A stretch of 64,000 nucleotides of DNA from Sphyrna mokarran (Eukaryota): the NCBI GenBank assembly GCA_024679065.1, contig JAGIQG010000008.1, forward strand, positions 36,208,001 through 36,272,000, in the 5' to 3' direction. This document shows, piece by piece, positions 1 to 64,000 of this stretch; position 1 is the stretch's first letter; every line of letters begins with the position of its first letter. Under the pieces are notes generated by a model. That model did not search any database. It was not told where the DNA came from and saw nothing but the letters and a program-made list of their open reading frames with translations. Both the position numbers and the translations under genes were made by a program.

Positions 1-1700
1 TTAACAACAATGAGGTCTTTGTCTGTATTTTGACAAAGCTAGAGAACACTCAAGTTGACAGCACACTATGCCTCTTCAAACTATTAACTTTTAAAATAAC
101 ATGGTTTCAATACAAGAACTAAGTAATCTAATTAAAACATTTGATCTCCAATTAGAGATGACAGCCTATTTCATTATCATGCATTTGTCTTTAAGTTATT
201 TATTTCAAGTTGAAGAAAACAGCCTGAGCTCAGTTTTTTTTTGCCTTGCGCTGAATTAATTGCATTGAGAATTAGCTTTTAAAAGTGGCATTTTGAATAC
301 CATAAAATAATACATATTCTGTCTAGCTATAAAAAGATAGATTGTATAGTCACAATTAAGGTGACCAAATACATTTGATAATTAAATATTTTTAAAAAGT
401 ACTTGTGCATGCAGGTTTCGATTTGAAATCAGACAGTGTTTGTTATACTATTTTCTTCTTAATGAATGCACTTTGGAATATCTGGAATTATCTGTTAAGC
501 TAGCTATACATAGAGGCTTAATATACAAAAATAATTATCAATACGTTGTGTAGCATTTTCTTACCCTGACTTCCTTTTTTTAATTTGCTTTGTCTGGGTA
601 CTTGATGTAGTTTGTGAATCTGGGGCCTTAGGTCAATTTTTAAAATTTCTGGTAACTGATTTATGGCAGAATTTGGGAGCAATTGCTTTCTAAGCCACTT
701 CAATTTATCTGTCAATGATCTTTGGGTTGCCCATCTGAAATGTTCATGTCTTTGTGGTATTTGCTGTATATATACAAATTTAAATAAGAAACTTCATAGA
801 TTTACCCTAGATAAAAAATGTGCAAAATTTCAAAGTATGCAATCAAATAGAAAAGTTAATTATTAATATATAATCACTTATAAGCACAGAGGCATGTTGT
901 GTTATGCCATATGTAGAATAAGAATAGTTCTTAACGGCTTTTCTCAAGTTGAATACTGGTGTAGATGCTTTATTGTATTTTATGTATGTTGATTATATGG
1001 ACAATAATATTTGGCTATGCCATAATTGATCATAGACAATCTGCATTCTGTTCAATTTCAATTACATCTAATTCGTAAAATAATTTTGTCTGTTTTATGG
1101 AGCTTGGCAAGGTGATTAGAATAACTGTTATGGTCATAAAAGACTTAATGATTTTCACAGTCCCTTAAAAGCAACCAATCAAAAAAGGCATCTCAAACAT
1201 GCACACTGGACATCAATAGTTCTTGAATAATTTCACAAAAAGTGACCTTTTTAAAAGGAGGTCATTAATAATGAGAAAGCCATCAGATGCAGTTTTCCAT
1301 TTTAGAGCTGCCACAATGGATTCCCCAACCAGTCCCATTGCCTCTTATACCTTGCATATCCCAGCTAGTGGCTGTTTTCACTTACAGCAGTTTAAGCTTT
1401 ACATTTTGTTCCCTATCCTAGCTATTGATTTGTGTTACTTCAGAATGCTTTTGAAGCCATCCTGCATGAGTGTTCTTTGAACCATAAAGTTTGCAATGGA
1501 ACAGCAGAAGCTTGTATGGTATGTTGCATTACCTTTTGATCTACAGCGAGGCATTCAACGTTTCCATTAATAAGCTAAAGGTGAGTGAAATGAGAAGATA
1601 AAGTACAAAAAAAACTACGAGAAATTGCAAATGAGAGCAAACAGTTTAAGAAGGAAAACAGTAAATAGTAAGAGAAAATTCAGAATAAGTTTGGAGATTC

Positions 1701-2049
1701 TAGAATCATAGAATCCCTACAGTGCGGAAGAGGCCATTTCGCCCATCGTGCCTACACCGGCGACAATCCTACCTAGGCCCTTTCCTTGCAACCTCAGACC
1801 TGTTCCTTGTTACCTCAAATATTTACCCTGCTAATCCCCCTAACCTACACATCTTTGGATACTAAGGAGTAATTTAACATGGCCTATCCACTTAATCTGC
1901 ACATCTTTGGATTGTGGGAGGAAACTGGAGTAATTGGAGGAAATGCATGCAAACACAGGGAAAATGTGCAAATGCCACGCAGTTACCCAAAGGCTGGACT
2001 TGAACCAAGGCTCCTAATGCTGTGAGGTAGCAGTGCAAACCACCGTGCC
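1701..2049 (-). mobile_element. HE1-type (V-SINE) tRNA-derived SINE, near full length
   Basis: Minus strand starts ggcacggtgg, has a B-box GGTTCAAGTCC, a V-domain body (gcacattttccctgtgtttgcatg...tcccacaatccaaagatgtgcag) and a CR1-type tail (ATTCTATG)n. Confidence 0.85.
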
Positions 2050-2689
2050 ATCCTAAAGAAGTAATAATGAAAACCGAAGGATAAATTTAAATACACAGCC
2101 AGAAAGCAGTTAAGAAAAGCATTGAGGAAAATTGTGCAGTAGAACATAAGGCTACATTTACATTGATGCAACATGTTTTCAGATACCAAGACTGTTTATA
2201 ACTTGAAACACCATTTATACAACTAATGATAAGGTGGCCATAGGAAGAAAAGAACAGTTTTTATGTACTGGAGTTCCATGTACCAAGCATGCGTAGTGAC
2301 AGAGAAGTTACCTTTCTTTGGAATTTAATTTAATTTCTTCTGTTGCAATGTGCTGAGCGAAGACATCAAATTCATATACTGCTGGCTGTGTGGTATGAGG
2401 ATAGGAGGTAAAGAGGGTTAATGAAGAAAATTGGAAGCTCTGAAAATGCTTGGGGTTGTCTGTGGAGCGCTGAAATCATTAACAGCTGTAGACAATTGCA
2501 GGAAGAGGGAGATTGAGGATTGAGTGTGGTACATGAGAAATGGAAAAGGAGATTATGAAATATGGCAGGATGGCATAAATGGAGAGGAATTGAGAGAATG
2601 TCCTCCCTCAGTCAGCTTGAGATGACCTCCAGAATAACAGCTATTCTGGTAAATGCATTGGAGATAATTTAGAGAAGGTTATCTAGATT

Positions 2690-3195
2690 TTGATACTTGC
2701 AATGAATGCTCTGTCTTATGGGGAAAGGTGAAGTATTCATGATCCTGAATGGTATGGACAGGGTTACATGGAAAGGATGTTTCCTGTTGTGAGTGAGTCC
2801 AAAACAAGGAGGTACTGTTTTAAAATTAAGATTTGCTGTTAGAACAAGATAAGGAGACATTTTTTCTGAGGTTTGTGTGACTTTGGAACACTCGGAGTGG
2901 AATATTTTTTTATTCCTCCCGCCCTGGGAATTATAGCAGTTGGAGATGGACCATGCAATATTTGTTGACCTCAGGTGGGAATTTCTGCCCTTGGGGCAAG
3001 CACTGCTGGAAAATCCCACTCACTGCTTCAGAAGTCAGTGGGAGCAGGTTTATTTAATATTTTTCAGTCAGAGATAGATTCTTGTTAGGCAATGGAGTTG
3101 CGGATCATCAGGGGTAGATTGGAATGTGGGAGTCCATGATCTTACTGAATGGCAGAGGGCCCAAATGGCCTACTTCTCCTATTTTGTACGTTTGT
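2690..3195 (+). mobile_element. Old CR1 3' end
   Basis: Degenerate CR1 C-terminus and the tail gaatggcagagggcccaaatggcctact. Confidence 0.6.
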
Positions 3196-3231
3196 CAAAA
3201 TCTGCAAAATTCTCAGCTGCTGATTACCTTA

Positions 3232-5340
3232 AAAAAAATTATTTCACAGTTGTGAGCTTTGCTAACTAGCTCATCATGTTATTGTCCATCGTTGTTTGTC
3301 CTTGAGAAGGCGGTGGTAAGCTGCTACTTGAATCCATAACTTGTAGGCATGTCCATTGTGCTGTTAGGAAAAGAGTTCCAGCATTTTTGACTTAGTGACA
3401 ATGAAGGAGTGACAATATAGTTCCAGGTCAGGCTAATATGAGTAGTGGGTAATTTGCAGGTGGTGGTGTTCCCATGCTTCTGCACTGCTCTTCAAGATGT
3501 TATTCATCACTGTTTTGAAAGAAGTTTGTCTAAGGAGCCTAGATGAATTGCTGCGGTACATCTTGTATGTGATGCACATTGCTGTAACTGTGCGTCAGTG
3601 GTGGATTAAGTGCCAATCAAGTTGGCTGCCTTATCCTAGTTGGTTCAAACTTCTTGTGTTGGAGCTACACTTGTCCAGACAAGTGGAGAGTGTTCCTTCA
3701 TAATATTGACTTTTGCCTTGTGAATAGTGGACAGGCTTTGAGGAGTCAGGAAGTGAGTTATTTGCCACAGAAGTCCCAGCCTCTGACTTACCCTTATAGC
3801 CACAGTATTTATATGGTCGGTTCAGTTGAGTTTCTGGTTAATGGTAACACCTAGGATATTGCTGGTGGGGCATTCAGCAATGGTAATGCCATTATATATC
3901 ATAGGGAGATGATTAGATTCTCTGTTTGTGATTGACATTGCCTGATATGGTGCGAATGTTAAACCAAAAGAGAAAATGCTGGAAAGTCTCAGCAGGTATG
4001 GCATCATTTGTAAGGAGCGAAAAGAACTGACACTTTGAGTCAAAGGGTCATCTGAACTTGAAACGTCAGCTTTTTTCTCTCCTTACAGATGCCACCAGAT
4101 TGCTGAGATTTTCCAGCATTTTCTCTTTTGATTTCAGATTCCAACATCTACAGTAATTTGCTTTTATACTTATTATTATGTGATGCGAATGTTACTTGCC
4201 ACTTATTAGTCCAGGCCTTCCTGCATATGGACATGGACTGCTTCAGTATCTGAGAAGTTGTGAATGGTGCTGAATGTTATGCAATCATCAGTGAGCAATG
4301 GTCACTGATGAAGCAGCCAAAGATGATTATGTAGATCACTATGCTGAGGAAGTTCTGCAGCAATGCCTGGGACAAAGGCCACCACTTTCCTTTGTGCTAG
4401 ATATGATGCCAAATAGTAGAAGGTTTTCTTTCTTGGTTTGTGGGTATTGCTAATGAGACCAGTATTTATTGTCCATCCCTAATTGTCCTTGAAGTGAATG
4501 CTTGCTGTGTCAGACGGCACTTAAGAGTCAACCATGTTGCATGAGTCTGAAGTCACATGTAGGCCAGACCAGGTTGGGACATTAGTAAACAACAAATTCC
4601 AGATTTTATTAATTGAATTTAAATTCTACCATCTGCTCAGTGTTAAATTCCAGTGTTGTGGGATTTAAACCCATCTCCCCAGACCATTAGCTTGGGCATT
4701 GGGATTACTAGTCCAGTGATGTTACCATCACATCAGTATTTTGCTTGGACTCCTTCATGTCACATTTAATCAACTGTTGTCTTGATGTTAAAAGCAAAGA
4801 CTTTCAGCCAGCTATTAAGTTCAACTCATTTGTCCATATTTGGACCTAGACTGTAATTAGATCAGGAACTGTGTGGCCCTGGCAGAACCCAAGCTGAGCC
4901 TCAGTGAGTATGTTATTGCTGAGTAATTGCTGCTTGATAAGCACTGCCGTTTCATCACTTGCTGATATTTTTGAATGGATTGATGGTGCAAAAATTGACT
5001 GGAAATGCCCTAATTGTGGTCGGGACTTACTTGGACAATTTTCCACGTTGCTGGATAGATGCCAGTGTTATATCTGCATTGGAACTGCTTGATTAGGTTT
5101 GCAGCAAGTTCTGGAGTAACAAGTCTTCAATGCAGTTGCCAGAACGTTGTCAGGCCCCATAGCCTTTGCGGTAATCAGTGTCTACAGCATTTTTTGACCC
5201 CATGAGAAGTCAATTGAATTGGCTGAACACTGGCATCTCTGATACTGGAGACCTCTGGTGAAGACTGACATGGGTCATGCACCTGGCACTCCTGGCTCAC
5301 AATTGTTGCAAATGTTTCAGTCTTATCTTTTGCCTTCTCA
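3232..5340 (-). mobile_element. CR1/L2-superfamily LINE (second family), fragmented
   Basis: Minus strand AQLGFCQGHTVPDLIT and NILGVTINQKLN; colinear with 47095-48430. Confidence 0.75.
3962..4183. mobile_element. Miniature fold-back element (family B, probably PLE-derived) inserted into a LINE
   Basis: Arms aaaagagaaaatgctggaaa.tctcagca and tgctgagattttccagcattttctctttt; partial hammerhead ...GAAACGTC; 11-bp direct repeat TGCGAATGTTA at 3951-3961 and 4184-4194. Confidence 0.75.
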
Positions 5341-6931
5341 TGGTTTATGTGGTTATTCCAATAATATATTAGTAGAATCAAACCTCCAAGAATGCCTGCA
5401 TCCAGACAAATTAATTTTGCCAATATTGCCAGATACTGATTTAGCTGCCAATTTCCACCACAGCCGTTGCCATCACCCAGCCACCACTATCTTCACCAAC
5501 TGCAACAGGGATGGAGTTTATCCTTTCCAAGCACTTTTGCCCTACATTAGTCACATTGCCATTCCAGTAGATCCCAATCTGATGAACAAGAAAGGGATTA
5601 AAAAATCACAATCCCCTGGACAGGGTCCAGAATTTGGTCATGATCTCAGATGATGAAGAAATACTACTATATAGACAGCCAGTATTGCAGTATATACAAA
5701 TGAAAGAAACTTGATGCAAGTCCCCTAGGTATACCGAGTTTTCAGATTTCATGGTCATTAGATTGATGTTGATTCATAATCATGCCTTGTTTCATTAGTG
5801 CCTTTCAACCTGTTTTCTTTAAAGACAGATGCACACACGTGGTAGCATGTGGAAGATCTTAAGAGTCTGATAGACATGAGGTCATTGGGCCTCACCATAG
5901 TTTAAGTAAATATTGTACAGTTGTTGGTCATACTGTTGGTTGCTGGGGTCTTTTTATGGGACTGAGCACTAATGTTGAACCAGAAGATGCATGAAATTTG
6001 TAATGGCTGTCCACAAGCTAAGCCATGAAAGATCAATTAATGTGTATACGTTAAATCTTTACTGATTCAATGCCTCTTGACACAGTCAATCCAAGACATT
6101 GATGGGAGTGATGACTAAAATGATCAAATGTGTATAATGGAAATTGCATCCAAAATTATGTGTCTTCCCATCAGAGATTGAGTCTGCATTTGATTGCTAT
6201 TCAGTCTTAAGTTTTGATTATTTTCAAGAAAGACTGATGCTAATAGCTTTGCTGGTTGAAAAGCATTTCAAATAGAGAAAAAACAATTAGAGTGAATTTT
6301 CAGAGTCTCAGACAATTAAAAATCATTGCATCATCTCTGTACTTTGGTTCAAAAATGGAAGCTTCCTTTTTTCCCCAGTATATTGTCAAACCGAAACAAT
6401 TCTCTCCAATTCTTGATATTGATTCTCTAGCCACCCCTCCCCAATAAGATCTAGGCTGCCTGGAATTCAGATGGAGTGAATGAGGTGGAGGGGGAAGAGC
6501 TGCAGAATGCAGTCAAACTGGGTAGGTATAAGAGACCATGAATCTTTAACTAGTATGCCATTTGCTACTAGACCATTAAACCTCCTTGCTTGTTCTCATT
6601 GCCAGATGCTGAGATGATGATCCCATCCCTATCCCAGTCTTTCCTGTGCTCTAGAAACAGCATCTAGTGTTGCTCAACCCAAAGCACATCAGCATCTGCA
6701 GACCTTGCTTGTTCATTTTGCTACTATCTTGAACTGCATAATTCTCCTGTTTGCCCCTGGTTTTACAGGTGCCTGCAATTTGGCACAAGTGCAGTGATTT
6801 TTCCTTTGCAGCAACCAGAGGGCTGTTGGCCGTTCCTTTCTCTTTTTGCAATTTGTATGGAATGTGTATTGTTAACTGATCAATTTTTCACCTCAGTGTT
6901 ATTGGTTAGAGATTTGCGTAGTTCAGTTAAA

Positions 6932-7053
6932 TAAAAGCAACTTGCGGATGCTGGAATCTGAAACAAAAACAGATAATGCTGAAGATCTCAGCAAATCCCT
7001 CCACAAATGCTGTCAGGCCTGCTGAGATTTTCCAGTATTTTCTGTTTTTGTTT
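6932..7053. mobile_element. Miniature fold-back element (family B)
   Basis: Arms aaacaaaaacagataatgctg...ctcagca and tgctgagattttccagtattttctgtttttgttt. Confidence 0.7.
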
Positions 7054-8249
7054 AATTCAGAAAGACCTTGGTCTGTGTATTTTTGTTTTTGTCATTGGAT
7101 TTCCATTCAAATACATCTATCAGATCATTCAGAGTACATCTATCAGTGAAGTAAGTAGATGGTTGAGTATAATGAGATGGTGCACTGTCTTTGAATTTTA
7201 CCATGAATGGCCATGTGAGCTGATTGACAACCTGCACGTTATTTGAGTTTAGGTAGTTCTGAGAAATAGAACTGTTTAATGTCTTTTGTTTTCACAATCT
7301 ATCTTCAGATTAAGAACATAAGAAATAGGAGTTGGGTCTCTTGAACAGCCATTCAATACAATCACAGCTGGTCTTCCAGACTTTGGACCCTGCCCATTGA
7401 CTTCAAAAATACCCAGTTGAGCCAAACTCCACATTTGAACCTCCTATTTGTCAAAAGTTAGATTATATTTTACAATGTTGTTGAGCCCCAGGACTTCACT
7501 GCACCTCCTTCTGCTGACATGATATTGGCACCATGGTAGCCCTCTGGTACAAAGTCTCAACACCTCAGCTCTGGCTAATCAGAGAATCCTTTCCCTCAGC
7601 TTTGACAATTTGCAAAAGTATTCCCATAACCGTGCAGCACTAAAGTTATGTCCTCTTCCCCAAGACCAGTTGCTGAATGCTGGGAAGCTATCTCCAATCT
7701 AGTATATCTTGCCTAACGTCTTTTGTATGCTAAGATAAAAATTCAAAACTTGGGTAAGATGGCTTTTTGATCTGAACAACCTTAAAGGATATCCATTCTT
7801 TGTATAATTAGTGCATTTTTTTTGGCTTATATGCTGTTTAATGGGAGAAGAGTTATACAGTACAGTGTCTCAAATCGAGCAGTTCAAAAACTGGACTTTT
7901 ATTAGAATATGCTGTGAATCAATTTTAATTAAGTAAAAATAGATAAAAAAAGACAATTCAACTAGACCTAGCATTGGCACGATCTTGCGCCTGACTAGTT
8001 ATCCTTTACTTAATTGTGTGCGAGTCTATTCCCATGCTTTGAGCAACTCTTGACCATCTCATCCATCCTGACCCAAACTGTCTAATCTGACATTCAGCAT
8101 GGTCTCTTAAGTTGAGATTTCTAGTTTCGGGGCATTACTTGTTCCATGCATGCACAAAGTATTATTTTGCTTGTAATGTTGGTTACTCTGAAGACCACAA
8201 CATCTCACTCATAATTAGAATCACCAGATCATCGGAGTGCAATTGTTGT

Positions 8250-8395
8250 TTAGCAAGGAAATTTTGTCTTGTTATTGTCACGTTGCTTTTGTGGGAGCTT
8301 GTGCGCAACTTGGCAGTTATGTTTCTTAAATCGATAGTGATTACATTTCAAAAGTACTTTTTCTGGGAATTCCTGAAGTTGTGAAAAGTATAAAT
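8250..8395 (+). mobile_element. Deu-domain SINE (SacSINE1/AmnSINE-like) 3' fragment
   Basis: tttgtgggagcttgtgcgcaacttggcag...acatttcaaaagtact...cctgaagttgtgaaa resembles the DeuSINE 3' consensus as I recall it. Confidence 0.55.
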
Positions 8396-9337
8396 TGAGT
8401 GCCTAGCTAGGCCACTTCAGAACTGTACTGTAATAAGGGTTTGCAAGTTTCTGAAGTTAGTTGGTTGGGTTTTGGGACAGTCTAACAGATTTAGCTTTGG
8501 TTTTATTTCTGTTGCCAGCCTGTAAATGACTAGATTTATTAATTTTCATTTTCACAATGCACAGCCACAATGTTTGAAATCATCATCTCTCAATTCCTGT
8601 TCCACAACCACTACGTTCCTGCATCTGTTCTTTCTCTCAATGTTATTGTAATTCTAGTATTTAGAAAAGGTAAAAGGTACAACTTAGGCAGGTAAAATGA
8701 GATGTTACAGCAAAGAAGGCCACTGATTTACAGTTTAATCAAAAACTGGACAGTCTCAGCATTTAATCTTCTGAATACTACAATTATAAAGCTGCTGCTT
8801 TCAATCACTGTGAATCAGTAGCATTGATAATGTGCTGTGAATGAAATGGTATGTCGCCATCATTGTATCATCTGATTCATGATAAATACTCGTTAATCAT
8901 TGATTTGTGCATATTTCTTTTAAGTTCCGTACTCTGATGCACGTTTAATTGAAAGTTTAACTATCTTAGTACATATTATTTTCTGTAGATGATTTTGTGA
9001 TGATCTCAGTGACACACAATTGCTGCTGTTTTATAGTGAGTACATTTGCCCTAATTATGCATTCTGATCATTTGCTTCCCAAAAAAATACTCAGAATGCT
9101 TTTTGAAATTTTTTAGCATATTTTCCCCTATCTAACTGAGAATCCTTTTGAGTGTGTCCATAATAAATGGTTCTTAAAACATGATTTTGTTTTTCCATTT
9201 ATGGTCTTCTGTGTAGTTTGTCTTCAAAATTAAATACAATTCCTAACTTTGTCAGTTTAATGTACAAGTAATGTGAAAATCCAACAATTCTTTTAAAAAA
9301 AAGAATAGTTTGAGGGTGAGCTATTGCAAGAGGCAAA

Positions 9338-9400
9338 TACAGTAAGAAGTCCCACAACACCAGGTTAAAGTCTAACAAGTTTATTTGATAGTAAACCCCA
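9338..9400 (-). mobile_element. Short PLE (family A) terminal fragment
   Basis: cagtaagaagtcccacaacaccaggttaaagtctaacaagtttatttgatagtaaac is the reverse complement of the pLTR end seen at 49145-49200. Confidence 0.65.
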
Positions 9401-10639
9401 AGAGGCAAAGGCAGAGTAGCATAAATTGAAAATGAAAACATTGGAAATTCTCAAAACGGTGTTTCCCTTCTCAACTTGCTGGTTAGTTCCCACATTAATG
9501 ACGTATGCAGTGTAGACTGACAGCTTTTCTCTGTTTTGCGAGTTAGCTGTATAACAATGCTTCTTTCGCTTCCCAAACCAGCCTGAATTTCTGTCTGGAG
9601 CAGACTGATCTTCGGGATTGGTTTGGTACATGGATTCCACCCATTATCCTAAACCAATTCACGATTCCAAAGTGATAGAATAAATTGTTGGGTGGTCTGG
9701 TGGCGGTCTGTCACACAGGAAACTGAAACAGCAAAATTCACCAAGTGCAAGTGTTAAAAAGAATGTCAATTCAAAGAGGCAGAAGCACCTAAACATTTTT
9801 GATATAGTTGAAATGTAGGCTTCTGAAAGAGCCAAAATAATTTTTGTAAAGGCACACGGGCAGGAGAGGAAAATTCAGCATTAGTCAGGCTATCATTCCA
9901 ATAATGGATTTCTGCCCATTATTCACCCCTTCCCAATTATTCCTCAGAAATTGCTGGTGCCTGGGGATACTGATATGCATTGTTACTTACTGGTTTGTTA
10001 CTAAATGTCATAGGTAGGCTTACTTCATAAAGCTGTTGCTTGTAACATAATTATGCAATTGAAATATGTCCCCTACTCTACATAAAAATTGCTACAAACC
10101 ACTTTTTCTTGATTAAATTGACTGTCTTGCTTATTCAAGCAACAGTTTTACATACATTATTCAATTTGAACAATAAGGCAGGACAAGAATAAATATTAAC
10201 TTGAAATGGGAGATTTATCATTAGGATGCTTTCAAATCAGCTGGTCACTGACAATTGTGATTATTCAGCCCTTGTTTTAATCTTTCATCCTTTCTATGCT
10301 ACAAAGTTAATTGTAAGTGCAAAATAACATTTGAGGTAATCTTCTAGTATCAGTGATCTGTTAGAAAGTATTCCTGAAGTGATAGCAAGGCAACAATGTT
10401 AGTAACATTTAGTTTTGAATCTGCAATTTTTAGCTTTGCAGTTTGGTTTAATTGGGCTTTTTTTTTGAAAAAATGGTTGAATTGCATTAGATAAGATCTG
10501 TAGCCAAGGCACATTTGCAAACATTGCACAGGTTCTGTACAGGTTCCTGATGTCCTTCTTTATACTTCAGGAAGGACTCAGGAGTAAATGGAGTACTATA
10601 CACAGTAAAGTTCCAAATTGTTTTAGTACCTCATCATGG

Positions 10640-12345
10640 CACATTATGTATGCTTGCAATAATGCTTGAATTCAGCCCACAGTTAAATGTAGGGATCAAA
10701 AACCAGCAGGAATGGATACAGTTACAGATAACAATTTGGCGTTATTAAGAGAGGGTTGGGAATTTTGAGCTATTGAGCCCAATAGATCTGTATTAGATTT
10801 GGGGAGAAAGAAACAGTTAATATTTCAGATTGAACTGGAAAAGGAAGATTTGTTAAATGCATTATATGAAATGAAGAATGTTAAATAATAGGTGTTATAA
10901 GGAAATCTAAGAATAGTAAAGGAAAGGAGAAAATATAGATCAAATAATTAGAATGAATCTCCAGGATTTGTTAATTCCCACTCTAAGACATTAAAAAATG
11001 GGCAGAGAGATTGCAGATGCATTAGTCAGAATTTTTTCCGGATTCAGGAATCATGTCATTTTTTGAGGTATGGAAAATTGCAAATATCAGTCCATTATTT
11101 AGGAAGGAAGGGAGAAACTGGCTAATAGAGAATCTGTCAGTGTAATGTCAGTTGTGAAGATGTTATTAGTCATCGGAGGCAGTTGTTCAAGTGCCCAGTC
11201 ATTGACTCTGATTAGATGATGATGCAACGTGAACTTACAAAAGATAGAGCATGTCTAATAAATCTAGTTGAAATGTTGTCAATGTGATGATATATCAAGG
11301 AACATTTATTGATCTTGTCTATATGCATGTCCAGGAGGCAGATTCTACACAAGAGATTATTAACAGAAATGGGACCTTATAACACAGGCTTATAATTGGT
11401 TGAGAGTATAGTATATAAAATCTGTTGTGATTCATAAGGACATAACAATTTGTGTTCCTTCAGAATATTTGCTAAATTCTGAGCTTTTCACTATATCATG
11501 AACTGGAAAAGTAATTTCCGACTTTCCATGCTTTAATACTCAAGTTGCAGGTAATACTAACTTAGCAGAAACAGTAATTGGTGTGGACTAAAATTGGGGC
11601 ATAGATTAGTATGTGGGTAGAACTGGCAAATGGAATTTGATGTGGAGATCTGAGAGATCATCCACTTTGCATTTGAGAAATGTAAATTTTCATTTTTTTA
11701 ATGATAAGACTAGTACTGTGGATGAATGAAGGGATTCAGATGTTCGTCTACACAAGTGCACTGACATACGAAATAATCAAAAAAACTCAATGGAATGTTG
11801 GCCTTTATCTTAGTGATTGGCATTCTAAAGTGAAAATATGATATTTCATTTGTTTGGCAGGCCCTAACTGACTAAATGATTCAGTCCTGAGCACTGAGGA
11901 AAGTCTCAGGAAAAATGTCTACTGAACATACTCCACTTTGGAAGGGGCACAAGACAAATTTACTAAAATTAGAACAAATTATAGACTAAATTATGAGGAC
12001 AAGTTGACTTGTATTTCCTTAGTTTAGGAGGTTGCTAGGTGCTCATTATTTAATTTGTTCATTACAGTAAAGTGGGTTATCTGGATTATAAAGGAGTAAT
12101 AAAGTAAGAACTAGGCTACTTAGAAGTGAAATCAGGAAGCACTTAACATGCAAACAGTAGTGAGTATATTTCTCAAGTTAGTTGAAAATTTCAAGACTGG
12201 GATGACTAGAATTTTGTATTGTAGACAGCTGGTGAGAAGTGTGCAACAAAAGCAGATAGTGAATTTGAAATATAGATCAGTCACGATCTAATTGAATAGC
12301 ACAGCAGGCTTGAGGGACTGAGTGGCCTACTTCTATATTCATATT
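10640..12345 (+). mobile_element. Very old CR1
   Basis: Degenerate WKIANI.PLF.KG (tggaaaattgcaaatatcagtccattatttaggaagg), tggcaaatggaattt, atgttggcctttat and the tail gggactgagtggcctact. Confidence 0.7.
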
Positions 12346-12416
12346 CCTAAGAAAAAGGGTTGTTGTAACAGGTTTATGATGTTGCATTAATTGTAACATC
12401 CCTAATTGATATACAG

Positions 12417-12658
12417 GTATGACCACGTGAAGCCATCAAACCAAGGATTGTCGGAGGTTCAGAGTGGTCCTACGCCATTGATCCCGAAGGATTCTGCCAC
12501 CGCATCAGCTACTAAACTTACTCCACTTACCAAATTAAATGGTGAAATGAGCACAAAAACAGTGATTGAGGAATCCAACCCTGCAACATCAAGCTCAAAC
12601 CTGGAGGACTGGGTTAATGCAGCAGAGTTTATACCTGGACAGCCATACTGTGGACGAA
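12417..12658 (+). CDS. MKRN1: Makorin-1 coding exon (exon 3 equivalent), includes PAM2-like motif
   Basis: Acceptor atacag|G at 12416/12417 and donor A|gtaagc at 12659. Encodes (R)YDHVKP...EDWVNAAEFIPGQPYCGR, matching the vertebrate MKRN1 WVNAxEFxPGQPYCGR segment. Confidence 0.93.
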
Positions 12659-15600
12659 GTAAGCTGATTCGACATGTTTACGTGCTTGATACTTAACAAA
12701 ATAAACAAAAAAAATCACAAAACAATCTACTGTAGTATTTTTCAGTTTACTTTATAGAGCCTCCAATGTTCGGAATTATTTACAATAACTTGTACCAAGC
12801 AGTTCCCTGTCTGTTATCTTACAAAATGAACAAGGGCTACCTGAATAGGAATGGGTAAATGATTCAGATTTGATTTCCTTTTCAAAAGAGCTTTTAGTTT
12901 TAAGCCTTGCTCAAATTTTGTGAAAATGGAGGTTACAATGTTGCAACTAAAACAGCACAATTTGATCTATGTTAGATTTATGAAGGTAAGTTGTGTTTCC
13001 TTGCCCCTTTATTTTTGCTGCCTGTCTCCTTTTCTGGTAAGACACTTTTTTTTTGAGGAGCTGGTTTTACAATGATCTTGGAATGACCGCTTGCTTTTTT
13101 CCTACCACTTACTGGTTCTGCTGTTTTCGTTCCTCCGAAAAGTCACATTTATGCAAAATAATGTAACTTTGATATAAAGTCAAAACACCCTTAGCCTCAG
13201 GGCACAAAATAACATTAAACTTTTTAACGATTAAACTATAAATCGTAACTCTTCCCAAAATCCATATTTGCTGGAAGTTGTTAAGCAATGCTCAATTATT
13301 TGAGGAAGGAGAAATGCTTTAAGTATAGTGTTTACTTCCTGGTGTCTTTCCCTGAATTGTTTGATATTTTAATTGATTTTCTGTAAGAATATAGAAGGAA
13401 GACAACACCAGAAACCATGAGAGCTTACAATAATTACAGAGTATAGCATGTTATAACCAGGATAGGGAATTGCTGCATGTCAGATATCTTTAGGTTCATA
13501 GAATTGCTTTACCTTGTTAAGTAGAACCTATGGAACAACACGCTCTGGCATATTCGTGGAAGTATGAAAAACGAGGGAGGCACAAGGACATCAGTCACTT
13601 TAACCACCTGTATGTTACTGGGTGCTGTACTGAATAAATGTATTTTGGGTTTTTGTTGAAAACAGGAATTATTGTTTGATTTTATGAAGCATGCTACATT
13701 TTGCTTAACCAGTTTAGAAGGAAACATGTTTACCCATGTCAATAGAAGTAATATTTATGGAATATATATTTTAGCTACCAATGCGTGTCATATAGTCATT
13801 TGTATAAAGTCACTGATGAATCATATTAAATTTTAGTTCTGTTCCCCAAAGGACTTTTCTTTATTCAACTATTTGGTAAGAATGCTGCAAAGTCTGGACT
13901 TGCTGTTCTTTTTTAAGGGATGAGGTGGCTGTTAAGTGTGTGTGTCTCAAATGATGAAAGGAAGAACTTTATTCATGTGTAATTTTTAAAATGTAACTTT
14001 TCCAGTGGCTGTTATATTCTGCAAATGTTTGGAGCTTCTCCCATTTAGTACAGTTGCTATATTTTTGGTTCTAAATAGTTAGCATACCAAAATCTGCTCC
14101 GGTCACTACATATGGGACAGCTTAATTTAGCTTTTAACAGCTCATTTATAATTCCACCCTCTTAGTATGTCATGCAGCAGATTGAAACTTGATATTAGTA
14201 AGTTATTATTTCAAACCACCTGTCTTTTTGCTGAAATTTAGCAATAACTGCATAATTATTGAGAATATATTGACCCCTCATTAAATTTAGATCCACAATT
14301 TTGATAGGAAAGCCTTTTTGTACAATCAAGTATAAAAATTATTACAAAAACTTTCCAAAGTGATTAATTTAAGAACAGTGCGTCCAAAATTATATCTACT
14401 TTTTAAAGTGAAAGTGCTTAAGAACTTTCTTTACATAATTTCATTTATGTATCATCAAAGCACGTTCTTTGGGTCTGGAGATCTCTACATTGAAAACTCA
14501 TCAACATCTGAAAGTCACCTCAAATTTTTGTCCAGGAATATTAATGTTAATGAACATTAATGAGCAGTTCAAATATAATTACTTAAAATTCCTCATTGGA
14601 TGATAGATAAATTAAACAATATTTCCTTTCTCCCAAAAGGATTCTCAAGTGCCTGATCCTGTGTGACTGCTTGTGGATGGTCAGGTACTGAAGTAAACCT
14701 GGTTGTAAACATGTGCTGCTGTTGAAGTGTGGAGGGGAAACTGCAGCTCCATCTTTCCGTTGTTGACCTAGTTTCAAGATGGCAGAGTTACCACAGCACT
14801 GTTCTGAGAATTTTTTTTTCTCTACGTACATACATTTTTATAACATCTTTAACAATAGAATTGTGATTTCAACAATTCTTAAATAACCAAATGATTTTGA
14901 CAGAGCAATTTTATTTTCTTTAAAAAATGCACTCTTTTCATTTTTGGGGAGTCTTTTGTATATTACACATTTGTCCCAAACAAAGGTAGCCAACTTCTTG
15001 AAATGCCACTTTGAAACTGGCAACCTGCATATGTAGTTATAGCCTGATTTTTGTATGAGTGTATACATAAATTAAATCTTGATATTAAAAATAATTGTAT
15101 TAGCTTATATGTCCATGTTATTTACTGCTGCATCCTTATGATAGGTTTTATGAAGTATATGTGACCTTATAGAATTAGAATTCTAATATGAAGAAAGAGA
15201 TAGATTCGTATGATTACTTTCAATGAATAAACTTAAGATATTTTTGTTCATTTTGATTATGTATTCTAATCTTGTATGAACTATAACATGAGAACGGAGC
15301 AGTATATTTGCAATTGAAATACTTCTCCATTTTAATTTAAATTTCCACTTTAAATATTGAGGGACCGAAGTAAGATTAACCAAACTTCAGACAATTTTGT
15401 CACATTTAACTGTAGAAATCACTGAGGAAATCTTAAAGGTAGTCATCATTGAAATGTAAAATATCACATGGTAATAATTCAAAATCTACAAATTTTTGAT
15501 ATTTTAAACCTTTTCATAGAGCACTATTGCTTTTAATTAATTGTTGGTTATGCAATTCTGAGTAGGATCATTTTCAGTTTGGTAAGATTTTTAAGGAGTC

Positions 15601-18600
15601 ATATAAAATGAGTTTACTCATTTAGTGGCCATTTGTAACTTGTTGAGGTGTTAACATTTAATTTGACAAGATAGGATACTTGAAAATGAATGTTTCCATA
15701 ACAAAATTATATAATACATAAACACGCAAACACTTAGTTGGTTACATATATTTAGCAGCTGGCATTTGGAGCATTGATTCACAAGCAGGATTGCAGCAAG
15801 CTGTAAATAAGGACACAGCTGGACTGAAATAGAGGACTGCAATCAAGCCACCATCGGTTGTAATCATGTGTGCTATTGTTGTTTGGTGGCACTTCACCTC
15901 ACTTAGTCCCTTCTCTCAGTTATTTCATTTTACTGATTTCTGTGTATGGGTAAGTCACAGTTTCTTTGCCTTTGAGCTGTAGTTAAATCCTATGGTATTT
16001 TGTAGTGTGGAATGCTTCTCCTCTTTGCTTTCGAACTTACTGTTGTGATATATATTATTTTGCTGTACCTAATTATTATTGTCTGTCTAATTTAATGTTA
16101 TATCTTCTAAAATTATAATGTATCAACATTTAAGATAACTTGTATTTTATGTAAGAGATTCATATCTTAAGAATTAAAAGTCATGCGTCAACTCAGTCAC
16201 ATCTGCACAAAAATGCACTTAATCATATTTTGTCATTTAATTGATTTTTGCACGTTTTTATGTACTCCCTTTCCCTGTCTTCCCTCCTCCTATTGCCTTG
16301 TGAACAAGTGAAACAAAATAGCTTGTACTTGGTTTATGACCTCTTGCCTGCACTGCTGACCAATTAGGACTGAATGAAGTCCCTTGCCTAATGTGACTGT
16401 AAAATTCATTTATAGAAAGCAGCCAAATCCAATCTGTATTTAAATGCATCCCTTTTGTTTTATGGAGCTGATGCTTTGGTTCTTTCTGAATTTTCTTTAC
16501 ATTATTCAAAATTCTTTTGTTTAATGCATTTTTAAAAATCTTAAATTACTTCAAATTATGTTCTCCTAATGGTTTCATTTTATTTTAAATGGTTCTCCTC
16601 ATTGTCTATCAGTAGAAAGGAATGGCATTTGTAATCAGTTACAGGTATAGGTGATTTTGGATAAATTCAACACACAGGGCAAGAGAGAAGTTGCAGATTC
16701 ATTGTACTAGTTTTGGCACAATTCAGATGAACAGGTGTGGGATCCTATCACATGCAAATGGTTTGATACTAACTAAAGAAAGGAACATTTACAAGTGGGA
16801 TTGGGGAGTTGTAGCCAAACTTACAGGGGAAAGGTTAAAGATCGTTCAATAAGTGTTTGAGATTTTTGCATTTTTTTCTTGTAAATGCTACTGTATTTAA
16901 TCTGTAATGTGATTGAATCCAGTCTGGTGACATGAAGATATAATTTTGAATTACCATTATTTTATATAAATGTATGACTGCAATAAAGAGTGTAATGATC
17001 CACAGTATGGATGTTATTTACCACAGTAAGTTGTAGTCCAGCATTTCCTCTTCTTGTCTCTGTAAATACAGCTAAATCACTTGAATAAAATAAACAATAA
17101 CTAAAACAGGAACTGTTAAAAGTTCTGCTTCTCAAAATCTGCTCCCTATAAACAGTATTTTAGCTAGATCCAGAGAATGTGGAGAGTTTTTATTTATTAT
17201 TATGTTGCAGTGATGTTTTATTTTTGTTTTATCAGAGCTACTGTTTGGGTTATTGTGAATCCAATATCAGTCTAATGTAATTACTGTCTGTATTTTTTGA
17301 TACTTACAGTTAAACCAGTAACAAGTTATATGCCATTAACATGAACATTTGGGAGAGTTGCTACATGGGAAGCCAGAAACTGAATTAAAACACCACATTA
17401 AGTTACAATTGTGTATTCAATAATGAATCATTTTCAGACAAATTGTTTTCCAAGTTTCGGTGTTACTTTTATGCCTTTCCGTTGTTATTTTTCGGTTATA
17501 GTTTTATTTGGACCCTTTTCAGATTAGAATCTTGTATTATTAGTGGAAAGTATTTAAATTAATACTTTGATTTTTATTATTGCATTGTAATTGGTCCTGG
17601 ATATCCGATTATTCTCCATTTATTCATGGATAACTATTGTGATCAACTGACTTCTCAGAAAAAACTGTCCGTTAGAAAATATAAAATTGATTAATAGTTG
17701 TATACTTTAGAATCATTTTTATATTTTAATGAATTAACTGTGCACATTTTTGTAGACCTTGAGCTGTTTTATATGGGTATCAGAACAGCAGTAAACGGTC
17801 ATTTATACAAAAGGCGTGATAAATCATATCAGCTCCTTATATTGTGTATATATGTAAGCCCTCAACAATAATGACTTGTACTGACACTAATTATTTGCTT
17901 TAACATTTAAATAATTCCACACTCAACTTTCCTACAAGGTTTCAATCTGCATTATTCTACTTTCCCGGCAGCTGATAAAATGAGTGGATGCAGCTGCTTG
18001 GTTTACTAGGTTTAAAACTTTTGAGGTGTAACTTACATACCTTCTGGGCTGTTCATAGGAATCTAAAATAATGAGTTCAGTGAACTTTTCTTCATTGTTC
18101 AATGCCAAGCCAAAAGAAGACTTTATCTGAACAAACAATGTATGATCAGTTCGGATGAGATCGCTATAATAGCGGAAGAAGTAAATCACTATTACTCTAA
18201 CTCTTTTCTGAAAACTCTGACCTTTGTGACCACTGACACATGTCTACCATTTAATCCAGGCTGGGTAAAGTCCAAAATGTAGTAGAGTCGACACTCTTAA
18301 AATAGTGAGATGATGGATATACACGTATCTGATCAGAAACTCACAAGTGCACCAGAAATTAGAGTTCAAATTGGCAAGATGTATGAAAGACTTTTGATGA
18401 ATCATGCCATTGCTGGTTGAAATGATTGTGCCATGGTCTTTCCTCTCTTATGTCCTGAGCTTGGGAATTTTTTTCATATCCAGGATGCTTCAAATTCATG
18501 AATGAATGTTCTTGCATACTTTTGATAGCAAAGTTCTGGAAAGGTAGTTTACAATTTAGTAGGATAATAACATTAAACAAATTCCCATCCAAGATGGACT

Positions 18601-19060
18601 TTGCAAAGAAGCAATAAGCCCGTATGCTGAAATAAAACTGCCTAGTCCTTGGTTCAAAATCAGGCAAAACTTCTTTGGCCTTGACCTGAAGGCCTTGCAA
18701 TACTTTGAAGACAACTTTTGTTCAGTCACTGGCTGATATTGGGAGAGAAATGGAATCATAGAAATTTACAACACAGAAAGCAGCCATTATTTATGTATCA
18801 CAACAATTGTTATCAATGCGCTGAATAATTCCATATACAGCTGACTGCAGTTCATGAATAACAACATCACATAGTTTGCTATATAAGCATTTGAAGAAGA
18901 ATCATATTAGATTATTCATATTGGTGTTCAAAAGAACACCAATTTATAGCTTTCCTATGTATCAAAAACAAAAAGAACAGGTTCAATAATGACAGAATAA
19001 TACTGGTACTATGGTACTATCACTTAGCACATTTTTAGATAAATATATATTGTGTATGAT

Positions 19061-19266
19061 TAAAAACAAAATACTGCAGATGCTGGCGATCTGAAATAAA
19101 AGCAAAATACTGGAAAAACTCAGGTCTGGGAGCATCTGTGGGTTTTAACTTATCACGTTCCTGCCTGCCTTCAGTTCTGAAGAAGAATCATATGGGATTG
19201 GAAATGTTAACTCTGTTTCTCTCCTCTCAGATGCTGTCAGACCTGCTGAATTTTTCCAATACTTTC
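19061..19266. mobile_element. Miniature fold-back element (family B) with a hammerhead-like motif at 19173-19212
   Basis: AGTT-CTGAAGA-AGAATCATATGGGATTG-GAAA-TGTT-AACT followed by cagatgctgtcagacctgctg, with an inverted left arm. Confidence 0.75.
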
Positions 19267-19869
19267 TATATTGTTGTAACAGTAATTAGAATTCAATAGA
19301 TCTGTTTGTAACATTTGCTTTACCTCAATCTCTGATAATCCCATTTTGTTTTTGATTCCTTAACCAGCAGAAAAAATATAGTAATTCTTTGTTTCATATA
19401 CTAAACAATATTAATTGATCAGGTGTCAAAAGATATTTTGTGTCTGTCTAACTTGATCAGTTTTCACTTCCAAAGCTATGTTCCAGTTTCCTAGATGTAA
19501 AATTACTCTAGTTAAATTGGATTGCTTTATGGAAAAAGGGTAACAGATTGAAAAAATCACAAGTTGTTTTCTGAGTATCTGAGAGCGTAACTGGATAACT
19601 CGGTAAATGTGATAATTAACAGGTCTGCAATAATTGTCTGCATCCATGTAATAAATTATTGAATTAATTTCTTCTGTGTATGTTTCTGCATTTGGAAATT
19701 TGTACTGAATTGTAGTAAATCATTGTAGTAAATGCTAAAATACGTAAGAATATTGTAGAAAAGAATGTCTTGTTGATGGCTGCTCCAATCAGTTGGAATA
19801 TTTTAAAGATTGAAAAAATGCAGTTGCATATTTAGAGATGAAATGGGTTATCAGATCAGATATGCTAAT

Positions 19870-20498
19870 ATAGAACATAGAACATTACAGCGCAGTACAG
19901 GCCCTTCGGCCCTCGATGTTGCGCCGGCCAGTGGACCCTCTAACCTAAACTATTCCAATATCATCCATATGCCTATCCACCGAACATTTGAATGCCCCCA
20001 AAGTAGGCGAGTCCACAACTGCTGCAGGCAGGGCATTCCACGCCCTCACCACCCTCTGTGTGAAGAACCTGCCTCTGACATCCGTCCTATAACTACCACC
20101 TCTTAATTTAAAGTTATGTCCCCTCGTGTTGGTCATCACCATCCGAGGAAAAAGGCTCTCACTATCCACCCTATCCAATCCCTTGATCATCTTATACGCC
20201 TCAATTAGGTCACCGCGTAACCTTCTTCTCTCTAATGAAAATAACCTCAGGTCCCTCAGCCTTTCCTCATAAGGCCTTCCCACCATACCAGGCAACATCC
20301 TGGTAAACCTCCTCTGCACCCTTTCCAATGCTTCCACATCTTTCTTATAATGCGGCGACCAGAACTGTACGCAATACTCCAAGTGCGGCCGCACCAGAGT
20401 TTTGTACAGTTGTAACATAACCTCACGGCTCCTAAATTCAATCCCTCTACCAATAAAAGCTAACACACCGTAAGCCTTCTTAACAACTTTATCAACTT
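19870..20498 (-). mobile_element. Young CR1 3' fragment
   Basis: Intact 173-aa C-terminal ORF (LAFIGRGIE...RPHLEYC...FFTQRVVRAWNALP) and a (TGTTCTA)n tail. Confidence 0.93.
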
Positions 20499-21299
20499 TA
20501 TGTATTTAGCATTGACATAATTGAACTGATCAATACAATTTATCTTTATGTGAAAGAAACACAGCTTTAATTTGCTGTGTTGTGCTTCACTGCTAAAATT
20601 TCACAATGCTTATGCATAGCATTTTGAATCAGGAGGAAGCATTAAACTTGTAATTTTGAATGTGCATGTCAGGTAACAGGAGGGACAATTTCAATCCCCT
20701 GTGTCACTGAGTTACTATTCATAGTAACAGAGTAAAAAAAAGCAGGAGTTTGACGTCTCCTTGCAGGAAGCATCATTTGAAATGTGAGTTTCTGTTGGGC
20801 AATTTTTATGTACAAGTCTAACTTATTACTAACTTATGCAGAAGCCCGCCATTCACCCTGCCCTTTTGCAACATTAATTGGAAGGCCTAGGGAGAACATA
20901 TCTGAGCTTTTTTTAAAAAGTATGCTTTCATAGGCTTTATATACTGTTGCTGATGAAAAACTGAAATCCTTCTGACTTTTATATCTTCATATTTTTTCAT
21001 AAAATAAGTTAACTTCAAAAGTTTAGACAAGTGTCAGTTAATTGTTTAATATAAAATACATTATTAATTTCAAGGTCTTTTGGTGATCAAAGTTATTAAG
21101 TTGATTATTTGGCACAATATACATTTCTAGCATGTCATGGATCACCTCCCATCTTTAGTTTGCAAGTTATTTAAATGTATAAGATATATTATATCTTATA
21201 TATAGTCTTAATTACCAAAATTCTGATGGCCTTCGTGCCTACTACCTCCAGGGGAACAAATTCCAGTTTTCGAGTTCTATTACCTTTTGTATGGAAAAG

Positions 21300-22525
21300 A
21301 TACTTTGAGAGTCAACATAGTTTTGTGAAACGGAAATTATGTTTAACCAATTTACTGGAGTTCTTTGAAGGAGTCACATATCCTCTGAATGAAAGGGAAT
21401 TGGTGGGTGTACTGTAATTAAATTTCCAGAGGGCATTTCATAAGATGCCACATCAAAGGTTATTGCAGAAAATAAAAACTGATAGTGTAGGGGGTAACAT
21501 ATTGTCATTGTTATAAGATTAGCTAACTAACAGGAAAAAGTTGGCAAGGTATAATGAATGGTGTGCCACAGGGGTCAGTGCTAGGGCCTCAAGTTTTCTA
21601 CAATTTATATAAATGACTTGGATGAAGAGGCTGGAGATACAGTTAAATTTGCTGACTGTACAAATATAGGTAGGAAAGTAAGTTGTGAAGAGGACATATG
21701 CAAGTTACAAAAGGACAGGTTAAATGAGTGAACAATGAACAAATAGAGTATCATGTGGACAAATGTGAAATTCTCCATTTTGACAAGGAAAATAAAAAAG
21801 AAGCTTATTATTTAAAAGGTGAGAGATAGCTGAGCTGTGAGGTACAGAGATCTGGGCATCCTACTGCATGAATTACAAAAGGCAAATACTGGTACAGCAA
21901 GTAATTAGGAAAATTAATAGAATGTTACTGTTTATTTTGAGGAGATTTGATTAAAAAGTAAGGAGGTTACGGCTCAGTTGTACAGAGCATTGGTGAAACA
22001 TATTTGGAATATTGTGTCCTCGTTTAAGGAAAAATATAAATGCATTTGAAACAGTTCAGAGAATATTTATGAGACTAATATCAGGATTGAGCAGGTTATC
22101 TTATGAGTAAAATTTGAACAGATTAGGCTAGTATTCATTGGAGTTTGAGGCAACTTGATTGGAACCTTTAAGATCCTGAGTGGTCTTTGACAGATTGGAT
22201 GTAAATAGGATGTTTCCTCCACATGGGAGAATCTAGAATTAATGGTTGCCCATTTAATAAAGAGGAGGTGATTTTTTTTTTTCTCTCGAGGGTTGTGTCT
22301 ATTTGAAAATCTGTTTCTCCAAAAAGGCAGTGGAAGCAATTTTTAAAAGTATTTTTAAAGCAGAGCCAGATAGATTCTGGATGAATAAATGCATGGAAGA
22401 TTATAGGATAAACATTAATGTAAGTTTGAGGTTACAATCAAACCAGCTGTGATATATTTGAATAATGGGGTGGAACATACTCAAAAATCTTTGTGACCTA
22501 TCTGCTCCTAAATTGTATGTTTCAT
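21300..22525 (+). mobile_element. Old CR1
   Basis: SQHSFVK..CLTNLLEFFE, ggtgtgccacaggggtcagtgctagggcc (GVPQGSVLG) and ataaatgacttggat. Confidence 0.85.
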
Positions 22526-22649
22526 ATTGTTAAAGCTTTAGAAAATTAAATTATGAAGACTGGTTGATAAACATAACTTGTATAGAAGATTGAGGCCAAT
22601 GTGGTGAAATATTTAAAATGTTTAAAGAACTCTGTGGAGGAGATACAGT

Positions 22650-22776
22650 GGCCAGAATTTAACCAGCATGCTGCCCCAGTTTTGGGGGCGGGTGAGGCTT
22701 GGAGAATGACATTGTCCGTTGGTCTTGGACAGTTTCGTACGAACTTCCAGGCAGACATGCTGGTAAAATTCCGCCC
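22650..22776. mobile_element. MITE-like element with terminal inverted repeats
   Basis: GGCCAGAATTTAACCAGC ... GCTGGTAAAATTCCGCCC imperfect TIRs around a GC-rich core. Confidence 0.55.
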
Positions 22777-23249
22777 AGCATTCCTGCTGATTGTGGGGAA
22801 TGGAGAGTCAAGAGTGAGGGGTTATAATCCTGTCCCAGGCCATTTAGCAGGGGGTAATAGAAATCTGAATTTCTCTTCCCCAAAATATCGTAGCTACTGA
22901 GATGGAGGCTGAAATTTTTGTTGTATGAAGCTATCTGGGAATATGGAGCTAAATTGAATAAGTGTATTTCCGATAGAGATCAACTAGGACTTAATTAAAT
23001 GGTGTACCAGGCTTCTTGGATTGAATGGGCTACTCCAGTTCCTTTGTACTTTGTCTCCTAGCTTCTTCCACTCTCTAACTCTGTTCAAGTGCAGGTTTCC
23101 TCTTGTTATATCTTCTTCCCAAATTTCCCTTGACTTTTCAATGGTCAACCATGTTTGAGTTCAAGTTTACTATTTCTGTACTACTTTTCCACTGTTACAA
23201 ATGTAATTTTGAAACAACTTTCATATACACCTTTAATATAGATGCATCT

Positions 23250-25000
23250 CAGAATCATGAAATGACAAATCGTCAAAAATTGACAAGGAGCCAAACAAGT
23301 CGATACTATGAGGGTTAACCAAAAGCTTGGATGAAGAGCTAGGTTTTTAGCAAGGTCTTAAACAAGGAGAAGTATAGACTGGTAGAGATATAGGGAGAGA
23401 ATTTCAGAGCTTGGGGCCAACGACAGAAAGCATAACCAATGAGCTGAAGAGTGATGGTCATGTAAGAAGCTAGCTTTGAAGGAATGCAGAGTTCTTTTGT
23501 ATGGTTGGAGGAAATTACAGATATAGGGAAATATGAGGCTATGGAGGGAATGGAACGTACGATTAAACTTATAAAATAGTGGCATTAGTTGATCTGAAGT
23601 TGATTCATAAGTGAATGCAATTTTGTGTGGTTGGTATAAAGGGTAGCAGAGTTTTGATGAGCTTAAGGTTTTGAAAGGTGAGGGTGAGTCAGAATAGCAT
23701 TGGATGTATATAAACAGGCTGATGATTTAATGGCACTGGAGAGGTCAAGAGTGGTGATGTTGAGATATGGGTGTCATCAGCATACATGTGGAACCTGACA
23801 TAATGCCACTCAGGACCAGCATATAGATGTAGAATATGAGGCACTATTGACAAGATCCTGGGGACACTCCATATGTAATGATAAAGAGAAACTAGAGCTT
23901 GCTTTTTTTGACAAATGAGATGGGTCATTTGTCATCATCGGAGCCAAATGATGTCAATTACACTCAGCTGGGTAATTAATGGGAGGCATTAAAGAATTAT
24001 GTGATTAACTGTCAAAAGTGCAGAGAGGTCGAGAAGTGTGTGGAGAATTACACCAGTTACCGAGCATGTCTTTTGTGGCATTGATAACAGCTATTTCTGT
24101 GTAATGCAGGGACAGAAACCTGATCAGAAAGGTTCAAGCATGGAATGGAAAGATGGGCACAGATTTGGGGGAAAATCATTTAATATTTTAGAGAGGAATG
24201 AAATATTGCAGATGAGTCAGTAGTTTGCAAGGACAGAAGATTTGAGGGTGGGTATTTTGTGGAGGTGTATCGTATTGGTAGTTTTAAAAGAGAGCAGGAT
24301 ATAACTGAGGAAAAGCAACTGTTTACGTTGTCAGATAATATGGAGGTCCAGAGGGGAAGTTGGTCAGCAGTTTAGTTAGAATAGGACTGAGAGCAAAGGA
24401 CGTGGGTCTCATGGATGAGATGTATTTGGAGAGGACATAACAGCTGTAAGAGGTAACACATAGGTTCAGGGTTACTAAAAGGAAACCTTAGGAGATGTCT
24501 GACTTGATGAAAAAAGATGCAGCTGAATGAATAGTCTAGGTATCAGTTCCAAAAAAAAATCCATGACATCCTTGCACTTCCAAGGTCAGGGGAGCGAGGT
24601 TAAAAGAGACAGTGGTGGAGATAACCTAGGTCTATCTTTGTATTCAAAATGATTCTGGAAAAATGGGCAGTCTTGACTGAAGGGTGAGGCCAGATAGAAT
24701 TGGATGCATGATGAACTGGTTCTGGCTCTGAATGATGTCTAAACCAGTTGAGCTGAATTATTGGACTTAAAGATGCGGGGAGTGACAGATGTGCGGTGAA
24801 AAGGGACTTACTGATGGATAAGGCATTAGTGGTTGAGGGAGTGCTTGAGCAAATCAACAGCACATGATGACCAAAGGTAAAATAGTTCAGAGCTTGAACG
24901 AGCACTTGTAAGTGATTGGACAATGTTTATTTAGGGTAACATGGAAGGAATAGGACTGTGAGGGTTGAGCAATATAATGTAATGATCAGAGATGGCTATC
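23250..25000 (-). mobile_element. Old L2 LINE
   Basis: Minus strand FHMYADDT (ORF 23689-23928), purine-rich + strand and L2-type 3' region. Confidence 0.7.
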
Positions 25001-26017
25001 CTTGTGATAAAGATGATGACAAGATTGAGATAATACTTGGGTTCCTGCATTTAACCAATTTTCTTGAATGTTTTTAAAGAAGAAATGCTGATTATATTTA
25101 AATAAATCCCAAAGTAGTCAGAATAAACACAAAATCATTAAAAGTTAACACTGAAAATTTTACTGATAATTGAGGCTGCAGTCATCATCATTTCTTTTAA
25201 CATTGGTTTCAGTGTTCTGGATATCATTAAATACCTGAAATTCAAGGATGTCTGGAGGCTAGTAGCTTGAACTTGGCAGGAATAATTTTACACAACATTC
25301 AGCATGTAGTTCCATTAAAAGCAAAAATGTTGTAGTTGTATCTAACAGCAGTTGAACTGCACTGTGTAGCACACCAGAACTGGAATTTCCATGGTATTTG
25401 CATGCAAAGGGACATGCAACGTGTGTGCAAACAACTTATGAAACTTTAAAGATGATATACTTAGGTGTAACAGATTGTGCTTGTGGGAGGAAGCTCTAAT
25501 TTCAAATTGCACTCTTAAAGTAAGTTGGGCATTTTTGTATTACTGAATCCTGCCTGCTGTATGCAAATTGAATTGAAATATAGGCTGTATTTTGCAGTCA
25601 GCAATGAAACATGTGCTTTCTGTGGCCTACAAATATAGTGTGATCTCTCTGAAATGGTTTTACCCTTTCCCAATCTGTTTAAATCTGTGCCAAGCCAACA
25701 GGATGTCTTAGTGTGCACCAACAAACAGGTAAGCAACCAATTACGTTGAAGTATTTGCATGTAGCAAATCAAGAAGTTAAAAGCACGTAATACTCTTCAA
25801 TTTTAATTACATTTTTGAGATACCAAAATTAATTGATTAGATTGAAATGGCTAAAGTGCCATTATAAATACTTTTTTAAAAGTATAATTTTAATATGGAA
25901 TATTTTAGTTTAGAGAAATTTGACATTTCACAAATCCAATAGTTCTCAGGGCCAGCGAGGACATTTAGCAGTGAATATGAAGATAGTACATTAGTTACTT
26001 ATTCAATAAGATGTGTC

Positions 26018-26185
26018 TCATAGAATCATAGAAACCCTACAGTTCAGAAAGATGCTGGCTGACCCATCGAGTCTGCACCGACCACAATCCCACCCAGGCC
26101 CTACCCCCACATCCTACACATATACTCGCTAATCCCTCTAACCTATGCATTTCAGGACACTAAGGGACAATTTTAGCATGGCCAG
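26018..26185 (-). mobile_element. HE1/V-SINE 3' fragment
   Basis: catagaatcatagaaaccctacag...gctaatccctctaaccta...ttagcatggcc, colinear with 1701-1885. Confidence 0.75.
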
Positions 26186-29100
26186 AGGGAGGAAACGACA
26201 GTCTCCTTTAAGAGGCTTTAGAGTAAGACAGATAACATAAGTGGAACTTCTTAGCAATTAAATGGCCATAAGTTTTTACCATAGGTTTTCCTTTTTGTTT
26301 TTATTAGTGATAGATAGTTATGAATGGGCTGCAATCAAATATCCAACTTAACTGTTGCTGCTTTAATGCCAACATGATAACTGGAAGTTAAAAGTAGCTT
26401 GTTAACAGAAAAGAGAAGAATTCTGCTGGAGTCTTGCCCAGAATTGTGGGATTCACACAAAAAAATGCATATGTTTTGTGAAATTTATTGGTTGGACCAA
26501 AGGGTAATTAAATTCCAAGCATAAGGCAATTCAAATTAATTAATTGGGTGGGTAGATTCATCTATTAATGCAGATTTAACAATTGAAATGAATTATGTAT
26601 GCAAGAAAGGATTTAATTGAAGAAGGTTTAGACAGGTATGGCACTATTTTTTGTCACATACTGCATGAGTGTCTTTTAGCTATCAACTGTAACTTGGAAT
26701 TGATTAATTCTTAAGTAAGGATGTGAAAATCTGTAAGATACCTTGGTTTTTTCAGAAGAAAAAGACAGGAATATTAATCAGAATCAACTTCAAGGGACAT
26801 CTGTTCTGATCATAATTACCATCCAATAAATACACAGCATGTTACTATATTTTAAAAAAGGATTTTCCTGATGCTGCCAACCCCTGCAAAGCATCTCCGT
26901 ATTGTCCTGTTACTGTGGCGGACTTGGAGAGTAGCTTTAGTCATACGGTTAGTTACCTCAGTAAATATCTGTTTTAATAAGAATATAATAACCCTGAAAC
27001 AGCTGCACTAGGATTTCATAGTGATTAGTGCCTTCCACTGCCCAAAGAATTCCCCAACCTGATGTCAAGGAGCAGACGACAATGCTCTTTGGAGGAACCA
27101 TTCAACTGCTCATTATTCCTCAAAGGTAAATGGTATATTTGCAACTTACATATGGGCCATGTGAGGTAAGAAATTAACATCCAACTATACAATAAGGTTT
27201 ACCTTTCATGATTTAATATTAATCTTTGAGAAGTCAGCTATCATTAAATGAAAAATACATATTAACTTACTTGTGATACACTGATTACATTCAATAATCA
27301 ATGTTCAAACCTCTGGAGTTCCATGTATTCTATTAACTTCACATTGTATGAAATGATGGTTTTCTGAATGTAGTGACTATATTTGTATTATGAATGTTGG
27401 TGTGCAAGTTTGGAATTCATAATTCCATTTTAAGTGAATTTTAATATCTGGTCTGTCTTATATCCAAAAACCTGTAGAAAACTTTCATAAACAACTGGAT
27501 TGCATTTACCTCAGACTTTCACTAATCTAGATTATGTAAATTTTTTTTTTTAAAACAAAGGTATTGAAAGCTAAACATAATATTTTATGTAGAGCCAACA
27601 TGTTAGTTATAAACCCACAGTAGAGGCAGAGTGACTGTGAGTGGTATTGAAATTCACTTTTAGCAATGAAACGGTAAGTTTTTGTTTCTCTTGGTTTGTA
27701 AACTAGTTCCTGAAATTATGATACAGAAGCTTGGATTCTTCCTAAAAATGTTAAAATCATCTAAATGCAGCTAATTTCTTTGAACTAAAAAGGTTTTAGA
27801 AATAAAATCAATTAGATGGTTGATTTTTATAAAGAAAATGAGAATATGTAATCAACATCTTATGACCAATGCTGCTTGTATGGATATTATTTCAAGCAGT
27901 CCCAAGTACAATTAAAATCTGAAGGCCCAGGAAACTTTGCATATCCCTTGAAACCTTTCCTTACAAAATCTTCAACCTAAAGAACCACTGAGCTGTCTGA
28001 ATGAAACAAATTCTATAAAGGACAGTAAAACCATCTGATGGTAAACTTTGTAAAGGCAACATTGGGACAACTTTGTTTTCATTTGTGATGCCTTATAAAT
28101 TGAATATCAGCTCCTTCATCACCAGTGCAGGTTGTTCTGTTCTAAGTTACTTGCGTTTTTACTGTGGTGCCTTTACAGCAAGCTTACTTTGCAGCATTCA
28201 TTTATCCTAAAATAAGTGTTTGACTCTGCACTTAATCATATAGAATGATTTTTTTTCTAAACCTCCTAAAACAATATTTCATTCAAGTATTTCTGCTTGA
28301 ACTTTAAGCAGAGCAGATAAACCCACAGGAAATATTATGTGGTGTTATTATAGATGGGAACTGAGTGGCAGAAGGAACTGCAACAGGCTATTTAGGATCT
28401 GATGCAGCAAAAAAAATTAAAGGACTCAAGATGAGGGATTGGTGAAGTATCTGCCAGCTTTTCCCGAGCTGTGAAACAAGTGGTTCATCTCCAGCTAGTT
28501 GTGATGAAATTTTCCAACTCTGGTACAAGTGGAAAGGAGTAATATATACCCCAGACCTGATAGAATCCCCACTTTTATGCCTGCTCTATACTTATATGAA
28601 GGATTTGAGATTGAAACCTATGACTCATACATGAAGTGAGTGAATTGTTACCTTTTTACTTGGCCTATACTTGATTTGCATGTACTTTGGGAATTAATGG
28701 TTATAAATAAATAAATCTTATTGCTTTTGCGCTACAGACCATTTAGGTTGGCACAGAGTGTTAAGCTCATACAATGCAAATTGCACACATGGGACTCATC
28801 TGCAGTTTATGGCTTATTAAAATTCGACCTTAAAACAGTTCTGACACCAATCCAAATAATGATTTACTGATTTCCTTACTTCTATGTAAGAAGGTTTGAT
28901 ATCCAGTATCATAATTTCTCCTATTTTCCTTGTACTCCTACTTTCCCTTCACACAGAAAGTAAGTAGAACACTGCTAAGAAATTTCTTCCTCACCTACTT
29001 CAATGTTGATCATTAACTGCCCAGGAGATTTTGAGTAGCACAAAGTGACCTGCCCTCCATTTCTCCCTCTAGAAAGTTCCTTTCCACGTGGTCTAAGATG

Positions 29101-29806
29101 GAGGAATATGAAAGAGTGTTTGTAACAACTGTGCTAGACCACCAGTTTATTTATACAGAGAAAACAGTGGCGTACAAGTCCTAATGGAGAAAGGGCCTAC
29201 CCACAATCTAAAGTATTAATTGTCTCTGCTTCTTACCCATTCCGTAGCTGCTACTAATAAACATTCCAATTCTTTAGAGGAAGAATACAACAGTTTGTAA
29301 TTGGACAAATAGATATGTGCCATTTTTGCTTTTTTAAATTTGAAGACTTGCTCAAGCAACTTTTGCAATGGGTCCATCTTGTTTAGATTGAAATTTTTCT
29401 CATTTATGTTGATGTGCGTGAATTAACATGCAGCAACGGATAGGATTCCAATCCTTACGAGAGCGCCTGATGGTGTAGATGCAGCATAATTTACCTGAGC
29501 AAGTGTTTTTTTCTTTCCCAGTAGATAACCTGATATGACAAGTCTCATGTAGATTTCTTTTTCAATCTTTCAATTAGGAGAAGCTGTAAAAAACATTTAT
29601 TGAATTAAGGGATAAAGTTTCAGAATGAAAACCCCCAGCTTCACCTAAAGGACATCACCGCCCTTTCAATTTTTGCCATATTTTATTTTGGACTGTCTTA
29701 TAATGTAGCCTGGGTAACAATCAAAATTACAACTGTTTATATTTGTGACATACAGATGTAGAATGTGGTAATTAGTTATAGGACCATTTTAAAATTCTCG
29801 TTACAG

Positions 29807-30033
29807 CTGTTCCAATTTGTCATGAAACAAGAATGGAAGCTTTAATAATAGAAGAAAGCTTTGAAGCCCCACGGACTGGTGAAGATGTGAAGAAGCAGAT
29901 GTGTCCATATGCTGCCTTAGGAGAATGTCGATATGGTGTTAATTGTGTGTACCTCCATGGAGATGTGTGTGATATGTGTGGCTTACAGGTTCTTCATCCA
30001 ACTGATGCCTCTCAGAGATCAGACCACATAAAG
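29807..30033 (+). CDS. MKRN1: Makorin-1 coding exon (exon 4 equivalent), C3H zinc finger plus start of the makorin Cys-His motif
   Basis: Acceptor ttacag|CT, phase 1 matching the previous exon. Encodes [36 protein letters not shown]...HIK. Ends at AAG|gcaagt (GC donor). Confidence 0.95.
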
Positions 30034-30168
30034 GCAAGTATCTGAACTGAAAAGAAAGCTATTACGTTGAGTTTAAAATATTTGGATTGATGAAATTTGT
30101 GGTGTTGCAGAATTGAGAGATTTGAAGTGTATTTTATCTATGTCAGCCTTAAGCTGTTTCATTTTTTT

Positions 30169-31053
30169 AAGCTCAGGTGGATGGGATGCTTTATTTTGAC
30201 TGCATGATTGTTCAAGAAATTTCATTATCAAAGACAAAGTGCTTTCCAAGTTGAAAAACACACAAAAAAAGCAAAAATCAAAATCAAATGCTAATTAAGT
30301 TATTCAGTTGCTCGGTACTGTGAATCCCATTCAGTGAATTTATTTTGTGGCCATTTTGCCACTACTTATTCATGCTTAATATTTGATGGCATTAGTAAAT
30401 GAACCATTTCAGTCTGTATTTAAACTTGCTGTCGGTTTGTTTTTATGGAATATATTCATATATAGTAATTATGATCATAAATTACCAAAGTCTGTATTTG
30501 AGTTTAAATTTACTATCTTGGACGTGCCTGCAAGTTGTTTCCTCTCCATATGCCAACCATCTGCCTCCACCCGTAACTTGTGGGGAAAAAAACACCTGTA
30601 ATGCGCAGACTGTAATAACTCTAAATTGCTACTTTTTGGGAGCTGCTGCAACTTTGTGCCACACATTCTTAAATATCAGTACTGTAGTTTCTAATATTAA
30701 AGAATGTTTAAGAAAATAAGTTTATTTGGAGAAAGAGGACTGATTTGAATTACATGCCATTCTTCATTTTCATTTTCCATAAATTACATGAGCTAATAGC
30801 AGGAATAGTCATGAACAAAAGCCTCTTAGGAGTACTTTGAGTATTAAGACATTCCTTTCTCGAGTTTCACAAAGGGTTGATGTGGTTGTCCTTGTCTGGG
30901 ACAAGTATAGCCCATGTGAAGTAGCATTTGTTTTTGATTTTTGCTTTTTGCTTTTTTTGTGTGTTTTTCAACTTGGAGAGCACTTTGTTCAAGAAATTTC
31001 ATTATCAAAGACAATCATGTAGTCAAAATAAAGCATGCCATCCATCTGGGTTT
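30169..31053. repeat. Inverted duplication of ~125 bp (30169-30293 and 30922-31053)
   Basis: The flanking blocks are reverse complements, while a central 22-nt block is in direct orientation. Confidence 0.9.
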
Positions 31054-32323
31054 CAGTTGTGTGAGGCATTCATTTTGCTATCAGTGTGTCTTACTTTTTT
31101 GGGGGCTCCTTATCTCTCAAGGATTCAGTGAAATCCCAGATCTCCTGTTGTTTCGATAAGTTTCTATCAGAATTAAGTTATTCAGTTTTTTAATTAACAA
31201 TGACTTGAGCAATCTTTCCAGAATATGCACATGTCACAGGTGTCATTTGTTTCATTTTGTATAAAATCATTGGGTTTTACAGTCAAAAATAAGAAATTGT
31301 CCAGCTTCACACTCCAACCATTCATTCAGTTATTGTCAGTGATCCTACTTTGTCTTGCTAACTGTTAAGCTACCCTGATTTTAATCATCATCAGAACTTT
31401 TCCTTTTTTCCTCTGTGTGAGAGTGAGAGTTAAAACAGGAATCTATGCTGCAAGTTTCAGCTGTGTCTGAATATCTCCCCTTGTTAACTTCAGAAAAGAT
31501 ACCTTAAACATGATGTTCTCTGAAATTTCTTATCTTTCAATTGCTGCCTTTCCAGTGGACTGATTCCTCACAAGATACCAACCAGAAATATGAGGGTATT
31601 AACAGATCATAACTTGCAGTCTGATATTAGCCCTGTATACCAAGAATAAAGGAAGCTTTCACTTTGATTTGATGTGCCCAATATGAGTGTTCTCTCACAT
31701 TCAAATATGCAGTTCAAATTACAACATTCATCACTATATCTGACATTGGTAATGAATATATCCCTGTAGATTTAGGGTCATATACAGAGTAGATCCAATA
31801 TACTAAATTCCACTGGAGATCTGGTCACCCCAACCTGTTCGGTGCTTTGTCCCGAACAGCTAGTCTTGTTCAACTACTGTTAAATATTTAGTTCAATATG
31901 GCTGTTCACGATATAAGAAATACAAAGGAGCTTGTTTGCAAGTCTTGAGGAAGACAGTTTGATTAAAGTATGTCGAATAAATTGAAGTTCTGTACGTTTG
32001 GTACAGCACATGCTATGATTCCCTTCTAGGAGTCAGTGACATGAATGAAGTACAAGAAAAATTGAGCAAATTTGATTATTACTGTTTTTAGCTATTTCAT
32101 CTTTTACAGCCATAATCATTTCAATTTTTAAAATCATTGCATTATTTTTAGCATTTCTAATAGGGAGAGTCGTTTGACAATATTTGAGTAATGGAACCCT
32201 TCTGTTCTAATAATGTGATTTCCAATAATTTAATTTGACTTGATAAATTTGAGAAGTGCAAATCCAACTGAACTAATTAAATTGCAACATTAGTACATTT
32301 TTCTGCTGTGTTCTTTATCCCAG

Positions 32324-32538
32324 GCTTGCATTGAGGCTCATGAAAAAGACATGGAGCTATCTTTTGCCATTCAACGTAGTAAGGATATCATATGTGGCAT
32401 CTGCATGGAAGTAATATATGAGAAAACGAATGCAAGTGAGCGACGTTTTGGAATCCTGTCCAATTGCAGTCATACCTACTGTCTCAATTGCATTCGAAAG
32501 TGGAGGAGTGCCAAGCAATTTGAGAACAAGATTGTAAA
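32324..32538 (+). CDS. MKRN1: Makorin-1 coding exon (exon 5 equivalent), most of the C3HC4 RING domain
   Basis: Acceptor tttatcccag|GCT. Encodes [34 protein letters not shown]...[24 protein letters not shown]. Donor AA|gtaagt. Confidence 0.97.
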
Positions 32539-32545
32539 GTAAGTC

Positions 32546-32768
32546 ATTAAAACCAAAATACTGTAGAAGCTGGAAATTTAAAATTCACAGGCCTGGCAAC
32601 ATGTGTGGAAAGAGGAACAGCGTTAATGTTTTGAGTTGCATATGACTTCTATTACTCTTCTATCTCTTTGAGTCTGAAGAAATGTCCTATTTGACTCAAA
32701 ACATTAGCTCTGTCTCTCTACAGATGCTGCCAAACCTGCTGAGAATTTCCAACACTTTGTTTTATTTC
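32546..32768. mobile_element. Miniature fold-back element (family B) directly after the exon-5 donor
   Basis: Inverted arms and a degenerate CTGAAGA...AAAACATT motif. Flanks TGTAAAGTAAGTC (32533-32545) and TGTGAAGTATGTC (32769-32781). Confidence 0.75.
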
Positions 32769-33809
32769 TGTGAAGTATGTCTTTTGACCCTAGTTTGTAG
32801 AAACGTGTATTTATTTTGCTGTTTACAATGCATAAAATACATTGTAGTTCCTTTATTTTAGGGTTTAATTTGTTAGAAAATTGTTTTGCTCTTTAAGACC
32901 ATTTTTCATTCATTTTGGAATTGGGATAACATCCCTTTGCTAAAGTTTAATATTGAAAGAAAATAAATTGTCTCCCAGTACCAGAACAATAACTGTATTT
33001 TTTACTTTGTTAAATATGCTTAGCTGTGCCAATATAGTGTTACTGAATTGGGGTCAGTTGCGAAGTTTGTTTTGAGAGTTTATGAATCTATAATTGATGT
33101 TGATGGTAAATTGCTTGTGAATATCTAGTGATACCCGGATTCATGAAAGGTGTCTGACAACTTTTTGAGAGCATCATCTTCACCCACAGAGAACTTAGAT
33201 CTTGTTTTACATGGGCTTGCATTAGTTTTTTGCAGTCTTGAAATAAATAGTTTTTCCTTTTCTCTTTCTTTTAGCGTGAGAGAGCTCTATACTTTGGTGG
33301 TTGCTTTAACTTTTTTATTTTGATGTGCAGATGGGATAATTATAAATCGACAGGTTGAATGGCAGCCTTCTGTGTTGTAGCATTCTATAATTCTGTGAAA
33401 TCTGTTCCTAAAACTTTAGTATTGACTTTGGGCACAAAATGTTTAGATCCAAAGTTGTCTTCAACACCAAATGGTTCCCGTAAAAGTTAGAAATATTTAA
33501 TTATTGCTTACAGCCATTAAATGCTATGTGTTTAGGACAGAGGACATCTGCCGGTCTAATGCAGATGTGTCAGTGATAATGTAGCCCCTCAATGCTTTAT
33601 GCTCTGTGCTTTAAATTCACTTCTACAATAAGTCACAACAGAATCTCTTTCTCCCCTCTCTTTTTACATGATAATTTGTTTTAGGATGCTGAATGAACAA
33701 AGATCATATTTATATGCATGATATGTGTAGAGACTTTGCTCTTTGATTTTTATATGTGACCTGACACAAACTTGATTCTTCTGTTTGGTTGGTGTTCAAT
33801 TTCAAAATC

Positions 33810-34410
33810 CATAGAGTTTTACAGCACAGGGAGAGGCTCTCTGGCCCATCCTGTTTGTGTTGGTTATCCAACACCAATCTATTCTAATCCCGTTTTCCTA
33901 CACTTGGTCTGTAGCCTTGTAAGATATGGTGTTTCAAGCGCTCATCTAAATGTTGAGAGAGTTCCTGTCTCTACCAGATTCCAGATTCCCACCACCAGCT
34001 GGGTGAAAAGATTTTTTCCTCAAATCCTGCTCCTTACTTTAAAGCCATACCCCCTGATTATTGACTCCTCTAAGGGAAAAGTTTTTTCCTCTCTACGTTC
34101 TTCATTTTGTACACTTCCATGAGATCCCTGTTCAGCCTTCTGTGCTCTAAGGAAAACAACCCCAGCCTAACCAGCCTCACTTCATAGCTGAAACGTTTCA
34201 GCCCTGGCAACATCTTGGTGCATCTCTACACATTCTTTCCAGTGCAATTACATCCTTCCTATAGTGCAGTGACCAGAACTGCACACACTAGTCTAGCTTT
34301 TTAATGAGCATTTTATGCAACTCCATCATAACTTCCCTGTTCTTGTATTCTATGCCTCTGCTAATAAAGCAAGTATCCCATATGTCTTAACTACTTTATC
34401 TACCTGTCCT
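33810..34410 (-). mobile_element. CR1 3' fragment
   Basis: ctaaggaaaacaaccccagcc, ggcaacatcttggt and gaccagaactgcacac; tail at catagagtttacagcacagg. Confidence 0.8.
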
Positions 34411-36972
34411 AGCACAGTCTTGCTATAGGTCTTTGCCAAAGGAATATGATCTTGTCTGGAGAACTTGTAATGTATTTCTTTATGACAGTATATGTGTTAT
34501 GACCTTATTTTCAGGCTTAAAAGACTTAAATTTGCGTCCTCTATGAGGACAATCTGATTTCTCGTATAACCATACAATATCTTTTTAATTCACGTAATCA
34601 TTGCTAACAAGCAAAATTGCTAACTGCATGTTTGCAATTATCTACTGAAAAATACAATGCAGTTAGTCCATTGGCAGTCAGGCGATTGCGTTTTTGCAGC
34701 TAGAATCTCTGTTTCATCCTGACTTCTCATAGCAGCATTAAATTAAGCTACACTAAAAATTATTTCAGCTAGATGGGATATAGATCATTGTATAGAAGTG
34801 AGAATTATTTTATATTGAGAAATAATTTGTTGCAACAATGTTTTGGGGAAAGAATGGAAATGTTTCACTGTGGCTAGGGTACAATTAAACGTTACTCATT
34901 TCCTTGGTGTTAAATAATGGCTATATCTAATACATAAGTAATTTGCAGACGAGCTTTTAAAAGTAATATTTCTGTAGGTCAAAATTTATATGTAAAACTG
35001 ACTCAAAATTATCACAATACTTCCTGTCCATCTTTCTGGATACTCCATGATAAACCTCTCCAATCAGTTTATGTCCAAACCAGGTATCAAAGAGCTCTCA
35101 TCAAAGACACAAATGGTTACTTATGTATCTGACCAAAGTAAACTACCCCTTATCAACCTCCCTGAAGCCTTTAGCACAATTGGTCACCCTATCCTCCTCC
35201 AGCTCACTTTGGCATTTGCCAGCCTCATTCACTCGTCTAGTTGTGGTATCACAATCAGTTAGTTCTCTTGTCATTCACTTGCAGCCATCTCTGTTGTCTG
35301 CCAAGGGCTATCCATATAACCATAATTTAAAGTATTTAAAGTTAAAGTTTAAAATTTTTATTTATACAATGCAAAGGGAGGCTGATTGGACCATTGAGGC
35401 TGCAAGCCATTCCTCATCCTATCCTGTGCACTACTTAACCTACACATCTTTGGTCACTAAAGCGAACCATTAGCATGGCCAGTCCACCTGACCTGCACAT
35501 CTTTGGACTTGACTCTCTCCTATTTCTCATCTAGATGCTGCTTCTTGTCAACGTCATCCAAAAATGTCAGTATGATGATGGCATCGAGTTAGAGCTCAGT
35601 TCCGTGCCGCCAACCCACCGTTGCCGCCAAATCATCAGACTGCTTATCTTACATCCAGTAACAGATGCGTAGAAATTTTCTTAAGCTAAATTCGGGAAGA
35701 ACTGAAGCCACAGTCTTAGGTCCCTTCCAAAAACTGCACTTTCTTTCCCTACAACTGTTGCCTGACCAGACTTTTTATTCATAGGATGTTGGTGTCACTG
35801 GCTAGGCCAGCACTTACTGCCTATTCCTAATTGCCTTTGACTGGTTGCAATCTTCTTTTGTATTTGACCCTGAGATTAGCTTTCAACCATGTATCTGCAT
35901 TCTCAGTCTAATCCGCCTGTTTTCACCTCAGGAACATCGAGCATAGCCCCGTCTCAGTTCATCCGTTGCTGAAACCTTCATCTCTCTAAATTTGACGAAC
36001 CTAACAGACGCCTCCCACATTTAGCCCTTTGAGGTGGAAACAGAGATGAGTTCTAAAATAATTGATAATCGGATGAACAATATTATGATTGATTACCAAT
36101 GGTAACTTGGGAAAATTTGCTAGATTAAAAGAGAAATGTGCCAAATCCTGCTAAGATATGTCCTGGGATGTTGAGGAAGAAAACCGCTGAACTGCTAGAA
36201 ATTATATTTCCAGATCTGTTGAGTTTGGACGCTAGAAGACTGACCATTGTAATACATTTTTTTTAAAAAGAGAAACACAACCAATCTGAAGAATTCTAGG
36301 CTAATTATTTATCTTAACACCTATGCTAGGGAAATTTTACAGTCTTTAAGGTTGGAATGATCAGATATCTCAATGAAGAAAACAGTTGGTGGCCAGTTCA
36401 GATTTTAAAAGAAGCAATTGCACTTTGTCAAACCTCGGTTATTGGAGGAGATATCAGATTTAGTAGATGGGGGCAATATGAAACACCTAAATTTGAGGGA
36501 AAATTCTCACAAAATTAATAAGTGGTATAGAATTAGAAGAGGGAGGATAACAGACTTTAAATTTGATTTAAAGTGTGATAATCTAAAGTAGGAATTAGGG
36601 GCAATTTATCAGACTGCTTAGAAGTGGGAAATGCCATTCCATAGCATCTGGAGAAGCTTTTGCTCGTGATGATATCAGTGATTTTTATAAAACCCCACCC
36701 AAGTAGAGTGGTGCTGGGATTTTTAGATGAAATCAAAATAACAAGAAGCTGCAGAGGACTAACCGTTGACAAATAAATTCAATGCCAGTAAGCACTAGGT
36801 AAAATATTTTGGTTTTTCTATGAGATTGGGATTTGAGGGTAAAGCACAGGACTTGAAAAATAGCACTTTGGGTAAATAAGGCTCTGGTTGGGAAAAACTA
36901 ATGCAATTCTAGCTTTTATCACAGAGATATAGAATGTAAAAGTTAAGAGAATAATAAGCCAATATAAACCTT

Positions 36973-37030
36973 TAAGACCTATATTCTATAACTATAACTA
37001 TTCTATAACTATAACTAAGACCTATAACTG
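36973..37030. repeat. Short tandem duplications at a CR1 5' junction
   Basis: (ttctataactataacta)x2 bracketed by two copies of taagacctata. Confidence 0.75.
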
Positions 37031-37584
37031 TACAAAACTCTAGTGCGGCCGCACTTGGAGTATTGTGTGCAGTTCTGGTCCCCACGTTATAAGAAAGATG
37101 TGGAGGCATTGGAGAGGGTACAGAGGAGGTTTACCAGGATGTTGCCTGGTATGGAGGGCAGGTCCTATGAAGAGAGGTTGAAGGATTTGAGGTTGTTTTC
37201 GTTAGAAAGGAGGCAGCTAAGAGGGGATGTTATTGAAGCATATAAGATGATTAGAGGTTTAGATAGGGTGGACAGTGATAGCCTTTTTCCTAGGATGGAG
37301 AAAGCTAGCACGAGGGGACACAGCTTTAAATTAAGGGGTATGAGTTATAGGACGGATATCAGAGGTAGGTTCTTTACTCAAAGAGTGATTAGGGAGTGGA
37401 ATGCCCTGCCTGCAGCTGTTGTAGATGCGCCAAGTTTGGTGGCGTTTAAGAGGTTAATTGATAAGTATATGGAAGAGAAGGGAATGGTTTAGTTTGGAGG
37501 AGCATTGCTTTTTATTTTGGTCGGCACAACATCGAAGGCCGAAGGGCCTGTTCTGTGCTGTAATGTTCTATGTTCTATGTTCTA
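37027..37584 (+). mobile_element. Young CR1 3' fragment
   Basis: 149-aa ORF RPHLEYC...WNALP and tail tgttctatgttctatgttcta. Confidence 0.93.
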
Positions 37585-37619
37585 TTCCGTTAGGTGATCT
37601 ATGTTCACCTATTTTCTGA

Positions 37620-37747
37620 TTCGGTGCATGGGCTATGCTAAATTCTCCCTCAATGTACTCGCACAGGCATCGGACTGTGGCGATTAGGGGATTTTCACAG
37701 TAATTTCATTGCATTAAGCCTACTTGTGGTACTACTAAATAAACTTT
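37620..37747 (+). mobile_element. SINE 3' fragment
   Basis: gctaaattctccctc...tgtggcgattaggggattttcacagtaatttcattgca...taagcctacttgtg...aataaac, a recurrent shark SINE tail. Confidence 0.55.
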
Positions 37748-38884
37748 AAGAAAATAGTTATTGACTTCATACTACAGAAAAGATGTTGAAGTTTTTGGAC
37801 AGGGTTCAATGCAGATTTACTGGGATGCCATCTGGCATGAAGGAAAACAGATATAGAGGAAATAGAGTTTATTTTATTAATTGATAAAAAAGAGTTGCTT
37901 AAAATTAGTAAAGGATGGGACAGCATGGATAAAAGTAAAACACTGTTGAGCAGTTTTGGACTTAGAACAACAGTCTTCACTCTGGAGTTCTGAACTTGGA
38001 ATTTACTTTCAGGGTTAATTGTTGATGAAAAAACTGTGTCAATTGTCCAGATTAGATTGAGTAGGCAGATACCTGGATATGGATAATGGGGCAATTAATG
38101 TGATTAAGCTTGTGTATTCACATGAATGACAATGAATGCTGGTGTTGACTGTTTGGATTGAATGGCTTGTTTGTGTTGCACATTCTATGTATTTTTGATT
38201 TTGTGGGTGAGGTATGGGGGGGCTGCAGTTACTTGAGAACTATATCCAAGCATCATTTAAAAGTATTACAATCCCAGTGATGAAATTATAAACCAAATTT
38301 ACTGAATGACTTCCAAATTAAGAAATTACCAGCAAGATTCTACTTTTTGTAGTTTTCATATTAACACAAATTGGGACCAAAACAAATTGTGTATCAATGA
38401 ACAAGCAAATTAATACAGTAATTTTCACTTTACAACAAAGGTATGTCTTAACAATCACAGGCATTCACATCACTCCTTGCACAAATGTGGTACTACATAG
38501 TTACACAGTTCCATAATATTTTGTCCTTTATCTGTTAACTGCTTTCACTTTTGAGTTTTATAGGTACAATTATCATCAGCAAGACACACTTCTACAAACC
38601 CATTCTCCATCAGATTAGCTTTTCTGAATTCCTTTCCAACTGACATTCTTCCATAACATCCTGCTCTATAATTTGGCCTCGGCTGGGGAAATCACCCAGT
38701 TCTCAGCATCTCCAAACTCTTCTCATAGCTTTCCAGATTTTTAGCAAAGCTCGGACAGTACTCCCAAGAGCCCCTGTCTCCCTTTCTGCTGATGTAGAGA
38801 TGCCGGTGTTGGACTGGGCTAGTAAGAACTCAGTAAGAATCTAGCAACACCAATTTTAAATCCAACCGATTTATTTGATAGTAA

Positions 38885-38923
38885 ATTTGCGAGCTTTCAA
38901 CACTCTGTCTTCGTCAGGCAAAC
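38885..38923 (-). ncRNA. Minimal hammerhead ribozyme motif (other PLE arm)
   Basis: Reverse complement reads GTTTGC-CTGACGA-A-GACAGAGTGTT-GAAA-GCTC-GCAAAT. Confidence 0.75.
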
Positions 38924-39581
38924 GCAGTGTTCTGGTCTGCAATAGCACACATATCAACACAGACAGTCACAGATTGCTGATTAGAATGCGAATCCTTACA
39001 TCTAACCTGCTATTCAAGTGTTAAAGTGGCTAACAATGTGTGTGAAGGGAATCCTGAGCATTGGTTAGAGGATTGCGTATTTTCTCCAGACAGCACAGTA
39101 AGTGAGGTTGTTTGCTAACCCAGGCAAGTTACGGGGGTTACAGATAGTGTGACATGGAGCCAAGATCCCTATTAAGACCGTCTTCGTGTGTGTGGAACGT
39201 GGCTATCAGTCTCTGCTCAGCGACTCTGCGCTGTCGTGTGCCCCTTGAAGAACATTTACCCGCAGGTCGGAGGCCAAATGCCCATGACTGCTGAAGTGTT
39301 CGCCCACAGGAAGGGAACTGTTTTGCCTGGTGATTGTTGAGCGATGCTCATTCATCCGCTGTCGTAGTGTCTGCATGGTCTCCCCAATGTACCATGCTTC
39401 GCGACATCCTTTCTTGCAACGTTTTAGGTAGACAACGTTGGCCAAGTTGCAAGAGTATGTACTGTGTACCTGGTGAATGGTATCCTCACGTTTGATGATG
39501 TCGTCCATGTTTATGATCTGGCATGTCTTGCAGAGGTTGCTGTGGCAGGGTTGTGTGGTATTGGGTCACTGTTCTCCTGAA

Positions 39582-40896
39582 AATCTCCAAGATTTACGAG
39601 CATTTGGAGAAGTTTAGGTTGATTAGAAATAGTCAACATGGTTTTGTAAAAGGCAGGTTGTGCCTTTCGAGCTTAGTTGAGTTCTTCGAAAATGTGACTG
39701 AACACGTTGATGAAGGAAGAGTAGTGGACGTGGTGTACATGGACTTCAGCAAGGCATTTGACAAGGTCCCACATGCAAGACTTCTTGAGAAAGTGAGAGG
39801 CCATGGGATCCAAGGGGCTTTGGCCTTGTGGATCCAGAACTGGCTTGCCTGCAGAAGGCAGAGGGTGGTTGTGGATGGCTCTTTTTCTGCATGGAGGTCG
39901 GTCACCAGTGGAGTGCCCCAGGGATCTGTTCTAGGACCCTTGCTGTTTGTCATTTTCATAAATGACCTGGATGAGGAAGTGGAGGGATGGGTGAGTAAGT
40001 TCGCCGATGACACGAAGGTCGGTGGTGTTGTGGATGGTCTGGAGGGATGTCAGAAGTTGCAGCATGACATCGACAGGATGCAAGACTGGGCGGAGAAGTG
40101 GCAGATGGACTTCAACGCGGATAAATGTGTTGTGGTCCATTTTGGCAGATCCAACGGGATGAATGAGTACACTATCAAAGGTAGGAGTCTTAGCTGTGTG
40201 GAACAGCAGAGGGATCTTGGGGTCCGGGTCCATAAGACTCTCAAATCGGCCTCCCAGGTGGAGGATGTGGTTAAGAAAGCTTACGGTGTACTGGCCTTCA
40301 TTCATCGAGGGATTGAGTTCAGGAGTCAGGAGGTAATGCTGCAGCTTTATAGGACCCTTGTCAGACCACACTTGGAGTACTGTGCGCAGTTCTGGTCGCC
40401 TCACTATAGGAAGGACGTGGAAGCTATTGAAAGGGTGCAGAGGAGATTTACAAGGATGTTGCCTGGATTGGGAGGCATGCCTTATGAAGACAGGTTGAGG
40501 GAGCTGGGACTGTTCTCCCTGGAGAGACGAAGGTTGAGAGGCGACCTGATAGAGGTTTACAAGATGTTGAGAGGAATAGATAGGGTGGACTCTCAGAGAC
40601 TATTTCCCAGGGCTGAAATGGTCGCGACGAGAGGGCACAGATTTAAGGTGCAGGGAAGCAAGTACAGAGGGGATGCTAGGGGAAAGTTTTTCACTCAGAG
40701 GGTGGTGAGTGAATGGAATCGGCTGCCGTCGGTGGTGGTCGAGGCGAACTCGCTGGGGTCTTTTAAAAGACTTCTGGATGAGTATATGGGATCCAATGGG
40801 TTTGGGGGTTATAGATAGGTCTATGGCTGAGTAGGTTTTGATGTGTTCGGCACAACTTGTGGGCCAAAGGGCCTGTTTGTGCTGTAGTGTTCTATG
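39582..40896 (+). mobile_element. Young 5'-truncated CR1 (HER1-like) LINE with an uninterrupted RT/C-terminal reading frame
   Basis: About 410 aa open frame with QHGF, YMDFSKAFDKVPH, GVPQGSVLGP, FADD and RPHLEYC, followed by a 3' UTR ending in gtgttctatg. TGAA occurs at both junctions with the host PLE. Confidence 0.95.
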
Positions 40897-41572
40897 AAGG
40901 TTGGGTAGTTTGCTGCGAACAATGATCTGTTTGAGGTTGTGCGGTTGTCTGAAAGCAAGAAGTGGGGGGGTGGGGATGGCCCTAGTGAGATGTTCATCGT
41001 CATCAATGATATGTTGAAGACTCTGGAGAAGATGTCGTAGCTTCTCCGCTCTGGGGAAGTACTGGACAACAAAGGGTACTCTGTCCACCATGTCCCGTGT
41101 TCGTCTTCTGAGGAGGTCAGTGCGGTTTATCGCTGTGGCACGTCAGAACTGTCGATCGATGAGTCAAGCGCCATATCGTGTTCCCACGAGGCACTTCAGC
41201 AGTCATGGGCATTCAGCCTCTGACCTGCGGGTAAATGTTCTTCAAGGGGACCTTCGTGACACACGACAGCGCAGAGTCGCTGAGCAGAGACTGATAGCCA
41301 AGTTCTGCACACATGAGGACAGTCTTAATAGGGACCTTGGCTTCATGTCACACTATCTGTAACCCCCGTAACTTGCCTGGGTTAGCAAAAAACCTCACTT
41401 GCTGTGCTGTCTGGAGAAAATACACAATCTTCTAACCAATGCTCAGGATTCCCTTCACACACATTGTTAGCTACTTTAACACTTGAAAAGCAGGTTAGAT
41501 GTAAGGATTCGCATTCTAATCAGCAATCTGTGACTGTGTTGATATGTGTGCTATTGCAGACCAGAACACTGC

Positions 41573-41611
41573 ATTTGCCTGACGAAGACAGAGTGTCGAA
41601 AGCTTGCAAAT
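41573..41611 (+). ncRNA. Minimal type I hammerhead ribozyme motif (PLE-associated)
   Basis: ATTTGC-CTGACGA-A-GACA(gag)TGTC-GAAA-GCTT-GCAAAT: 6-bp stem I, CUGANGA and GAAA core, 4-bp stem II and palindromic AAGCTT in place of stem III. Confidence 0.8.
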
Positions 41612-41959
41612 TTACTATCAAATAAATCAGTTGGATTTAAAATTGGTGTTGCTAGATTCTTACTGAGTTTTCCCTTTCTGCTAAACAGAAAAAGACCTCT
41701 TGACTGATTTGCTTTTCCTCCTTACAATAATTCTGTGTTCCTATTGTTGTTTCTGGCTGTTTTTTTTGTGTCTGCCTTTGTGTACTGATTTCCTTCATCC
41801 TCCAGGTCCTCTGCTTTTAGTGTTAGTTCTCCTTTTAGTATGCCTGCTTTTTCCTTAACTTGTTTCTTGTTGACACTGCTTCCGAGTTGAGGGTCACCGA
41901 ATCAAATGAACAAGTATTTTTCATTATCCAAGAAAATTAAAGTTGATCTTCTTATGGCA

Positions 41960-42225
41960 CAAGGGCTACAGACACTTGGAAACATCACCATTTAGAAGTT
42001 CCCCTCCAAGCCACTTGCCACCCTGACTTGGGAATATATCACTGTTCCTTCACTGTCATTGGGTTAAAATACTGGAGCTCCTTCCTAACAGCATTGTGGG
42101 TGTACTCACACCATATGGATTGCAGCAATTCAAGAAGGCAGCTCAGCATCACCTTCTCAAGAGCAATTGGAGATTAGCAATAAATGCTCTTGGCTAGTGA
42201 CGTCCCCATCCCGTAAATTGATGTA
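41960..42225 (+). mobile_element. 3' fragment of the second LINE family
   Basis: catcacca...gttcccctccaagccac...caagaaggcagctca...aataaatgct. Confidence 0.7.
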
Positions 42226-43984
42226 AACTAAAAGTCTTTTTGAAGCACTCTTAAAATCAATTATGGATCTACAGAACTTTTTAAGAAAAAATTGTAATTT
42301 TTTCTGTATGTTTCTGGGTTAAATTCTCCACTGTGTTCAGCATCATTTAATATGTTCTGTATTAGATGAGAGAAAACTCAAAACAAAATTAGACGAGGAT
42401 GTAAAATCCTCCAGCAGAAAATACAAAGGGAAGAAGCTTTCTCACGTAGCAGTGCTCCTCGCTGTATAAACTATGTCAATTCCCCAAAGGTAGACAACAC
42501 CACTGGATGTTAGCTTTATAGTCTGCCTAGATATTGTCAGTTATAGCAGTGAAGAACATTGCTGTTTGCCCCAGGGAATTCACTAGAAGTTTATATAGAA
42601 TAGCTTGGCGCAGTGCTTATCAACAACTTCTTCCCCAACAAACTCTACAGGTAAACTGTTCTACAAACCAAGATGTTTTACTGATGGTTTCTTTTTTATT
42701 GCATAATTTCAGAGGTAGATTTACAGTGTGGGGCTCCATGCTAACCTTCATTTCTGTATCCCCCTTACTACTATTTGAACCATCAATACCATGTTTTTCC
42801 CGCTATCGTTGGCTTCTCCATACCACATTGTCCTTCCCGTGGCTGACTGCTGCGCTTCTCCCTCACCTCATAGTCTCATGCCCGCTCTTTAGTTCTCATT
42901 CAATCCGAGTCTGATTTTGCTGTGCATTTGCTGATAGGTTTACTAAATTACAGGAATTAATTGATTGGATGACCTACTAACTGTCTAATCATGTTGATGT
43001 GATGTGCACTCCAGCTGAGCTATCTCTGAGTCTTCCAGTATTGGATCCAGCGGTACAACAGGGCAGCCACTGCTGGGGACCCTCCTAGGCACAGTGTGTT
43101 TTATTGTAAATCAACCCCTGCATAATTCTCAAAATAGTTAATAGTCTCAAAGCTTGAGCCTCATACTTGACTTTGCTTGAGACCCAGCTCATAAATCAAG
43201 ACTATTTGGATTAATTGGTATTGTTGTAATTACAATATTAAACCAGATGAACCCTGCAAACAGATTAATCCCTTATTGTCAGCTTACAGACATCATGAAC
43301 ATTAATATGATACCGTGTTGAAAGTTGTCCCATTCAACATATTGTACATCACTGATGAGGGAACTTCATGACTAGAGATGAATTTTGATAAGGTTGCAGC
43401 GAGGCATTATTATTGAAATTGTGCCCCTCTATCTGGTGAAACTGTTGTTAATGAGGTGTGATGTATGATGAGGGCAGGAGACTGGTGGTAATGCACTCAA
43501 GATTTGTGATCAATTGTACAAACTACTATGTTGCTAGGGAAGATTGCCAGGTATCTTCTGTGGCAAATGAGGTTTAAATCCATGTTTGTTGGTTGTCTGA
43601 GTAATCAGTGTTTCAGCTTCTCGATTGAAGGGAAACAAGTGGGATTTATTTTTAGAGTTGGAGACAATAGCAACACCTTATATTTGTGCAGTATGTTTCA
43701 TCTAATGAAATGCTCAAGCTGTTTCATGAGAATGAGTAGCCTTCTATCTTGTAAGATAGTTTGTGCCACTATGGTCAACTCTGTTAACAATCAACTGGTG
43801 TGACCCAGGAGTCTTACTCTGGCATGGCAGTCCCTGCTGCATTTGTTGTACAGGAAGACAATGGGCTAAGAAAGTGCAAAATTCTCTGGTCTCTGTTTTC
43901 TCTGGACCCTGTTTTGGTCAGCTAAAGTTTCCAGTTTGCTTGTCCCTTCTAAGCAGTCAGCTCTTAGAAGCACAGTCCACTGGG

Positions 43985-44430
43985 GCATGATGAACAAAAC
44001 TTGTCAGCCAGTCATATAAGGAGTTATTAGGCAAATGACCAAAAGTTGTTCAAAGAGTTAGCTTTTCATAAGTGTTTTCAAAGAGAAAGAAAGGAGTAGA
44101 GAGAGAATTTCCAATCTTGGGGCCTAAGCAACTGGAGCTCCCAGAGGCCAGAATTAACGCAGCAAAGCCATGGAGAGATTTGAAAACAAGGATGAGAATT
44201 TTAAAATCAAGATATTACTTGAGCAGAAGCCAATGTAGGTTAGTGAGCACAGGAGTGATAGGGTAACAGAACTTTGATGCAAGTTATGGTAGCAGCAGAG
44301 TTTTGGATGGCCTCAATATAATGAATGGTGGAATATGGAAAATCACCAGGACTGTGTTGGAATAGTCAAATCTAAAAGTGAGGAAGGAATGAATGAGGGA
44401 TTCAGCAGCAGATGAGCTGAGACTGCTATT
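43985..44430 (-). mobile_element. L2 3' fragment
   Basis: Similar to 23280-23600 (gagagaatttcca...ttggggcc, gccatggagagatttgaaaacaagga). Confidence 0.6.
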
Positions 44431-44744
44431 GTGATATCACTTTGAGAATATACAAATAAAGTACAAGTGCCTTCGAGAAACCAGGATATTAAATCAGCAT
44501 GTGACTAGCAAGGTGGTGTTGTGTCTGTCCGTTAAATCTATTGGTTACACCTGTAGATTTTATATATTAGTTGTAATCTTTAAAATAATCTATTTATAGT
44601 TGACCAATTTGTGCCTATGTGATTAGAGAGTTTATGTGAAGAAAACAAGTAACTTAATAACAGGGATGAAGTTGGGCTATGTTATGCCCATTTTACAACC
44701 AATTACATATTTTTGAAGTGCAGTCACTGTTGTAAAGTGGGTTC

Positions 44745-45552
44745 GATTTCAAACAATGATGAGACAGAGTAAAGGAATGAGATAGAGAATCTGGTGAACT
44801 GGTACAGCAACAATAATCTCTCCCTCAGGGTCAACAAAATGAAGGAGATTGTCACCGACTTCAGGAAATGTAAAGGAGAACATGCCCCTGTCTACGTCAG
44901 TGGGGACGAAGTAGAAAAGGATTGAGAGCTTCAAGTTTTTAGGTGTCCAGATCACCAACAACCTGTTCCGGTTCCCCCACGCCATCACTATAGTTAAGAA
45001 AGCCCACCAATGCCTCTACTTTCTCAGGAGACTAAGGAAGTTTAGCATGTCGGCTGTGACTGTCACCAACTTTTACAGACGCACCATAGAAAATATTCTT
45101 TTTGGTCATATGGCAGCTTGGTATGATTCCTGCTCTGCATAAGACTGCAAGGAACTCCAGAAGATCATAAATGTAGCCCAATCCATCACGCAAACCAGCC
45201 TCCCATCCATTGACTCTGTCTACACTTCAGCAAAGCAGTCCTCATAATTAAATACCCCACACAACCTCTTCCACCTTCTGTCTTCCACCTTCCTTTGGGA
45301 AAAAGATAAAGAAGTCTGAGATCACATACCACCCAACTCAAGAACAGCTTTTTCCCTATTGCTATCAGACTTTTGAATGGATTTAACATGCATAAAGTTG
45401 ATCTTTCTCTACACCCTAGCTATGACTGTATACTAAATTCTGTATATTCTTGTTTCCTTCTCTATGAATGGTATGTTTTGTCTGTACAGCACGTAAGAAA
45501 CAATAGTTTTCACTATATTAATATATGTGACAATAATAAATTAAATCAAATC
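44745..45552 (+). mobile_element. Rex1/Babar-type LINE 3' portion
   Basis: NNLSL.V.KMKEIV.DF, FKFLGVQITNNL and KKAHQCLYFLRRLRKF motifs; tail caataataaattaaatcaaatc. Confidence 0.85.
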
Positions 45553-47094
45553 TCTGAAGATACATTAATGGCCCTGTGTGTACTGCAGAAACCAATTATA
45601 TTTCCTAAGCCAGAACTGACCAATAGAGAATAATAGGATAAAGGACTCTGCAAATTAAAATCCCTTTAAAATTTTTAACCGTTGAAACATTAACAAATCT
45701 AACAATCCAGACAAAGAAATATGCATCCTTTGTCAAAGCCAAAATGGAGAAATTGGGAATCGTGTGAAATGTCCACACCTCCCCGGCCCAGCTGGAGGAA
45801 CATATAGAACTGCCAAGCAATCAGCCCACTTCCATTTAGCAAGTAACAGCTCAAGGGCTCAATCCAAGCGAATGCCTGGATTCCATCTATACTGTTTCTA
45901 CTGGAACTTCTGTACCCACAGCTATAAGACTAATACATTTCTACATGTCTATTCCATTGTGAAAGTCATCTCTATTGGAAGAGTGAGTTATCCACCATCA
46001 GTCTTCAGCTTGCCAAACTCTGGAAGAATACATTGTTGAACTTTGATTCTGGACTTGCATGAAATAATAATTCCTTTCTCTGTGGTCTTTTTCCTTTAAA
46101 CTCTTTATCCTGTTTTCATTATATGGATGAAAAGGTGGTCATGTTGCTACACTTCTCTCACATTTGAGAATGTGCAAATAAATTAATCTTTTTTGGTCAT
46201 CCTACATTGAGTTTGATGCACGGTTATTAATAGAGAAGTGTGTTGCACCAAAACTGGGGGATTGGGGAATGCATCACTGCCTATAAGGGGGGCAATCAAA
46301 ATCAAACACCTTCCTGCTCACAGATGGGTAGTGAGAAGAGAAATCAGGACTATTTAAATCCCCTTCTGTCCGTAACAAGACATTTGGTCCCGTAGGTTGT
46401 AAATGGTTCAGGCACTCATCACTGTGGGATACTGCTCATTACATCTTGCTAACCTGAAAATGACCCATTTATGCCTACAGTCTGTTTCCTGTTAGCTAAC
46501 TAATCTCTGTCTATGTTAATATATTATCTCCTATACCATGAACTCCTATGTGTAACTACTTTTATTGTTACATCTTGTCAAATGCCTTGTGGAAATTTAA
46601 GTGCACTCCATCTGCAGTTTATCTGCATTGTCAATTTCTCAAAGAACTCGAATAAATTTTCCTTCTGTAAAACCATGTTAACTTTGACTGATTGCATTGA
46701 GATTTTTTAAGAAACCTGCTAAAACTTCCATCATAGATTTTAGCATTTTCCCTTTGGCAGATTTAAAACTAATTTGCCTGTAGTTTCCCGCTTTCTGTTT
46801 TCCCCCTTATCTTGAATAGAAGAGTTCTATTCTGGGACTTTTCTAAAGGAATTTGAAAAATTAAAATCAATGCATTTACAATCTTAGCAGCTATATCTTT
46901 TAAGACTGTAGGGTGAGGTCCATCAGGACCTGCAGACTTGTCAGCTTTTAGCTCTAATAATTTTCTCAGTACTTGTTCCCTGGTGATTATAATTGTTTCA
47001 ATTCCTTCCTTTCACCTCCTGATGCACATTAATTTCAAGGATGTTACTTGTATCCTGTACACTGAAGCCAGAAGCAAAATATCTGTTCAGCTTT

Positions 47095-48430
47095 TTCTTA
47101 TTCATTTGTGGGGCATGGGCATCACTGGCTGGCCAGCATTTATTATTCATCCCTAGTTGCCCTTCAGAACATGCTGGTGAGCTGTCCTCTCGAATCGCTG
47201 CAGTCCATGTTTTGTCCATAATGCCATTGGAGAGGGAATTCCAGGATTTTTGACCCAGCAACTGCAAAGAATGATTATATGTCTCCAAGTCAAATGATGA
47301 GTGGCTTGGAAGGGAACTTGCAGGTGATGGTGTTCCCATTTATATGCTGCCCTTGTCCTTCTAGATGGCAATGATCGTGGATTTGGAAAGTGCTGTCTAA
47401 GGATCTTTGGTGAATTGCTGCAGTGCATCTTGTGGATAGTACACGCTGCACTGAATGTTGGTGGTGGAGGGATTAAATGTTTGTGAATGCCAGTCAAGTG
47501 AGTTGCTTTGTCCTGGATGGTGTCAAGCTTCTTGAGTGTTGTTGGAGCTGTTGACCCATCCAGTCAAGTGGAAGCATTCCATCATATCCCTGACTTGTGC
47601 CTTGTAGATGGTGGATAGGCTTTGGGGAATCAGGAGATGAATTACTTGCCCAGTATTCCTAGCCCCTCACCTGCTCTTGTAGCCTCTGTGTTATGTGGTT
47701 AATCCAGTTAAGTTCCTGGTGAATGGTAACACCAGAGATATTGACAGTGGAGGATTCAGTAATGGTAACACCATTGAATGTCAAGGGACAGTAGTTAGAG
47801 TCTCTTATTGGTGATGGTCATTGCCTGGTATTTGTATGGCACAACTATTACTTGCCTCTTGTCTGTCCAAGCCTGGATATTGTCCAGATGTTGTTGAGTT
47901 TGAACATGGACTCCTCAGTATCTGGGGAATCGTGAGTGGTGCTGAACATTGTTCACTCATCGGAGAACATCCCAACGTCTGACCTTATGACAGAGGGAAG
48001 GGGATTGATTGATGAAGCAGCTAAAATTGTTGGGCTGAGGACATCACCCTGACAGACTCCTGCAGAGATGTTCTGGAGCTGAGATGACTGATCCTCCACA
48101 ACACGACCATCTTCCTATGTACCAGGCATGACTCCAACCAGCAGAGAGTTTACCCCAATACCCATTGATTCCAGTTTCACTAGAGCTCCTTGATGCCACA
48201 CTTGGATAAAATGCAGGCTTGATGTCAAGGGCTGTCACTCCCACCTCATTTCTGGAATTCAGCTGTTTTGCCCATGTTTGAACCTAGGCTGTAATGAGGT
48301 CAGGAGTTGGGTGACCCTGGCGAAACCCAAACTGGGCATCACTGAGCAGGTTATTGCTGAGCAGGTGCTGTTTGATAGCACTTTGATGACCCCTTCTATC
48401 ACTTTACTGATAATCAACAGTAGACTAGTA
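47095..48430 (-). mobile_element. CR1/L2-superfamily LINE (second family)
   Basis: Minus strand VTALDIKxAF and 3' end aataaatgctggccagccagtgatgcccatgccccacaaatgaat. Confidence 0.8.
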
Positions 48431-48479
48431 GCTATCTATAGTTATTTGATTTTCCATTATTAATTCCTCAGAGTCACAC

Positions 48480-48850
48480 TGTGCTTTGCAGGTAGTTGTA
48501 ATACTGAGTTAGAACTGGGAGCTCTCAGTGTAGAGGTTAAAACTAATGCTCTGCTTTTAGATGTTATTGAGAGACAGCATGTAGATGAATAACAGGAGAA
48601 ACTAATCATAGGACCTTGAGGACATCAGAAGTAATGATGCAAAAGTAGGAGAGAAGCTATTAGAAGTGATTCTCTGACTTTCATCAGATGGATAGGAATA
48701 GAACTATGTGAGGATAGTCCAACCCAGTGGAGGGGTGTTGGAGGATGGTGTGTGTGGTCAACTGTGTCAAACACTGCAGATAGGTTGAAAAGGAAAAGAA
48801 GGAAAATTTTACCTTTGTCCTTGGGAATGGATTTGGGAAGTGACAACATG
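48480..48850 (-). mobile_element. L2 RT fragment
   Basis: Minus strand LFNLSAVFDTVDH, matching the L2 LDLSAAFDTVDH motif. Confidence 0.7.
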
Positions 48851-48855
48851 TTCAA

Positions 48856-49236
48856 GGACTTAGCCTGGCTTCAAGCCACACTATCTGTAACCTCCATGAC
48901 TTGCCTGAGTTAGCAAAAAACCTCACTTACTGTGCTGTCTGGAGACAATACACCTCTCTTTAACCTGTGTTCAGTGCTCTGTCCACTCACATTGTTAGCC
49001 ACTTTAAGACTTGAATAGCAGGTTAGGTGTAAAGAATCACATTCTAATCGGTAATCTGTAAACAGTTTGTGTTGTTATATGTGCTGTTTGAGACCAGAAC
49101 ACCTCATTCACCTGATGAAGACCAGAGGCTCGAAAGCTTGTGAGTTTACTATCAAATCAATCGGTTGGATTTAAAACCTGGTGTTGTCAGACTTCTTGCT
49201 GTGTTTACCCCAGTCCAATGCCGGCATCTCTACGTC
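48856..49236 (+). mobile_element. Penelope-like 3' end (pLTR) fragment
   Basis: Colinear with 41330-41669 and ends in cccagtccaatgccggcatctctacgtc, the same terminus as 38791-38820 (reverse strand). Confidence 0.85.
49106..49145 (+). ncRNA. Minimal hammerhead ribozyme motif (PLE-associated)
   Basis: ATTCAC-CTGATGA-AGACCAGAGGCTC-GAAA-GCTT-GTGAGT. Stem I differs from the 41573 copy but still pairs (one G-U); stem II is imperfect. Confidence 0.7.
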
Positions 49237-49240
49237 TTGG

Positions 49241-50410
49241 TCATAGAAGACAAAGTAGTGGTAAAAGGGTGTTTTTCTGATTGGAGACCTGTGACCAGTG
49301 CTGGGTCACTTGTTGTTTGGAATATGTATAGGTGATTTGGAGGAGAATGTACGTGGTCTCATTAGTTAGTTTGTGGACTTCACAAAGATTGAAAGAGCTG
49401 CAGCTAGTGAGGATGATTTCTCGAGGATACAGCAGGAAATAGGCTGGAAAACTGGGTGGAGATTGGAATTTAATCTGGACAAATGTGAGGTAATGTATTT
49501 TGAAAGGTCTAATACAGGAGGGAAATATACAGTAAATGGTAAAACTCTCAGAAGCATTAACATTACAATGGAATCTAGGCATACACATGAATAAGATGGG
49601 AATAGAAGAATATGATTCCTGGAAGGATAGAGCGTTTTAGTTAAGTCAGGCAGCATGGTCAGTGCAAGCTTGGAGAGCCAAAGGGTCTATGCTGTAATTT
49701 TCTTTGTTCTTTGTTCATAGTTCATACAGGTCCACAGTTCCCTGAAAGTGGCAACACAAGTGGAGAAGCCAATGGCATGCCCATTTTCATTGATTAGGGC
49801 ACAAAGTATAAAAATTGAGAATCATGTTGCAGTTTTATAGAATTTTGATTCGGCCACATTTGGAATGTTGTGTACAGTTCTTGTTGCCACAGTACCAGAA
49901 GGATGTGGCGGCTTTGGGAGGGTACAGAAAAGGTTTACCAGGATGTTGCCTGTCTGGAGGGTATTATTATCTGTGAGGAGAGATTGAACAAACTTGATTT
50001 GTTTACACTTGAATGTTGGAGGCTGAGAGATTGCATGGTAGAAGTTTACAAAATTATGAGAGGATGGATAAAATGGATAGTTGGAGCCTTTTTCCCAAAG
50101 TAGGAATGTCAACTACTAGGCACCTTAGGTTCAAGGTAAAAGGGGATTCATTTAATGGAGATTTGAAAGGTAAGTTTTTTTTTTCCCACAGAGGGTAGTA
50201 AGTGCCTGGAATGCACTGTCGGAGGATGTGTTAGAAGCAGATACCATAGCAACGTTTAAGAGGCATCTTGACAGATACATGAGTAGGCAGGGAGTAGAGG
50301 GATACAGATCACATAGAGGCAAAAAGATCTTTAGGAAGGTGTCATCTGTTGGCACAGGCTTGGTGGGTAGAAAGGCTTGTTCCTGTGCTGTACTGTTTTT
50401 GTTCTTTGTT
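49241..50410 (+). mobile_element. Degenerate CR1 (with a nested tail at ~49590-49715)
   Basis: EFNLDKCEVMYF, cggccacatttggaatgttgtgtacagttc, gcctggaatgcactg and (TTCTTTG)n tails. Confidence 0.85.
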
Positions 50411-51219
50411 AAAAGAGAAAGGGACAACACCCGAAAGAGAAAATGTATATACAATATCAACTAATATGGGGGTCAGGAGAAGTTGTTGGGTGGTCAGCAA
50501 TTTCCTGTAAATAGGATTGAGGGGGACAGGAGGTCACTCTCATGGGCAAGAAGAGTTTGGAGAGGACGTGACTTCAGGTCAATACGTCTGACAATGACAG
50601 TCAAACCAAGTTGACCCTTTGTGGCAGATGCAGTAAGATAATAGCTGAACCAATAGGTTTGTAATCTGGCTGAGAGGAAGTAGCTTTTTTAAAGGGCTTG
50701 AAATCTTTCCATTCAGTCTGTTAACCTTGAAAGCCATTGCTGGTAAGCTATGCAATTTTAATTAGTTAAACTCTTATCACTAACTGTGCATAGTAGAGGT
50801 CTTTAAGCTTTTACTTGTCAGCTGTGTTCTGTAGGTATATGTGAGTGGAGTGTATACCTGTGGGTAAAAAACTATGCCCTCCTTATTAGGCAAGCAGAAA
50901 TTCAAGTAGTTTGCCTTGGATGCTTGTTTGCCTTTTTCAGCAGGACTGTGACTTTTATGCATCTTGAGACTCTTGGCTAACCAAAAGTTACATCCAAGTA
51001 TTTCTTTCTTACCATTTGTAAAATTGCAGCTTTCTCTTTTAATATACAGACGGAACTTAAGTTTCGATTGGTGAAACTTGACATATCGTAGGATGACCTA
51101 TATAAATCAAAATGTAATAATGAGGCTAATTTGTATTATATATAGAAAAGTAATTATGTGAAATTAGTCATTGTAATTAGGTTGTATTTCGCATGATTTT
51201 AAATAGTACCATTGAATCA

Positions 51220-52200
51220 ATATCACAGAATTGTCACAGTGCAGAAAAGAAGGTCATTCATCATTTTGCACTGCTCAGATTGAACAATTCACTTAATGTT
51301 ACCTTCCCACTCTAACCCTGCACATCATTCCTTTTCAGATATTACTTCCAAAATTTCTTTTTGAATGCTTCAATTGAATCTACTCCACTTTTGTAAAGTG
51401 TGGGACTCAGAACTACATACAATATTCCCAACTGAGGAATAACTAATGTTTTCTGCACCTTCAACAAAACTGCCTTACTTTTGTTTACTCTATAATCTTA
51501 TTAATAAAGCTTAAGATACTATATGCTTAATTAACCATGCTCTCAACCTGTCCTGTCACCTTCAATGACTCGTGTGTATGCACCCATGTCCTTCTGCTCC
51601 AGCCTTCTTTTTAGATTTGTATCCTTTATTTTATATCATATCTCCATGTTCTTCCTACCAAAATGAATCCCTTCATGTTTCTCCACATTGAACTTCATCT
51701 GCTACTTGTCTGCCCATTCCACCAACTTGTCTATGTCCTCTTGAAGTTCTACACTGTCCTCTTCACAGTTCATAATGCTCCCAAGTTTCCTATCATCCAC
51801 AACTTTAAAATTATGCCCAGTACACCGAAGTCTAGGTTACTAACATATATATCAGGAAAAGAAGCGAGGACTGAAACCTGGGAACTCCACTAAAATTCTT
51901 GCTCTAGCCCAAAAACATTCATCAATCACTTTATTGTGTTTACTGTAAGTCAGTCAATTCTGCATCTGTGTTGCTACTATCCCTTTTGTTCTTTGAGCTA
52001 TAACTTTGTTTACAAGTCTGTTATGTGGCACTGTATCAAACCCTTTTGAAAATCTATATACGTCCTATCAACTGTATTGCCCTGATGCCTCTTCAAAAAC
52101 TCCAGGAAGTTGGTAAAACATGATTTTCCCTTGAGAAATCTATGTGGGCTTTCCGTAAATTAACCCACATTTGTCCATGACCATTTAATTATTGTTGCTA
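51220..52200 (-). mobile_element. Old CR1 fragment
   Basis: cagaactacatacaatattcc, cacattgaacttcatctgc, ggaactccact and aaaactcc...ttggtaaaacatgat. Confidence 0.75.
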
Positions 52201-53547
52201 GGAGATTCTTGGTCACTGAAATTAAACTGTCATTTATTTAAAAGGATTGCAAGGCTGATCACATGATTTGATAATGATGTTATTAAGGTTTGTAGAGGCT
52301 TCTGTTTTGCTTACAGTTTTATATTCTGCATTGCAAAGAGAGCAGCTGTTCAATAAAACCTCCTATGTTAGTTGAATTTATGTGCAAACTAAGTATTTTC
52401 TTTCTGTTAAAACCTACAACCCATAATATAGGACATTACAAACTGACTGACTTGTAGTTGCTTGGCTTATCTTTGACTTTTTTTGAACAAGACCACAACA
52501 ATCACAAATCTCCTACCTTCGCAAGTCCAAGAAAGATTGAAAAATTATGATCAGAAGGTCTATTTTACGTTTTCTGTTTATTGCTCCTGCTTAGCAGTAC
52601 TTTTTTTTAAATATTCCATATAGTTTGGAGAAATAGCAATAATATGTATCAAATGCCCAGTATGAATGGAGTGAGTTGAATTTTTTCAGAAATTTCAAAG
52701 CGTACCTCTGAATTAACAGCATACTTTACAAGGATAAAAGTAACTCATTGAATTCTTTATGGGCAATGACTTATCAAATTTTAGGTTAACTGGATTGTTT
52801 CACTGGTTAATGTAAAGCATGTTGAGCTTGTGTTAGTTGCATATTACTTAAAATCGGAATCATCATAAGAATCTTGGCATGTATTCTAAGATAAATTTGA
52901 TTATTTTAAACTGTAATATCACTGTTTGCAATTATGTTTATTTAATGCACGTTATTTAATTTGCTTGCCCCTTTCCCCAATCCCAGCATTCCTTTTGCCA
53001 AAATATTAGCGAGGTAATCAACTTCCTGACTACCTTTGCTGCTGAGTTGTTTGGAATATGCAACTAATTAGTTTAACCTCATTTCATTTACTGTTGCTTG
53101 GAAATGCATTTTCTATAACCTTTGAATACATTGTGTCATTTTAGAATAAGAAATAGAAGAGCTTTGTTGAAAGGTAGTGGTCCTGCTCAAAATCAGTAAG
53201 CTTTTACATCCATTATCTATCAAAAATAATTCAAATGTATTTTTCAGAGAGAAGATGCATGTTAAATTTAGCTTTCCTTGGTGTTAGTTCACCATTGGCA
53301 TTTGGAACTGGATGAAAATGAATTGTCTTATTCTGGTTTATATTGAGAATTTCATTACAGTATGATGCATTTTTTAATTAGCTAATGGAATTCATTTTCC
53401 AGCTGAGACATGAATCTGTATGTTCTAATTAATAATTTTCTATTTGTGAAAAAAATTGGAACCTTTTCCTTTAACCTATCTTTTGGCCATTTAAGATGGT
53501 TTTGATGATATTGCCTATACCAATTATCCATGAATTTAATTTTACAG

Positions 53548-53658
53548 ATCCTGTCCTGAGTGTCGAATTACATCAAATTTTGTCATTCCAAGTGAGTACT
53601 GGGTAGAAGACAAGGAAGAAAAACAAAAACTCATCAAAAAATACAAAGAGGCAATGAG
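53548..53658 (+). CDS. MKRN1: Makorin-1 coding exon (exon 6 equivalent), end of the RING domain
   Basis: Not in the ORF track; read by eye. Acceptor tttacag|A, encodes (K)[36 protein letters not shown], donor AG|gtaaaa. Phase 2 at both ends. Confidence 0.97.
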
Positions 53659-53753
53659 GTAAAATGAACTGAAACACTTCTCCAGAGTAACATTTGCTAT
53701 CACTACAGCTTCCCTTTCTCGCTTCTATATTTTCAATATTGCTATATTTTTGG

Positions 53754-53904
53754 TAAGAAGTCTCACACTACCAACAGGTTTATTTTATTTGGTAGCACAG
53801 GCTTTCAGAGTGACACTCCAAAAACTTGTGCTACCAAATAAACCTTTTGAACTTTAACCTGGTGCTGTGAGACCCCTGTCCAACGCCAGCATCTCTACAT
53901 TGTG
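53754..53904. mobile_element. Miniature fold-back PLE derivative (family A)
   Basis: Perfect 16-bp inverted repeat at 53784-53799 and 53827-53842, PLE terminus ccaacgccagcatctctacat, and 13-bp direct repeat GCTATATTTTTGG at 53741-53753 and 53905-53917. Confidence 0.8.
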
Positions 53905-54283
53905 GCTATATTTTTGGCCAGATTTAATTTTTCCATATTTCAGAAAAACTGTTTTTTGAAGAGTGAATAAAAATTGATGGTTTTGACACTGAAAGAATAT
54001 CAGTGTGTATGAGTTTCAGTTGTAGGGAGCTGTACAGTTTTTGCAGACTTTTTGTCTTAAATTATAATGCTGATAATGACTTCAGTGACGAAGACCCAAA
54101 CAGGAATTTTCTCAAACTGATTGTTGATTTCTACACCAATCTTTCTGACACTATCTTATCAGTCTATGCCTGTAGAAAATCAGTCAAAACATTTGGGATC
54201 TGAGTAAAATCTGGAATAATATCCTCTTTTTAATTTTATTGATCTGAAAATTAAAGTTTGAAGCCATCAAATGATTATTTATA

Positions 54284-55672
54284 AAGAACAAAGAACAAAA
54301 CAGCACGGGAAACAGGCCCTTCGGCCCAATGAGCCCACGCCGCCACCACGATGTTCCCACCTCTACCCATGATCCCTATCTATGTTTATAGATCTATGGA
54401 TTAAAAACCAAATTTGAGACAATTTAGGGAGAATTTGTTTTGCTAATTAGCCTAAGAGCACAGCTTTGGGATGTGGGAGGAAACCGGAAAACCGCAAGCA
54501 CGGGGAGAATGCGCAAACTCCCACAGACACAGGCCCAAATCCATATATCTGCACAGCACAGCGATAGTCACTGAGCTGCTGTGTTGCCCATCAAATGGTC
54601 CAGGTCAAGCGTACACTAACGACATGAAGCACTAGGATACTCTCGAAAACAATCCAAGAGCAGCCCTCTCACGACCCATCGTGTGAATGCTCCTTGTTAG
54701 ACAAGATGGACCAAAGCACCTGTAGGATAAAAACAAGTACATCAATATCAACATCTATTTACACACTTCCCGGGACTCCCAAGGCTCATGGTCCCTATTT
54801 TAAATCAGTTTTTTATACCCCTCCATTCCCATTCTGTTCATGTGCCCATCTAAGTATTTGTTAAATAACTCCAGAGTGCCTGCCTCCACCATGTTACTTG
54901 GCAGTGCATTCCATACCCCCACCACTCTCTGTGTGCAAAAACTCCCTCTAGCACCCAAATTATACCTTACCCCCCTCACCCTAAGCCCCTATCCCCTCGT
55001 GCTATTCGAATCCATCCTAGGAAAAAGCTTAACCCTGTTTACTCTATCTATACCCCTCATAATCTCGTACACCTCTATTAGATCTCCTCTAAGTCTACGT
55101 CTTTCTAAGGAAAACAGTCCCAATTTGCCTAACCTTTCCTCGTAACTCAGACCTTCCATACCAGGCAGCATCCTGGTAAACCTCCTCTGCACTCTCTCCA
55201 CAGTCTCCACGTCCTTCCGGTAGTAAGGCGACCAGAACTGGACACAGTATTCCAAATGAGGTCTAACCAGCGTTTTATACAACTGCAACTTTAAAGGCCA
55301 GCTCTTGTACTCTATACTCCTTCCTATAAAGGCTAGCATACTATATGCTTTCTTCACAACCTTCTCCACTTGCTCTGCCACCTTCAGAGATTTGTTCACC
55401 TGCACCCCAGGTCCCTCTGCATTTCTATACTCTTAATAGGTCTACCCTTTATCATATACCTCCCCCCTACATTTTTTCTCCCAAAATGCATCACCTCACA
55501 TTTATCAGGATTGAATCCCATCTGCCATCTATCTGCCCAAGCTACCAGCCTATCTATGTCCTGCTGTATCGCCTGACAATGCTCCTCACTATCTGCAAGT
55601 CCAGCCATCTTTGTATCGTCTGCAAACTTGCTGATCATTCCACTTACTCCCTCTTCCAAATCATTTATGTTC
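54284..55672 (-). mobile_element. CR1 3' portion with a long 3' UTR
   Basis: INDL...KFADDTK...NPDKCEVMHFG, a frameshift near 55400, RPHLEYC and a (TTCTTTG)n tail at 54284. Confidence 0.92.
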
Positions 55673-56577
55673 ATTAAGCAAAGCATGTTTAAAAAATTCA
55701 GCATTTTAATTAAGTATTTTCTGTTTTTATTAATGCTCCCGTGATATAGTTTTAAATCCCAGTATAGCAGTTAGTGAAATTTAAATTCAATTATTAAATC
55801 TGTAAATAAAACTAGTTTCGTTCATCAAAATATTTTTTACTCTGAATATATTTACGAAAGAAATAGATTTCTCGACACGAAAAGCCATCAAGGCATATGC
55901 GGAGGAAGAATGGGAGTATGGCATTGAAATAGAGGATAGGTCGTAATCGTATTAAATGGTGAAGCAAACTTGAGGGGCAGAATGACAGAACCCTCCTATT
56001 TGTCTATATGCCAACTCTGTCCATTATTTGTTATTGCAATCGTGCTACAATTCTGGTAGAGTTTGGCTCACATCAATGACTATCTTCTCAGTGTTTTTGC
56101 CAACTGAGTGTACATCATCAAGGAAGCTATTCTGAGTTGTACTCTCACATTTCAAATTAATTGGCTGACGGTCAGCATTGGGTTACTTGGAAGTGAGTTA
56201 TTAGCCGACACCATAGGGTGATTTATGGTGGAGCATAATCAAAAATGACTGGCAAATAAAAATTTAAACATAAAATGTAAAGGAGAATACTTTGCTTCTA
56301 ATAACAATACAAATAGCAAATGCTGGAAATACTAAGAAGCATCATCAGTTGGGCATTGACTTGGAATGTTAACTCCATTTCTCTCTTCATAGTTTTTTCT
56401 ACTTGATCTGTTGAATATTTTTTTTTAGAAATTTCTGCTTTTATTACACATTTAACCATATTGGATTATAAATGTACTTGTTAATGTTGGAATTGACCTA
56501 ATGTTGTTTTATTAGTTTCTGTCACCAGAGAAAGCGCGAGTTTTCAGTATTCAAAATTATTTTTTGTTGCTCTGCAG

Positions 56578-56722
56578 CAACAAGGCATGTCGATACTTTG
56601 ATCAAGGACGTGGCTCTTGTCCCTTTGGGGGAAATTGTTTCTACAAACATGCATACCCTGATGGTCGTCTGGAAGAATCTCAACCACAGAGGAAGTCAAT
56701 TAGTTCAATGGGTAGATATCGG
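56578..56722 (+). CDS. MKRN1: Makorin-1 coding exon (exon 7 equivalent), C-terminal C3H zinc finger
   Basis: Acceptor ctgcag|C. Encodes (S)[30 protein letters not shown]...GRYR. Donor CGG|gtaagt. Confidence 0.97.
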
Positions 56723-56874
56723 GTAAGTATTTTGCTATATGGTTTAAAAAAAAGTGAATTTTGATTAAGGATGTCACCTTTATGCAGATACTTTCATTGA
56801 AAAGCTGTGCTGAATATATTATAGGGAGATTTGGTGGAACATACCAGAACAACATTTTTAATATGCTATAGGCT

Positions 56875-57005
56875 TAGTTCTGATGAAAGGTCACAACTTG
56901 AAACATTAACTCTGTTTCTTTCCAAACCACAATGCCGGATCTCCTCAGTATTTCCAGCATTTTCTGGTTTAATATCTGATTTCCAGCATCTGCAATATTT
57001 TGCTT
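56875..57005 (+). mobile_element. Family B terminal fragment with a hammerhead motif at 56876-56911
   Basis: AGTT-CTGATGA-A-AGGT(caca)ACTT-GAAA-CATT-AACT followed by the family B tail (tttccagcattttctg...gatttccagcatctgcaatattttgct). Confidence 0.7.
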
Positions 57006-57831
57006 CTGGTTTTTTTTTGATGAGTGATGTCATTTTATGTTTTGCATTGTTTCCTTCTAACTAAATTACATCGGGTCAAACTAAGAAAGAACATGCAAAC
57101 GTTGCCTTAGAATGGAATTTTATCAGTATGTTTGCCCGAGGTTTGTACAAATCTCACCCAAGACCAGTGGAGAATGCTGTTCCCCAGGGGCAGGCATGCC
57201 AGCAAAATTCTGGCCTTTGTGTTTGTTACTGCTGTTGTCATTTGACACTTTTCATGGGCATTAATTGTTTACAATCAGTGGATCAGTATGGTATAGAATC
57301 CCAGAATTTACAAGCTGAGGCCTTTAGTAATAAAGTGGTAATAGAATTCTATTCTTTTGGGGATCTGATTGGATTGGAAGTCAATTGAAATGCAGTATTT
57401 AATGTTGACTATTATAGCTAAATTGATCTGGTTTACACCAGAAGCACCTGATTGGTTTTTAAGCCATTATTTTGTGCCAGTATAACCTGAAGACAAAATT
57501 GAGATTCATTTCTTTCCATGGGTCTCCTCTGCCATTTTTTAATTCCCTGTCTTTAAACTGTGTATACTACAAACCAAAATTTCACACAACATCGCCTCGT
57601 TGAGAACGAATAGTCAGTGCTAATGTTTTCCCTTCAGTCTGGATAACACTAAGTCTGAATCAATCCTCTAGTTTGTTCTCAGCTATTGTATAGCATGGAA
57701 GGGAATCATTTGCCTTCAAACAGCCTTTTTAACAGCTAATTGTATCCTTTGGAGGCCAGTACAATGTTACTGAGATGTTGTTCATTCAAAAGCTTTTTCA
57801 TTTATTTACAGTTATACATGTTTTCTCATAG

Positions 57832-58041
57832 AATCAACGGAGGACACATTTTTGGGATTTCATTGAAGAAAGAGAAAATGCTGATTCCTATGAAGATGAT
57901 GAAATGGTTACCTTTGAGCTTGGTGAAGTTCTGCTAATGCTTTTGGCTGATGGTCATGATGATGACTTCTCAGAATCTGATGATGAGTGGGACTTGTTCC
58001 ATGATGAAATTGATGTTGATTATTATGAATTTGACCTATAG
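57832..58041 (+). CDS. MKRN1: Makorin-1 last coding exon (exon 8 equivalent), acidic tail and stop codon
   Basis: Acceptor ttctcatag|AAT. Encodes NQRRTHFWDFIEERE...VTFELGEVLLMLLADG...EWDLFHDEIDVDYYEFDL followed by TAG at 58039-58041. Confidence 0.96.
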   Translation, partial: NQRRTHFWDFIEERENADSYEDDEMVTFELGEVLLMLLADGHDDDFSESDDEWDLFHDEIDVDYYEFDL

Positions 58042-59930
58042 CACCAGCTGTGGATTTTGGATTGTCCTGTTATTGTTTTTTAGACAGTAGCTTTTCCTGT
58101 GTTGTGGCAGTGCCATATGTTTTAGGCAGGCCAGGCAGTGGGTGCAGTTTCACTTTGGACATTGTGCAGAGTTTTGTCAGTAGTGCATCAAAAAAGAAAC
58201 CTATTCCTTACTAAATATAAGTTAAATTAACTTGCTTTACTAAGGGTGATAACCTTGAGGATAAATATAGCAACTGGCTTTATTTATTCATGTGGAAAAA
58301 AGTTGAGTTTAGGTACTTGACCTAATATAGGTGTGTGTGTCCTTGTTGGCTATGAAAGCGATATGACCACTTGCATGCACAAAAGCCTGAAACCAACAAG
58401 AGACCACATACACCATAACTCATTTTACAACTTGTATTATTCTATCTATACAATACCCTTTCCACATAATTACATTTGTTTTAAAGAAGATGTCATGCAG
58501 TCAGTGCCCTTTTTAGAAGTCAAAGTATAAAATAATTATGATTAACAACCTTGGTTTTTTTTCCTGTCTTTCTATTTTTTTAATTTTATATGGTATGCTA
58601 ATACAGCTCAGGAGAACATGGCTTAGGGGAGGAACTGAGCTCAGCTTGTGAGGGAGCTGAATTACTTGTACACTGTTGAAATGATTGGATGCTTTGTGTT
58701 AGGAATTATTTATTCCCTCATACTATGTGGCTCAGCAACTCCCAACCAATTCTCAACAATAACATCATCAGCACTCAGTTTATACAAAAATATTTTTAAA
58801 ATAAACTCAAATAGATCAGAAAGAAAAAGGATGTTAATCAGAATTATTTTCATTTGTTCAATTTTGAAAAGGAATCCTACTGTTAAGATTCTCTCTTTAA
58901 GAGTGTACCCTGTGTGAAAAAGACTGTATGCCATGGTGAAGTGAATTAATGGCATTAATTAAAGTAAAACAACTTGTTATAGCACTATCAGATTCCATAT
59001 GAAATGTGAGGTTAACTGTTCAATGTCTTACTGTTGTTTTTTATTTATTAACTATTGGCTGTTCTGACTGATTTCCTAGTTAGTTAGCTTATTTAAATCC
59101 TTCATCTAATCTAGAGAAAAAATAATGACACATAATTATGGGAATTACCAAAGTCTTGTTATTTATCCTTTTTCATATAGATCTCATTTTATATCTTGTA
59201 AGTTTATCTGAATGATTTCAGTTCAGATTTCATTTGGATTCCTAACATTAAAGATAGGGTCATCTTGTGATACTGACTCAGTCTGATGTTTGGGAATGGT
59301 CCAGGTGAATCTTTTGTAAGTAGCAAATTCATCAATTGCAGGTTATAAATGTGTAAATTTACAGATTTAGGCAGATTAACTCCCACCATTCTCTCCTTTA
59401 CTAAAGCTCACCTATTAATTAATTAAGATGCATTAGTTGAATATGCCGAGAGTCATAAATTAATGAAATTCAGTCAAATGTACCAATTTCTGCCATCTTG
59501 TATTATAATAATTAAACTCCACATTCTCAGTTCTGGCTTCATAGGCATCTGCACAATTTGAACTCAATGCAGACTGAAAGCTAGGATACATGTTCCCTAT
59601 TCTCCTTCACAGGACATTAGGATTCAGTGAATATTTTTAATGGAAGCATGAGAATCTGAGTAATTGTGGCATGACTTGAATATGTGACAATGCATATTAA
59701 CCCTGTTTTCCTCTCTGTGGAACTGCACGCGAGATCTGAATTTGAAAGGAGGTTTTGCTGTTGTGAGCCTAATGATCTTGGCAATGTAAGTGAGAGGAAA
59801 TGTAGATTCTCAAACTTTGAGACCAGTTACTTCTGGAAATGTAACTGGAACAAATACCCTTTAAACTGTCGTATTACAAGTATAAAACAGCATTTTTCTA
59901 AATAAATACTTGTTGCTCCAAACCATGTTG
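58042..59930 (+). other. MKRN1: Probable MKRN1 3' UTR
   Basis: Stretch after the stop codon with no recognisable repeats, ending near AATAAA at 59901. The end point is inferred. Confidence 0.55.
59901..59906 (+). terminator. Candidate polyadenylation signal (AATAAA)
   Basis: AATAAA followed about 25-40 nt later by GU-rich sequence (atgttgtaaatgtcctgtgtat). Confidence 0.5.
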
Positions 59931-61159
59931 TAAATGTCCTGTGTATATCCTGGATAAAAAAAAAGTCAAAGTACTCGTATAATTTATAGAGATGATCAAT
60001 AACATGCGTAGAATGATGAGTGGACTATCTTAATGAATGAACAGGCAGATTTGTCATTAAAACAGTTAAGTAACGTGTCACATGAATAGCATATTTAAAT
60101 GTCTATATGTTGTTATGTCTAAAACTCAGGGATGATACATTATTGATTGTTTAGTATGCTACTTATATACTGTGTAGCAGCAATTTATGCTTAATTTAAT
60201 AGTTCCATCGATTTAGATCCTTGATTTATGTATTTAAAGTTAAGGTTGCATTTGAGCAAGCACAATCCTTTCATCTATAGGCCCTAGATTTAAATCTTAG
60301 CTGGACTGAAAGCAAGGAAATTTCCCCTTTCCCCATTTACCAATTGGAACAGTCCTACGTGAAATGCATTTTAAAAGAGCAATTTTGAATTGTACATATT
60401 CCGCTGTCGTTTACTTCCAGAAACCACTTTTCTATTGAAAATCACTTTAACAAATATTGGTTCAAGAAGAAACATTGGCACCAGTTAAATCTTGGCTAAC
60501 TGAGTTAGTTCATAATGCTTCTGCATTCCAACAAATACATAGCCAGATTTGTTCAGCACATAACCCAATCCAAGCTGAAACCAACTTCTGCCTGGAATCG
60601 TTCATAAATAATACCTGCCTTTGCTCTAGAAAATCCTTCAACTCTTATAGCCTGTCATGAATGGCTATCAATATCCAAAGAATATCAATAGCTCATGGGA
60701 TCATTCTCTGCTAGCCAAGTTGGTTGTGTGTTTTTGTACAATAATTGCAGCAGCTTCCTCTCCAAATGCAGTTTAATAGAAAGCCCTCTTTAGTGAGAAA
60801 ATTAAAAAACTATTTAACAGGCCTAGGCTGCCACCAATTTAGCCTTTGAACTTCTCTTAGATCAACACTCGGTTTCAAAATCTTCCAATATTGATACAGG
60901 TGTTCCTGTCCAGGAGCTTTATCAGAACTACAACAATCATTCTGTGTTTTCAAACAGGGCTACATATATTCAGCATGTTATTTTCAATCTGAATGTTGCA
61001 CTTGGCTGTAGTATGGAGGACACAATATTCCAACTGTGGTCTAACCAAGATTCTGAATAAATACATTAGCTCCCTGCTTACATATTCTCTTCCTCTAGAA
61101 ATGCACTTTATACTCTTGATGGCACTATCAACTTGTGTTGCTAGTTTTAGTGTTTTATT

Positions 61160-61600
61160 TCCATTTTTCTGGATGAGTGCAGCTCAAACACAGCATTCAA
61201 GAAACTCAATACCATTCAGCACTGCATTTGATCCACCACCTTAAATATTTCACTCTCCCCACCACAAGCACACTGTGGCAACAAGATGTGCTGGAACAAC
61301 TCACAAGTGTCCTTCAACAACTGCTTCCAAACCAGTGACCTATACCATCCAGAAGAATAAGGGTAGCAGACACATCAGCACCTGCAAACTCAGTCCAGGG
61401 CACACGTTATCCTGGTTTGAAATTATATTACATTTTCTTCACAGTCAGTAGGTCAAAATTCTAGAACTCCCTCATTACTTTGAGTATACCGTATATTCAG
61501 CAGTGATTATGAAGCTGGGTCAGTACCACCACCTTAAGAGCAACTGGGAATGCGCACGAAATGCTCACCTTGCCAGCAATGCTCATGTGCCAGGAATGTA
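61160..61600 (+). mobile_element. 3' fragment of the second LINE family
   Basis: ctggatgagtgcagctcaaaca...cttccaaacc...ccttgccagcaatgctca. Confidence 0.65.
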
Positions 61601-62119
61601 CTTTTTACAATGTGTCAGTACCCCTAGATGTCTGCTTCTCTAGTTTTTTTACCTTTCGACAAGTACTGTCTTCCTTATTCCTCCTATCAAAATGACCAAC
61701 ATTTAGCTCACTATATTAAATATAGTTTGTTACTTTTTTACTCATTCTGAAACAAAATATGTACCATAGTCCAATCTGACTGAAACTGTCCCATTCTTTT
61801 CTAATTTTAAGTTTCATTAAGGCTAAGATAAATACTGTTAAAATGCCGATGCTGTATTATCGACTCAACACAGTTCAACAATTTCAGATCATGAAAAAAA
61901 TCTTCCTTTCTGGACAGCAACTGTTGGTATTGATTCTGCATTTACACCACTTCCACTGCTTGCTTCTTGTTCCATTACCACCCACTTTCACCATGCACTA
62001 TTATTTCTTTGTCCTTTAATTTTTCATGCCTCCCATCCCATCACAGACTTATCCATGTGTTCTTTTCCTCCCCTTGCTCCTTTCCCTGCCTCTGGTACTT
62101 CCTTTTAAATTGTTACTTC

Positions 62120-62455
62120 TCAATAGATTCAAAATCATGGGAGGCCCAGACAGAGAAAGGGAGACACTATTCCCATTTGCAGAAAGAATGAAAACCAGAG
62201 AACATCAATTTAAGGTGATTGGCAGAAGAAGCAAAGGTGATGAGGAAAAACTTTTATGCAGTGAGTGATTGGGATCTGGAGTGCATTGTCTTAAGAGTGG
62301 GGTGGAGGCAAGTTGAATTGTGACTTTCAAAAAAGAATTGGGTCATTATCTGAAGAGGAAAGGCAGGAGAATGGCATTACTGAATTATCTTATAAATAGG
62401 CCGCATATATTTGACAGCTGACTTGCTGTCCCCTGTGCTGTAGCCATTTTATGAT
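62120..62455 (+). mobile_element. CR1 3' fragment
   Basis: FKIMGG.DRE..LFP...TREHQFKV and the tail ctgtgctgtagccatt. Confidence 0.65.
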
Positions 62456-63062
62456 ATCTATTTTTGTGTATCTGGCAATCTGTTTCTCTCTAGGCGGATG
62501 CTATCCGACCTGCTAAGTATTTTCAACATTTTCTGGTTTTATTTGAGACTTCCAGTTTCTACACGATTTGTTTTTCGTGATGCAGCCTTACCAGAATTTG
62601 CTCTAAGCATCTACCACGGACAATATATCAACACAGACTTGACTCATTAAGAGAAAAATTTCTGAATGGAAATGTGCCCATATTTTCTCTATTTAGAACA
62701 TATTCATAGATTCATTAAACTAACACAAATTAGCTGACTATACAGACTTCCTTTATTGAAAGGTCTCTCAGCCTCCCTGTTGGCATATGGTATATTCCAA
62801 GAACTCTGCATTTTTGTCAAGGGCAAGGAAATTTACTTAGAGAGAAAATAAAGTAAAATCTTCATAACATTATTTGACCAAAGATTCTTATCTGCTAATT
62901 ATTTTGCAATCATTCAAAGATCTGTTTCTCTTCTTTGTGAAACAATAATTATTGGAAAGCAGCATCTTTGTATTTTCTCCAAATTCTCAACTTTTGTATG
63001 ATCACTGTGGTCAAACCAACATTGATAGTAATCTTCCACACACATCTGTCTTGTTCAAATTG

Positions 63063-63219
63063 TAACAGTTTATTTGGTAGCACAAGCTTTCAGAACGCTG
63101 CTGATGAAGAAGCAACACTCCAAAAGCTCATGCTACCAAATAAACCTGTTGTACTTTAACCTGGTGTTGTGAGATTTCTTACTGTGCCCACCCCAGTCCA
63201 ATGCTAGCATCTCCACATC
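63063..63219. mobile_element. Miniature fold-back PLE derivative (family A) with a degenerate hammerhead
   Basis: tttatttggtagca...tgctaccaaataaa around CTGATGAAGAAGCAACACTCCAAAAGCTC, plus the PLE terminus. Flanks TCTTGTTCAAATTG (63049-63062) and TCTTGTTTAAATTG (63218-63231). Confidence 0.8.
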
Positions 63220-64000
63220 TTGTTTAAATTGATGATAAATAGAACAGCCTTGGATCTGGATCACTAAGAATGACCTCAGTAGAAAAAAGTCCTTGGATCT
63301 TACTATAGCCATCACTTTCAAATTGATGCTGGCAATATTTCCCAGTACCACTAGTAGATGAAGAATATTGCAGGATAAAATAAATAATTCAGGAGACTGA
63401 AAACGAGCCCAGTTGGGCATCAGTGAACTTTGAACTGGGATGTCTGCTTGTAACTTTGAATATTTTTCATTTGGTATAGATCTGAATAGACAGCATTAGT
63501 AATTTTCTGGTACATTAGTTCCATCTCTGTTCACTCGGTGATGGAACATTGCTTGCACAAAGGTATTCGAACTACAGGGTGACAATCCTGGTGCAACATT
63601 GGTCTAGACTGGACAAGATTGAAGCCAAGACCCTTAATCAACCTTTTGAACAACTACATGACTGAAGATTGATATAGTCCAGACATATCCAGAATGTCTA
63701 CCTGCAACAACAAAAAAAACGATCAGTTCCCTGATCCTGTTCAAAAAAGCTTTCAAGACTGGCATCTCCTTTTTCTTAGAAGTCAATATTGCTATTGTAT
63801 GTAAATCTGGCCACATCCTCAGATGTTATGGGGAGTTTCTTATATTACCACTTTTCTTTCTGACATGCTGAATCCACATGTCCTGCTGCCAAGCTGTGCA
63901 GAAAGTACTGAAAATCCCAATGAACTAATGGCAAAAATATCTTAAATGATGTTGTTCTGTCCATTAATTTCTTTCATGTAAACATGGCCAACTTGCTCCA

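Follow-up and report, generated by a model that had tools for sequence, protein, structure and literature searches.

A truncated Penelope-like element with an inverted end copy places a probably inert hammerhead motif in MKRN1 intron 5 of Sphyrna mokarran

In the present study we find that intron 5 of MKRN1 in Sphyrna mokarran carries a truncated Penelope-like element (PLE) insertion, with an inverted copy of the element's own end and a LINE fragment that entered later. The insertion places a hammerhead motif in sense orientation in the host pre-mRNA, and we hold it very probable that this motif, predicted to be locked in a duplex with the opposite arm, is inert. The window referred to below is the whole stretch of DNA analysed, 64,000 nucleotides long, and all positions count from its first letter.

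The PLE insertion and its host intron

The host gene is MKRN1, read on the plus strand, the exon at 32324-32538 being 100% identical to a shark makorin-1. The window contains coding exons 3-8, and exons 1-2 map upstream of it, which puts the PLE insertion in intron 5; the position given in an earlier note on this DNA is thus confirmed by exon mapping and splice sites. The intron and the parts of the insertion are as follows.

32539..53547, plus strand: MKRN1 intron 5, 21 kb, GT..AG, interrupting the RING-domain coding sequence
38779..38790, no strand: 12-bp TSD, left copy, an exact copy of TCCCTTTCTGCT
38791..38826, minus strand: PLE 3' 'tail', 36 bp, at this end only
38827..39298, minus strand: left arm, 3' end of the main PLE copy (endonuclease C-terminus and pLTR), antisense to MKRN1
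~39314..39436, minus strand: GIY-YIG signature, single copy (PF01541, E=3e-4, 21.3 bits)
39521..39547, minus strand: C-x4-C-x2-C linker from RT to endonuclease, CHSNLCKTC in translation, Neptune/Nematis-type
39582..40894, plus strand: 5'-truncated LINE fragment, 1.3 kb (RVT_1, E=1e-24), splitting the PLE ORF
40895..41190, minus strand: the PLE ORF remnant nearest the 5' end, encoding sequence downstream of the RT core, with the truncation near 41190
41192..41669, plus strand: right arm, the PLE 3' end copied a second time in inverted orientation, without tail, sense to MKRN1
41671..41682, no strand: 12-bp TSD, right copy, an exact copy of TCCCTTTCTGCT

The sequence TCCCTTTCTGCT occurs exactly twice in the window, both times flanking the PLE insertion, and the 12-bp TSD noted earlier therefore stands. 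The inverted arms of about 470 bp were likewise recovered, as the top-scoring inverted pair of the window; 447 of the 482 alignment columns are identical, with 21 substitutions and 14 gap columns. The left arm has a 10-bp deletion near 39240, and the right arm is joined head-to-head with the truncated main copy at 41190/41192, with an imperfect short overlap between the pieces. The earlier note had assigned a GIY-YIG domain and a hammerhead to each arm. One hammerhead is indeed found in each, but the GIY-YIG signature is single and lies outside the arms, which share only the C-terminal end of the endonuclease; it should be noted that its score of 21.3 bits falls just under the PF01541 cut-off of 22.6 bits.

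On the minus strand the PLE ORF runs from the piece downstream of the RT core through the linker and the GIY-YIG endonuclease to the pLTR with its hammerhead and the 36-bp tail. The RT core is lost from the window copy, which over its surviving parts is 95-96% identical to a family copy (L058) that has RVT_1 (E=5e-9) followed by GIY-YIG (E=2e-4) in one 509-aa frame, and the longer family copies also hold RT and GIY-YIG within a single frame. From its domains, pLTR, tail and hammerhead, all read from the sequence, we assign the window element to the endonuclease-bearing (EN+) PLEs as a 5'-truncated copy; domains, arms, tail and motif features all support the earlier note in reading it as a PLE with minimal hammerheads. 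A CX2-5CxxC linker between RT and endonuclease marks the Neptune clade (PMC8557442); a Zn-finger-like linker is found in Nematis also, so that Neptune and Nematis are not separable by the linker.

Two other readings of the arms were tried, and we reject both. A DNA transposon with terminal inverted repeats does not fit arms that consist of PLE coding sequence and pLTR and vary in length across loci, and an assembly artefact does not fit arms that differ at 21 sites and have a TSD.

The LINE fragment between the arms, which we take to be CR1-type, was absent from the earlier note. It is bordered by TGAA on both sides (39578-39581 and 40895-40898). Identity to the best copies elsewhere in the genome is 99% for the LINE fragment and 96-97% for the PLE arm, so the LINE arrived later than the PLE. 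By this insertion the loop between the arms was lengthened to its present 1.9 kb.

Family loci and origin of the inverted layout

To place the layout among its relatives we searched the genome with a 270-base query, which gave 2471 first-look candidates, and scored 40 of them. About 10 kb was examined around each of 38 loci other than the window's own; these are the best matches to the right arm and not a random sample. Outward-facing inverted ends were found at 19 of these 38 best-matching loci. A single tail is seen in 18 of the 19 inverted loci and a TSD of 9-15 bp in 14 of them; in 17 (17/38 of the best-matching loci) each of the two arms includes the hammerhead region.

The layout is also in print. 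Craig et al. (PMC8557442) describe PLEs in which a 5'-truncated copy sits inverted next to the main one and which bear a tail of 30-40 bp, Pen2a_Av has an inverted pLTR, a 31-bp tail and a 9-bp TSD (Arkhipova et al., PMC3846280), and Cervera and de la Pena (PMC4209133) report pairs of minimal hammerheads, one on each strand, at distances of 100-700 bp. Hammerhead repeats are common in introns, as 42-44% of Xenopus retrozyme copies are reported to be intronic (bioRxiv 10.64898/2026.07.22.740005). An inverted-arm PLE in an intron will always give one sense motif, hence the configuration needs no special explanation, and the idea that this arrangement is special must be abandoned in view of the published layout and the 17 of 38 best-matching loci. 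No description of shark PLE hammerhead elements was returned by a literature search of titles and abstract starts; the supplements of the papers cited here may list shark motifs.

A variant at 41429 is common to both arms and was found in 0 of 56 other family pieces, so both arms came from one source. We suggest that the element endonuclease would have cut the two strands of the target at sites some 12 nt from each other, and that each cut end would then have primed reverse transcription on the element RNA. One cDNA would begin at a start site that includes the tail and the other at a site that omits it; both would stop early and be joined head to head. Purified PLE protein is reported to nick and extend both strands, with reverse transcription starting at two sites that bound the tail (PMC11167929), and the one-sided 'tail' is described in both PMC8557442 and PMC11167929. 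Self-priming on an antisense template has been proposed for inverted copies as an alternative (PMC3846280). We infer two-sided priming at a 12-nt staggered cut as the simplest reading of the origin. In the Penelope papers mentioning pLTRs that our literature search returned, the term 'twin priming' is not used.

The hammerhead motifs

A strict minimal-hammerhead descriptor matched the window at 2 sites, once in each arm, whereas 200 shuffles gave 0 matches.

38885..38923, minus strand: minimal type I hammerhead, antisense to MKRN1, keeping C17, with C11.1 changed to U
41573..41611, plus strand: minimal type I hammerhead, sense to MKRN1, with U in place of C17, a change at a CpG; nominal cut at 41605/41606

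When the window was scanned against Rfam at E<=1, 3 matches were obtained, with no hammerhead among them. One of the matches, mir-9 at 63064-63150, falls short of the gathering score and coincides in part with a small PLE fold-back.

The plus-strand motif consists of CUGACGA, an extra A, a 4-bp helix II, GAAA, GC, UU and a 6-bp helix I, and the intact core, 6-bp stem I and 4-bp stem II that had been claimed for it were found both by reading the motif and by the descriptor. Of the features of the minimal hammerhead ribozyme (min-HHR) it has the core boxes, the extra nucleotide after A9, G10.1-C11.1, the palindromic 15.2-16.2 and helices I and II; every core position is intact except for the identity of N17. 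The minus-strand motif, tested against the same features, has lost C11.1. A test of the plus-strand motif for a canonical helix III that would make a monomer competent found none, only A15.1-U16.1 around GC being present.

The exact 35-base motif occurs in the 2.77-Gb genome in 103 copies with CUC and 12 copies with CUU, and the family palindrome is AGCU. The palindromic AAGCTT that had been pointed out earlier is present on the plus strand; as an ancestral or functional palindrome we reject it, because it arises solely through the C17-to-U mutation at 41605. The right arm differs from the family majority at 14 positions, 6 of which are CpG transitions including C17U. As far as comparison with the family goes, the sense motif is not ancestral at its cut site and has changed from C17 to U by CpG decay.

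Across 61 family pieces, the share of cells that differ is 7.9% inside the motif and 10.1% outside at CpG sites, and 2.6% inside and 1.5% outside at non-CpG sites. The catalytic G8 is an A in 9 of 58 family pieces, and G12 is an A in 4 of 57. By these counts the hammerhead motif is not protected from decay in the family. Hammerheads with U17 are slower than those with C17; our literature search found no measured cleavage rate for CUU versus CUC. U17 is still allowed under the NUH rule (PMC9217987).

Predicted folding

All energies given here are nearest-neighbour energies, which hold neither core tertiary contacts nor co-transcriptional kinetics. The duplex between the arms is predicted at -865 kcal/mol, and the arms folded alone at -124 and -128 kcal/mol. 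When the 2.9-kb segment is folded as a whole, 457 of the 478 right-arm bases pair to the left arm. The silencing of the motif by the upstream antisense arm that was suggested in the earlier note is supported by this model, in which 37 of the 39 bases of the sense motif are engulfed by the arm duplex; the suggested long dsRNA is supported as well, the arms being the best predicted dsRNA candidate of the window.

Taken in a context of 39 or 91 nt, the motif is predicted to form helices I and II, while in 200 nt of its own context, even without the antisense arm, the probability of helix I is 0. A homodimer in the double-hammerhead shape lies only 2.5 kcal/mol above two monomers. U17 also allows A14-U17 pairing and with it a dimeric 6-bp AAGCUU helix, which scores -15.1 kcal/mol versus -12.5 kcal/mol for the active shape.

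Dimerisation with a second copy in the same intron had also been proposed.

48866..49236, plus strand: separate and more diverged PLE 3' end, 81% identical to the family, carrying a hammerhead-like motif at 49106-49145

The 49106-49145 motif has a different helix I, a broken helix II and U17, and fails the strict descriptor. Each strand of a double hammerhead would leave one core by helix III and enter the second, and by this topology helix I would be intermolecular. In the core that would cut at 41605, helix I then reads C-G, A-C, C-A, U-A, U-A, A-U; in the core that would cut at 49139 there are six allowed pairs, three of them G-U. The heterodimer of the 41573 and 49106 motifs scores +0.3 kcal/mol versus -15.1 kcal/mol for two separate monomers. 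With two mismatched pairs, A-C and C-A, adjoining the core and about 15 kcal/mol to climb, the proposed dimerisation finds no support, and 49106, the only other sense copy of comparable completeness that we found in the intron, is by this modelling incompatible as a partner.

Inverted SINE or LINE pairs in introns, for example Alu pairs, are ADAR substrates, and a long dsRNA formed by both arms could plausibly be edited by ADAR. Other inverted LINE pairs are present in the same gene. The arm duplex lies about 6 kb from the 5' splice site and about 12 kb from the 3' splice site of intron 5. A search of sequencing runs gave 22, all as contigs and none with half of the query words. In the contigs of 4 of these 22 runs the repeat parts are covered and the unique flanks (38200-38747 and 41762-41898) are near zero; contigs lacking coverage of the unique flanks show the sequence of the family and not the MKRN1 insertion locus. 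The substitutions in these contigs, which are family sequence and not locus-specific, are spread over A>G, T>C, C>T and G>A. In titles and abstract starts our literature search returned nothing on A-to-I editing of inverted intronic repeats in sharks.

Can the sense motif cut?

Under the reading we prefer, the antisense arm would be transcribed first, about 2.3 kb ahead of the sense arm, and would zip with the latter upon its emergence; the LINE-lengthened loop of 1.9 kb may slow this pairing. The motif, having no helix III, would need an identical partner. Splicing would then remove intron 5, which would be degraded, perhaps with some incidental A-to-I editing beforehand. Published work points the same way. 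Single minimal PLE hammerheads show no cleavage and dimers low cleavage (PMC4209133), and the low activity of minimal-hammerhead dimers is also given in a review (PMC6765202). In the anole, cleavage by the PLE hammerhead required the protein of the element, and RNA-seq is reported to have shown no ends at its cut site (PMC11167929). In reporter studies cited in PMC2995048, cutting of an intron by a slow hammerhead did not prevent its splicing. What speaks against an inert motif is a core that is intact apart from N17, with a U17 that the NUH rule permits, along with the folds in 39 and 91 nt and a homodimer of sound geometry only 2.5 kcal/mol above two monomers.

It is possible that the ribozyme is inert and that the duplex is what matters, through ADAR hyper-editing or dicing that alters MKRN1 splicing or silences the PLE family. 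Arms some 470 bp long that are 95% identical, lie 1.9 kb from each other and form the window's best inverted pair would suit such a role, and PLE copies yield small RNAs in rotifer (PMC3846280). The duplex is however some 6 kb and 12 kb away from the 5' and 3' splice sites, the same layout recurs at many family loci and the gene has its inverted LINE pairs besides; some editing is likely but would be generic, and an effect on the gene is without support, hence we regard this explanation as unlikely. We also consider whether the sense motif sometimes cuts the MKRN1 pre-mRNA at 41605/41606 in trans, with an identical motif in PLE RNA or nascent RNA and aided by protein or editing. Its core and helices are intact, at least 115 exact or near-exact motif copies in the genome could serve as partners, the homodimer geometry is feasible in the model, and the anole PLE ribozyme is protein-assisted (PMC11167929). 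Against this the intramolecular duplex is predicted to be far more stable, the AAGCUU helix is favoured over the active form by 2.6 kcal/mol, even dimers have shown low activity in published work (PMC4209133, PMC6765202), and slow-hammerhead introns are still spliced in the reporters cited by PMC2995048, which together make occasional cutting very unlikely.

One may further speculate about a ribozyme switch in MKRN1, in which the antisense arm would act as a lock until either an abundance of PLE RNA and protein or an opening of the duplex by editing allowed a trans dimer to cut intron 5. Should this hold, a transcript of exons 1-5 missing the RING-domain end would be favoured, for which the human MKRN1-short isoform offers a parallel (PMC9024132), and the inverted arm would be a built-in lock under which sense hammerheads could persist in introns; we find such a switch extremely unlikely. 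A double hammerhead formed in cis by the 41573 and 49106 motifs, 7.5 kb apart on the same pre-mRNA, has next to no chance of being correct. Both motifs are sense and both have AGCU, so that a 4-bp helix III is possible, and the core for the cut at 49139 has its six allowed pairs; yet three of these are G-U, the core for 41605 has two helix I mismatches next to it, the 49106 motif does not pass the strict descriptor, and the structure lies 15 kcal/mol above two monomers. We therefore retain the reading of a truncated PLE insertion with an inverted end copy, a later LINE and a sense hammerhead that is predicted to be duplex-locked and likely inert.

Comparison with known systems

The window copy resembles the described insertions of EN+ PLEs (D. 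virilis Penelope, A. vaga Pen2a and Neptune; PMC8557442, PMC3846280) in belonging to the family with RT and C-terminal GIY-YIG, in its 5' truncation, and in having an inverted truncated copy, a tail at one end, a TSD of about 12 bp and a pLTR hammerhead. It differs from them in that it has no direct (tandem) 5' pLTR, has lost the RT core and is split by a LINE. Like the metazoan min-HHRs (PMC4209133) the plus-strand motif has the core boxes, the extra nucleotide and the palindrome and no helix III; its helix II is 4 bp, whereas the Schistosoma examples given there have 7-8. Compared with its own family, the sense copy has U17 in place of C17.

The intronic hammerheads of amniotes (RECK and others; PMC6155905) are likewise type I, lie in a host intron and are sense to the pre-mRNA. 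The RECK-type hammerheads are canonical, with tertiary contacts, and conserved across amniotes, whereas the window motif is minimal, CpG-decayed and part of a multi-copy repeat. With Alu-type pairs the arms share a long, near-perfect intramolecular duplex in a pre-mRNA; the arms in the window stem from one insertion event. Head-to-head copies with one-sided tails and TSDs form a data set on PLE priming at both cut strands, and solo versus inverted intronic copies, sorted by orientation, could show whether minimal hammerheads harm pre-mRNA. Set beside these systems, the window segment is likely an ordinary and inert repeat, one among numerous decayed PLE insertions whose layout is already in print.

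Hammerhead-like motifs in and around MKRN1

Within MKRN1 intron 5, the left-arm side of the Penelope-like element (PLE), 38791-39162, shows 81% complementarity to an older PLE end (48866-49236), hence the hammerhead-like motif in that end also has an antisense partner within the intron. Decayed hammerhead-like cores (CUGANGA...GAAA..UU) in which helix II is not formed were seen at 19177 and 56880 (+), within members of a different family of short repeats located in MKRN1 introns 3 and 7. Two very short head-to-head fold-backs of PLE ends, belonging to another family, lie at 53770-53900 and 63060-63222; the latter holds a hammerhead-like core whose GAAA has decayed to AAAA, and is the source of an Rfam mir-9 match that we rejected as spurious.

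Ends and nesting of the PLE family

Among genomic loci of the element's own family, L035, L039, L044, L061 and L067 appear to show a few-base overlap between the target site duplication and the tail-less end, as if the second target end had been primed by short pairing, and the points where these ends stop are spread over about 15 bases. At L042, L062 and L066, family copies inserted into or beside copies of the same family have given nested inverted structures.

LINE sequences and makorin paralogues

The ORF of the PLE is itself interrupted by a young insertion:

39582-40894, sense to MKRN1, LINE fragment nested in the PLE ORF

This fragment has 98-99% identity to genomic copies (40 scored) and contains a 433-codon frame without interruption.

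Two further multi-exon makorin paralogues were found in the genome (G000:C882:117603268-117616806 and G000:C805:46091976-46106151); the shark MKRN1 used as query matches them at about 53-65% identity.

Inverted LINE pairs flank MKRN1 exons 4-5 (19867-20414 versus 37023-37581, 80%) and exon 6 (39957-40727 versus 54900-55669, 69%). Both pairs could possibly engage in long-range pairing across the exons, which is the kind of pairing linked to exon circularisation.
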